A DNA stretch of 63,964 bases, the filler included, from Mitosporidium daphniae (Eukaryota), in the NCBI RefSeq assembly GCF_000760515.2. It is 5 parts of 5 records of this genome, joined end to end, with 100 filler letters (N's around TTAATTAATTAA, not from the genome) between each part and the next. Parts side by side here need not be neighbours in the genome. Positions count along the whole stretch, not along the records: positions 1 to 13,743 come from NW_013546709.1; 4 more parts are not named here. One strand, written 5' to 3'. The position numbers and the translations under genes were made by a program. Below the pieces are notes generated by a model. That model was not told where the DNA came from. It made no database searches and was given only the letters and a program-made list of their open reading frames with translations. Positions 1-63,964 of the stretch are shown one piece after another; positions within the stretch are counted from its first letter, which is position 1; every line of letters starts with the position of its first letter.

Positions 1-236
1 GGTCTTCCCGCCTCTATACTTGGCTGTCCACAGAATTTCTCTGCCTCAAAATACTTGAAAGTGAAAGAGATCAATCAAACACAGGGTTAGAGTTGGTCGG
101 TTATAAGGTACTGGATCCTTCTTTCTGCTTCGGCGTCCTTGTAATAAAGGGGTCTGGTGGCACATATGCGACCCCAATCCATGATTGGCCTTAAATGGGC
201 TATTTTTATTTCCAAAGTTGCATTATCAATCGACAT
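1..236 (-). CDS. 5' part of an unidentified protein, running off the window edge
   Basis: ATG at 236 opens MSIDNATLEIKIAHLRP...; a second open frame (FKYFEAEKFCGQPSIEAGR) continues to base 1, implying an intron that I did not pin down. Confidence 0.4.
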
Positions 237-377
237 GATCAATTCCGCCGCTAAAGTGTGCCAGTTAAACAATTTTCAAGCAAACGCACATTTATGTGCC
301 CATCGTCTGTGTTTCTCCAACGCCACATAAAAAAAAGACGGCGCAAGATGTATGGTTTAAAACGCCAAAAAGTTTCT

Positions 378-1986
378 TTATTTGGGACAAAGCCTTACTT
401 CGAGGTCCATGTGGGTGGATGGAGGCAGACCAAGTAGCGCACGCATAAAGTTTTCCAGTGCAAGTCTCTGCGACTGCAATGCATTTACTGTCTGTGTGCT
501 CTTTGGAAAAAGAGGTGCCTTCAGACAATAGGAAAGATGCGACAGAACAGAGTGCATTTGCATATTGTCAGGCTTTACCACCTGCACGCGCCCTATCAAT
601 TACAAACCAAAGAATTTTACCAAGAAGGTCAGTAAGCAAAACAAGATCAATCATCAGCGGCACCGCAAGAAGCGAGTCTTCGCAGACAGTATGGATCGAC
701 ATTGTCTGACGACCGCCGCAATAGATTTCGCTCTCATATTCGTCAAGAGCACGCTTGGAATCGCCAACTGCAGGAGTATACTTGATGACGACAACGTGAT
801 CAGGGCCTTTTCCATCCGGATAGAGTATCATGTTGGATGCAACCGTGTCCTCGATGACACCGGATTTCGATATTTCCTTGGATCGGAACTGCGAGGGCGA
901 GGAGAGATTGAGGCCGTCATTGTTACCTAAATGTAAGGCAAAGAAAAAAGGCATACCCAGGTGATTGTAGGAGGCAATCGAAATCGGCTTAATTCCTGCA
1001 GAAACAAGAAAGTCTACCAGAACACATTTGAGCTTCGTTTGGCCGGATTTAAAGTCGTCTCCAGCGACAAGGACACCTTTTTGCAGGGCAAGATCTACAA
1101 CAGAAGGAATGAGCGTGTTTTGTGGAGATCCGTTTATAAAGGGGGCATTTTCTAATATTGCAGCAACGGCATACAAAACTGAAGGCGCAACTTCGGAGTC
1201 GTTGCCCTTCTCAATTGCCTCGATAAGCGATTCTGCATTTTGCCCGGGAAATTGCGAAAATCGTTCTGTATTCGCTGTCCACAACACGATCACCTGGTCC
1301 AGGTTGTGCTGGGCACGAAAAGTGCGAATGTCCGATCGTAGCTTTTCCAATTGCTGCTTTTTGGTTCCCGGAATCAGGTTATTTGCCCTTGAGCCCTGAT
1401 TCATTGCAATAAAGTCTGGATCATATGTGCCAGGAAGTGGTATGATATTTCCGATCAGCGGCTCAAGTTGTGCTTGGAGGTCAGGCTCAAGAACCTGGGC
1501 TCGCGTCATGGCTTCACTCATGGATGCCGAGGAAATATCCCATCCGGTAACAGGCATCGAGGCCGGATCAACAAGCGGAAGGAACGAGGAAAACGGAGCA
1601 TATACAGACCCGTTGTCACCTCGGCCCAATCGCAGACTAGAAGCCAGAGTGAGTGAACCAAGATAATTTGGCTTCTGGACACCCCATCTTGTGCGCCATT
1701 GAAGAGCATGGCGATGGGCAGTAAGCGTCGCCAATAGCGTGGATCCATTATTTCCGCCAAGACCGACAAGCATTAGGCCTGTTTTGGGCACTTTAAGGCG
1801 GGTTTCAAAAACATATTGCTGTTTGTAGGGGCGAAGGATAGCATTTCCCGGAGATGCAGGGTCAAACGAAACGCTTGTATCTTCGTAATTTAGTGTGGAA
1901 ATTCTGCAATTTTTCGTCACATCTACGTATGAATTTGGAGAATCGATCTTAATGGAGGCGACAAAGTTTGGATTGGCTATAGTCAT
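378..1986 (-). CDS. INO1: myo-inositol-1-phosphate synthase
   Basis: GLGGNNG, LWTANTERF, NGSPQNT, GDDFKSGQTK, SYNHLGNNDG and CEDSLLA motifs; introns 927-956 (30 nt) and 593-620 (28 nt) join the C-terminal exon VNALQSQRLALENFMRALLGLPP. Confidence 0.97.
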
Positions 1987-2169
1987 TGAATTAATAATCA
2001 ATGGAAATTTGCAATATTGATCAGTTGCGAGTCGCGAATGAGCACATTTAAATATGTAATGAACTGTCGCTGCATGGCAACATCCGTTTTCGCACAAAGC
2101 CAAGAGCTTGCAACGCTAACCCTAGCCCTTGATTTTAATTTTAATTTTAATTTATACCAAGAATGGCCA

Positions 2170-3746
2170 TCAAACCGACGTGGTGTTGGCCAGCAGGAGT
2201 TCCAGGACACCAGAGACGGCGGAAACCTCTTCTTGAAGAGCAAGCTCATTTTGTATCCTAACACGGAACTTTGAAAGCAAATCAAGAATGCTCTGACGCT
2301 CAACGGGGTTTTTAATCGAAAAGGACTCCAAAAAGTCAACAAGTACTTGTAGAGATCGTATCATGATGGGCGCATGATGAGGATCTGTCGAATATTGCAG
2401 TAGCACTAGTGAGAGGCGTTTCAAATATTCCAGAGACCTTCCGGAAAATACTGCCAAAAGCACGCCTCGCCTTGCAAATTCTTCAAACAAGAGCGCCAAA
2501 ACAGAGGCAGACGGCGACTATTATGTAGGATAAAATAAATTCTGAAGCACTTACGGCAATAGCGACATCTAGCGCACGTCTGTGATCAAATGAGCGCAAC
2601 AGGGAATCGATTTCCCGATATTTTGGAAGAGAGGCCTTTTCCACCACAATTCGCGACGTCGATTTGGTTGCAGTTTTAGCGATAGGGGGAGATTCCTTTC
2701 GCTCCCTAATTGAGATTTGTCCGCTGGCCATTCCAACAGCAAGCCGGTTGCCGCCATCCTACAAAACGTCAATATAATCAAGCTTCGTACATTGAGTACA
2801 ACACACAGGATGGGGCTTCCATAAACAAAAGTGCGCTCAGTTCTCAATTCACCGGTCGCAGGATCAATACCAATCACCTTCACATGGTGATCTATAGAGC
2901 CCGTGAGGATTGACATCGTTTTTCGGTCATAAACCAGCGCTGTAATAGTCTTCTGGTGCGGCGTGTAAGAAAAGAGCGGGCTTTTTGAGGCCGTTGACGA
3001 AACTAGATCCCATCCGTAGATTTTCGAACCAGCTGCTGAATACAAAATTGAGCCAGAGCCGATGACCATGGACTCTACAGGCTCCTCGTGTTGGAAGGCG
3101 GCCAAAGTCTCTCCGGTCCGCAGGTCCCAGCAACGGATGCTCTTATCGTATGACCCTAACCCTAAAAGCACAATATGATACCTGAATAGAAAACATCTGG
3201 ATTCGAGTCTAGCGAAAAAGCCAAAGATTTTACATAATCCGTATGACCTTCAAAACGGGAAAGCATCTTTTCACCAAGGATGTCCCACAATCCCACTGTC
3301 ATATCTTCTGAGGCAGAAATCGCACGCCCGCTGTTTCCTAGAAAAGAAATCGCCGTGACAGCTCGTGTATGTCCTGAAAGTGTCCGCATTATTGATCGGC
3401 TCTTCACATCATGCAGCTGCATTAATCCAGAGACACAGCCAGAAAGTAGTAGTCGCCCATCTGATCTGTATGCGATGCACGTAATGTCCTCTTTGCATCT
3501 GGTAAGCCTTTTTTGGACTTCTGTAGAGGAGCCGCTACAAATGGATATGGTGCTTCCAGTAGCCCATGTAAGAGTTTCAGTCAGCGGCGTGAAAAGGACT
3601 TCCATTGCCGGGGAGCCTGTTTCAACACGGTGTGTAACCTTGAAGGTGTTCCAGTAAAGCATTCTACTAGACATGGTCTCGCCCTCAAGTGCCCTGCTCT
3701 TTTGCCGTGCACGCTCTGAAAGCCGACTAGGCAGGTGCAGCGACAT
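2170..3746 (-). CDS. UTP15: WD40 U3 snoRNP/SSU processome protein Utp15
   Basis: WD repeats (GHTRAV, GHTDYV, GSYDKSIRCWD, PHQKTIT) followed by a helical C-terminal region (LFEEFARRGVL...ELALQEE); several short introns link ORFs 3162-3746, 2569-3171, 2483-2731 and 2170-2499. Confidence 0.85.
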
Positions 3747-4794
3747 GAAAAAGTAAAATTTCGAATTATTTTTTTACTTAAAATGTTAGGGTTTGGGTTG
3801 AGGTTAGAGGAAAGTTGTACTAAACAGCGCTATCGATAGTCTTGGCGGTAAAGACGGGTTAGTGATAAGGCTTTGCCCTCCTCATTTGCAGTCACTTGAA
3901 AATGACAGGTGTGGGGGTTCCTTTTATCGGTTTTCAGCCCTCAATAGCAACTATGCATGAAACTGATATTCTCTCTTCGTCAGAGACAGGGTTGAGGCTA
4001 GCACTAAAATTAGGGCTAGGATCAAAAAGCTTGGGCTCAATATGATGATGATGTCTCAAGTTTGAGCTGCAAAAAAGGCTAGGTACATACAATTTTCCAC
4101 CGGCACCCTTTCAGCAACTGTTGAAGGCTGAGATCTGTCATTTCTACTTATTAATGGCCCTTTCTGAATGACAAACTTTAAATGCGGGCTTCTAGCTGAT
4201 ACCAGATTGAGTGCCTGTGTTTTCTCTTGTTCAGCAGCGACTGGTCTTGTTTCCTTTCTTTTGGCAAAAACAGGATCCAAAGTTAAAGCGAGAGCTTGCT
4301 CTTTCGTCCTTTTTTAAGAGTATTGCTTAAGAAAGGAGTAAAAATGAAAAGCAAAACCAGGAGAAAATACCTGTTAAGGCTTTGCTGAAATCGACAGTTT
4401 TGTGAAGAACAAGCTCGCCATTTTATGCTCATTTCGCATCCATTGAAAAAATCCCCTCAATGCTTGCAAATGTGGCTAGTTAGTTTCGAGTAAATTTTAC
4501 TACTGGATTCTTATACGTGCTACTTTTTTGGCCAGATGGATCTGCGCTAAGCATGCTATACGGAACCTCAATCACTCAATGGAAAGATTTATAAAAGGGA
4601 GGTGGACCATGCACTGCAATAAAGCTTTTCTTAAACGCTCCTGGAAAATCAAGTGCATAAAAACGTCTTAAGGTCAATAAATGTTAAAGAGACCGAGATT
4701 TAATGTGATGCTCAACATTGCACCCATTTGCTAGGAATTCGGTCTTTCCCAGAGGGTTCACCAGTCCAAGTCTATCCATAAGTGCATTTCACTT

Positions 4795-7053
4795 CTATTC
4801 CTTTGATGCATGTACATGAAGGAACATGGTCGCAAAAAGAAAAAGACCGCCGTATTCGGTGCCGCGTTGGAAAAGCTCAACTGAGTCAAAGGCAACGGGT
4901 CGTGTGACAGACAAGTGGACCTTAAACCTGATCCTCGGCCGCTCTGCAAGCGGCTCTACGCGTTCTGTTTGGTTATGTAACAGGACAAAATCCTGCTCCT
5001 GGTCTCCCGCCGTGCTGGACTCCAGCTCTAACTCCAATAAAAGCATCTCGACGCCATCAGGTACATGGATGGACGTAGCACGCGCATCATTTACCGATGT
5101 CAATGCCCAAGAATGGCGCCACTTCTGCTCTGCATCTGAAAGAAATACACGAACAGGGACAAAGATGGACCCGGCACACTGTTCGCCAGACGATGAGGCA
5201 AGTGCCAATCCAAACGTCGATGGCGGCCTCGCCGCCAGTTGATGATGGAGTTGCGTCAATCCAGAAGCCGATGCGGTTGTTCCAGATACCATTTGGTGTT
5301 GCAATGGTGGCGGAGGAGCCAGTCTCCGGGGCATGTAAAATGCAGGTGGCGAAGCCGTGGACCGATCCCAACGCCGAAGTGGCAATGGCAGCGATACTGC
5401 CGCAGCAGAAGAAATTTGTGACCGTAGAATTGCAGGCATCCCAACAGCAGGAGGCAGGTGCGGCCCTGATGCTTGACAGCGACTCTCAATGAGTGTCCAC
5501 TCCCGTGGCAGGCTTTTAGCAAGAAATGCCACAATGCTTTCGGCAACGGCATTTGTGGCGTCCTCTGACTTTGTAGATGCGGATCGAAGTGAGACGAATC
5601 TTTGGCACTCGCGACACCGCCGGATAGCCTCTACTAGAAACTCTGTCACCACAGGTTTTGCCATCGCTAGCGAGCGCCAGGAGGCCGCCCCAAGCAACGC
5701 TGAGTAAGGCCGTCCGGAATGCTCCATTCGCAATACGCGCGCTACCAAACTGGAAACAAGCAATGAAACACGATGGGCTTCTGGAGGGGCTTCCGCTGGA
5801 GTAGAAACCAATAGTGCACGCCACTCCCCGATCCGCTCAGCACTGAGATCCGCACCGACAAGCTCCAATGGCGTTTGTAACATCCAGTTTTTGACGGTCG
5901 TACAAGCGCCGTAGGCAATAATAAGCCGCTCACACATTTCAAACTGCTTGCCAAAGGCGGCCCAAGCAAGCGCCGTAGAATCGTAAAGAGCGTCACGACT
6001 TTCTAACACGCCTACGCCACAGCGTTCCACCAATGCGTCTATAACGTTCACCGCGCCAAAATAAGCGGCACAATGAGCAACAGACCACCGTACATTATCC
6101 AAAGCAGCTACTTCTTGCGGTAGAGAGGGCCAGACCGCATAATGCCTCGTGATTGTGTCGATGGTAGGCAGTCTGGCATCTGCAGGGCTTCTGGAGCTAG
6201 AAGCTTCTGGCGGGCGGTTCAGTAACGCTAGTACTGTTGCAATGTCGTCTCGAGCGGCCGCCGTAAAAAGTACTTGCAGCGGGGTGGAGACAACTTTTTG
6301 TGGTACTGGAGCTGCCTGCACTACCACTTTGTTTCGCCGACGATCGCTCTCCCCATCATCAACCGAAATAAGCTCATTTTCGACAGGAGACTCCCGCCGA
6401 GGCGCTGCTTTCCTCTCGCGTCGAGTTGCTAGGGTGAGTCGCGGAGCTAGCTTCCTGATGAATCCCAGCATAAGAGATGCGTCTTTATAGATGATGGAAT
6501 CTTGCTGGTTATAGATCTGTGCATTCTTGAACATGGTTTCATAGTCTGCCATCAGTTCATCCTTAGTGACATAACGCCCAGCGCGCACTTGCTCCATGAT
6601 GGACTTTAGCGAGAGTGGTCGCTCAATGACCTTATAATAGTCTGGATATCTTCTCCTCGAAGGCAGTGTCTCGAATACCAATGCAAGTTGTCGTGGTGCA
6701 TAGCCTTCAGGCGGATCTCCAGGCTCTAATTGCTCCATCAGAAGTCCATTCATGTATTCTGCCATATCGACCAGTGTATTAAACGGCTCCTGCACAGTCT
6801 TTGGACTCGCTAGCTCTATTGGTGGTGGAGTTTGCCCTTCCATAGATGGAGATTTGAGAGTAATGCGAAGCAAGTTGTCGCCTTTTCGTTCTTTGGACGA
6901 CGCTAGGATGCGCAGCGAGATTTTCCCATCCTTCGGTTGTAGCCGATGTCCACTCTCTGCGGCGCTTTTTCCATCACCATCATCATCATCACCTTTTTTT
7001 GAATCGGCGTTTGATTTGTTCACGTTGGAGAGAGCAGAGCTCCTTTTAGTCAT
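4795..7053 (-). CDS. bromodomain plus ankyrin-repeat protein (RSC/polybromo-type bromodomain)
   Basis: Bromodomain FETLPSRRRYPDYYKVIERPLSL...MFKNAQIYNQQDSIIY; ankyrin-like repeats AHCAAYFGAVNV and TALAWAAFGKQFEM...TPLEL; likely start MTKRSS at 7053. Confidence 0.8.
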   Translation of the reverse strand: MTKRSSALSNVNKSNADSKKGDDDDGDGKSAAESGHRLQPKDGKISLRILASSKERKGDNLLRITLKSPSMEGQTPPPIELASPKTVQEPFNTLVDMAEYMNGLLMEQLEPGDPPEGYAPRQLALVFETLPSRRRYPDYYKVIERPLSLKSIMEQVRAGRYVTKDELMADYETMFKNAQIYNQQDSIIYKDASLMLGFIRKLAPRLTLATRRERKAAPRRESPVENELISVDDGESDRRRNKVVVQAAPVPQKVVSTPLQVLFTAAARDDIATVLALLNRPPEASSSRSPADARLPTIDTITRHYAVWPSLPQEVAALDNVRWSVAHCAAYFGAVNVIDALVERCGVGVLESRDALYDSTALAWAAFGKQFEMCERLIIAYGACTTVKNWMLQTPLELVGADLSAERIGEWRALLVSTPAEAPPEAHRVSLLVSSLVARVLRMEHSGRPYSALLGAASWRSLAMAKPVVTEFLVEAIRRCRECQRFVSLRSASTKSEDATNAVAESIVAFLAKSLPREWTLIESRCQASGPHLPPAVGMPAILRSQISSAAAVSLPLPLRRWDRSTASPPAFYMPRRLAPPPPLQHQMVSGTTASASGLTQLHHQLAARPPSTFGLALASSSGEQCAGSIFVPVRVFLSDAEQKWRHSWALTSVNDARATSIHVPDGVEMLLLELELESSTAGDQEQDFVLLHNQTERVEPLAERPRIRFKVHLSVTRPVAFDSVELFQRGTEYGGLFLFATMFLHVHASKE

Positions 7054-7102
7054 TGGAATTGGAAATTTTAATTCGAAATTGTAATTTAATTTTCCAATTC
7101 CA

Positions 7103-8440
7103 ATGATGTTCGAGGAGCCTGCCAATCCCCAAATCGACGCGGAGGCCTCTGCGATCATCCTCAACCAGGAGACAGTGTCTGCACCTTCCGCATTCATCAC
7201 ATCACAGAATGTGGATGAATGGATCGAGCAGCTCAAGTGCTGTCGTCTCCTATCCGAAGCGAATGTACAATTGCTCTGTGACAAGGTAACATTGAATGAG
7301 CCACTTCCCGGTCTATCTATTGATCAACCCATCGATGCAGATAATTTTTTCGAGTGTTTGAGCAGCCAATTTTTTGGCTGCATCCATAATTTGGCTGCTC
7401 AAACATTTATATTGATGGCATTTATGTTCCCATCCTGTTGGTGCTAATTTTATAGGCGCGGGAGATTCTCATGGGGGAGGGTGCAGTGCAGAATGTCACT
7501 GCCCCAGTGACTGTATGTGGCGACATCCATGGGCAGTTCTGGGACCTTATAGAGCTCTTTGAGATTGGCGGTCCATTACCGTATACTAACTACCTCTTCA
7601 TGGGCGACTACGTGGACAGGGGCTACCACTCCGTGGAGACGATCTCTCTGCTGCTTGCTCTCAAGGTCAAGTACCCTGCTTGTATTACGCTTCTGCGTGG
7701 AAACCATGAATCACGGCAGATTACACAGGTTTATGGGTTTTACGATGAGTGTGTTAAGAAATATGGCACACCAACCGTTTGGCGTCATTTTACAGATCTT
7801 TTTGATTATCTACCTCTAACAGCACTCATTGACGACGAGGTGGCACAAATTTATTTACTGATTCATAGGTACCCAAAGGGGACTTATTGATCACTTATTC
7901 CTAGGCATGATAGAGGCTTCTCATTTCATAGGTAATGTAAATTCGTCCGCTTATTTGAGATCTTTTGCCTGCATGGCGGATTGTCGCCGTCCATCGAGAC
8001 GATCGACCAGATCCGCACGATAGATCGTGTCCAAGAGGTTCCCGCCGACGGCGCCATGGTTGACCTGCTCTGGTCAGACCCTGATGACCGCAATGGATGG
8101 GGGCTTTCGCCTCGAGGTGCCGGATACACTTTCGGGTCTGATATTTCGCAAGCATTCAACACCAGAAACAACCTAAAGATGATTGCTCGTGCTCACCAGC
8201 TTGTGATGCAAGGATACAATTGGAGCCAGGACCAGGCAGTGGTTACGTTATTCTCGGCACCCAACTATTGTTATCGATGCAGCAACCAGGCCGCTATTAT
8301 GGAGATCGACCAGCAGTTGCAAGCGACATTGTATGTTTTGTTGGTAACCTTAACTCTCCTGCTTTAGCACGCAGTTCGACCCTTCCCCGCGGAGCAGCGA
8401 CCAGGACACCTCCAAGAGTGCCCTAGACTACTTTTTGTAA
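7103..8440 (+). CDS. Ser/Thr protein phosphatase 2A-family catalytic subunit
   Basis: [44 protein letters not shown] and C-terminal DYFL; introns 7286-7455, 7840-7959 and 8331-8367. Confidence 0.95.
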
Positions 8441-8689
8441 TACACCAGAGCATCAAGATCATCGTACACTTTGATAGAGGCATGCGCTAACCAGCGCATC
8501 GCAGTATTCAATTGCAAGCGTACATGTAAATCCCGAAATTTGGCCCTACTGTTGGCTGCCCAATGTGATTGGTCCTAACCCGTAAATGTGCAATTCACAC
8601 CCACGTGCATGTCCCCACATGCTAATGTGACGTGCGAATTTGCGGAGTCATAGGGGTACATACTCTAAGATCGGTTTATTTACACAAGT

Positions 8690-9870
8690 CTATTTGGGCA
8701 TGTAGTCCCACTCGTCAATATAGACTTGCTCCACATAGGAGGGGGGGTAGAACAGCGACTCGTCTTCGCTATATGTTTCGAAATACTGGGCGTCCGTGGG
8801 CGACGTCAACGTTGGCACAATCGGCGGCTCAATATTCTTCTTCAGAAGCTGCTCCCATTGGATGTCGTCGAACCACGGGTGATTCATAATATCGTGGGCG
8901 CCATTTAGCAACACACCAAGCCTGACCGTCGGATCTGGAGTGCACAGCCGCAGGATCAAATCGACGGCAAGCGGATCAAGATATGCAGGGAACTTCCATG
9001 AGGCCTCAAGCACCACCTCGTAAAGGTTCGTATTGGAGCGCGGTGTAAATGGCGGCATGCCCACCAGCATTTCATATATGAGGACGCCGAGTGCATACCA
9101 ATCAACACCAATGCCATACTCTCGGCCCAGGATAATCTCTGGCGCCAAATACTCTGGCGTGCCGCAAAGCGTCCGCGTCAACCCTGCAGGCACCATCTTT
9201 GCAAAGCCAAAGTCTGTCAACACAACATGCCCCTTGTCGTCTAGCAAAACATTTTCTGGCTTCAAATCGCGGTAAATAATAGAATTCCGATGTAAATATT
9301 CAAGAACTAAAATTAACTCCGCCACATAGAACCTGCAGCTCTCATTTGAGAACCGCTAAGAAGAGCAAAAATTAAACGTACCACCAGCCGACGCAGAATG
9401 CTGAAGAGCTCACCACCGGGGACATAGTCCATTAGCAGATAGAGATTCGCTGGATCTTGGAACGAAGCGACCAAATATACCATAAATGGGTGCTGCAACG
9501 ATGACAAGATCTTCTGCTCGTTGATTGTGTGTGGCAATTGGCGTGTCTCGAGAATTCGACGCTTGTTAAGCACTTTCAATGCATATGGCTTTTTCGTCTC
9601 CAAATGGATGACAAGAAAAACCCTGCCAAAAGAGCCTGTCCCAATTGTTCTTACTCGCTGAAAGTCTTTCAAAGAGATCGATGTGACGCGTTGCGAGGCG
9701 ACTTTCAACGGTTTCGCCGGTGAAATTGTCCGATTTTCATCCTCACAAGATCGGCAAATCTTAAACTGCGAAAAGAACCGTACCAACGAGGGAAATTTTT
9801 TACGTACCTTTTTTCCAGCAGCGGTTGCAAATGATCTCTTGGAAGCTTGTTCGTGTGGCTTCTTACTCAT
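8690..9870 (-). CDS. cAMP-dependent protein kinase catalytic subunit (PKA-C/TPK-like)
   Basis: GTGSFGRV, YRDLKPEN, TDFGFAK, TLCGTPEYLAPE; 26-nt intron 9356-9381. Confidence 0.92.
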
Positions 9871-9999
9871 AGATCAATTTCCGGATAAAAATTGCACTCC
9901 AATTGGCGCATCACGGACTCAGGTGAGTTGTCCTATTTTTTGGTGTTATTTACACATGTCAAATGTCAAGCAAATTAAAAAGTAAAGTTTAATTTCCTT

Positions 10000-10948
10000 C
10001 TAAAGAGCAGATGCACCTGTAATGATATCCACCAGCTCATTGGTAATAACAGCCTGGCGAGTCCGGTTGTATTTCATCGTCAGACGTACGATGATTTCAC
10101 CTATGATATTATAATATGGACCACTTGCCTGCATTCTTTGTGGCATTTTCCATTGCCGTTCGCTTGGCGGCCATTTCGGCGGCATGACCCTCTGAGAGGG
10201 TCCAAAAAAGCTGGCTAGCAAATAAAAAGTCGCCATAGTTCATTAGTGCCTCTTCGTCAACCTCATACTTTTCAATGCCGTCTAAAAGTTACTTGAATTG
10301 ACCAACCTATGGACAGGAGAGAATCCGCCCGCAAGGCGGTAATTTCACTGCTTTCAAAGGCAATAACTGATTTGAAGTGGTTATAGAAAATTTTTATCAC
10401 CGACGGCTTGATGGGAAACTCTTTTTCTAAAGTATCTACGATATTAGAGGCATCAAGGAAGACAGGGATCACTCTTCCCAATTGATTAAAGTGGCCTGTA
10501 ATATAAGACCTCGCTTCGCGCGCAATTTGTGGTTTCGCCTTATCTCCAAGCACTAGCACTGCGGGTGAGGAGTTTGGCATTTCTCTAATTGTGTCTTTGA
10601 CGCTCTTCTTGACCAATTTAGAGATCGATGAGTGGATCGAACCACACAACCCCCTGTCGGAAGACACCGCGATAAGTAGAGGAGCAAAGTTTTCGTTTTG
10701 CGCTGGCGAGGGGACTTTTAAATGTTCATAAATTGCTACACGGACCATGTACAATCAAGGGCTTACTTTGCGTTGCTGCCCCATAGATTCTGCCGCAGTC
10801 CATTGCCTTTTGCGCGCGAGCCAGCTTCGTACTTGCAATCATCTTCATGGACTTTGTGATCTTTGCAATGTTTTTAATAGACTTTAGGCGCAGCTGAACT
10901 AGTCAATGGCTTTAAAGAGCGAGGCTTACTGTCCTTAAGCGTGGCCAT
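10000..10948 (-). CDS. ATP3: mitochondrial F1 ATP synthase gamma subunit
   Basis: [40 protein letters not shown]-terminal [23 protein letters not shown]; four short introns, one of them GC-AG (10101-10128). Confidence 0.96.
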
Positions 10949-11062
10949 GTTAAATTGCCAAAAGTTACAAATAAAAATTGGTGCCATCAGCATTTCGGTG
11001 TTGTTGTAACCCTTACACTGTTCTTTTAATTGTACATTGTCGATTGGAACGCTTTCATTTGG

Positions 11063-11535
11063 ATGTCGGTTCCCCTCATCAAGCTTGGCTATCTGTTGGT
11101 CCGGACACTTTCAAAGCCAATAGCAAAGATTGTCACACACCAGGCAGCCGAACATCCGAGGTTCAGGGAAATATGCATCAGGCTCTCGCAATCGTACCAC
11201 AAGATGGAGGTCAATCTTCGTTCAAGAGTTGTGTCGGGCGAGACTTCTCCTGAAATCAGGCCGTTAAACGACCAAAAGGCAATCCAATTGGGAGGTAAGA
11301 TGCGCAGAAGCGGCTAATTTTAGCCAATTTTATTGGCGAGTTTGTGATTTTCGCGATTGCCGGTGGAGTCTTGCTTGGCGAGTCGCTCAGATCAAGTGCC
11401 TCTGAGCGGCAGAAAAAGGAGCAACTCGATATGAGGATCTTTGCACTGGAACAGGCTGTGATGAAGATTCCCGAGCTGGAGGCTCAACTGCTGCTAATGG
11501 CAAGGGACGCTGTTGAAAATAAGGGTTTAAAGTAG
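11063..11535 (+). CDS. OPA3: OPA3-like mitochondrial protein
   Basis: KLGYLLVRTLSKPIA...IRPLNDQKAIQLGANFIGEFVIFAIAGG; intron about 11295-11323. Confidence 0.9.
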
Positions 11536-11989
11536 CTTGATGTGCTTGGGTTGTTCCCGATCAATATTGATAAACTGCATGGGACGCAAAGTTGTATCGA
11601 GCTTGTGTTAGAATAACCGCATCAATCAGGGAAACTCTCCCATTCGCAATCAATGTTCCAAACCAATGCAAAGCCGCATCTATAGACATCTGAGCCGAGA
11701 CCAGCACGTATGAGCCGTAAAAAATAACATTGGAGCTAGTCTCCACAAAAGACAAACAGAGCCTATGCGCGATCAAAGCGCCGCGCTTTGCACATTCTCT
11801 TTTGGGACATCATAGTCCGCTTTCGGTTATCTTTTCAGACTTGGATCTGCCTGCAGGGGCCTTTTGCTAACACAAACCCAACACCCCTTATCACAGGCGG
11901 TGGCAGATGCACAATACTTTGCGTTTTTGTGAGAATGCCATCGAAAGAGCCATAACGATGGCAGGCCATTTAATTTTAAATATAAATTC

Positions 11990-12301
11990 ATGAAGGCATC
12001 TTGCAAGCGTTTACTCGAGTGCGGATGGAGAGTATCGCACCTCGGCAACCAACAAAAGACGGCGCCTAGATTTCTTGAAAAGCAATTTACATTCAGTTCG
12101 TTCAACGATGCCTTTTCGTTCATCGCCTCGATTGCAATGCTTGCGGAAAGACGTGACCACCATCCGGATTGGTCAAACTCATACACGAGCGTCACAATCA
12201 AGTGGAACACACACCGCGAAAACGGCGGAGACATAACGGAGACCGATTGGGAAATGGCTGAGGCTACGCAAACAATTTATTACAAATATGCGGCAAAATA
12301 A
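11990..12301 (+). CDS. pterin-4-alpha-carbinolamine dehydratase
   Basis: FTFSSFNDAFSF...AERRDHHPDWSNSYTSVTIKWNTH...ITETD signature. Confidence 0.9.
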   Translation: MKASCKRLLECGWRVSHLGNQQKTAPRFLEKQFTFSSFNDAFSFIASIAMLAERRDHHPDWSNSYTSVTIKWNTHRENGGDITETDWEMAEATQTIYYKYAAK

Positions 12302-12596
12302 ATTGTTTTCTGTGCTTTCTCCTTCTAGCGCGTTTGGTGGGCATGTTTGCCGGATTTTCAGATCGGACTTGCGCTTTGCCAGGAAACGGCAGGTAGTAAT
12401 AATCTGCGGGAAATGGAAAAGCTATAGATGCTTCCCTGATTTTCTGTTCTATGGACACTCTAATGGGCAGGCCGGCTGCATGATCATTGCTCCTGATGCC
12501 TTTGTTAACGGCAAGGACTTTTTTTGAATTCGTGAATAAAAGAACTATTGCGTAAATTAATTAAACTGCCATGGACACCATACCTCCCCCCTGCAT
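12264..12596 (-). CDS. hypothetical small basic protein
   Basis: ATG at 12596 after an AT-rich aaatttaa tract; one GT..AG intron joins to a frame ending ...MPTKRARRRKHRKQFILPHICNKLFA; no homology recognised. Confidence 0.35.
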
Positions 12597-12704
12597 TGGA
12601 TCGTGTAAACTTAAATTTGTTTATTTTAAAAACAATAAATTTAATTTTTATAATACAATGGCTGGGCAATTGATGGCCAAACTTGTAGTTGATGGCCAAC
12701 CCTA

Positions 12705-13743
12705 TTATTCTTCTTCTTCTTCAAAAAGAGACCCTGTGCTCCTATTCAGTCTTTTCTGGAGTCTTCCCGTGGAACCATGTGTTTTCAATGGGGAATTTTC
12801 ATTTAAAGCATAAATCGAGTTTTCGGCAGATTCGGATGAACAAGAGAGGGAACACGCTTTGATTGCCCCTTTTCTATATCGAATGTATAAACAACTGCAA
12901 AAAACCAATAACAAAAGTGCAAAAATAAAAGCCAAAAGACAAGAAAATGCCACGTCATTCCAAGATGTAGGTGCTTCTGTTTTTTCTCCAGAAACACCGG
13001 ATTCGGCCACCAAACTATCGAGCCTTTGGATGAAAAATAGAGTCTCCGAATATTTTCCAAGCGTATTGTACAGTGCAACGAGCTCCACGCGAGAAAGAGA
13101 ACATTTGGTGATATCTTCCGGATACGAAAATAGGATCTTTAAGGCTGTTCCCAATCCAATGATTTGGATTTTGCCCCAAAGACGGCACCGTTGGCACCCA
13201 ACACAATCCAAAATCCGCGATATATTCTGAAAATGGTCCCTGAGCGATTGCTTCAAAAGAAGGGCATCTGGATTGCTTTTTGTGTTAAATAGCAATTTTT
13301 CATTGAAAAGGTTTGGGCATTTCAACGAAAGCTTTGAGATCTTCTGGAAGATATCTTTAGTCTTTTGCTCATCATCAGGTGACTCCTTCAGTCGAAAATC
13401 GTAATTGGAGTGAATAATTGGGCTGATTTTTTGGATAGCTCTGAACAACACCACAAAAGTTAGGAAAAAATTTGCTTTTCTTTCGGGATATAATCCCACT
13501 CGATGCTGGTACTCAAAAATGTTCGGCTCAAATAGCCCGGAGCTTTCGTTAAAATACTTGTACGACAAGTGCGTCGAAACGGAGGTGTGCATGCCTACAA
13601 TAAGATGGCTAGAAATTACCAGAAATCACTCTGTAAAATAATGTCCTCTCCAAGCAGACATCTGGTGGGGGAGGTTCAAAGACATTATCCAACCCGCCGA
13701 GGTTTGGAGCGGATGAGAAATTGGACCCTATCGGCTCCCCTTT
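12705..13743 (-). CDS. ERO1: ER oxidoreductin Ero1 (3' part, truncated by gap)
   Basis: FYRVISGMHTS across a short intron, F.NISRILDCVGCQRCRLWGKIQ..GLGTALKILF; C-terminal hydrophobic segment. Confidence 0.93.
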
Positions 13744-13843
13744 NNNNNNNNNNNNNNNNNNNNNNNNNNNNNNNNNNNNNNNNNNNNTTAATTAATTAAN
13801 NNNNNNNNNNNNNNNNNNNNNNNNNNNNNNNNNNNNNNNNNNN
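13744..13843. other. artificial contig linker (N44-TTAATTAATTAA-N44)
   Basis: Identical 100-nt linker with six-frame stops also at 27395-27494, 40893-40992 and 54278-54377. Confidence 0.98.
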
Positions 13844-13883
13844 AAGATGAGGTAGAATCAGGTAATGATGGATATTCAGAAGA

Positions 13884-13975
13884 TGAAGTTTCAGAAAGTG
13901 AAGTTTCAGAAAGTGAAGTTTCAGAAAGTGAAGTTTCAAAAGGTGAAGTTTCAAAAGGTGAAGTTTCAAAAGATG
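13884..13975 (+). repeat. 15-bp tandem repeat (tgaagtttcagaaag / tgaagtttcaaaagg), about 6 copies, encoding acidic EVSES/EVSKG repeats of a gap-truncated protein
   Basis: Seen directly; frame reads EDEVESGNDGYSEDEVSESEVSESEVSESEVSKGEVSKGEVSKDGG. Confidence 0.85.
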
Positions 13976-14408
13976 GAGGTTCAAAAAAGATTATTCATCC
14001 ATCAGGTATTTGATCTACCTTTCAATAAAACTTTCATTGCTAGTACTAGTTGCGTTATAGGATAAAAGATAATTCTAGCGATTTAAATAAGTCCTGAGCA
14101 TGCCGCAGGATTTAGACGAGAATCTAGGAACGGATGGTCGATCACCATTTTTGCCCAAATACTGGCTGCATCACAATGATGGCTGTCTTTTCCACAGGAG
14201 ATGGTGGAAAAGAATGCCCCTGAAAAGTCATTGGGACCAGCTTGTTTTGGAGCCTGGCCCTCCACGTTCAGGTGCAAGGAATTCGAAGGCACATGCATTT
14301 GCGATGATCAATCATGAGAAAAAGCCACTAAACTATGCTCTGGAAGCGACGGAATATGCTGCTTGTTTGGAAAATTTCATATGGATCATCACTTTGCTGT
14401 TAAATAAT

Positions 14409-16010
14409 TTATTGGATAGCCAAAAACCCCCAGTACTTGTCCAATTCTTCCTCAAGCCCATGGGTATATCCAGAAGCCTTTAAGACTTCATCGAGAGGGG
14501 ATTGACCTGTTTCTTCTAATTCCTTGATTATCATTGAAAGATAGGGGGGAAACTCGCGATCTTCAGCTAGTGATTCGACGGACTCTGAATCGGAAGACGA
14601 TCCTAAAAGACTCGAAGTGCATGATCCGGTCCTGGGGGAATCGTAACCAGAATCATAGTCGATATCATCATTTTCGGAGACACACGAGCCACTAGAGCCA
14701 AAATCTCTAGCATCAGGCTCGCCGCTGTCAGGGTTGGAATCAAAGGCAGCAAAGCAGCCCTCAGAAATCCGACACTCTTCGTGATTGTCTTCGGCGAGTT
14801 TATTTTCAGCATGGCCTTTATGTGGAGAACCGAAAGTGTGCTTTGATTCTTGGGAGTCTTCTCCTCGTATATCATCTGCTTTCAGCTCATCTGAAGATTC
14901 AAGGGAACAAAGGGAGGAGGGTGCCACTGTTTTTGACACATTACCTTGGCATGTAAAGTCCAGATCAACGGTTGGAAAGTTTCTTTTAAACCATTTCCTA
15001 ATGCAGCTTATGTCCCTTTCATAAAATCTAGAATAAATCATCTGAACTTTACTCTGCAGCGTTCCGATGCTTGATTGAGACCATTTGGGGGAAATCGATA
15101 AGAACAGGCGATTCGTCGCGATTTCTGACGAGAACATTAAACTCGTTAAAGTCCCCATGGACCAGCCCCAATCGTGCAATGGCCACAATCATTGAAACAA
15201 GCTCGTGATAAAGTCTCTGTGGATCCAATAGATGCGTAACTTGGTTTAAAGGAAGTCCATCGATTCTTTCCATTACAATTGCATGTCTGTTGTGATCAAC
15301 GGGAATGGGCACTGAAAAGCCAAGCTGATAAAGGGCCTAAAATAGTGAATTTTGCACCACAAAACCTTTAAGAATGCCCACTCTTTTGCAGCTGCAAGCA
15401 TGGAAAGATGCATCCATGAAGATGCATTTGCCCCCTTTCCGAGATGGTAGTCTCGTTTGGTTCGAACTGAGCGAAAAGACGTTCGCCCCAGACGATGAAA
15501 CTTGACAACAATTGCTTTTGGAAAGGCCCCGTCAGTGGGCGATAGACGTTCGCCAACATGAATATCGGCCTCTTTTCCAACACCAAGTCGTGAGTTTGAG
15601 ATGCAAGAAAGAGAATTCTTTTGCTTGAAAAAATGCAGAGCTAAATAGTCCAAGCCTCCAAATCCCAAAATGTATCCCAAGGTTCCAAGAGGGATCCCTT
15701 TTCGACCCCTTCTTCTGTGTTGAGAAGAGGCCAGATCTTTATTGGTATCAATGCAGCTACTAGTTGACCCGGTCATGTTGCAGTTTTCTTGAGACGCACC
15801 ACCATGTTGAACTTCGCCCTCTCTTCTTAAAAGTTTAAACCGCATAAGAAGCGCACAAGCTTGGTCAATAGAGACGGGATCCAATTTTGTCCGCTTAGAA
15901 ATCAATTTAATCGGCACAATTTCATGCGTTTTTGATTCACTTTCAATGGCATATAAGATACGCCAGTCGGATTTGGAGAGAAATCCAAAGTTACAAGTGT
16001 CTAATCTCAT
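14409..16010 (-). CDS. RIO2: atypical kinase Rio2
   Basis: DWRILYAIE..SKTHEIVP, GLDYLAL, GVGKEADI, KFHRLGRTSFR, HGDFNEFN, IDFPQMVS; two short introns; acidic tail. Confidence 0.95.
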
Positions 16011-16044
16011 AAAAAAATTGGGGGTTTTTTTATTAAATTTGGCC

Positions 16045-17682
16045 ATGTTCCTGAAAACCATTTCAAAGATCCTTGGAGCCCAATTGCTTGACGATTTGAT
16101 CGCACATCCTGCGTTTTCGCTTGCAATTTTTAGGTTTTGTTCTGTTTTTACCCATAGATCGCTTCCTATGGAGGCCCAGCTCGTTGTTTCCAAACTGCTA
16201 TTTATGGATTCTCATATAGGGCTGAAGGATATTTATGAGCTAGTCTTTACACCGGACATGCCCTCCAGGTTTGCAATAAAAGCTTTACTGTATCAACAGC
16301 ACCTCAAATTCTACGCTTGCTACGTTGAAGGCATTCAAGTTGCTTCAGGGACTGGAGTCCAAAGTTTGGCTCAACCCGATGTTTTCAACTTGTCTAAGGG
16401 ACTCATTTTGCAATCTTGTGATTCCATCCAGCGCAAATAGGGTCTTCTTAAAAAGACCAACACATCCCGATGCATATCGACTGGATAAATCCTCGATTCT
16501 GACATACCAGACAAACACCTACAATGTATGCGGTTCTTATAGTAATTTTCGAGAAAATCCTGTCGATTTTGGTATCCTGCGAAGCGGCCCCGCTGGAAAC
16601 GCCATCGAAAACAAGTAAATCTAGCATTCCTACTTGTAGAAATTAAAATTTCGCAAAAGGATGCCTTTATGAGGCAATTGCTTATTTCGTCCGGATGTTT
16701 GCTGAACTCGACCGCTATAACTGCAACCGGATTTCAGTTTGTCCTTGAAAGCATCCAGTATCAACTCTGGACCCTTCTCTCTTCATATTTGCTGAAAATG
16801 GTATCATTCTTCGCTTAAATATAGTCCATGGAACAGCTGAAGGAATTTTGGCTGTTGATCGCATTGCTTGCATGGACCGAACCGTTTCTCGTACGTTTCC
16901 AGATGCTTTCTATTTTGTAGGACTATTCAGCTGAATGTTTGACCGACTTTCAAAATACCTGCATTTCGGATTTAAAGTACTTGGGAATCATCTGTCCGCC
17001 GGCGGTTAGTTGAAACCAATTTGAATACTTTCAATAGGGCGGTCAGGTAGATCGGTTTTATATAACACCGTTTTGCAGGCTACTTTTTGACAAAGAATCG
17101 TGTCCAGAGCATGAGCCTCGCCCCTTTGGTGACAACTTTCACTCTCCATCTGCCTCAGGTGGCTTTTTAATCATCGAAACCAATTACCGGGTGTACGCAA
17201 TGACCAATAGCAGCCTTCATATTTCCATACTGTCGCTGTTTGTTACCCTGAAGAATCATTTTCCCGGAATGGCTACCGGGGTGTTATCTCGCGAATCGTT
17301 ACAAAGCGCATTTGAACGGGGTTTAACATCCACCCAAATTTTATCTTTCTTCCGTTCAGTTGCTCACCCATCGCAAATTAAGGTGGCCATTGAAAATAAT
17401 TGGCCCACTCCGGTCCCACCAACGATCGAAGATCAGCTAAATCTATGGGAGCAGGAAAGATATAGGCTTGTCGCAACTCCGGCCGTCCTTTACACCGGCT
17501 TCAATACCAGTCTAGAATACGAGCAATTTGTCTCGAAAGCCGAATCTTTAAATTCTTTGCTTGCTTGTAGCTATCCGCTTGACAAAGACACCCCGAAATC
17601 AAACTTTGCTTCTCTGCAAAGGAAGCTGATGGTAATTTCAGAAGAGGGACATCAGAAGCTTCGGCAGGGTCTTGCCCGCTAA
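16045..17682 (+). CDS. TFB2: TFIIH subunit Tfb2/p52
   Basis: ITATGFQFVL..IQYQLW, GFLIIETNYRVYAMT, GLTSTQILSF, PPTIEDQLNLWEQE; seven introns of 24-33 nt reconstructed. Confidence 0.93.
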
Positions 17683-17700
17683 TGCATTTTGTGTAAATAT

Positions 17701-19645
17701 TTAATTGGTTAGAAATTCTACCACGGCGCTGCCATGTGCATCGTGGCTAATTAAGCTTTTTTGGTGAATTGCTCTTTCTGGATTTTGAATATTTCTACCA
17801 AGTGTTTGACAATAAAAATTAACCTTGTGGATAACCTTAGAGGGCTCTGGACTTGCTTTTGCTACAAATGAGGATCCCGTATGGTGGGCATCAACAAATG
17901 GATGGTCTGATAGCTCATTTAGCGAAGATTCCAAGCTCTCAAATATTTCCATTGATTTGCTTTTTTTCAGCGAACTTGGAGATATCTCATGCTTCCTTTG
18001 GATATCTGTTTTTTGCTTGAGATCACTTTCAAGCCTGTCTATGATGGCCAAGTATCCATTTTTCTCCGCCAAAAAGTCAATCTATGCGTTAAAAGGCATC
18101 GTTGGCACTTGGTTCTTTTTGATTATCTCGGAAATTTTCGAAGCCTGTTGAGATTCACGAGCCTATAGATGTTTATTACCGGGCCCAACATAACCTTTAC
18201 CGATTCATTCTCCGCCGATAAAGACAAAATCTCACTACAATGACATGATTTTATGGGTTGGAAAACCTTTTGAAGATTTTGATTTCGCCTCTGAGCGCCT
18301 CAATTACTTTCACATCGGCCATGTATTGACGATCCAAAGAATTATATCTATCCTGCCTTGTTAAAGGGAGGATCGATACCTCCGACTGAATCTCGCTGGC
18401 TTTGAAGTTTTCTATTTCCAATGCCAATTGCCTCTTGGCGAATAGTAAGAACGTAAATAATGAATACATTTTGATGGGTCTCTTTTTGAAGATCAATGGC
18501 CTGCTTTTCAGCTTTGCATTGAAGATGGCCGATTTCTGCATCTAGTCTAATTTCGTTTGCCTCGGGAACGGAAATACCTTTCCAGCATGTGGTCTTTTTC
18601 GTTGGATAAATCCAGGGTTGAACTACATCTGTCTTCAAGATTGGATAATGCCTCCTCAAAGAGGCGTTTTTGTTCATTTAGCCTTTTTTCATGCTCGCTA
18701 ACGGCCAATGCTTGCGACCGGGCATTTGATTCTAAGAAAGAGGCACTCGGATACCTATTTCGATTGCAAGTTTTTGCTCAATTTCGCAGATTCCTTGCTT
18801 ATATTTTTCCGCCTCGCCATCAAGGGTTTTTATTTGCGCAGATTTCGCCTCAATTGTCTCTTGTAGCGTGCAAGACTTGAGCTCGAGAGAATTTTCTAAA
18901 CAGATGACACCCACAAGTAGTACTTGAATGCGTCAATTTTTCAATCTCATCACTCAATTGGGACACATTTTTCCGTAACCTTGCAGCTTCTAAGCAAGGT
19001 TAACAAGATCGACTAACCCTCGATATATCCGTTGTTTTCAACGAGGGTGGCATTGGCAAATTCGGTGACCTGTTTCTCCATCAAATTAAGCTCGTCCATA
19101 TTTTTCTGGTAGGAAGAGTCCTTTTTTAGCAGCATCTCGACTCTACTGTTAAACATTGCTTTACCGCTGCGTTAGTGTAAGAATTTCGGAGGAGGAGTTT
19201 ATCATTTGTCCTTCCAATTCGGAAATGCCATTCAAGGTGCTCAATACATTTTCACAGACGCTATTTAGCGACCTTTCAGAGGTTTCCATCGAACTTTTCT
19301 ACAACTTTGTGAGCCAAACTTCAGTACATGAAAAAGCGCTTCATTCTGCACAGTTGTGCAGAATTTTAGAACATACCCAAGAATGGAGTACATGGTTTCT
19401 ATCTTTGCATGGATATCGGAGGCTGGGTTATATTCTATGCCAGAAGATACCATAGACGTTGTGTGTTTTGAGGCTTCCAAATCTTGATTGCTTGATGCAT
19501 CTGTGGTTCTGATTGCATGCGGCAGGGAACCCGGCCTTATTATTGGAGATGCAAATGACGAGATGGAGAAGATCGGTCTTTTACGTTGTTGGAATTCGTT
19601 CATGTAAAAAGTAGGCTTTTCCCAAATACTTTTTTGTGCTTGCAT
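17701..19645 (-). CDS. multi-exon coiled-coil protein of unknown function
   Basis: Chain of E/K/L-rich minus-strand frames (17701-18072, 18348-18677, 18732-18914, 19265-19645); exon boundaries and start approximate. Confidence 0.6.
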
Positions 19646-19800
19646 GAAACCAAGTGCAAATGCATTCAAACTTGCTGGACTCTCATTGCAGTAGGTTCCC
19701 AAATTAAATTGAAATAAACTAATTTGAATCGAAATAAAAACTTGAATCGAAATAAAAACTTGAATCAAATTGAATTAGCTTGAATCGAATTACATCCAAA

Positions 19801-20225
19801 ATGTCTTCAACTAGCATCCACAATTCCCAAGGAATCCAGATACTGCTAGAGGCTGAAAAAGAGGCTAAAAAGATCATTGCCGACGGCAGAGAATGTAGGA
19901 TCCGCATCTGCTTATATCCACTAGACAGAACCCGCCGACTTAAGGAAGCAAAAACCGAGGCCATGCAAGAAATTCTTGCCCTCAAGGAGGCCAAGAAGCA
20001 AGAAATCATAGAAGCGGAACAGAAGGTTTTTTTTGCCACTAATTTTAGTATTCCTCAATGCTTCGCGATACAATCTCAAGGGAAGAGATCATTTCCGCCC
20101 AACTGATTGCCGAGACAACACAAAACTTTGCATCAAAACGCGAATCGGTGATCGAAATGCTTCTCAGTGCGGTGGAAAATGTTTCCGACCTGCAACCCCA
20201 TGTTAACTGGTCCTCTAGACATTAA
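19801..20225 (+). CDS. VMA10: V-ATPase subunit G
   Basis: SQGIQILLEAEKEAKKII..GREYRTRRLKEAKTEA; introns 19895-19924 and 20026-20048. Confidence 0.93.
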
Positions 20226-20252
20226 ACACTTGAGCTAAAATATTTATGTAAA

Positions 20253-21368
20253 TTAGGATGCTTTTGGAAACGAGTAGTTTTCCAGGGCATTTTGAGACTT
20301 TTTCCTTTGCATGCTGGAAGGAATCGACTCGACCGCTTGTTTGGAAAAGCCGGTTTTTTTATCAACGGCCTCTGAAATGGCAGAAAAAATCATATCTGCT
20401 TTGTATTGCTGCTTCAGCATTTCTTCGACTGGCACGTTGAAGGATGTTGGATTTTCAATAGCCTCTTGGATCTTTGCATCCACGTTTTCTGGAGTGATAA
20501 ATTCGGACGAAAACACCGACAACGTTTCGATGTGCTTCTTTTTTGTCATCAAGTGTTCCAGCAATTTGGGGATGCCCCTCGAGGCCTTCACCAATTCGGT
20601 GGCATTTGGGGCAAGGGACTCTACGATTTTCGAATACTTTTTCGCCGCTGGCCCTTCTGTTGATCTCACCCTATCACTTGCATCTGGAAGCATTTCCTTT
20701 TCCCACCAAGCCGAGTTGGAGATCAATTGATCCCGCGCCGCTTCAAGCCCTTTGAGTACAGAATCTGGGCTTTTAAGTGAAACCTGAAAAGGCGGTGGAA
20801 AAACGGGGCGTCCCCTGACCAAGCGTTTTTTGAAGAACTTTCGTAACTTGCTTCTCAAAAGCGACCGTGAAAATCCGCTTTGTTGGCGAATAATTTCACG
20901 AGACTCCAGTCGTGCCTCATATTCTCTTCTAAATGCAGAAATCTTTGAGGTGCATTTTGAGATGTATTTCATTGCGTGCTTTTTCTGAGCAAGCGTGTCG
21001 GAAAGAAACGAAGGTCTAAACTTTACGGGAGACACCACCGTTCGGGGCTTTGTCTCAAGCTGCTTGCCTTGTGAGACAGGGTCATGTTGCAAGGGAGAAT
21101 TTGGAGGGATCTCTAAATTTGGGTCCCCAGCGGTGATTGTATGCTTCGGTGTTATCTTTTGGACATCCTTGTCCTTATCTGGGCGCTCTTGCGAGTAAAT
21201 TGGAAAGGAAACTTCCAGCTCCTCAGCATGCATGCTATTCGCAGCGTTTTTGGGATCAATTTTTTTTTGCAGAGTTTCAGAAGGCTGTTGCTTTTCCCTT
21301 GTAGGGAAAAGCAAACTACGTAGCTTGGCCAGCAGGGAATACGGACGGAATCGATTGGTTACTCTCAT
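20253..21368 (-). CDS. probable mitochondrial protein with mS26/MRPS26-like C-terminal motif
   Basis: Arg/Leu/Ser-rich N-terminus MRVTNRFRPYSLLAKLRSLL; FITPENVDAKIQEAIENPTSFN resembles the MRPS26 C-terminal motif as I recall it. Confidence 0.55.
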   Translation of the reverse strand: MRVTNRFRPYSLLAKLRSLLFPTREKQQPSETLQKKIDPKNAANSMHAEELEVSFPIYSQERPDKDKDVQKITPKHTITAGDPNLEIPPNSPLQHDPVSQGKQLETKPRTVVSPVKFRPSFLSDTLAQKKHAMKYISKCTSKISAFRREYEARLESREIIRQQSGFSRSLLRSKLRKFFKKRLVRGRPVFPPPFQVSLKSPDSVLKGLEAARDQLISNSAWWEKEMLPDASDRVRSTEGPAAKKYSKIVESLAPNATELVKASRGIPKLLEHLMTKKKHIETLSVFSSEFITPENVDAKIQEAIENPTSFNVPVEEMLKQQYKADMIFSAISEAVDKKTGFSKQAVESIPSSMQRKKSQNALENYSFPKAS

Positions 21369-21632
21369 TGTCGCCTCCGCAACGGTATTTCCCACAAGCG
21401 GAAAATTTTAAATTCGATTTTAAATGTGTGCATTTGCAAATTTAATAGTCAAGTGATGACTTTGGCATTTGTCCGAGAACCTATTCTCATGAGCGACAAC
21501 TCCAGCTACCTTTAAAAAGTCTGATGCTGATCGAATACAAATACAAATATTTACTGATACAAATACAAATATTTACTCACTCATACAAATGTGTCGTAAT
21601 TGGGCTAGTGGCGCCTGGACGTGCAATTGAGT

Positions 21633-22178
21633 TTACAAGAGGCCCAGCTGAGTCAGCCCCTCCACATATGCCGCCCTTTTGAAGGGAACAATTCCGTCGA
21701 GAGCCTGGGAGGGGGAAACCCATTTGACGTCAATAAACTCGTCGTCTGTAGCTTTGGAGAGGTCCGGTAGGTGTGGCGAATTTAGCAGGCATGCAAACCA
21801 GAATTGCTCCTGGCCTCTGAATAGCTTGAGAAACCGATTCACATTTGAGGGATCAAATTCATAGTAGATGGGCTGACCAAGCATATGTTTGATTTCATAG
21901 TCAGCCGGGTCCAGGCCAAGCTCTTCCTTAATTTCGCGCAAGAGAGCATCCTTCGGGGTGGCATCCGTGGGGAAATCAATACCACCCTGAGGAAATTGCC
22001 AGCCTCGTTTGTCACTCCGCAGGCCAACGAGCACGCGACAATGGGCATCAACAAGGTCGCATTTGTCAAGCAAAGTGTTTTTTGGAATTTTCATGCATCG
22101 CTCGCAATTTGCAATTGTCTTGAAAAAAACGGCAAGCACGTTGGGACGATATGGCAAAGAGGAGGGGGGCGTAGTCAT
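21633..22178 (-). CDS. Nudix hydrolase of the RppH / plant-type Ap4A hydrolase class
   Basis: YRPNV, WQFPQGGID, REIKEELGL, GQEQFWF, EF...KWV, IVPFKR..Y; intronless. Confidence 0.88.
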   Translation of the reverse strand: MTTPPSSLPYRPNVLAVFFKTIANCERCMKIPKNTLLDKCDLVDAHCRVLVGLRSDKRGWQFPQGGIDFPTDATPKDALLREIKEELGLDPADYEIKHMLGQPIYYEFDPSNVNRFLKLFRGQEQFWFACLLNSPHLPDLSKATDDEFIDVKWVSPSQALDGIVPFKRAAYVEGLTQLGLL

Positions 22179-22219
22179 GTTTGTGTTCTTCAAACACAAA
22201 AATTAAATTTCATTCCACA

Positions 22220-23490
22220 ATGCGAAATTCAAAGATCATCGACTATTGCTGCCGCTTCCTGTCAATGTTTCTGATGGTGTATCTGCACGCCTCTGCAATG
22301 GCGTTTATTGTGGTCATTAATAACTGGGCACAGCCGATAGCCAATGTGTTTTACTTTTCCCTGTGCAATTCTGCGATGCTCCTTGTGTACATAAACTATT
22401 ACTTGACCTCGACAGTTGATCCGGGCACCATCCCCAACGACTTTCGGCATGCATCGCTTCCTTTGTGCCGGAGCTGCGGCCGCTCCAAGCCACCGAGGGC
22501 TCACCATTGCTCCACGTGCAATAGATGTGTTCTGGCGATGGATCATCACTGCCCATGGGTGGGCGGCTGCATAGGATATCTCAACTTTCCGTTCTTTCTT
22601 CGCTTTCTTTTCTTTGTTCTTGTCACGTCGGTGATATTTTTTAGCCTGAATTTCAATCTTCTCTGCTGTCTTTCGTATCCATCGTCTTATTCGAATTCAT
22701 TTTCGCCAACCTTTTCCGATTCGCTTTCCCCTAACCCGGTTTGGCCATTTGATCGAAGCAGTTCGAATGCATTTTCGTCTTTATCGTCGTATGCATTACA
22801 GCCAGTGTTGATCAGCCTGATTTTCAAGGAAATATACAAACGACAAATGGTTCTTCTCTCAAATTGCATCATTCTGGCAATTGTTTTCCTCGCCATCTTG
22901 ATTCTGTTTGTGCGCCAGGTATGGCTTCTTGTCTCTGATTTGGGCTTAGATTATCAATTTGGTCAATGGTAGGACATATATTGAAGGGCTGGAACAGGAC
23001 ACACTTTCTGGGTATATTTCGTACATGATACAAGGCCAGGTATGCTATCCTACAAAGCTTCCTCGCTTAGAATTCGCTTGATGCAGACGAAAAGCTTGCC
23101 ATTCTCAGTCTACAGAATTCATCGAAATTTCCATATGACTTGGGTGCTTGGAAAAACATTAGGGCTGTCTTTTCACACACCCGACTTCCCATAGTCGCAG
23201 CTATTTTCTGTTGCCTTTCGCGGCAAGCTGGCGATGGCATACATTTTGAAAACATTTATGGCGCCAGCAAAGAGTTCATAAAATGGCCGCCCATAGTAGA
23301 AGCCAGCTATCTTGATGATGATGATGATGATTACGATGAGGATGATGATGGCAATGAAAGCGAAGATGGTGCAAAAACCGAATGTAACAATCCGATCTGC
23401 GAGAAAAATGGCGATAAATACAGCCAACAAATACGGGACAGAAGGGAGGGCTCCATATCGCCTCTTACATGCAGGGGCTCTTCCATGTGA
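22220..23490 (+). CDS. DHHC palmitoyltransferase (Pfa4-like)
   Basis: C..C...KPPRAHHCSTCNRCVLAMDHHCPW, later FPYDLGAWKNI; two 31-nt introns near 22919 and 23040. Confidence 0.92.
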
Positions 23491-23605
23491 GTTATTTATG
23501 TATGTAAATCGGTGGCTACACGCCTGTAAGTATGAACCTATGCATATAGTACGCAGAGCAATGTCTGCTCCTCTTTTGGTATGGAAATCTGAACATTAAA
23601 CAATT

Positions 23606-24598
23606 TTACAGCATTTTAGTATACAATACACAAGTCTCGCCGTGTGCATTCGCTGCCTCATACTCATCCCTGAGGAAGGACCAGTACAGCGGCACTAGAA
23701 AAGTGGTCGAGGCATGCCAAAGAGCATGTGCGTCAATCAAGCCAAAAAAAGGAGGAAAGTCGAGTATCTCAAAGAGGGAGGCAAGCGAAATACACAGGAT
23801 GAACAACAGAATTTTCCTTCGAAAGAAATAAAATGGGTGTTTAATTGCCCAATAAGTCCAAACCGCGGCATGTAATACAATGGCGACAGCATTTACTTTC
23901 ATATTGAGTGAATAATCAAATGCAACCATCGCCATGCGGTAGTAATGGAATACCAGGATCCACAAAAAGAACAGGCCAAGACAGCGTCGCAGAAGCGAAG
24001 ACAAAAACCGCCTATTGAGAAAAACCCGATCAATTGCAATAAAGAGGGCAAATAAAATCGAGGCAAATGCAAAGAAATAATCAAGGAACTCCGTAAACCT
24101 TGTATCTCTTGAGTGGAAAATGGCTGATGAAATCCAGGTGAGCGTGGAGGTTATGAAATAATATTTATAAAGAGGCTCGGAATGGACAGTTTGGCGCGTT
24201 TTCTGGTATCCGTATTTGTGGGCAAACAAGTTAGCAAACGAGAACAGCACGGAAAAAAACTCCTGAACCCCGAGGACTCGAATAAAGGGCCATTTTCCAA
24301 AATATTGCAGAGGCTCTTTCTCGGTGGACGCCTGTGATAAGTTTGATTCGCAGATGTGCATGCATTGGTATTTACATTCATCAACAATGTTCCATTGGAA
24401 AAGGCGAAATAGGATCACATTTGGATAATAAAACTGATGCTCTCCGAGATACGGTCCGCTTGAGAAGAACCTTGAGCAATCTCCCACGCATGCCCTGAAC
24501 TGCGGCGAACGGTCGCCTTTGCTTGCATTTGTAAAATAGACCAAAGCTGCAAGTAACGTTAAAAGCTCAAAAAACAAACTTGCGGGAGTTCGCTGCAT
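23606..24598 (-). CDS. PER1: GPI remodelling protein Per1/PGAP3
   Basis: ASKGD, ECKYQCM, QYFGKWPFIRVLGVQE, FHSRDTRFTEFLDY, DFPPFFGLIDAHALWH. Confidence 0.95.
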   Translation of the reverse strand: MQRTPASLFFELLTLLAALVYFTNASKGDRSPQFRACVGDCSRFFSSGPYLGEHQFYYPNVILFRLFQWNIVDECKYQCMHICESNLSQASTEKEPLQYFGKWPFIRVLGVQEFFSVLFSFANLFAHKYGYQKTRQTVHSEPLYKYYFITSTLTWISSAIFHSRDTRFTEFLDYFFAFASILFALFIAIDRVFLNRRFLSSLLRRCLGLFFLWILVFHYYRMAMVAFDYSLNMKVNAVAIVLHAAVWTYWAIKHPFYFFRRKILLFILCISLASLFEILDFPPFFGLIDAHALWHASTTFLVPLYWSFLRDEYEAANAHGETCVLYTKML

Positions 24599-26274
24599 TG
24601 GGCACTTTGAACAATTAATCTGTTGATTAAGCGTGTGTTGATAGTGAATTGCTAGCTTTAGTATCACACATTGCACAAAAGGGCTACAAAGTCTTAATTT
24701 GCAATAGCTGCTAGATTTAGGTCTTATCCCGATAAACCCAACTGAATGAGCACATTCCCGAAGCAAAAAGGGACCTCTGATGCTGGGATCAACATAAATT
24801 TCTCGGGTTAACTACCAAGCCAGCCAAATCAAGGGCCCATCAGGGCGGTGCCATTGACAGTAATCCATGTTAAAAACAGCACAAAGGCAATAATAAATAA
24901 AGAATGACATGCCTCCAAAAGTTTAAATGTGCAATCAAAGGATGTGTTGCGTTATGGGAGTCCCATAGCTCCAGGTTAGCCCCAAATAATGCAAACATTA
25001 AAATAGCCTTGTCCATCCATGAGGAGCATCCAGATCTATGCCGAGTTGAGGTTCACCATAACTTTCCTTAAGTCCGGAACATAAATGTAATTGTTCAATG
25101 GTTTTATCGAAAGCCACCCCGCACTTTGATCCGCAGGGGTAACGTCCATATATGGGTAAAAGCAAGCCAATTTCTCCGATCGGGATGCAATACCAAATAT
25201 GTTGAATTTAGGCTTGAATTTTGCCAATCTGAGTTTAAATTTGCACCCCATGATGTTGGTCAGGCAATCCAATTATTTGGGTGCATCCATGATTGTCTGC
25301 TTACCGCTTTTCACTAGGCGCGACACTCAAGATGCAAAGGTATATTAATTTCCAGAAGGATGGCGTTTTAACAAGCTACCTGCCTAGAGAAAGACTCAAA
25401 GGCTTTTTCTCCTCTTTACTATGGTTCTCGCGATGCCTTAGATTTTTCCAGCCCTTCAGACTGCTGAAGAGCAGTATAGCTTGTATAGCCATCATTGACA
25501 GGCATATCAGTCACCAAAGAAGCGTCCAGAGCTATTAATCGTTGAGTCAACCCTCGTAATTATCACATTATGCAGCAGCTGGACATAATAGTTAGCCATG
25601 AGGGTAGCCTTTTGGCTGCTTTAGGCTTTTTGATCAGGCATTGAAAGTATCTGAAAACAAATGACTGTCGGATTTCTATCCTTTACATGTAAAAAACAAT
25701 AATCGGCTTATCATATTCCCAGTCGTTTGGAGGGGAAAAGAATCAGAGTTTCAGCAGTTCATCAAACCTCTTTTTTATTATGTCACCGGTTTTTAATGTT
25801 TTTTGCCATAGAGTTTACGATTCACCAAATAACCGGAGCCGACTAATATCAAGCGGCAAGAGTTGCGAATCGTAGGCTTCTACTTTCTCGCCATGCACAT
25901 TGCTTGACGTTGTACTTTTCTATTCTTTATAGAAATGTGCATGCTATCAAAAAAGATCTAATTCTTATCGTGCAGACATATCTGTATACCCGGTTTACGT
26001 ATTCTTGCAGGGCAATAAACGATTCATTAAAGAGTTACAGGAACACTACTGGAAAGCTCGTACTTAATGCCCACTCTAACCCTACATTCCGAATCCGTTA
26101 TCTTTCAAGTTTCGCAAATCCCCGATCTGGTTAAATGCTCATATAGTTTGCTCTGCAAAGCCGGGCTCAAACCCCTAGGACTTGTACTTTTTATCACTTT
26201 GAATTTAGGGTTAGGGTTGGGATTAAAGATCGGCCATAATAGGTGGGCTTGAACCCATTTTAAATTCAATTTTC

Positions 26275-26547
26275 ATGTTGGCCGAAAGGTCTCCGTCTCC
26301 CACTCTGATTGAGGTTGAGAATATTAATGGAAATGCAGCGGTGCTTGCCTTGATCCGCTCCCTTGACGATGAGGATCAGAATGTTGATGCAGCAGCAGGA
26401 GTGGATCCGATTTTCTTTGCTCCCTCACCAATCTCCGAGCATGACTTTTGGAGGGTCATCCTCAAAAAGTCAATCAATGCCCTTGCGGCCGGCATTTCTT
26501 TTGGGCTTGGAGCGGCTCTTGTCGACCATTGCTTTCTTCGCAAATAA
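26275..26547 (+). CDS. small single-TM protein, possibly Mim1-like
   Basis: Acidic N-terminus and C-terminal SINALAAGISFGLGAALVDHCF segment; resemblance to Mim1 is weak. Confidence 0.5.
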   Translation: MLAERSPSPTLIEVENINGNAAVLALIRSLDDEDQNVDAAAGVDPIFFAPSPISEHDFWRVILKKSINALAAGISFGLGAALVDHCFLRK

Positions 26548-26617
26548 TCATAAACAGTGGATACCGGCAGGACATGCAATTCAACATTTAGAGGATTTGG
26601 CTTTAATGATATGTTAT

Positions 26618-27119
26618 TTAGGAGACGGCTACATCAGGTGCCGGGGGTGTCATGGTAAGCATGCGCCGTTCAAGGGGCACGCCATTTCTAATAAGAGAGG
26701 GGTCTGTTGCCAGTGCGTGCAGCTTTGGTGATATCTCTTTTAGCGCATCCAGAGCCTTTTGCCGCGAGGAGAGAATCATGGCGATCTGGTGGTGTTGCAT
26801 AGCTTTCCGCTGTTTTATGAGGTGCTTTGCTGCCGTGGAAATTGTGGCTCTCCTTTGTAGCTATCATAATAAGAACTCATCTACATACTTCCACTGCATC
26901 AATATTTGCTCGAGCAGCCAGAGTCTCACCGGCAGTTTCAAATAGGGCTTTCTGCAGCGGCTCAGCCACCGAACGAAAGGCAGATGCCACTGTGTTCCTG
27001 GATGTGATTTTAGGGATGTTTATTCTCGGTGCAACTGTCCGCCCTTTTGCGGAATACGAAGCTAACCGCCGTCCAGCACCTACCATGAAGGGTTCAGTTA
27101 GCGACCTGATTCCCTTCAT
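26618..27119 (-). CDS. mitochondrial ribosomal protein mL40-like
   Basis: Presequence-like start (GRRLASYS) and RQKALDALKEISPKLHALA...TMTPP C-terminal motif; one intron about 26860-26888. Confidence 0.75.
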
Positions 27120-27169
27120 TTCAGTAAAAAATACGCCGAGCAAAGTGTAATTTTAATTTTAATTTGTCA

Positions 27170-27394
27170 ATGCTGCCTTTGCGCTGGCGATTGCTACCCT
27201 CCCGTATCCGTCTGCGGCCTAGTGTCCGATTTTCCGAGTCAGCGCCGTTTTTCGATCGGCACTTTTCGTCCATCACATCACCTCCAGCTTCTTTTGCGCG
27301 AAAATTTTCACTTGCACCCAGCAGCATATTTTTCCCCTCATTCTCAAAGTCTATATCTTCATTGGCAGAACAATCGCCAGAGTGCCCAGAGCAT
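27170..27394 (+). CDS. 5' end of a probable mitochondrial protein, truncated by gap
   Basis: Arg/Ser/Leu-rich, acid-poor N-terminus MLPLRWRLLPSRIRLRPSVRFS. Confidence 0.55.
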
Positions 27395-28065
27395 NNNNNN
27401 NNNNNNNNNNNNNNNNNNNNNNNNNNNNNNNNNNNNNNTTAATTAATTAANNNNNNNNNNNNNNNNNNNNNNNNNNNNNNNNNNNNNNNNNNNNGACTTG
27501 TTTGAGTGACCTGGAAAATGTAATAAGAGGCGGGCCGCTGCTTAATTTGAAAAGTGTGCCAGAAAAGAGCTGCGCCTTCGAAAAGCGCGATATTCACTTC
27601 CATTCCGCATATTTTGTATCTTTCGTCTGCTGTTCCCTTTTCGTCCATTTGATGTGGGTGCGTATTTTCTCACCCGGCACCTCAATGCACTTGGATATTG
27701 GCGATCGAGTAGGATCATTAAATCCAGCTAGCTTAGGGCTAAGCCACATGATCGACGCAAATATGATGCTTATCTAGTAAAGATGCAATCAAAACCGCCT
27801 TTATTTGGGATTAGTTTTAGTCGTTCTATTGATCCGTGCTATCAAATTTGAATTAATTTTTGGGCCAACGTGAAGAAAGGACATGTCGAACCAAAAGTTG
27901 CCAAAAGCTTACTAAAACCTACCAAAAATTTACTAAAATGTCATATTTTCAGTCTAATTAATTTAAAGGCCATTTTAGATATACATGTTGCGTTTTTGAT
28001 GAAAGCAGCAGCTTGGTTCGTATGAGCTTGATTTGTATCAGCTTGATTGGCATCAGCCATCAATC

Positions 28066-30740
28066 TCAAAACAATTCAAAAACAAGCAAGGAAATGGAAG
28101 CGATCACAATTCTAACAAAGTCAGTGTGGCGAGCAGAGGCTGAATTGCCATCAATTTTAGGCAAGCATCCAGCCTCAGTGGCATTTGCTTCGACAGTCTG
28201 TATGGCGTCAACAGTACCACCCTGCGACGCAAGTGCTGCTGATATATCTGAGCTATCCTTTTGCTCAGCACCTTCATGCTTTTGATGCATTCTCCACAAA
28301 AAGTACACTATTGCAGCGGCGAGGTCAAGACAAATGAATGCAAATCCAACTCCAAGAATCCTGGGCAAATAGTAAGAGAAAGTGCTTAATGCAGAATTCC
28401 TAGATACGTTGCGATGGTTACGGTACAGGAGAGTCGCCACGACGAAAATGACAACGAGCCCAAACAAAACAGCCTGTTTGAACAGAAAGCCCAAAATATA
28501 ATTTCTGAGGTTTCTTTTGCAAGGTTTGAGGTCTCCCGGAAGCAAATGCAAATTAAACAGATCCAGATCGACGGGAATTTTAGGGTCCTTTGCACATGCT
28601 TTGAGGCACAATTTCCGCTCACAAACCCCGAACTTTATACCAACATTTGTGAAGTTGCACTTTGCGGTATCTCTAAACTGCAATTGTGTGTGCTTCAATT
28701 GCTTCAATAGCTTCAATCAAGATGGATTGCTAGATTTTCGTGAAATAGATCCATTGCTGCAACACAGAGCCGTGATATCTTCAAGCCTTTGTAGAGCCAC
28801 CTAAAAGACCAACGGCGCCACCAGAGCATGCCAGATAATCAAGCATGTCTTCCAAATCGATTTGAAAAAATCGAACCTTTCCAGATCGTAGATTTTTATC
28901 AGTGCAGGCGACAAAAATAGGTCGGATTTTTGAGCTTTCCAGCAGCATCGTTCATTATGACAAGTAGCCTTGCTTCCTCGAAAATATCAACAAAAAGACG
29001 ATTTCGTATGTGTATGTATCCCGTTTAGATTGATGGACCCACAACAGTTGTTGCAAAATCTTTTGTAAATGCAGCCCGCAACTTAGCAAGTTGAGCTCCA
29101 ATATTCCAAAGGGTAAATTTTTTGCATGCCATACTTGGGTCTTGAATGTTTTAATCAGGATGCTCCTCCGCTTTAGCATATTGCAGCTTTCAAATTGGAC
29201 AAAGGTCTCTGTATCTAACGTACGAAGAGTATTTCCGGTCGATGGAACCGATGATCAGGGGTTAGAATTTCCGAAAATGTCTTTCCCATCTTGCTAGCTT
29301 GAGATTTTAAAGTTCAAACAGCAGCCATCGCATGCTTTCAGAAAAATATCCACCTTAGCTTATCGATAAAATCTGGATCGTTCAGTTTGAGAATATTTTC
29401 GTAGCTGGACATTAAAAGATGTTCAACCCCTTGGAAAGCAATGCCTGTCGGGGTAAGAGTGCCTTTTTTCTGCTTCCGATCCCTCTGGAGCCGATGCAAA
29501 TGAGAAAAGTAATCTTTTTCCAAAGCAGCCTTTTGATCGGATCTTATGGAGTTTGGAAAATGTTCATTTCCAAGCTTAATGTCTCCGTGTCATTTGTGCT
29601 CAGTGTTGATCGCATATTTTGTTCATTTTGCAGCAACGACCAAAAAAAGGCTAATTTGGTGGCGTTAATTTTTGGAATCACTATTTGGATCTTACACCAG
29701 ATTCCATCCGACAGCCTTCCGGCTTTTAAGAGCTTTTGATAAAGCATTTGGTAAAAACAGGCATAGAAAAAGCGGCCAAAAATTCAAATAAATTGTTGAG
29801 ATTGACATTTGTTTCAAAGCAATACGCCTGCTCAGGTAGACATACACAAAAATATCGGGATTTTTCAGAGCGTACTTTTTCAAGCAGCCAGAAGTGGCCC
29901 TCTGCACGCAACTGTCTCTTGACTTTTGCATTTCCATGTCATGGTAGTCAGCACGCACTGGTATCTTGTTGAAGCCAGGATCCTTTTGATACATTGGGTT
30001 AGAATGATTTCTACAAACGCCCAGCATCAAAAAATGCTGTCGTACGGGTCTTCAAAATAAAGCGCATCAAATCGGGATTTTTCAAGCAGCACCGAATTTT
30101 GAATTGATTTTGAACTTGAGCGGCATGGTTTTGAATTTGTGGACAATTTTCCGTGCAGAAATGCAGAGAAAAAGCAGTCCAGCTATCGATTTTCTCTCGA
30201 TTAAGAACAATTTTTTGGAATCAAAATCGACATCGGACATGCCTTTAAAGCCCCCAAATGGTACAACGTACCGCTGTATGCAAACCTTGTCTGCTGGATC
30301 AAATAAACTCAATGGGAGGTCATACCGGCAGAAAAGGCGCCGTCTTGATGTTTCGATTACCAAATGACTGGAAAAGCGCTAGCTCAGATCATTGATATCG
30401 TTTTCAAGGCAAGCAGGTGGATTCATGGCAAAACAATGGGCGATGCGACCGATCAATTTCCGGTAAATTGGATCAAAGGTTGACAAATTGGAATGCTTGT
30501 TTGTAAATCGAAGCTTGGCAAATATCAGATTTCCCACTGTTGCTTGTCCAACAATTCATGCTGCCGAGCACATATAACAAGCAACCACACCGTAAACTAA
30601 ACAACTAATTACCAAACTGGCTATCCAAATGACCTTTTCATGTAATTTACCACATCCAGTTTAACGATCCAAATTCACATATACTGCGGTTTTTCCGTCG
30701 TTTGGAGCGTTGCGCATGTTTTTCTTGCGTTTCACGACAT
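28066..30740 (-). pseudogene. degenerate copy A of tandem multigene family
   Basis: Fragments homologous to 38671-40824 (EQAYCFETNVNLNN, QNEQNMRSTLSTND, GCLPKIDGNSASARHT) broken by many stops and frameshifts. Confidence 0.75.
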
Positions 30741-31419
30741 GTTTTCAGAGCAGTCGATCGAATTATTTGACATTGGCTGATGGCCGCATGTTTTGGACAC
30801 CGTTGTTTTTTCCTTTAGACCCATCTGAGCAGCTTCCTTTTCTGCTTTCGCTGCCAAAATACAGGGCGAACACCACTACACCCCCTTGGATCACCCTCTG
30901 AACTTGCGTCAATACGAAGTTTTCGAAAACCTTCTTGCATCGTTGCTCCCAACTACGGATTTGTCCCACTTCTAAATTTAATCTAATCCAATCCAATCTA
31001 ATTCCGCCTGCACTCTGATTCGTCCATCGGCCCAATTTGCAATTTCCCCCCATGCTGCCTTGAAACCAAGTGTCCCTTCCATAACTCCGTTTATTACGAA
31101 ATAAAGCATAGTAAAACCTAACCCTAAAACTCGATTGATTCATACCAGACCCGGAATTGAGTCAAGGTTGGAGCTGATATTGGCGATGCGAGCGACTGCA
31201 TAGTTCCAGTCTACTCGATCGGAATCTGGTCGTATTATAATCCAAAAACGAAGCCCACATGCTAGTTCACATATCCGACATATAGTACGATCGGGGCAAA
31301 GCCCAACAGAGCCTGAGCTTGCTTATCAACTGACGCAACCAATGTGGATGATGCATGGGACTTTCATTAGTGAACCTAAGTAAGCCCAGAAAGGGGTGGT
31401 GGTGTTTATATTATCTATT

Positions 31420-33312
31420 TTATTTCATTCTAATCGATTCTTTCTGTGTGTGAAAGCTAGATTTCTTTGCTGCATTTTTTGGCTCTAGTGCCCGCATAAC
31501 AGCTCGAACATCGGCATCATGAGCTTTTTGTTCAGAAGCAATAGCATCCTCAAGAAGCATATTTTTGTTGATAGCATTTGTCATAAGATCGAGAGTGGCA
31601 TTACCATCGTCGAGAGTTTTGAATGGACCGTAAGAGATACTGTTGTTTACAGCGTGGTGCAGGTAGATGGTGATGTTTTCACCAGCAGGATTTTTAGGGT
31701 CCCATTCGATATCAAGCAAACCGACATTAGAAACATTGGTGGTAGAATTTGGTGAGGCGATCAAAAGGGTTTCAGGATAAAGAAGAACAAACATAGACGG
31801 AGATCCACTGCTTCCGATCGAAGTATCCACAGTTAGGCTGTAGGTTCCAGCAGGTACATCAATAGAACTCAAATTAAGAGAGGCATTTCCATTGTTTTTG
31901 ACTGAAAAATAATCGTTTTTCATCGTGTTCTGGTTAATAATGGTAATAACGGCAGGAGTAGTATTTTCATCGAACGGAGTCCATTGGACAGATAATGAGG
32001 CAGAGTTATTGTAAATAATAGATTCGGAGTTGGGAACCAGAATATTCAGGGGAGTAGCACTACTCACGATCAAATAGTCAAATCCAGAGCCCATATTCGA
32101 ATCAACTTGGATTTTATACCTTCCTGGAAACAGCCCAAATGATGTAACATCGTCTGAATATGATCCTGTATTTGGCACTTCAAGTGTTTTCAGCAAAGAA
32201 TCATTGCCACTGTATACAGAAAGATTAACAAGGGGTTCGCTAGGATCAATGGGAGACCAATTGACATCGATAGCACCACCATCAGACATAACAACGCTTG
32301 GATCAATAATAACGTTCAAGGTGGCACTATCAAACATGGTGAGCTCGATGCTGTCAGAGCCAAGCATTGAATCGATAGTAAGACTGTACGTGGCTGGTGA
32401 TTTCGGCACTTCCCATTCTGAAGCGCTCAAAAAATAGTATCCAATGTTTGGCACATTAGACACATTCTTATAAGCGAGTCCATCCTTCCCGGTTAGGGTT
32501 AGGTTTACGAATTCCTCAGCTTTATCGAATGGTTTCCATTCGACAATTGTGAAACCATTAATTGAAGAAATGCTGTCTGGATTAACTGTGACAGCGATCG
32601 TGTTAAATTCGGTGGTAATAGCAAAACGATTTGAGGAACCAATTCCAAGGGAGGATACTAATTTCAATTCGTAAATACCAGGAGGATATGAAAGCTCAAC
32701 ACTGGTAGATCCGGTATCAGCAAGGTTTGTAGCAATAATACGTTGAGAACCGCTTGAGACGCGGGCGATAGATATGTTCACAGTATCAGAAATGTTGAAT
32801 GGAGTCCAAGAAAGACCCAAAAACTCGCCAGTGGGAACCTTATCCGTATCAGTCTTAACAGAAAGGGGATTAGGCGCGAGAACGAGAAACGAATTTGATA
32901 CACCTTGGCCAAGGGCATTGGAGACAAGGATGGCATACATTCCTGGCTTAAAAGAACCATAATTTTCCAACACAATAGTTGCATTTCCAGTATCTTTGGT
33001 TTGCGATTCGGGAAAAATTTCATCCGGATTCGCTAAACTTTTAAGAGAAAGTGTAGCATCATAGCTATCATGACCAGAAAAAGGATCCCATTCCACAAAA
33101 ATAGAAGAATATGGATATATTTCGCCCAAAGCAGTGACATTAACACCAAGACCTTTGCTTGCGTGTATAATGAACGGAGCAGTTGTTCCATTAGAAATCG
33201 ATGAGGTTATGTTTGCAAAGTAGATACCAGGTTTTATCGACATCACAGATGACGCCGAAAATAAAGCTAAGCACATACAGAAAAGAAGAGCTGTTATTCG
33301 CTTTGGAATCAT
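31420..33312 (-). CDS. secreted/surface protein with about six ~90-aa beta-rich (Ig-like) repeats
   Basis: Signal peptide MIPKRITALLFCMCLALFSASS; repeated V.W.P.D ... NTG ... PG.Y.L.V.S.LG pattern; many N-x-S/T sequons; intronless. Confidence 0.8.
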   Translation of the reverse strand: MIPKRITALLFCMCLALFSASSVMSIKPGIYFANITSSISNGTTAPFIIHASKGLGVNVTALGEIYPYSSIFVEWDPFSGHDSYDATLSLKSLANPDEIFPESQTKDTGNATIVLENYGSFKPGMYAILVSNALGQGVSNSFLVLAPNPLSVKTDTDKVPTGEFLGLSWTPFNISDTVNISIARVSSGSQRIIATNLADTGSTSVELSYPPGIYELKLVSSLGIGSSNRFAITTEFNTIAVTVNPDSISSINGFTIVEWKPFDKAEEFVNLTLTGKDGLAYKNVSNVPNIGYYFLSASEWEVPKSPATYSLTIDSMLGSDSIELTMFDSATLNVIIDPSVVMSDGGAIDVNWSPIDPSEPLVNLSVYSGNDSLLKTLEVPNTGSYSDDVTSFGLFPGRYKIQVDSNMGSGFDYLIVSSATPLNILVPNSESIIYNNSASLSVQWTPFDENTTPAVITIINQNTMKNDYFSVKNNGNASLNLSSIDVPAGTYSLTVDTSIGSSGSPSMFVLLYPETLLIASPNSTTNVSNVGLLDIEWDPKNPAGENITIYLHHAVNNSISYGPFKTLDDGNATLDLMTNAINKNMLLEDAIASEQKAHDADVRAVMRALEPKNAAKKSSFHTQKESIRMK

Positions 33313-33604
33313 GGTTGCATACTTTTCAATACAACATTCGCTATTTATTCTTTTCATGCTGTTAAGCTGACATGTTTGCAGTGACGGAAATAGATAAACA
33401 AAACAACAACAAATAAATAGGATATTAACCAACGAGAGGCGTGCCTTTTGTGTGCGAAATCACTTTTCGATTTGAAAATATAAACAAACATAAATAACAC
33501 AACATTCGACCAAATTAGTCAGCGATGTTTGGGCTAGGGTTGGGATTTGGCCAAAATTAATTTCATTGAAACTGCATGTTGGTCCACATTATATATTGCC
33601 CATA

Positions 33605-35110
33605 TCAGGAGGCCCAATTAAATAACTGACGTTTAAATGCCCATGTCACACATCCTAACCCAGGTTCAATATTTTTGATTTCGTATGCGATCACATTAAT
33701 CGCCATGGCGGTTAGCATCAAGATAAACAAGAGCCCCTTTTGATAGAGATTCAAAAAGCTATCAAGTTGCGCTCTAGATTGAAATTTAGAGATTTGTATG
33801 ACAACAACGTATTCGAGCTCAAGATGTTTAATCTCAATGATATTTCGCAAAATAGTCTGTTCGAGTTCTGTCAGTCGGAAAGAAAAGCATTCCATAGCCT
33901 TTTCATGGTACTTTAAACAGACAACTCAATATACGATGACAAGGTCGAATTTTAGGTGATGGCTTTGCATCTTGAAAAGAGGACCTTACATGTGGACTTG
34001 ATCCCCTTAAAAGAGCCCAGACCACAGTAGAGATATCAAAACAATGTGATGCCATGAGAAGCCTTTCTAATAGAATAAAATCGCAATTCCAAGCTTGGAA
34101 AGCAAAAGAACGCTTTTCGTGTGTGGCTATGCGGGTGAACCTTGAACTTCCCGTCTTTGTGGAGAGAAAATGTCCAAAACAGTGGTCAATCAATCATGTT
34201 GATCTTGAGGAATGCAAACAGTATCGGTTCGTGCCAAAGAAGCGGGGGGCAGAGATCGATGAATTTGTACCAAATTTGATGAAAGTTGACGTTTCGTGCA
34301 TTGCCTGTAAATTTCGTGATTGTCTATATATAAATTTTGTGAATTGCCTTTAAATTAGATTAATTGTCTTTCAATGGGATTAATTGCATTAAATTGGAGG
34401 CCGCTAAATATCCGAGTTGTTATGGGTTAGTTTGTTGAAAAATTGGCTGCATTTTTACAATACATTTTATTTGTGCTGATGCTGTTTAAAGCATCCAATA
34501 TGCAAGTTAAACTAACAATCCAGACTGGCTATCCAAATGGCCTTTTCAACAGATCCAAATTGACTCGTATTGCGGTTTTTGAGCCGTTTGGAGCGTTGTG
34601 CATGTTTTTCTTGCATTTTACGGACATTCCCGATCGTTCTGTATCATTTTGGTCCGTTTTCGAGACAATAAAATTTTCGACATTTTCGACATGTTAAGCA
34701 TGGCATGGTTGGAGAGAGAAAATCCGCATTTTCAGTTCAGCAAGTAAAATTAAATTTGAAGTTAGGGTTAGATGCTTGAATTTTCAATTAATTTCAATTC
34801 TAGTTCGAGGTCTTCTCTTTCCAATCTCTCTATGCATGCCATGCATGTCTCGAACATAAAATTTTGCATTTTCCAGCGTCGAGCTAGGCTGCACGGAACA
34901 GGAGTCTGGATGCCGAAACTAACAATGGCGCCTTTGACAAGTGCTGTCTTCGCATTCATTCTGCATATTTTGTCTCTTTTCTCTGTGGTTTCTTTTTCGT
35001 CCATTTGATGCAGAAAGGTATCTTTCACTCGGCACTTCAATGAAGGTTGGATGCTGAAGATAGGATAGCACCAAAGAATCGATCTAGCTTTGGGTTGGCC
35101 CACATCATCG
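33605..35110 (-). pseudogene. degenerate fragment of the duplicated unit
   Basis: 34200-34275 matches 37780-37855 and 34585-35110 matches 37880-38405 at the DNA level. Confidence 0.6.
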
Positions 35111-35156
35111 ACGCAAACTCTAAATAAAGGTCCCTAAATTTGAGCCGATTTTGCTT

Positions 35157-37920
35157 TTAACCTTTATGGTGGTGTGCATTGGAATTAATTTTGGGGTCAA
35201 TGTACAAAAAATTTACTAAAATATTCCATTTTGCGCATAAAATTAGACTGATCCAGATTGAACGGTCCTTTGCACACATGCCGAGGTACAATTTCCGCTC
35301 AGAAACACCAACCTTTATGGCAACGTTTGTCAAATCGTACTTGGTGCTGCCTTTTGACGGCGACTTGATAGGCCTCAATGCCCTCAATAAAGATGGCTTT
35401 TTGAATTTCGCTGCAAAATACATCCATTCTGCAAGATTGGCTCATGAGCTGCGATAACTCTTAAAACAATAGGTTTCAGCCTCGTAGATCTATCCAATCG
35501 CTGCACAAGAGTATGCCAGATAATGGTGCATGTCTTCAAGTAAAATTCTTCCACATGATAAAAGCTAATCAGTGCAGGCGAGAAGAAAAAGTCGCAAGGA
35601 TTTTTGAGCTTTTCATCAACATCGTTCACTGTGACAAGCAGCCTCACTTACTCGAAAGATATCAACAAACACCGGCTACTTTGTGTATGCATCATCATTT
35701 AAGCCGAGGCGACCAACAGCGGTTCTCGTAAACTCTTGTAAATTTGACACTCAAACGAGCAAATACAGCATCCGATATTCCAAAACATGATTTCTTTGCA
35801 GAGGCTACATTTGAACCTTTCACGGTTTCATCATCATCTTCTTGCTTTTGAACTGAGTTCTGCTTTTCGGTGGATTGGACAACAGCATCGCTAATTCACG
35901 CAACATTTTTGGCAAGCGATTAAATAGAAGGCATCACAAACACGAGGAGGAACATCTTTGCTGTGTTGCTAGCTTGAAAAAATTCTAACCCTTTCAGACT
36001 TCCAAATACCACCTTCTGAAAAAGATCCATTTAACCCGACTAGTTGACTTTGCATTGTTCAGATTGAAAATCTTGTCCCAGGTGGGCATTGAATTTCCTT
36101 CAGGATAGGTGGGATACCAAAAGCTCTTCAAAACCTTGGAAAACCCTTCTTGCCAGAGTACAAGTGTTTTCTCTTTACGATCCCTCCTGAACTGGTTCAA
36201 GTGCGCAAAAGTAAAAATTGCTTTCAAGGCAGCTTTCTTATCTAATTTTATGAACTCTGAAAAAAGGGTGATTTTTGATGTCAATTCTTGGTTATCATTT
36301 GCACTGAGCATCGAAAGCATATTTTGATCATTTTTTAGGATTGAAGAAACGAAAATCTTAATCTGGTGGCGTGGATATTTTTTAGACCGAGTCGACGGAC
36401 TAAGAGTCGAAATTCCATTAAATACCTTTCGAGATCTCAGGAGCGCTTGATAAAAGCATTTGGTGGAAACAAGCGTCGAAAAAGTAACCACGCAAAGTGC
36501 AGATGGATTGTTGACATTGACATTGATTCCAAAGCAATGAGGCTGGTCAAGATGCAGCAAAATATCCTCGTTTTTCAAACCGCACTTGGTTTCAAAGAAC
36601 GAGAATTAGCCCTTTATAGGCAAGTCTCTCCAAATTTTTCGAGGCTTCATTTAATAAACGATCACATTTTTCTCTTCATCGTACTAGACCACGCACTTGT
36701 ATTTCTTGGAATCCAGAATTTCTTGCGCTACCTTAAAGTTTGAATGATCCTTCAAAGAGCGCCAACATCAAACAGTGCTGTCGTGCTGGTTTCCAAAATC
36801 AAAGCATCAAAGCATCAAATTGGGCATCTTTTTGTCAAAAAGCCCCATAGTTTCGAATTTCGGGATAATCTTTTGTGTAGCAATTTAGAGGAGCAAAAGC
36901 AAACGAATTGTGGGTTCGTCTCTCGATGACACAAGATTGTATGATATCAATATTAACCTTCGGGATCGCTTCAAAGTTCATCCAATTGTATAAGATACTG
37001 CTGTATGCAACGATCTGGCTGCAAGATAAAATAAATTCAATGGGAGATGATAAGATCCGATGAGGCGATTTTTTGATGCCCTCAATTACTGCATGCTTCA
37101 AAAAGGCCTTGAGATTTTCGTAATTTTCGCATATCTTTTCTTTTAAATGGCTAAATATTCGAAAACGGACGACTTGCTTTTCCTCGTGCTTTTTTCAAGT
37201 TCGTCATAATGATAAAGTTTCAGAGTGGAATAGATATTCTCTTCGTTAAAGAATAAAGGAGCCTCGCTGAGACCTTTCATTTCGTTTTCAAGGTAAAATT
37301 TTATCAAAATTGCAATGGCAAATATCTGGTTTCCAAAACTTCTGCTTTCTCTTGGTGCATTTTTCATCGAATATGAGATGGGATATGCAAACAGAGATTC
37401 CATGGATGCTCCGCACCTGACATTGCGAACATTCTCCCAGAAATCGACAAAAAGGTGATCAGCGATCAAAACGCGAGTTTTCTCTTACTGGTATTTTTCA
37501 AAATCTTTTCGAACCTCTTGTTCAATATCTTTTTGAAGAACTCGGTATAAGATCGCTCAAGTGAATTCTTCATCTCAAAAATGGTGATCTGTTTTCTCGA
37601 TTTTGCGACCGGAATATCTTTTTGTCTCTCAAAGACAGCAAACAGTCAATAAGCAGATCAATGACCTTCCCGTGTTTTTCATGTGGCTCGTTTGTGTCAA
37701 CCCCAAAAAAGAGACCCATTTGAATGTTCAGTTTTCTGCAACTACAGCTCATTTCTGGTATCAAGGTGTCATTTCTTTGATCTTGAGCAATGCAGGCAGG
37801 TTGGATTGATGTCAAAAGAACGGGGACCAGAGATCGATGAATTTCTACCAAATTCACTCCTATTTCGGTGTGTCGGCTGTTTGGAGCGTTGCGCATGTTT
37901 TTCTTGCATTTCTTGGACAT
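35157..37920 (-). pseudogene. degenerate copy B of tandem multigene family
   Basis: 35994-36578 nearly identical to part of 40015-40824 (LDQPHCFG, YQALLR, KKYPRHQI, ANDNQELTSKITLFSE); multiple frame breaks; C-terminal TM part lost. Confidence 0.8.
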
Positions 37921-38670
37921 TCCCTGTCATTCCGTGTCATTTTGGTCTGTTTTCGAGACAATAAAATTTTCGACATTTTTCGACATGTTAAGCATGGTAT
38001 GGCTGGAGAAAGAAAATCAGCATTTTCAGTTCAGCAGGTAAAATTAAATTTTGATCTAGGGTTGGTTCCAAAATTTTCAATTGATTTCAATTCTAGTTCG
38101 TGGTCTTCTCTTTCCAATCTCTCCATGCATGCCATTGCATGTGTCGAACATGAAATTTTGCATTTTCCAGCGTTGCGCTAGGCTGCACGGAACCGGCATC
38201 TGGATTCCGAAACTAGCAATGGCGCCTTCGACAAGCGCGGTCTTCACATCCATTCTGCATATTTTGTCTCTTTCGTGTGCTGTTTCTTTTTGGTTTGTTT
38301 CATTTGGGCACTTATCTTGTAGCCCGAAATCCCAATGCACTTGGATATTGAGAATAGAATAGCATCATCAAATCCAGCTAGCTTAGAGCCAAGCCACATC
38401 ATCGACACAAATATGATGCTTATCTAGTGAGATGCGTTAATAAACAATGACCAAAAGATGAAATGAAACCCGCCTTTATTTTGGATTAGTTTTGGTCGTT
38501 CTATTTATCCGTGTTATCAAATTTGAAAGAACGACGTGTTCAACCAAAATTTTCTCAAAAGCTTATTAAAACCTACCAAAAGTTTGCCAAAAGCCTACTA
38601 AGCCTACCAAAAATTTACTAAAATGTCATATTTTCAGTTTAATTAATTTAATTGGCATCAGCCATTAATC

Positions 38671-40892
38671 TCAAAGCAATTCCAAAACAAGGAAGAAGAT
38701 GGAAGTAATCAAAATTCCAACAAGGCCAGTGTGGCGAGCAGAGGCTGAATTGCCATCAATTTTAGGCAAGCATCCACCTTTGATCGCATTTGCTTCAACA
38801 CTCGTTAAAACATCCTGAGACGCAAATGTTGCTGATCGACTTGAGCTATCCTTTTTTTCAGCATTTACATGATTTTGATACGCTACCCACAGGCCATAAG
38901 TAATTGAAACCGAAACTCCAGCAGCAACCAGCGTCAGTTTGGCGGTTCGCGAAATCAGCAAAAAGTAATGAGAGATGCTTATTGACGACGGTTTGGATGC
39001 ACCATAGTAGTGAGAGTATAAGAAATATGCACTCCATCCAATGCAAAGCAAAAAGAATCCACCGATGACGGTTGATTTAAGCATAGTGCTTTCATAGCGC
39101 ACTTTGGCCTCTGGGTTGGAGTAAGCGGATTCTTCCGCCGTTAAATTAGCATTTGTAATTGAAAGATTCTCTGGTTTAACGTTAATGGAGAGCCTCTCAG
39201 ATGCTATTGGCTCGCTGTCCTTTTCATATATTTTGAGGCGCAATTTCCCTTCAGAAATGCTTGTTTTTATGGAAACATTTTTGAAATCGTATTTTTGAAT
39301 ACCTTTGAATTGCCCCTTTATACGTCTCAATACCCTCAATGAAGATAGCTTTCTGAATTTGATTGCAAAATAGATCCATTTCTGCAAAATTAGCTCATGA
39401 GCTGCGATAAAACCAAAAATCAAATCTCTATCAGCCTTTGTACAGCTATCTAAAAGATCCATAAAACCAATGGCACCACCAGAGTATGCTAAATAGTGAA
39501 GCATGTTTTCAAGTAAAATTCTTCCACATCATAAATGTTGATCAGTGCAGGCGAGAAGAAAAAGCGAGAGGGATTTTTGAGCTTTTCGGCGACATCGTTC
39601 ATTGTGGCGAATACCTTTTTTCCTTTGAAAATATCAACAAACACCGGATACTTTGTGTATGCATCGTTCAAATTGAGGCGATCAACAACTGTTGTTGCAA
39701 AATCTTTTGTAAATTTAGCCCTTAAATTATCAAGTACAGCATCAGATATTCCAAAAAGTGAAGACTTTGCAGGGATTAAATTTTTGTCTTCGAGGTTTTC
39801 ATGAATCTGTTCCTGCTCTTGGACAGATTCCTGCTTTTGGACAGATTCCTGCTTTTGGACAGATTCCTGCCCTTGCGTCGATTGGACAACAGCCTCGCTA
39901 TCCAATGCAGGGGTATTTTCAACCGATGGAATCAAAGATATGTTAAAATTGCGGAAAAAGGTGTCCCCTGTCTCGCTAGCTTGAAAGAATTTCAAAATTT
40001 CAGATTTTGAAATATCAGTTTGAGAAAAAAAAGATCCATTTAAACTGATTGATAGACGTTGGAGTGTTCGGGCCAAGAATCTTGTCCCAGTTGGGAATTT
40101 GATTGTCTGCAGAGGAATATGCGGGAGACCAGAAGCTCTTCAAAACATTGGAAAAGAATTCTTGCCAGGGTACAAGTGTTTTTTCTTTACGATCCCTCTT
40201 GAGCTGGTTCAAATGAGCACAAGTAAAAATTGTTTTCAAAGCAGCCTTTTTATCAGACTTTATGACCTCTGAAAAAAGGGTGATTTTTGATGTCAATTCT
40301 TGGTTGTCATTTGCACTGAGCGTCGAAAGCATATTTTGATCATTTTTTAGGATTGAAGAAACAAACATCCTAATCTGGTGGCGTGGATATTTTTTAGGCT
40401 GAGTGTACTCATTAACAGTCGAAATTCCATTCAGCAGCTTTCGGGCTCTCAAGAGCGCTTGGTAAAAGCTTTTAGTGTACACAAGCGTCGAGAAAGTAAC
40501 CACGCAAACTGCAAATGGATTGTTGACATCGACATTGGTTCCAAAGCAATGGGGCTGGTCAAGATACAAAAAAATCTCATCATTTTTCAAATTGTGCTTG
40601 GTTTTAAGAAACAAAAATTGGCCCTCTACAGGCAAATCCCACCCGATTCTGCCAGTTTCCGTTTGATAAGCGATCACATTTTCTTTTTCATCGTAATAGA
40701 CGACGCAATTGTATTTCTTTGAATCCAGGATTTCGTGTGCTACCATGGATTTGGAATGAGTCTTCAAAAGAGCACCGACATCAAACAATTGTGTAGTGCT
40801 GGTTTCCAAAATGAAGGCCATCAAAGAATCAAATTGGGCATCTTTTTTGCTACGAAGCCTCAGATTTTGACTTCAAGATAAAATAAATTCAG
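38671..40892 (-). pseudogene. least degenerate copy C of tandem family (DUF3638-associated-like domain plus C-terminal TM helices), split into three frames, 5' end in gap
   Basis: ORFs 40015-40824, 39489-40076 and 38671-39504 are collinear with copies A and B; one break lies at an A8 tract (40025-40032). Confidence 0.7.
39819..39872 (-). repeat. 18-bp tandem repeat x3 encoding QESVQK
   Basis: ttggacagattcctgc repeated with period 18. Confidence 0.9.
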
Positions 40893-42940
40893 NNNNNNNN
40901 NNNNNNNNNNNNNNNNNNNNNNNNNNNNNNNNNNNNTTAATTAATTAANNNNNNNNNNNNNNNNNNNNNNNNNNNNNNNNNNNNNNNNNNNNATCCGATT
41001 TTCTCTGCGATAAGTCTTTTTTCGGCAAAGTTTGTTGCTCTAAAAGTGATGTTGAAGCGGATCGTGATTTTTCACATAAAGACTCTATAAATGAAATGGA
41101 ATTACAATCTATTTCCAGAGTGAATCCTGTTTCTGTTTTGGTGCAGGAGGTCGCTTAGGCAAATTAGTTGAAAATTTAGGGTTTAATAAATTGGATATTC
41201 AAATTATTTGATGTCGTCATACACAGTTGATGGCCGGACCTATCGCCTGATTGGCAAAATCAGGCGGGACTCCTCGTCAAAGGTCTATTTGGCCGGCCAA
41301 TTTCGACATAATTTGAATGTTTCCCTTGAGCTAGTAAGAAATAGTGATTTATGATTTAGATATCCTCTTCCTGAGCAATCGACATTGCAAATGAGGTTTT
41401 GATTCATCAATTGTTAAGCGCAAGACCAAATCCAAAGATCGCCCATTTCATTGCGCGGATGTCTCCAGCGGGGAACTATTCCACAGCACATCTTTTTTTC
41501 TGGCGGAATAGTATGTGAAACAGAAGCCACGGCATATCTGTTCTAAACTGTGCAACGAACATTTTTTTTATGCATCGACATGGGTTTCTTCATCGAGACA
41601 TTAAACTTTCAAACATTCTCATAACCACAGACTGCGTGAACGCTGTAAATTTTTCCTTGTGATTGGGATACACAAATTGGCCGATTTTGGGCTTTCAATC
41701 ACTCAAGAAAGCTTGATCGCCGATTCCCATGCAATGAAGTGTAGAATACCCGCATATTTAGCCCCGTGTTGGCTCATATTTTAGTCTTCAGAGAAACATT
41801 ATTGGCTGAGACGACCTGCTATTTATAACCCATTGATACGTGGTCATTTGGCACAGTTGCATACAAATTGGTGAGTGGAAATTTTCGGTCTGCCCCGATT
41901 CTTTTTAGCGATTTGGCCCGAGGGACTTCAGAAAATGCCATCTGGTTCCTGGCTACTGTCTTTTCAGAAAACCCCCATACTCGAGCAACGGCTGCAGAAA
42001 TCCAATAGCATGTGCTCGTTTGTCACCATCCACTTTTGAATATATTCACCGAAAACCAGCTTCAAAGGCTACAATTGAAGGCCTTTCCGAGAATTAATTT
42101 TGCTCCCCTATTTTTGAGGTTCTTTTTTCAAAAGGAATACAAAGCCACGCTTGACGAATCGAAAATCTGGATTCTGACACCGCATCACTATCCTGAGCAA
42201 GGCCTCTAACTGACATTATCGTTGCATCATCACTCGTTTTGCACTTTTGTTTTTCTTTAGAAAATAATATTACCTTTGAGGCCAACCAAAAAAAGATGGT
42301 ATCGATTTGGATGAACAATCAGCCCAACGCTGCCTGGAAAAATTCACGCTGCCTGCTCCGCTTACCCCGATATTTACCACATCTACCAGATGGCTCGAAA
42401 GTTTTTTCTAAAATACCAAAAGCTGTATTTCTCTTGTAAAAGGATGCAATTTCTGGAATCCTCATTTCAAATGGCTCAGGTGAGGACCTTTTTCCATAAT
42501 GGAACATCCAGGGCGAAGATTTATCGAATTGTGCCAAAAATTTCCAAAATATTCGTTTACAGCGGTTTCGATAAGTGATCTGATTTTTGCTACAGTTTTC
42601 TATTGAATATTGATCGGTGTCCCATTTAACGTTCATAAATATTTGAAGTTTCACACACTCTCTTATGGCATTCATTAATGCATCGATGAATTTGAATTTT
42701 ATTTTTACCGAATAAATGTGGAAGGTATTTTGAATTTGGGCCAACATTTATGAGGTGGTAGTTTTTCACGGCTTTTCAATAACGTTGCGTTGGAGCGCCA
42801 AATTTGGCAGTTATTTCATTGAATCGAAGGAATATATTGTGCACGAACAGATTTATCCCATTCCAGTAATGCACGCTTGCAATCAATAGCATAAGTTTAG
42901 GTTAGTGACCCCAAACTAGGAAAATATTCGTATGGGATTA

Positions 42941-43708
42941 TTAGTTAATGGCCTTAAAAACGTTTAATTTATTCTTATGTGGAACCATTTGGTGGTACTC
43001 CCCCTGGGTAATGTTGTTTAGCTGATGAAGGTTTTTCTTTTTGATTTTCTGGAGTTTGTTTGGGGTGCTCTTTTTTTGATTTTCTTTAGCTTGTGAAATT
43101 GTCGTCTCGTTTAGAATTCTGTCGATATCTTCTATACCATTTTGAATTTGTTCACCATTTGAAGCTTTTAGATCTTGTTGATTTTTTTTATCTGATGGCT
43201 GTTTTAGTTTTTTTAGAAGCTCGTCTAAAAGCTCGTCTAAAAGCGTGCCTAAAAGCTCATTTTGAATCTCGTCTATATCTTTTATACTCTTTTCAATCTC
43301 TTCATCTTTTGAACCTTTTAAAGTTTCCAGAGTTTTTTGTTCATCTCGTAGATCTTTTTGATTTTTTTCTTGCGCAAGATCTTGTAGAGCTGGTAGATAT
43401 TTTTCAGTTAATACAGACTTTGGAACTAGTAGAGCTTGAAGAGCCTGTACACATTCTCGAAGTTCCAAAATATCTTGATCTAATAGATCTCGGGTTTTTA
43501 ATATAGCATCTAGATTTTCTCCCGTTTTTTTCACTGTTTGAAGTATTACAACTTGTTGGTCGTCTGCTCGATCTTGTAAATTTCTTTTGTTTGCATCATC
43601 TTCAGCTTTTAATTGGGGGAGCATCAGAATTGCAATGAAAGTTACGATAAATATAAGCTTTGGAAAGATCATCAAAGTGGACAAATTTTTGAAAAAGTTG
43701 CTACCCAT
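42941..43708 (-). CDS. secreted coiled-coil protein, unknown function
   Basis: Signal-like MIFPKLIFIVTFIAILMLPQLKA then K/E/D/Q/L-rich helices; AT-rich, intronless. Confidence 0.7.
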   Translation of the reverse strand: MGSNFFKNLSTLMIFPKLIFIVTFIAILMLPQLKAEDDANKRNLQDRADDQQVVILQTVKKTGENLDAILKTRDLLDQDILELRECVQALQALLVPKSVLTEKYLPALQDLAQEKNQKDLRDEQKTLETLKGSKDEEIEKSIKDIDEIQNELLGTLLDELLDELLKKLKQPSDKKNQQDLKASNGEQIQNGIEDIDRILNETTISQAKENQKKSTPNKLQKIKKKNLHQLNNITQGEYHQMVPHKNKLNVFKAIN

Positions 43709-45435
43709 TTATAGACTGTTTTGCACATGAAATTTTGCATCCAATTGCAATATTAAATTCATCGATTACTCAAATGATCAATTAAACTCCGAAGGTTGAC
43801 TCATCAGGTCTTCATATTTCCAAGAAATTCTCTGCAATATTTTATCAAATGGATATCCTTGTCAAAAAGCTGATATCTGCCGTTATTTAGCAAGGACATC
43901 CTCTTCAAATAAGAATCTTTTTAGAACATCATACAAACTTCCCTTATCTTTTCAAGTTTTGCTGTACTTTCTGAATTTCAGTCACATATGATATAGAAAA
44001 CCGAAGTAAATGACGTAGAGTCTATTAAATAGCCTTGTTAAGCCTAAATTCTTCTGTAAATTGACCAGATTCAACGATAATGTCTTTTAGCTGAATCGAG
44101 TAACTTGATTTAAAGCAGCTAGATGCGCATACAGTGGACACACGACCGCCGCATTGAGTCTTTGGATCTGGTATATTACAGCTTTCACTTAACTCTAACC
44201 GCCCAAGATAAATTAAGTTTAACCAAGCAGATGCCAGCACTGGCCGGATATTCTGTCTAAATTGGCTCTCAATCGTACTAGGAATCATTGAAAGCCTCGA
44301 TACTTTCCATTCTGAATATGCTGAAGGATTTGATCCGTTTAAATATTGTTATAGATATTATGGCCACTGGTAGAGCAGACTTGAAGTTCAGCCGCAAAAA
44401 AACATTTTAAGGTTACCACCGCTAAATGGAACTTTAGCCAAACACAAAAATCGAGACCTTGAGAAATTTTTATTACGGTGAAATAGGTAAGTTTCAAGTA
44501 TCCAACATATTCAAGCCAACGAGATAACTGTAAATTTATCATTCAAGATCTGTAAAATTTAATGAGCTAGAGTTGATCGGAATTCATCCGGACATATTAC
44601 AGGCGTTTGGGTTGAATATGAAAAATTTCGCAGCTCCATGGCAAATATAAATGGAGTGCTTGATTGTTCCTTGCTAGCCGATTAGATGAAGTGGATTTCG
44701 GAGACTACATCGGAAAGCTCCACTTTATTTGAATCATTTCCTTCAATACGTAAAGCCCTTATTTTCTGTGCAAATGGAATATTTTGCTTTCATAATCCTG
44801 AAGATGCTAGTGTAAATGTATTCATATATGGATAATTCCGTGCTTATTTGTTGTTTATTACTCAAAAAGACCTTTGTGGGGGGATTAACTATTTGAGCAA
44901 GGAGTAATAATGTTCATCAGGGTTAGGTATGGATTTCCAATAAAAACCGAAGAAAGAGGCATCTGCACATATGTCTACGTTTGGCTTAAATTGAAGATAC
45001 ACCCATCTCTAGTTGTTTCCTTTTTGCGGTGGTTTATGTGCTACTGCGATGCTGATTTTTGAAAATATCACTCGAAAAAATCCTTGGCTTCCTTTCGTAA
45101 GCTAGAGCGAACGAGAAATAATAACTTCTTTTCGTGGCCAAGATTTGTAGAAAAAGTCGCCTGGATACATGTCGGAAATAAAAGGAAATCAGTACTGATT
45201 TCACTTGGCTGTATTAATGGATCGCGCAGGCAACCTATTCCAATCTGTCTTGTGATATGGTGTTGAAATCCCAGTATGATTGGTAACCGATCAATGGTCA
45301 GCAAGGTCGATCCTGATACATATATGCAAGCAGCGTGGGTGCGGGAAGTGTTTCAAAATCAGCTAGTCAATGGCTATTATCAGATTGAAAATATAAAGTT
45401 GCTTTTTACAGTGTGATATTTACAGAGTGCACTAT

Positions 45436-47383
45436 ATGAACTCCTCGGCCTTTTCGTCGTTTCGGAATGCGTTACGCGGTACTTTATCTTCCTTTCGCAG
45501 ATCATCGTCAAGATACAACTATCCATACGCGGCTAGAGTAGGAATCGCCGCGACAATTGTAGCAGTTTCGGGTGTCGGAATCGCCACTCTTTTGAGTAAG
45601 GATGCTGATAGCGGGCCCTTTCAAGTATATGCAGATTCAAAGGTCCAATCAATACAGAGACCCAGCTTGACCAAGTGGATCCCACCAACAAGAGAAAGTC
45701 TTTTATCTGATTTGAAAAAGACCGAGGTCTATGATCTGCTTGTGATCGGAGGCGGTGCTACGGGTGTTGGCTGTGCTTTGGAAGCAGCGTCCAGAGGGCT
45801 TAAAGTTGCTCTTGTGGAGCGCGAAGATTTTGCCTCAGGGACCTCCTCAAAGTCAACAAAGTTCGTACATGGTGGTGTGAGATATTTGGAAAAGGCCGTT
45901 ATGGGGCTCGATTGGGAGCAATACAAACTGGTTCGCGAGGCTCTCAGTGAAAGATCAACCTTTTTGAAGATAGCACCTCATCTTTCCCATTCAATGCCAA
46001 TCTTGCTGCCCATCTACAAGTGGTACCTTGTGCCATACTTCTGGGCAGGATCAAAAGCCTATGATCTGATTGCGGGCACGCAGGGTGTCTCCACCTCCTA
46101 CTTTATGTCGCGCACAAAGGCAATTGAGGCCTTTCCCCTGATCAAGCAAGAAGGCCTTGCTGGTGCCATGGTCTATTATGATGGCATGCACAATGATTCC
46201 AGAACCAATGTCTCCATTGCTCTCACCGCAATCGCAATGGGAGCAACTGCTGTCAATCATGTTGAGGTGACTTCTCTTACCAAAAACCCGGAATCAGGAA
46301 AGATTTCAGGCGCCATTGTTCGTGATTCTATCTCTGGAGAGTCTTTTCCTATCAAAGCAAAGGGAGTTATTAATGCCACAGGGCCTTATTGTGATAGTAT
46401 CCGTATGATGGATGAGCCAAATATCAAGGCCATGGTTTCTCCATCTTCCGGAGTTCACATCGTTCTTCCCAGCCATTACTCACCCTCCAAAATGGGTCTT
46501 TTAGACCCGGCTACCTCCGATGGTCGTGTAGTTTTTGTTCTTCCGTGGCAAGGAAGCGTGGTTGCAGGAACCACCGATGAACCATCTAATCTCTCTTATG
46601 ATCCAATTCCGGCAGAAAAAGACATCCAATTTATTCTCAACGAGGTCTCTCATTTTTTGAATCCCAGCGTCAAGATCCCGCGCGAGGATGTCTTGGCAGC
46701 CTGGTGCGGCATTCGTCCTTTGATCAAAGATCCAAACTCAACCACAACGCAGAGCCTTGTTCGCTCTCATCTCGTCTCCGAATCTCTCTCCGGTCTTATG
46801 ACGATATCAGGCGGAAAATGGACTACCTTCAGAAATATGGCGGAAGAGACCATCATTGAGGCCATCAAGTCGTTTAGTAACTTTGCTTTAACTTACGGTA
46901 GAATTACTCCCCAAGGGCCCTTCCATCACTGCAAAAACGGAGCTAATTGGAGCAGACACATTTAGTCGCGCTACCACGGCCCTTGATCTTATCCACAAAT
47001 ACAAACTAGACGGCGAAACAGCAGACCATCTCGTCCAGAATTATGGAGATCGTGCTTACATGATTGTTGAACTCGATGCCAAGGGCACATCCGACGCTGC
47101 CAAAGGAAAACGCCTTCCAGATTATAGCCGAATTGTCCCCGATTATCCGTTCTTGGAGGCAGAAATAAGATATGCCGCACGTCATGAGTACGCCCAGACT
47201 GCAGTCGACATTTTGGCCCGTCGCACTCGTCTCGCCTTTTTGAACTCAAAAGCAGCGCTTGAATCTCTCCCAAAGATTGTCTCAATTATGGCAGCCGAGG
47301 CTGGGTGGTCCACAGACCGCCAAGCCAAGGAAACCGCAAACGCCATCAAGTTCCTGAAGTCCATGGGACTCCAAGACCAATAA
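45436..47383 (+). CDS. GUT2: mitochondrial FAD-dependent glycerol-3-phosphate dehydrogenase
   Basis: YDLLVIGGGATG, DFASGTSSKSTK.VHGGVRYL, GGKWTTFR, DILARRTRLAFL; 25-nt intron 46877-46901; presequence-like N-terminus. Confidence 0.97.
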
Positions 47384-47725
47384 AGGATGATTACTTGGCA
47401 AATTCATAACTTGTGTCAAGATCTTGCCTGTGATTTTAGTACCTACATACGAATGCGAGTGCAAGTGTGGAGTCAGGCTGATCCGATCTGCGAGTCCTAA
47501 ATTTCAACGGCCGTTTGGAATAGAAGCCATCGATAGTATGGAACTCGTCACATTGGACAATCAAACACTTTATTTTAAAAGTTAAAAATTAAATTCTACT
47601 TATGGGAAGCATTTGTCGGAGCACATCTGGTTGGTTTACCCAAAAAACAAGCGATAAGTTTTATGTAAAGATGCTGTAATTGTTGAACAAAGTAACGGTT
47701 TGATTTAATACCCGATGACAAGGCA

Positions 47726-50017
47726 TCAAAGCGCAGTTGGTGGAGGGGTATATGCACCGGCAACCAAAAGCAAATTGCGAGCAGAAAAGTCAATCTCAAG
47801 CACGGGAGTATTTTTTGTATAATAACACTTCAGAAGAGTCAGAGGCGATGATGAGGACTGATGGGTAGTACAGTTGTTCGACGATGCTCCATCCTCTGAT
47901 GGCATGGCTGCTTTCACATCCGTTGGATCGCTTTTATTGATTCCAAATTCCCAAAGAGCAACAGATCCATTTAAGGAAGCCGATGCAAGTATTCTCCCTT
48001 CAATCATAGACCAGGCAAGGGACGAGATCGGATAGATTGAGGGCGCTTTTTCTTTATCTTCTGAGCAAAAAAGCGTGTTTCCGGTAGAAATGTCCCATAG
48101 GTAGATTCTACCTCCGCTGTCGCCCCCAGCCAAGTACTTTCCACAAGGAGAAATAGAGAGAGCAGATGGAATCGATGTTGTAATCGATGAAGACGAATAC
48201 ATGATATTCAACGTCATAAGACGGACAGTTGCGCCTGTTTGAACGTCCCAAATGCGAATTGTCCGATCAGAGGATCCGCTGGCAAGGTAGAGGCTATTTG
48301 GATGAAATGTTATGCACTCCACATCTCCAAGATGTCCAACAAGAAGGCGAATCGGTGATAGCCATTCTGAGGACCATATTCGGATGGTCTTATCTGCTCC
48401 AGCAGAAGCAAAATAAATTGGCGTATTGCAAGTGGCAGCACGGGAAACAGCCACGTCCCAAACTGGTCCTGAATGGCCTCTAAACAGCACGAGAGAAGAA
48501 AAGTTATCTAAGGACCAAAGCCGGAGAGTACCGTCAATCGAAGATGAGAGAAGTATGCGACGGTCAAATGAAAATGCGAGGCCAGTGACGGGACCAGAAT
48601 GGCCAATCAGGCGTCTGGAAATGGAATGCTTTCCATCGACGCCGCCGCAGCAACATTCGCCATTTGACTCTTTGATTTCTGCAATTGTCGGTAGCATGTC
48701 AAAATCCAGATGGGCAAGCTCGGGTGATTTCTTTACAGCGGCCAATACTGAGCAAGGAGGTTTTCCGGGAGGAAGCCCACGTCCGGTGCTCCAAATGTCA
48801 ATATGTGAATCGGCCGAACCGGTGGCCATGAGAACCCCGTCAGGAGAGAACCGAACAACGCCTATCCTACCGTAAGAATTGTGAAGAGTATAGCAAATAG
48901 ATGAGGGCAGCAAATTACGGCCAACAATTACCCGTCTTGCCAGTTCTTTAAGGCGAGCAAGAAGGGTGGCCGTGTCCGGTTCTTCTCCCCTTAATGATTC
49001 CAGAGGCGGAATCATTGAAGATGAGGAGGCAAGAGATTCATTTTCTTGAAGAACCACTGGTGAGGCATGGTCAGGAACCGCACTTGAATGGACTCTTAAG
49101 ATGCTTTCCTCCGGGGGAGGAACACCCCACCATACTTTTGGAAGCGACGGAGGGACAAATTTCCTTCCAGGCTCTGCTTGGGGAGTGCCTACGAAGCTCG
49201 CTAAACCTGCAGCACCTCCTGAACCAGAGTTGGAGGCCGTCGAGACCTGCTGATTCGTTGTAGTTGGAAAATGATGTCCTTCTGTCACAATCAGATTAAT
49301 GTGAGCATTGACGATTTTCCTGATCAGGGTCAATCGATGTTCATTTACAAAGGTGACAAAAAGTTCAAAGGCATAAAGAGAGAGCTTTACATTAAACTTA
49401 TAACTCCTAAAGGCAATTGCAAGAGAGTTTTCGCGCAAATGAGCGATGTCCTTAATCGAAAGGAGCTTGTCTAAATCCTCCTCTTCGGCAGCACTTAGAA
49501 GGGCATCTTTTCTTTGAGTGGTGAGAAAGTTCGTGGCCTCCGTTGAACATCCTCTTGAGTGCAAATCCAAATAGCAATGCACGAGAATCGGGAAGATTAG
49601 GGAAATCAGCTCAATTCGATAAATTTCAAGGCTGTTGAGGATCCATTTTTTCATTCTAATAAATTGGAGCTCGTAAGCATGAACCACCTGCAGTGATGGG
49701 GCTGACGGGTTTTGCGAAGATAATCCCCCAAGGATAGAGCTACCACCTGTGGCTGAGGAAGATGAAGAGGTTATAGATGTTGGAGAGGGATTGTGTGTGA
49801 GCGAGCCCCCAGAAAGAGTAGAAGTGGCAATTTGAGAATCTTGCTCCGAAATCACCTCCATTGCCAAATTCTCGATGGTAGTCGATGTTGGTGCAAGCTC
49901 TTCTGGGTTTCGATATCCTTTCGTATTGAGATACTTTAGAATGGCCAAGTCTGTGGGCGATGCAGAGGTGGCAGAATCTGGTGAGGCATGCTGACCGCCA
50001 CCAGGGACCGAGTTCAT
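47726..50017 (-). CDS. TAF5: TFIID subunit Taf5
   Basis: LisH-like ILKYLNTKGY, NTD2 FPILVHCYLDL, LPSSICYT, WD repeats GHSGPV and HPNSLYLASGSSD, KNTPV at C-terminus. Confidence 0.93.
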   Translation of the reverse strand: MNSVPGGGQHASPDSATSASPTDLAILKYLNTKGYRNPEELAPTSTTIENLAMEVISEQDSQIATSTLSGGSLTHNPSPTSITSSSSSATGGSSILGGLSSQNPSAPSLQVVHAYELQFIRMKKWILNSLEIYRIELISLIFPILVHCYLDLHSRGCSTEATNFLTTQRKDALLSAAEEEDLDKLLSIKDIAHLRENSLAIAFRSYKFNVKLSLYAFELFVTFVNEHRLTLIRKIVNAHINLIVTEGHHFPTTTNQQVSTASNSGSGGAAGLASFVGTPQAEPGRKFVPPSLPKVWWGVPPPEESILRVHSSAVPDHASPVVLQENESLASSSSMIPPLESLRGEEPDTATLLARLKELARRVIVGRNLLPSSICYTLHNSYGRIGVVRFSPDGVLMATGSADSHIDIWSTGRGLPPGKPPCSVLAAVKKSPELAHLDFDMLPTIAEIKESNGECCCGGVDGKHSISRRLIGHSGPVTGLAFSFDRRILLSSSIDGTLRLWSLDNFSSLVLFRGHSGPVWDVAVSRAATCNTPIYFASAGADKTIRIWSSEWLSPIRLLVGHLGDVECITFHPNSLYLASGSSDRTIRIWDVQTGATVRLMTLNIMYSSSSITTSIPSALSISPCGKYLAGGDSGGRIYLWDISTGNTLFCSEDKEKAPSIYPISSLAWSMIEGRILASASLNGSVALWEFGINKSDPTDVKAAMPSEDGASSNNCTTHQSSSSPLTLLKCYYTKNTPVLEIDFSARNLLLVAGAYTPPPTAL

Positions 50018-50060
50018 TTGAAATTTAAAAGATTTTAAAAATTTAATTGTAATTTGGACA

Positions 50061-53000
50061 ATGATAACCTCAGCATCAGACATGGATCATGCTGCTTCCC
50101 ACTCAGAAATACACGACCGTGCCAGTAGCAGCGTCAACGGTACGGATTGCCCATTTATTTTAGTTCCGCTGCTCATCGAGTCATTGTTGTCCTCTTCACG
50201 CTCAGGCAGCGGCCATTTGCAGGCCCTTATGCAACTTGCGCAGGAAATTGACTCTTGCTGGGCGTTCTTAAGTGCCAGTGATATTTCTCAGCTTGAAATT
50301 CTGAACGAAGACGAAAAGAGGAGTACCGAAGAGCGGCAATATACTTCTCTTATTCTATCAAAAGCCTTCTACCACCTTGGGGACTACGAACAGAGCTTGC
50401 TTTTTGCCCTTGCTGCTGGGCCATCGCTGGTAGGATGGACACGCCTCGAAGAATGGATTCAGGTTTTAAAGACCAAGGCTATTGATATGTTTACGGCCAA
50501 TCCGGAAGATCCACAACTTCTTTCCATTATTGATGCCATAGTTGGAGAGGCTCTTTCTTTAAGTCAATACTATGAAGTAATTGGGATTGCGCTGTCCACA
50601 GGGCGCATCAATATCTTCAAAAGAGTTATTGAGCTATCTCACGGATCCTCGGCCAAATTTTCGCTCCTAAAACATACTTTTGATGGATTAACGTCTGACT
50701 CTTCGCTTTCTCAATCCATGAACCAGGTACTTTTTTGTGGTCAACTTTTCATAGATGCTTTCCATATTAGCAACAGAGTTCCAAAGCCTTGGTTGCATTG
50801 ACGGAATGCTCCATGGGCTAACATGCTGGATTAGATTACGCGATTCTGTTTCGATTTCTTCATTCATAACTTCATTGCTTTCATCGACTTGTGGAAATCC
50901 AAAGGTAACATATGGAGAAGCAATTAAATTAACATTAGGCCGCCTCCATCATCTTGCAAGTGGTCCTTTTTCTTGTCGAGGCTTCTCCTCGAAATCTACT
51001 TGTTGAAATTGTAGGGCATCTTAAAAGCGAAGAACAGAAGGGAATCGCCAAGCTAGCACCTCTTTTTGAAGGATACCTGCAAACGCAATTTCTTCTCGAG
51101 TTTTCTTCTCGAAACAATCACATGGATTCTACTGTATTGATGGCAACAAGATCCCATTTGAGTGTTAAGAGCTCTCTCCATCACTGTGCTTTTGCTATAG
51201 CTCAAGGCATTTCGGCTTGCGGTACCACTTCAGATAATGTCTACCGAAGCTCTATTGATTTTATCTCCCACGCAACAAATTGGGCAAAATTCACATCCAC
51301 TGCATCTTTGGGAGTTATTCATAGAGGACAAACCCCGGGAACTTTAATTGATATCCTGTCCAGCTATCTTCCCGCAAGCGATAATAACTCATCCTCTCCA
51401 TATTCTGAAGGAGGCGCTTTATATGCTCTTGGGCTGGCTACTGCTGCTCCTCCCGCAGGCGGAACGGGATCTCCAGAAGTTTTTGAGGCATTTAAGGACA
51501 TGATTCTTCCACATTTATCTTTGGATATTAACTCTACCACATATGAGCCACGCCAACACGGAGCAGCTCTTGCTGTCGGCCTACTTTCTCTTGGCTCATC
51601 TGACACCAAAATTAGTGGGCTGCTAAAGACGCTTCTATATTCTGGCTCCGCCGTTTCTGGCGAGGCCGCTGCCATTGGCCTTGGCTTATTGTCTCTTGGA
51701 GATCCAACTGATGCCGTGGAGCTACTTCGGTATGCAACATCAACTCCCCCAGCATCTTGCCATGATAAAGTTATCCGCGGAATCGCTATCGCTGTGTCAC
51801 TGATGCTCTCAGGAGCTGGTGACAAAATAGCACGCCCAATTATCGATGAAATGACCTCTCCGCACGCTCATCCTGAGCTTAGGGCTGGAGCTCAGCTTGC
51901 AATTGCTCTCGCCATGGTGACACCTTCTGGCGATGCTACTTCAGAATCTATTTCTAGGCTCCTTAATGCTATCGGGTCTGATCAAAATGTTGAGGTACGA
52001 CGTTCAGCAGCGATTGCACTTGGATTTGGCCTACTTGGCTCCCCATCTAGGCTTCTCGCGCTAACAGACCGGCTTTTGGCCAATTCATTTTCCCCTCATG
52101 TAAGATATGGAGTTTGTATTGCTCTTGGAATTGCATTGGCAAATACAGGAAACTCATTGGCAGTGCGTATCCTTACTGGCTTGGCTACTAAGGATCCCAT
52201 TGACTTTGTTCGCCAAGGTGCAATAATCGGCCTTTCTTTGGTCATGATGAATTTAAACATTCCATCGGCAGGAACATCTGTACGTCGCCTTTTTGAGAAA
52301 ATTTCTTCAAATCGAAACGAGGATCCATTGGCAAAGTTTGGTGCTGTTCTTGGACAAGGCATAATTGATGCTGGTGGTAAAAATTCTCGTTTGCGTTTAC
52401 TCTTACCAAATGGACAACGACATTGGCCAGGGGTCGCTGGCGCTCTTTTATTCTCATGCTACTCATGGAGTTGGTATCCCATTGCTCATATGCTTTCTCT
52501 TGCACTTGTTCCTTGTCCTTTGTTGGGTGTTGCTGTTGTCGAGCCCGAATTTGAGGTTCATATCCCGCAGCTCAACTCCTCCCTGGTCATTAATGATCCC
52601 GGCTCGGCAGCCTATGTTCCTGCAATGAAAAAGGAAGCAAGCATTACGGAGAAAGACACTTCTACAGCAGCGATTCTCTCCATTACTGTCAAGTCTCGCG
52701 CTAGGCAGGCCGCAAAAAGGTTATCTTCGTCCAAAAGCCAAATGGATCTTGTGGACATCAATGAAAACTTGCCTGCACAACCAAGCAATGCAAGTTTAAT
52801 AGAAGAGAGCGCCCAGAAGCAGGATGTGGTCGAATTGTCGATGCCAGTTCGCATTTGTCCTGAACTCATTGATATGGCACCAGAAGACCATACCGATCCA
52901 ACGGCTACCGAAGCATGTTCCGATGCAATTGGCAGCAAGCTGTCGCTTCCATCGGTTTCTCCTACTTCTTGTGATGAGGCCAATGCGATTTCCAAAATGA

Positions 53001-53356
53001 TAACAACACAAACCAATGTATCATCAACTGGCTCGGCAGCCAATTCTAGCTATACTACATTCGCCCCGGACGCTAAAGAAAACACTTCTGGATGTGTCAC
53101 TGTTAGCAATTTTAGCCGATTGCTCCCAAGACATGCTCCTTTTGTGATCTTTGAAGATCAAAGCACCAAGACAAAATGTCGCTTCCAACCACTAATCCCA
53201 TCTGTAAGTTATCGATTTTGACAATTTTAGGGATCTCGCTTTTATCTTTCTTTGCTGTTCACCGTTCTTTTAGAGTCATCTCAGCAAGGCACCGAAGCTA
53301 AATCAGAGCCTTTAATCTGGATCGACAAGGATTTTGAAGGCAGCTCCAGGCAATAA
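50061..53356 (+). CDS. RPN2: 26S proteasome regulatory subunit Rpn2
   Basis: SKAFYHLG, ATNWAKFTSTASLGVIH, YSEGGALYALGL, PHVRYG, DPIDFVRQGA, QGIIDAGG, NFSRLLP; last exon boundary uncertain. Confidence 0.93.
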
Positions 53357-54895
53357 GGGTAGGGTTCTTTTCATAATAAAGCCCGTCTCAATTGGTTATA
53401 AATGCAATGCATAGTGATATCCTAGCCCTTAAATTTAAGTTTGGGTGCATGCGTAAACAACCGGGACATTTATGGTGCTTTGGGGGGGAGGGGGCTCTTG
53501 TTTTTGCAGAGGTCACAACGACTAATCGTAAATTTCAATTAATTAATGCCTTCCGATGAAAGGCGTGAGCTATTTATTGGTCTTGGACGGCCACGAGTAT
53601 TCGCTCGTTAATGGACATGGGGATCGGGATGGAAACCCCACAAAAAGATAATACCATTCAGCTTGATGAAGGCAAAGAAAATGGGTCTCCACATAACCAA
53701 GGAACTATGAGAGCCCTAATTGAACACAACATCTAGCCAATTTTCCGCATATTTGAAGTACCCATTTTGATAGCAAGATCCTTGTGTATTTTGATTCCTC
53801 GGCATCTTCGAGCCATTAAAGTGGTACCAGATTGAAGTTAGTCTATGATCGTTTGATCGGGAGAAAGACGAGTAAAAACAAGAAAAAACACGGCCTAAAA
53901 GAGAGCCACCGCATAAAGACGCCAAGAGGTGTTTAAATGACAAACAGAACGCCCAACTTGCTCAAGAAGTAGTCCGTTGGAATCTAGAGTAGCATAAAGC
54001 TTCCAAAATTAATACAAAACCATGGCCCTGTCAAGATAAGAGCCCAAAACGTACTTGGGTTGTCTACCCAGCTACAGATAATTCCAGACCTCTGATCGGC
54101 TCACTGTTGCTTTTGGTTAGCATTACGGAGGCCATTTCATAATGGATTCGTATGGAGTTGAATTGAATTGAATTGAATTGGATTGGATTGGATTGGCGTT
54201 AAGCGGCCTAAACGCACCAGCTCCTTTATTTAGCGGATAAAATTAATTAAACCGGGGATCGTGGACGAGAGTGTGTANNNNNNNNNNNNNNNNNNNNNNN
54301 NNNNNNNNNNNNNNNNNNNNNTTAATTAATTAANNNNNNNNNNNNNNNNNNNNNNNNNNNNNNNNNNNNNNNNNNNNAAAATTTGCATGCTCGGAGTTGA
54401 GATTGAAAATCATATCAATTTTCGCCAAATTTAATTGTTTTCATACTAAAAATGACTTTTTTTGACTTGGGAAGTTGGTGAAAATTACTGGTATTTTCCA
54501 AAAGTCAAATGTCAACTCCGAACTTTATTGATGTCTGAAATCGCTGGGTTGGAAGCCCCAACCCTAACCCTTCGACTCAAATGTTACACAAATAATCCCA
54601 CCCCTGGCCACATTGAAACAGGTAAACAGGCATCAATTCTTTGATCCAGCCCGAGTCAACTACAAACATTCCGGATTGTCACGCATCAGTTTGATGAGTT
54701 ACCTCATGATAGAACTAACCTTTAAATGTTTTTTGATTTATAACACCAGGTATATGATCTATAAAGCATAAATCCAGTAGATAACTTGGTACTTGTGCTG
54801 ATATTGGGTACTCTAGAACACCTCTTGGAAACGATGGGTTATAAAAAGCACATTGCTATTCGATACTTTTGAATGTTAATGTTATTTATTCGAAG

Positions 54896-56626
54896 CTATT
54901 GAATAATGCGTTGATCGAAATTGGCTTCATCATAGTATGCGGTTAATACTGTGCGATCCAGAAACTGCCTTCCGGAAAGAGCGTGGAGAGCATTTGTTGC
55001 CTGTGTGCTTTTTTCAAATTTAACAAAGATCTAATGAAGAAATTAATCATAACTGTCAAGCAAACCTTGCCTACTGCTGCAAGTTGGGCGCCAGAAGAAT
55101 CTGGGCGTGGAACCCAAATATCCAAAACCGGACCAAATTTTGAGCACTCTGACCTGATGTCTTCAGTAATTCCCAAATATTCCGCATCGCTTTCAAGATC
55201 CTCTGCAGAGACCAAGTTCATCAGCTGTAATACCGGAGTCTGCTTGCCAAAGAGCGATTCACCGCCACTAGAAATTGAAAGCAAAAGCGAGGCAGGATCA
55301 AGCGACGCTTCTTTCTGTGGATTGAGTGGAACATTACACATGGCTTTTTGGACAGTCAAGCGTTTATCGCCGACCTCGAACATGTGTAGCCCTTCTACAA
55401 CAATGTCTGTAAGTTCAGAATTCAGATATTCGCAAAAAGCATATCCCTTAGAGAAGCCAGAGCCATCCCTCACAAGATTGAATGAGCGCAATTCACCGAA
55501 GGAAGTGAGAATAGCTATAACCTCTTCATTTCCAAAGTGATATGGAATGTTACCGATGAAAAGCTTGTTGGGAGAATCTGGTACAACACTAGAAATCGAG
55601 GTGGGTGGCAATGCTGATGGCTGGGACATGTGGTTACAACTCGATTCTGTCACGGCAAATTGATCGCCTAATATGCTAGCAAAAAGACATTATTACCTGC
55701 TGCTGCCTCAGAATTGTAGTCTTTTGGTCGACGTACTTTCAAAATATGACCTTCAAAAGCAATTCCATCAAATGCCAGCGCAGAGGAGGCCTCTCCAGGT
55801 GTTCGTAGCTAAACTTTAACTGGAACCTCTTACGTCAACAAAAGCATAACCTTGCCCCTCCGCCACAATAACATCTTCCACCGAGGCGCCAGGTCCAGAT
55901 CCAAAGGCATATGAATCCATAAGCTCATTAAAAAACTCAGCTAGCCGTCCAGACGTGGTATATAGTGGGATTCCGCCGATCCATAAACGCCTTGCTTGTT
56001 TTGCAAGAGCCGGGTTAAGGGTTAATGCCAATGCAGCGTGATCATTAGTGGGCCCTGTAGAGTTCGAAGATCCCATCCCGCTCGATTGTTGGAAGAGGAA
56101 TGTTGTCCTTGCTGGATCGACAAAGGGAGTAAGATTAGTGACCTTGGGCTGATATGTGGCAGGGATAAAAAGACCCGTGTTCTTCACCTGGGCAGCAGAC
56201 ATTCCCTCAAAGCCCTGGGGGCATATATCCCAACAACGAAGTTTCCGAGGCCACTGGTCGAGGGGCAGAATACCTCCAGCTGGGGAAGGTGACCGCTGAT
56301 CGCGTCTCCTAGAAAATGAAAAAATAGTGATACCGTGTTGGAGGTCGCAATGTGTCTCTAGAAGAGCTGTTTGAGGGGCTGTCTCTTCGACTTGGAGAGC
56401 CATATCGTCTTCCAGATGGCCTTGGCCTCCCGTCGTCCTCTTCGCGACGCCTAGAGTCACTCCGTTCGTACACAGAGCGAGAACGATCGTTTTCTGGATA
56501 TCTAGCTCGTCTATGGTGTTCATCAGAACCATCTCCGGTACGCCGATATTTTGATGATGATGCCGACGACGATGGGGCGGTGTCAACAAAATAGTCGACC
56601 GCTTCGTGCTTTCGAGGCTCTGGCAT
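54896..56626 (-). CDS. U2AF2: splicing factor U2AF large subunit (U2AF65/Prp2-like)
   Basis: RS-rich N-terminus, WDICPQGFE ULM, QARRLWIGGIP (RRM1), PNKLFIGNIP...SKGYAFCEY (RRM2), EDIRSECSKFG...VGK (UHM); four short introns. Confidence 0.93.
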
Positions 56627-56709
56627 TACTGAAAATTTTAAATTAATTTAATTTAAATTAATTTTTACTTGAACTCTTTCAATTGATCTGGGTCTTCTTT
56701 ATGGCATCA

Positions 56710-59700
56710 TTAGATGAGGGGAATTGGAGGCCGTTCAGTATTGCGTGGGAGGAGGCGCACAAGTGTACGAAGCTCACCATATGCCGCAAAGCATTCCATG
56801 AAAATTTCGTCGACTTCGGAAGTAGAACTACTTGGAGAAATCCGTCTCCTAACAGGAGCATTTTCAAGAATAGCCGCAAGTATTACCATGTTTTCGTCCC
56901 ATGCCTTAATAAGAGCATGAGGCAACCTTTCCAGAAAGTCTCGAAAAATAGTGGTTTTATCGCTTGGTCCAACCCTTGTACAACCATCTTTAAGAGCGGA
57001 GCCGAGCTCTCTTGAGATGCAAAGTAAAAAGACCTCAACAAACGCAAAAAACGATGGGACAAGTGGGAGCAATGTCGTTTCTACAAGGAACTTGGCCTCA
57101 TTTATCAAGTACCACTCATGCCTAGGAGAATTGGGCTTTGCAGCGGTCTTTTTTTTTCGAGCAATTGCTTTTGCAGTGGAAGAGATCGAAGTGGATGATC
57201 GGCTCGATGTAGATGAGCGATTGGAGGTAAAAGACCTCGAAGAGGTCGTAGATTTCCATGATACTGTCGACACACGAGAAATCACAGAGCAGTCGTCTGC
57301 ACCCGTGACGTTATTGTCATCGACATGCATGGCGAGATCAAATTCGCCAACCTGTGGCAGATTTCGATGCCTCTCAAGACCTTGGGCAACCTGATGTAGG
57401 TTACCCAGGATTCCTATGGTCAGAAGCTCTAGCAAACGAGATCCCTCACTCCTTAAAGCTGGTAAAAGATCCCCAGATACCAAGGAGGCTTCTGGCTGCC
57501 GGAGACAAAGAAGCAGCGCCAGTTCCCAGCCATGTGTCCACGGCATGGTTTTAGGGTCGAATAGCATCCCCTTGAGGCTAGACGTTATGTCAAGCGCAGA
57601 ATTAGATGATGCCTGTGTGGTAGAGGTAGCCCTTTCGTTAATGGTATTGTTAGGCATGCGCTGCATGGCTGAGCAGACTGCTGCAGCCGCCTCCTCGACA
57701 TTTCGGGAAGAATCGTCTTGAGATTGGCTTATCGTGGCAAGGAGAATTGAATGGGGTGACTGTTGCACCGTAGAGCCTATTGATACTTGCAGGCTAAGAG
57801 CATCTGAAGCAGACATGAGTGAGAGCGTCGTCGCGATACCAAGAAAGTCCCCCTGCGTCATAAAAATGGCTACGGCCTCTTTGAGCATCCTCGTAGCAAG
57901 GAGAGCCCGAGGAGTAGCGTATCTTTGCGCATAGCTTTGAAGGATAGCTTTTCGTAAAACAAAACTATTTTCACTCTGAAAGAGTACGGTCTCATAAAGA
58001 TCGCGTTTTAAAACATATGCTACGATCTCATTAATGGCATCACAGCCCTCTGCTTCAAGAGAACCCCCAACCCTGGCCTCCTCGATAAGCCAACTTAGGG
58101 CTCTTTCTGAGCGGCCAAGACGATCGTCTATGAGAAAACGACGACGCGGTTCATTCGCACAAGTGTAACATTTTGAAATGAATCCCATAAATTCTTGGGG
58201 GTCACGATCACCCAGACCTTCTTCCCCGATGGCCTGTGCAAGCGCCAGTGAATATGTACCAAGGGCAGCAGCCATTAATGCTTCTGCTCCAGCATTTACT
58301 TTTTCACGAGAGACCAGAACCAATGCTGCACGAACAAGTAAAGTGCGCTCTTCAGAGCCAAGGTTCGCCCATTCCGCGGCGAAAAGTGCCATAGCTTCGT
58401 CGACGGTATCAGAAAGCAAATCCGCAGCTATGGCGACACGTATTGTTCCAACGTCGCACGGAAGAGCTGCAAGTACAGCTGCCTTAAGAGCATTCCGATG
58501 CTCTGCTGTTGCTGATCTATCGGCCATGATCTGTATTAATTGGTCGGGACTGAGGCTCTGAACAAGCCTGTTCAAGTGATGATGGATAGCCTGAAAGGTC
58601 CCGTGCTGATCTGCCACATGCATTTGCGCCGGAAGCGGTACAAGCTTCGCTAAAGGCAAACGATGACGCAGACCTAGCTCATATGCTGCGCGGAATTCAT
58701 CACCGATTACGCAAAGGTACTCCATGTGTTCAAGAAGAAGCGTGCGCATGTAGACGCGTTCCAAAGACCCCCGATCCATCACCAGAAGGGTTACAGGGCT
58801 TGACTCGCCAACTGCGGAAATGATCGTCGATCCTGGCTCACAAGGATGGCGCTCAAGTATCTCAAGAGCTCCATCTTTATCTTCTGGAATATCACAAAGA
58901 AACAGACTGCACATCGTCTGTGAATTCTGCACAGTTACCAGAAATCGCAAAGTAAAATGTGCATCTGGTAGCCTGCTTCTTGGGAGTAATGCGATAGATG
59001 TGACATCCTGGACAGGGAGACGTCGGAGGTAGATTCCATCATTTACCAGCCAAAGCACTCCACCGCGCGTTAGTAAAAGAAGCGTGTCACTACACGAGCT
59101 GAATTGCGACTGTATAACTGCATCACCGGCATCGATTTTTGTTTTTAATAACTTCCATTGAAGGTCAAACTGACTATCGTGACATAGCAAAGAAACTTTG
59201 GCCATGGAGGCGGTAATCTTAGGAAGGAAATTGTTTTTTGACGATACATCGGTTTCCCCCGGTGCAATTACTTCCGCCTTCATAACATATTGAATAAGGG
59301 AACCATCAGCGTAGCATACCAGTAGTGTACCCTTTCCATCACAAACGTGAACAGAGGACGGTTTAGAGAGTTGTAGTGGGATTTCTACCAACTCACCACA
59401 CCACTCTTTAGCCAGATCTGTTTTCTGCGAGTTAGAGTTAGGAACAAAGGTTTCCTTAGGCCTAATAAAAAACAAGACGTGGCGAATTGGTCCACCATTG
59501 TTGGGAAACATTGTGGCAAAGAGCAAAAGAACGCTTGCACTCAAAGAGATCAATTGGTGAGGGAAAAGAGTATATCCAGGGCTCAGGGTCAGGTGAAATT
59601 TGCCTGAAATCTTCATTGGCGACCCAAGCGGTGCTCCTCTTAAGGGACCTTCGTCAAAAAGTAAAAGCTCAGAGGCATCTGAAGTGAGGGCTGCTATCTG

Positions 59701-61113
59701 ATGCCCTTGACCGATAAACGCTGTTAGGGTTATGGCACATTTGTCAGGGTGCGATGCCCGCCAACGAGATAATGGGGGAGGGACTAAACCAAGGCTGCAG
59801 GGGGTCACTCTAAGATGCTCACCAGAGGATACAATTACCATAGCATTTGGATCTGGGATTGTTATCGGTCCCGGAGCCATGTTAATGGCAAACATGTCAA
59901 GGTACACCGTTGAAGAGCTCCGCCTCACCACAACAAGAAGGTCTTCAACCTTGTCTAACCAAAACATTTTCAGCATTGTGGTGGCAGGTGGGGCTGCGAG
60001 CTCCATTTTCAAGTCAAACTGGAAACATGTGGTTGTCCAAAGCTGAATATGACCGAGAGCATATCCTAACGCCAAAATAGTATTGGTGCTGTTCCATGCT
60101 AGCGCCGACAATTGAAAAGAATCTGCTTGTGCTGGCATTTGCATTGATTTTGGGGGACAGTAGGAAAAGCCTCCATTTGCCAAGCAGTTGGGCTCCCAAA
60201 TCTGAAGTGCATTTTTTGTAACAGAATGAGGTGCCAAAATTCCGAATCCATGCCCATATTGACCTTTCCAGGCCATTGGCGAGCCTGGAAGTGATACTGT
60301 AGATGCAGATTTTGCGAGAAAGGTTGCATCGCGACCATAGACACGAAGCGATCCATCTCCAAGAATTAGTGCAAATTTAGATGAATCCGGATGCCAGCGG
60401 CATGAAATTGGCTTCTCAGGCGGTGAACTCTGGCATACCGGCAAAGGGGCATTCCCAGAAGGTCCATTATTTTCCAGAATTGTGGTGGCGGTGGCCGCAG
60501 CCCTTTCTACTGCCGCCGCACCAGTTCCTCGGAACTGGGTTTTTTCTGAACCCCAACCGATACTTATTGGTTGCTTAATTGGACATTCTGACTTATTCTC
60601 ATCAAGGAAGATCACAGCTATGGTGTCAAGGGTTCCAGGTGCTAAAAGAAATAATTTTTTGCCGTCCCTAGAAAAAACGGTAAATATCTCATGATCTGGC
60701 GAAGGTTGAGCTTGGGAAATTCCATCCTCAATGATTCCAACGGCGAAAGCAGAACCGTTTGCCGTGGCTGCAACGACTAGTCCAGAAGAGAAAAAGACTA
60801 ACACGGACTCATCTATTGGGTCTAATATGGAATTGATCAAATCGTTTTTTTTATCACCCGTGTAAAGTTCATTTGGATTGACCAAAAAAAAATTGCCCTG
60901 CTTATCAGCATTGGAATTGCTTGGGGTTATACCTACAGATCTCTCGTCGTATGAACAAATAAAAAGAGATACGGCTTTGGATGACTTTGATTGTGATGAA
61001 ATCACAAATCTTCTTTTAAAGCTCGATGAAATTACAAATCGAAAATCGTCGGGAGTGTCAGAATTCCTGAGAACCTCAACTCTGGATACAAGCGAGAGCA
61101 ATAGGGACTTCAT
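56710..61113 (-). CDS. ELP1: Elongator complex subunit Elp1/Iki3 (divergent)
   Basis: IGWGSEKTQFRG, WEPNCL..G.F, VPPPLS, MDRGSLE, AALGTYSL.LA...RDPQEF...FLIDDRLGR, Ser-rich then basic C-terminal tract. Confidence 0.9.
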   Translation of the reverse strand: MKSLLLSLVSRVEVLRNSDTPDDFRFVISSSFKRRFVISSQSKSSKAVSLFICSYDERSVGITPSNSNADKQGNFFLVNPNELYTGDKKNDLINSILDPIDESVLVFFSSGLVVAATANGSAFAVGIIEDGISQAQPSPDHEIFTVFSRDGKKLFLLAPGTLDTIAVIFLDENKSECPIKQPISIGWGSEKTQFRGTGAAAVERAAATATTILENNGPSGNAPLPVCQSSPPEKPISCRWHPDSSKFALILGDGSLRVYGRDATFLAKSASTVSLPGSPMAWKGQYGHGFGILAPHSVTKNALQIWEPNCLANGGFSYCPPKSMQMPAQADSFQLSALAWNSTNTILALGYALGHIQLWTTTCFQFDLKMELAAPPATTMLKMFWLDKVEDLLVVVRRSSSTVYLDMFAINMAPGPITIPDPNAMVIVSSGEHLRVTPCSLGLVPPPLSRWRASHPDKCAITLTAFIGQGHQIAALTSDASELLLFDEGPLRGAPLGSPMKISGKFHLTLSPGYTLFPHQLISLSASVLLLFATMFPNNGGPIRHVLFFIRPKETFVPNSNSQKTDLAKEWCGELVEIPLQLSKPSSVHVCDGKGTLLVCYADGSLIQYVMKAEVIAPGETDVSSKNNFLPKITASMAKVSLLCHDSQFDLQWKLLKTKIDAGDAVIQSQFSSCSDTLLLLTRGGVLWLVNDGIYLRRLPVQDVTSIALLPRSRLPDAHFTLRFLVTVQNSQTMCSLFLCDIPEDKDGALEILERHPCEPGSTIISAVGESSPVTLLVMDRGSLERVYMRTLLLEHMEYLCVIGDEFRAAYELGLRHRLPLAKLVPLPAQMHVADQHGTFQAIHHHLNRLVQSLSPDQLIQIMADRSATAEHRNALKAAVLAALPCDVGTIRVAIAADLLSDTVDEAMALFAAEWANLGSEERTLLVRAALVLVSREKVNAGAEALMAAALGTYSLALAQAIGEEGLGDRDPQEFMGFISKCYTCANEPRRRFLIDDRLGRSERALSWLIEEARVGGSLEAEGCDAINEIVAYVLKRDLYETVLFQSENSFVLRKAILQSYAQRYATPRALLATRMLKEAVAIFMTQGDFLGIATTLSLMSASDALSLQVSIGSTVQQSPHSILLATISQSQDDSSRNVEEAAAAVCSAMQRMPNNTINERATSTTQASSNSALDITSSLKGMLFDPKTMPWTHGWELALLLCLRQPEASLVSGDLLPALRSEGSRLLELLTIGILGNLHQVAQGLERHRNLPQVGEFDLAMHVDDNNVTGADDCSVISRVSTVSWKSTTSSRSFTSNRSSTSSRSSTSISSTAKAIARKKKTAAKPNSPRHEWYLINEAKFLVETTLLPLVPSFFAFVEVFLLCISRELGSALKDGCTRVGPSDKTTIFRDFLERLPHALIKAWDENMVILAAILENAPVRRRISPSSSTSEVDEIFMECFAAYGELRTLVRLLPRNTERPPIPLI

Positions 61114-62774
61114 TTGAAATAAAATAAAATTTTATTCACATTTTAAATCTGACAAGCCTTCTCCACAAGGGGTTATGGCAATTTTATTTAATCTTCAATT
61201 ATGGAAAGCGAAATCTTATTGGAGGATCTAGCTTCTGATCAGAACAGCTCCAATGGCCGATTGGTTCAATGCACATCTCCTATCAGATGTGAATCTTGTT
61301 AAATTTTACTAATCCAAAAGGTAAACTTTTCCTTCTAAAATAATCCCCTTCCTTTTCCACTTACTGCTGTTTATTGCCCAGAATCGCCCCTCCTAACGGT
61401 TTACTTGAAAGAATCAATGATAGAAATAGCTCACTGTACAAAGTAACGTTGTTACCCATAAAAAAGTCAACTTTTCTGACAAAACCGAGATCTGAAATCT
61501 CACTTGGGGTTTTCTTTATGAAAACAATCAAATTGAGTTTTTCAAAAACCAAGATTTTGTCTTAGGGTACAATTTAAGCCACATATTTTTCATATGCCTA
61601 AAAGCTAGTAGCAAAATGCTATACACGGAGCCTTCCATGATACCTTGACGATAAAACAAGGCTGCAAAACAAATTAAAGTTCAAGTCCGATTGTTTGATC
61701 CTTCGTGATACATCGCATCTGATTCAGGTATGAAGCTTGAGGGACCAAAGACCTTCAAGCTAACAAAAATTAAACAACACAATGGCAAATTTTATGTGGA
61801 GGTCTTAGCATCATCTCCACCCGATCGATCTTTGTCTGCTGCCAAGAAAGCACCCCGAAAGTTCTTTGTTGACGGATTATTTTTCCATATAATCTGCATA
61901 TTTAAAAGCCAAATAAGCCAAGTTGGAAATTAAAACCTTCTTTGAGAATAACTTGTCCATCTCAATCGATGGTAAACTCGTGTCAAAGTGCTAAAAGTAT
62001 CCTCCTAATCTGAATGCTCTCACCATTAATAACGTCTATGCGCGGCAAACATATACACAATATAGATAATACATAATGCAGTCAAAAGAGACACATTCTT
62101 TAAAACGAGCAGGTTCTGTAACAAAAACAGCAGTAAGACTATCCATTCGGTTAACTTGGCCACCAAAAATGGGTTTCTAAGCATTCACCGTTACTTAAAC
62201 TTAGAGCTGCATATCTTCTGGATGATCTGACAATTAAACCCTCTATTTTTGCATTCGATAATAGCGGTATCGCTTCTAAAAATGGTATTCTCATTTCCGC
62301 TTCCCATAGCCCTAACCCTAAGCAATTCAATAGATAAATAAACAATTTATTATAAAAACAGACTCTGTATGTGTCCGCGCCCTTTCTGTGTAACTCTATC
62401 TTGCCACAAATTTCAAACCTCGACCATTTTGGGTTAGGCTTAGAGAACACATGGGGTCACAAATGGGTAAAATTTTGCACTTCATGCGTAACGTGGCTAG
62501 TGTTCTTCTTCATTAGCCCTTGCGTTTGCAAACGGACGACAACTGCCACATTGGATCGTGGGATTTGGGCTGTTATGATTGATCAACTATACGGCGATTG
62601 GCCACTATTCAAATGGGCACCTATTCTGATATCCAGTTTCTAAATTTGATTGGTAAAACTAATTGACGAACAACAATTGGTCCAGTAAAAACGGGGTTCT
62701 GTTATTGGACTTTTTAATGGCCTATTAAACGGAAATTGCAGGCATATATTAGCTCTGACTATCTTTAATAGTCA

Positions 62775-63910
62775 ATGCTTCGCTATACCATACTTCATGT
62801 TCTGCTTTTCTCGGTTTTCTTAACCCTTGTTTGTTCAGAGTCTGAATTATTTTATTTAAAAAATAAAATCTCTGGGAATGTTATCAAGCTCAAGGGATCT
62901 AGTATTGAGGCCGGAAAGGAGGCAGAGGTTGGCGAGAAAAAAGAAACCGATCCAACTCAAAAATTTATTATTAAAGATAATATGATTTTGTTTGAAGCCA
63001 ATAAGAATTATGGCTTGGGCTTTTCCTCTGAAGGAACAATTAAATGTTATGATGTCGAATCTCTTGGAAAAAAAAAGGATCTTCCTAAGAATCTTGGTAC
63101 TGACAAGCAATTAAAAGCCCAATTTAAGTTTGACGATGGTAATATCGTGTTTTTGAAGGATGGAAACCTTGGTTTCATCGTTGAAGGTGATCAACTTAAG
63201 ATCGGCAAAGTTACTAAAGATCCCAAGAATAAGTTTATTCAAGAATATATGCAATCAGGATGTAGCAAATCTTCTGCTAAACCTGGTGGTCAAAACGAAT
63301 TTACCCCCCCCCCATTATCGCTCCTGGTCACCCCTCCGAAAAAATTGAAGAGACCTTTTTAGTAGACAAAGATGTTCTCTATGTGATTGGTATTCTTGAA
63401 GATGGTGATAAAGAACCCANAAAGTTTCTCAAAACCACTGGTACAACAAATTCAAAACCTGTAAAATCGACACCCTCGCTGAGTGAGGCAACTCGCTTTA
63501 GGGTAACCGAATTAGAAAAGGGCATTTTCTACATCTGTACCGAAGCCGGTGACTGCATGGCAAGATGTAACAGTTGCCCTGGTGACGATAACAATTCGGA
63601 AAGAAATATTATTAGATGTCATCATAGATCCCCGATCAAAAAAGATAAAGGATTCGGCTTGTGGGGAATTCGAAATGCGATACAAATTACCAAGGAACAA
63701 AAACAAGCAGGGCCCAATGCGTCAGGCTGTGAAACAGTTTATCCTGCTGGAACCACAGAGCGGCCTGACAGCACTATAACAAAGACACCTCCATTTAGTA
63801 TGAAAATCTTTGACAATCCTATGGGTTTAAGACTTAATAATGATGGTATCTTGAGTTTTGGCAACACTCCCTCTGAGGACAAAATTTTTGTTTTAATTCC
63901 GCAAAAATAA
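62775..63910 (+). CDS. secreted ricin-B/beta-trefoil-like protein, split by a frameshift at a C10 tract
   Basis: Signal peptide MLRYTILHVLLFSVFLTLVCS; FYLKNKISGNVI...TQKF pattern; the second frame is open from 63314 to the stop at 63910. Confidence 0.6.
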
Positions 63911-63964
63911 GCATAAATTTTAAAATAAATTTTATTTTAAAAAGCCTTCATGAATGTTTTAACA

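Follow-up and report, generated by a model that had tools for sequence, protein, structure and literature searches.

The stretch of DNA analysed here (the window; 63,964 nucleotides, filler included) consists of five contigs of Mitosporidium daphniae, a water-flea parasite, joined by N-linkers. It contains a PP2A catalytic gene whose exon 3 is 100% identical to P0006, the M. daphniae protein that NCBI names as PP2A catalytic subunit. A model with four coding exons (Table 1) yields a protein of 336 amino acids that agrees with P0006 by eye. Between exons 2 and 3 lie 120 nucleotides, 7840-7959 (the 120-nt block), which the annotation behind P0006 treats as one intron; standard annotation of this type therefore cannot show whether the block is a stack of smaller introns, as an earlier note on this DNA had proposed.

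Removal of the whole block is required by the protein, as that note had argued: P0006 matches the spliced product, and the spacing before IFCLHGG is identical in 117 of the 120 homologues listed, P0006 among them. Of the remaining three, one has a 24-amino acid insertion and two were unmatched by the pattern used. At the protein level, then, these 117, P0006 included, carry no insertion that would point to exonic sequence between the inner sites. When all GY...AG paths through the region were enumerated, the reading frame stayed open only with full removal, with a 7-amino acid insertion, or with loss of IFCLHGG (a 13-amino acid deletion). The second of these outcomes corresponds to a hidden micro-exon, in which 7916-7936 would be retained as an exon of 21 nucleotides, with an intron on each side, and would contribute seven residues. 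Apart from the IFCLHGG deletion it is the sole alternative with an open frame, but we regard it as scarcely credible, given that the extra residues are absent from P0006, that the 117 homologues have no insertion there, and that a second GAG acceptor would be needed.

Contigs of two sequencing runs, X13 (study P2) and X15 (study P7), carry the block unchanged, which rules out an assembly artefact; X13 differs from the window at three exonic positions (7767, 7986 and 8211). Runs X2, X8 and X12 also cover the 120 nucleotides unchanged, but may themselves be the source of the window DNA. The other isolates are too similar to inform on conservation of the inner sites. Contigs of eight runs span introns and show no spliced joints, which bears on neither mode of removal.

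Table 1. Features of the PP2A catalytic gene, and introns of PP2A-family genes at the position of the 120-nt block. Site scores are compared with those of 40 local introns.
Feature	Coordinates	Strand	Evidence or remarks
Coding exon 1 (aa 1-61)	7103..7285	+	Gene model, P0006
Intron 1, 170 nt, untiled	7286..7455	+	Lacks an internal TAG and any AG/G
Exon 2, ending ...LIDDE, phase 0	7456..7839	+	Pfam Metallophos positions 2-107
Unit 1, 29 nt	7840..7868	+	GTG donor scoring above 0/40 reference donors (weakest); TAG acceptor
Predicted 14-bp hairpin over junction 1, spanning the branch region and acceptor of unit 1 and the donor of unit 2	7859..7893	+	-12.8 kcal/mol
Unit 2, 36 nt	7869..7904	+	GTA donor above 24/40; TAG acceptor above 36/40; ordinary-intron-like
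Unit 3, 27 nt	7905..7931	+	GCA donor above 5/40; TAG acceptor above 37/40
Unit 4, 28 nt	7932..7959	+	GTA donor above 18/40; rare GAG acceptor above 9/40
Exon 3, beginning IFCLHGG	7960..8330	+	P0006 identity; Metallophos positions 110-190
Intron 3, ordinary, 37 nt	8331..8367	+	Gene model, P0006
Exon 4, including stop codon	8368..8440	+	Gene model, P0006
PP2A-family introns of other eukaryotes, same position	L070:2475-2516, L071:1289-1330, L078:1042-1080		One ends in AAG

As a reference for splicing in this genome we used 40 short introns of the window, collected with a simple gene finder and by frame inspection; intron-rich genes at 4040-4720, 24800-26250, 53640-54170 and 61130-62330 were left out of the models. 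The reference introns are 22-37 nucleotides long (median 28) and end in TAG in 38 cases, in CAG in one and in GAG in one. Position +3 of the donor is A in 32, T in eight and G in none, and a single donor is GC. Of the 39 introns that end in YAG, 38 use as acceptor the nearest YAG that lies 21 nucleotides or more from the donor; this first-YAG rule is partly circular because the gene finder gave preference to GTA, to TAG and to introns no longer than 40 nucleotides. The rule holds in 15 of 15 introns in a subset whose flanks match one Pfam family or P0006 (support is weak for two of them, in a WD40 and an RRM gene, whose flanks match different repeats), and all 15 are 23-37 nucleotides long with a TAG acceptor.

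Sites that depart from the consensus do occur in short introns of the window. They comprise a GAG acceptor (16526-16553, +), an AAG acceptor (18434-18467, -) and a GTG donor (18082-18108, -), all inferred from the reading frame, and a Pfam-supported GC donor (10101-10128, -). The last, in ATP3, had been offered as a precedent for the GC donor within the block, and Pfam positions run continuously from 252 to 254 across that intron. The corresponding precedent for the GAG acceptor, at 16553 in TFB2, agrees with the reading frame, but the flanking exons have no Pfam match; since no homologue of the last TFB2 exon was found at E 1e-8, this acceptor remains frame-based. The GTG donor and the AAG acceptor belong to two of four frame-inferred introns of one unnamed gene that were identified later and stand outside the set of 40. 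Together these sites suggest that length outweighs consensus in the short introns here. Two further introns, 18163-18200 (-) and 3156-3181 (-), have a second donor or acceptor six nucleotides from the end that keeps the frame, so that alternative splicing of two amino acids is possible from the sequence. A gene at 17701-19660 (-), without Pfam matches, has about ten introns of 22-38 nucleotides.

Against this background, the 120-nt block divides exactly into four units (29 + 36 + 27 + 28 nucleotides) at the coordinates first reported. The inner junctions read TAG/GTA, TAG/GCA and TAG/GTA, with no exon between units; each unit starts with an intact GY, ends with an intact AG and meets its neighbour without gap or overlap. 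The unit sizes are indeed typical of the window, and all three inner acceptors are TAG, like those of nearly all local introns. Scores of the inner sites fall mostly inside the range of the 40 local introns, and the weakest sites are the outer ones (donor GTG, acceptor GAG). A YTNAY motif with its A at -7 to -9 is present in each of the four units, although this motif is weak, being found in 25 of the 40 real introns and in 43% of shuffled ones.

Full tiling of the block into units of 22-37 nucleotides is rare by chance. Among 200,000 dinucleotide shuffles, it arose 136 times with NAG/GY junctions, 32 times with YAG/GY, 11 times with TAG/GY and once with TAG/GYA. Three or more YAG/GY sites placed anywhere in the block are commoner (1,868 shuffles, 0.9%). 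A scan for internal junctions across the 64-kb window, of the kind the earlier note had called for on a genome-wide scale, detected 339 intron-like units on both strands and two chains: units 2-4 of the block (unit 1 fell under the threshold) and a pair in TFB2 (16102-16157). The TFB2 pair was rejected as a second stack, as the first of its two 'units' is readable as part of the coding sequence. No other chain in the window reaches three units, no second stack was found, and a Pfam search of 102 of 834 ORF pieces, taken from genes without a name and from regions outside the models, gave no sign of another long intron. Chains of three or more units appeared somewhere in 2 of 60 block-shuffled windows, a window-wide figure that alone amounts to about 0.03. 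The tiling is strong despite this milder figure, because the chain sits in the one gap that has to be removed and ends on the exon boundary.

The possibility that an AT-rich long intron acquired AG/GY sites at fitting spacing by luck gains something from the two milder frequencies above and from the pattern having been chosen after the fact. We nonetheless consider it very improbable: full tiling was recovered in just 32 of the 200,000 shuffles, there were only two long introns to choose from, and of the 40 real acceptors 36 score below that of unit 2 and 37 below that of unit 3. The tiling of the 120-nt block is a real, non-random feature.

The best-supported reading of this feature, to which we assign a probability of roughly 0.62 on the sequence evidence, is that the block is removed stepwise. 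An ordinary U2-type spliceosome would excise it in three or four rounds, cutting at zero-length exons. Each donor would pair with the nearest YAG that is 21 or more nucleotides away, which would place the cuts at 7868, 7904 and 7931; iterated from 7840, the first-YAG rule returns exactly these three junctions. Every cut would leave a fresh GT or GC donor. The last unit would take the GAG at 7959 because no YAG lies within reach of 7932 (none occurs 21-40 nucleotides from this donor). Since every unit has its own donor and acceptor, the order of removal would in principle be free, and not necessarily 5' to 3'. Because a TAG exposed without a regenerated donor would make a dead message, the inner donors are likely to be under purifying selection. 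A one-step route, by comparison, would have to pass over four TAGs and pair the weakest donor with a GAG, an acceptor that is rare here.

The number of steps in stepwise removal depends on how the RNA folds, and all structural results given here are thermodynamic predictions. A hairpin over junction 1 (Table 1) was equalled by only 2 of 1,365 artificial joins of real introns, and is predicted to form once its 3' arm has been made. It would cover the unit 1 acceptor and the unit 2 donor, whose predicted pairing is 0.79 and 0.81, values each reached by 1 of 40 real sites; the inner sites are predicted to be more paired than most real sites. Acceptor 7904 has a predicted pairing of 0.02 when just transcribed and 0.25 in full context, rising to 0.5 in two intermediate prefixes, and the hairpin leaves 19 + 11 = 30 single-stranded nucleotides between donor 7840 and this acceptor. 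Folding would thus favour bypass of junction 1, though not of all junctions. Units 1 and 2 may accordingly merge into one intron of 65 nucleotides, giving three steps (65, 27 and 28 nucleotides). With junction 1 predicted to be hidden, three steps are as plausible as the four originally proposed, and between the two counts the odds are about even in this model.

The same predictions bear on removal in one step, in which folding would hide the inner sites and bring 7840 near a branch point at about 7953, leaving the tiling as a relic of intron growth by stacking or duplication, or as a minor route. In its best fold as an isolated molecule, the block has its 5' part paired with 7930-7950 and its last nine nucleotides free. 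None of 60 joins of four real introns folds as stably as the block, whose stability has a z-score of -1.87, matched by 8 of 200 shuffles; the rarity of the junction-1 hairpin among controls points the same way. With exon flanks included, the long-range fold of the block is lost and replaced, and acceptor 7904 is mostly open, so that even with the hairpin in place the first reachable TAG would be an internal one. A relic is also hard to reconcile with units whose interiors are no closer to one another than unrelated introns are (5 of 6 pairs with p > 0.5; units 1 + 2 versus 3 + 4, p = 0.77) and yet retain all three junctions intact.

Further points in favour of one-step removal come from other long introns. 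It is possible in principle because long introns are evidently spliced here, the 170-nucleotide intron 1 of the same gene being one. Intron 1 contains a long predicted hairpin (z -4.47, equalled by 0 of 200 shuffles) that includes an inverted repeat with 18-bp arms at 7355-7372 and 7388-7405, 94% complementary, and probably brings its donor near its branch point. Hairpin-aided bypass of inner sites has been proposed for Hypoxylon stwintrons, according to the accessible part of PMC8469720, and in human introns shorter than 1 kb conventional lariats outnumber recursive ones, recursion being present but mostly a minor route (PMC10156609, as far as its available text goes). Weighing these points, we judge one-step removal unlikely, though the strongest of the alternatives.

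A tiling of intron 1 like that of the block was rejected, as none of its five inner AGs is followed by G; its lack of an inner TAG is not significant (4,241 of 20,000 shuffles). On the folding model, it may be a hairpin-shortened intron or a small-RNA carrier. The PP2A gene therefore holds both a tiled 120-nt block and a TAG-free hairpin intron. The spliceosome here is not limited to about 30 nucleotides, given the length of intron 1 and the published M. daphniae S23 intron of 152 nucleotides (available portion of PMC6349667). A softer limit can be put forward tentatively, and we give it less than even odds: the Rozella-Mitosporidium spliceosome may be tuned to introns of about 28 nucleotides, and longer ones would survive in two forms only, as hairpins free of TAG or as gapless stacks of minimal units whose members are obligatorily excised singly. 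Intron length would then grow in quanta.

Retention of any one or more of the four units introduces an early stop in 15 of 15 combinations, which bears out the earlier statement that incomplete splicing gives a dead message. As an argument for stepwise design this observation is empty, since a phase-0 unit that is a multiple of three and ends in TAG has an in-frame stop by construction; in unit 2 the sole stop is its own last three bases, the acceptor. A dead message on retention is also normal in this window, where 33 of the 40 ordinary introns shift the frame if kept (their lengths not being multiples of three), and the proposed delay or dosage control on PP2A is unsupported.

Regulation could take another form, with the inner acceptors serving as unproductive alternatives, or the junction-1 hairpin as a switch, and decay of the products setting PP2A dose or timing. 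Each partial product does stop early, the outer sites are the weakest, and both long introns of the modelled genes lie in the PP2A gene. The early stops are nonetheless what retained introns here usually give, and they are automatic for units of this kind; a pure trap would require no donor behind each acceptor; and the 80 metagenome loci offer no close relative to show conservation. We regard a regulated trap as quite improbable. For stepwise removal no regulatory role is needed, as purifying selection suffices.

In sequence, each of the three TAG/GY junctions shows the hallmark of recursive splicing, an inner 3' splice site that abuts a 5' splice site. The comparisons that follow draw on those portions of the cited papers that were accessible. 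The earlier note described recursive splicing as known mainly from very long animal introns, but splicing at zero-length exons has already been demonstrated in short fungal introns. The closest case is BOT1 (CNAG_07884) of C. neoformans, a protein-coding fungal gene in which an annotated intron of 375 nucleotides consists of abutting introns of 210 + 165 nucleotides with a zero-nucleotide exon, proven by junctions and branches (10.1101/224170). Unlike BOT1, with its single pivot in 375 nucleotides, the PP2A block has three candidate pivots in 120 nucleotides, and all its pieces are of modal-minimal size. Zero-length exons also occur in a 336-nucleotide intron of S. pombe SPNCRNA.445 (10.1101/226894) and in Candida and Debaryomyces snoRNA clusters (PMC5033589), again short fungal introns in which a 5' splice site comes immediately after a 3' splice site. 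These hosts are non-coding and bear snoRNAs, for which the PP2A units of 27-36 nucleotides are too short. A search of 7200-8500 against Rfam at E values up to 10 found no snoRNA, though a divergent one could escape it; the five matches were all miRNA-type hairpins in intron 1, far under the cut-offs. A snoRNA-hosting long intron was therefore rejected, there being no box C/D or H/ACA match in Rfam.

In long introns of Drosophila and human, ratchet points regenerate a donor at YAG/GT (10.1101/006163; PMC10156609). Such points are sparse and lie in kilobase introns, whereas the PP2A block has the same type of junction without filler. Tiny fungal introns are defined across the intron (PMC7138796), and short-intron definition would make each PP2A unit self-sufficient, in contrast to ratchet points. 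The block resembles stwintrons of the [D] and [A] types in that several U2 units share one intron position and would be removed by consecutive reactions under intron definition (PMC7138796, PMC6616335, PMC8469720). In a stwintron, however, the inner intron splits a splice element of the outer one and so forces the order, whereas the PP2A units abut and none is split; abutting introns are treated as a separate type (PMC6616335). A stwintron in the strict sense was rejected, as no unit interrupts the donor, branch or acceptor of another. Within the same lineage, the stem-loop introns of Microsporidia and the M. daphniae S23 intron are likewise rare, long, structured introns among miniature ones; as described in the accessible text, they differ in being treated as single introns and in having a conserved inner region with snoRNA-like boxes (PMC6349667).

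Among the papers listed by our search, which covered main texts in the open literature, none deals with stacking of introns or recursive splicing in Mitosporidium, Rozella or Microsporidia, and the available portions of PMC13149111, PMC8476143 and PMC5381614 contain nothing on them. Nor did it find, with partial full-text coverage, a description of introns wholly tiled by minimal units. Zero-length-exon splicing is thus known, and wall-to-wall minimal units are apparently a new form of it. If removal of the block is both stepwise and obligatory, recursive splicing would be a consequence of a hard limit on intron definition, and not merely a remedy for giant introns. With three re-splicing points in 120 nucleotides, the block would also be the smallest test case found for the reuse and order of ligated junctions, and it would show concretely how an intron can grow at an old position, one that other eukaryotes share.

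A metagenome scan for relatives of the gene gave 80 loci. Three of them (L070, L071 and L078) have phase-0 introns of 39-42 nucleotides at the position of the block. The same three also share the position of intron 1; they are mutually similar and perhaps represent one lineage. Human PPP2CA has introns at the same positions too. Judged from these sequences, the intron position of the block is old. No Mitosporidium-like PP2A relative was present among the 80 metagenome loci, the best having 65% identity.

Recent copying of the units appears unlikely from their sequences: five of the six pairs are no closer than 780 control pairs (p > 0.5), and units 1 and 2 stand out only at an uncorrected p = 0.03. 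Junctions 1 and 3 have a 10-mer in common (p = 0.033). No second copy of the intron was found in any other contig of runs X2 or X8 at 85%. The stack could have arisen from a two-unit module duplicated long ago, from an insertion into the AG/GT boundary, or through the subdivision of a long intron.

Several other features of the window deserve mention. The telomere-repeat-like motif AACCCTA, which we take to be the 'telo-box', occurs at 17 sites versus 4.8 expected, a number reached in 0 of 100 shuffles (for example at 2118, 3787, 26206, 26212, 31120, 33535, 34763, 54560 and 62314). Many of these sites lie, by eye, just upstream of genes, and the motif is possibly a promoter element. A gene at 54896-56626 (-) has an RS-rich start, RRM domains by Pfam and four short introns, and to our eyes resembles the U2AF large subunit. 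Finally, several ORFs in the region 27500-40900 are diverged paralogues and in part broken; their flanks are repeated, and hardly any of them matches Pfam. They would represent either a lineage-specific gene family or decayed repeats.
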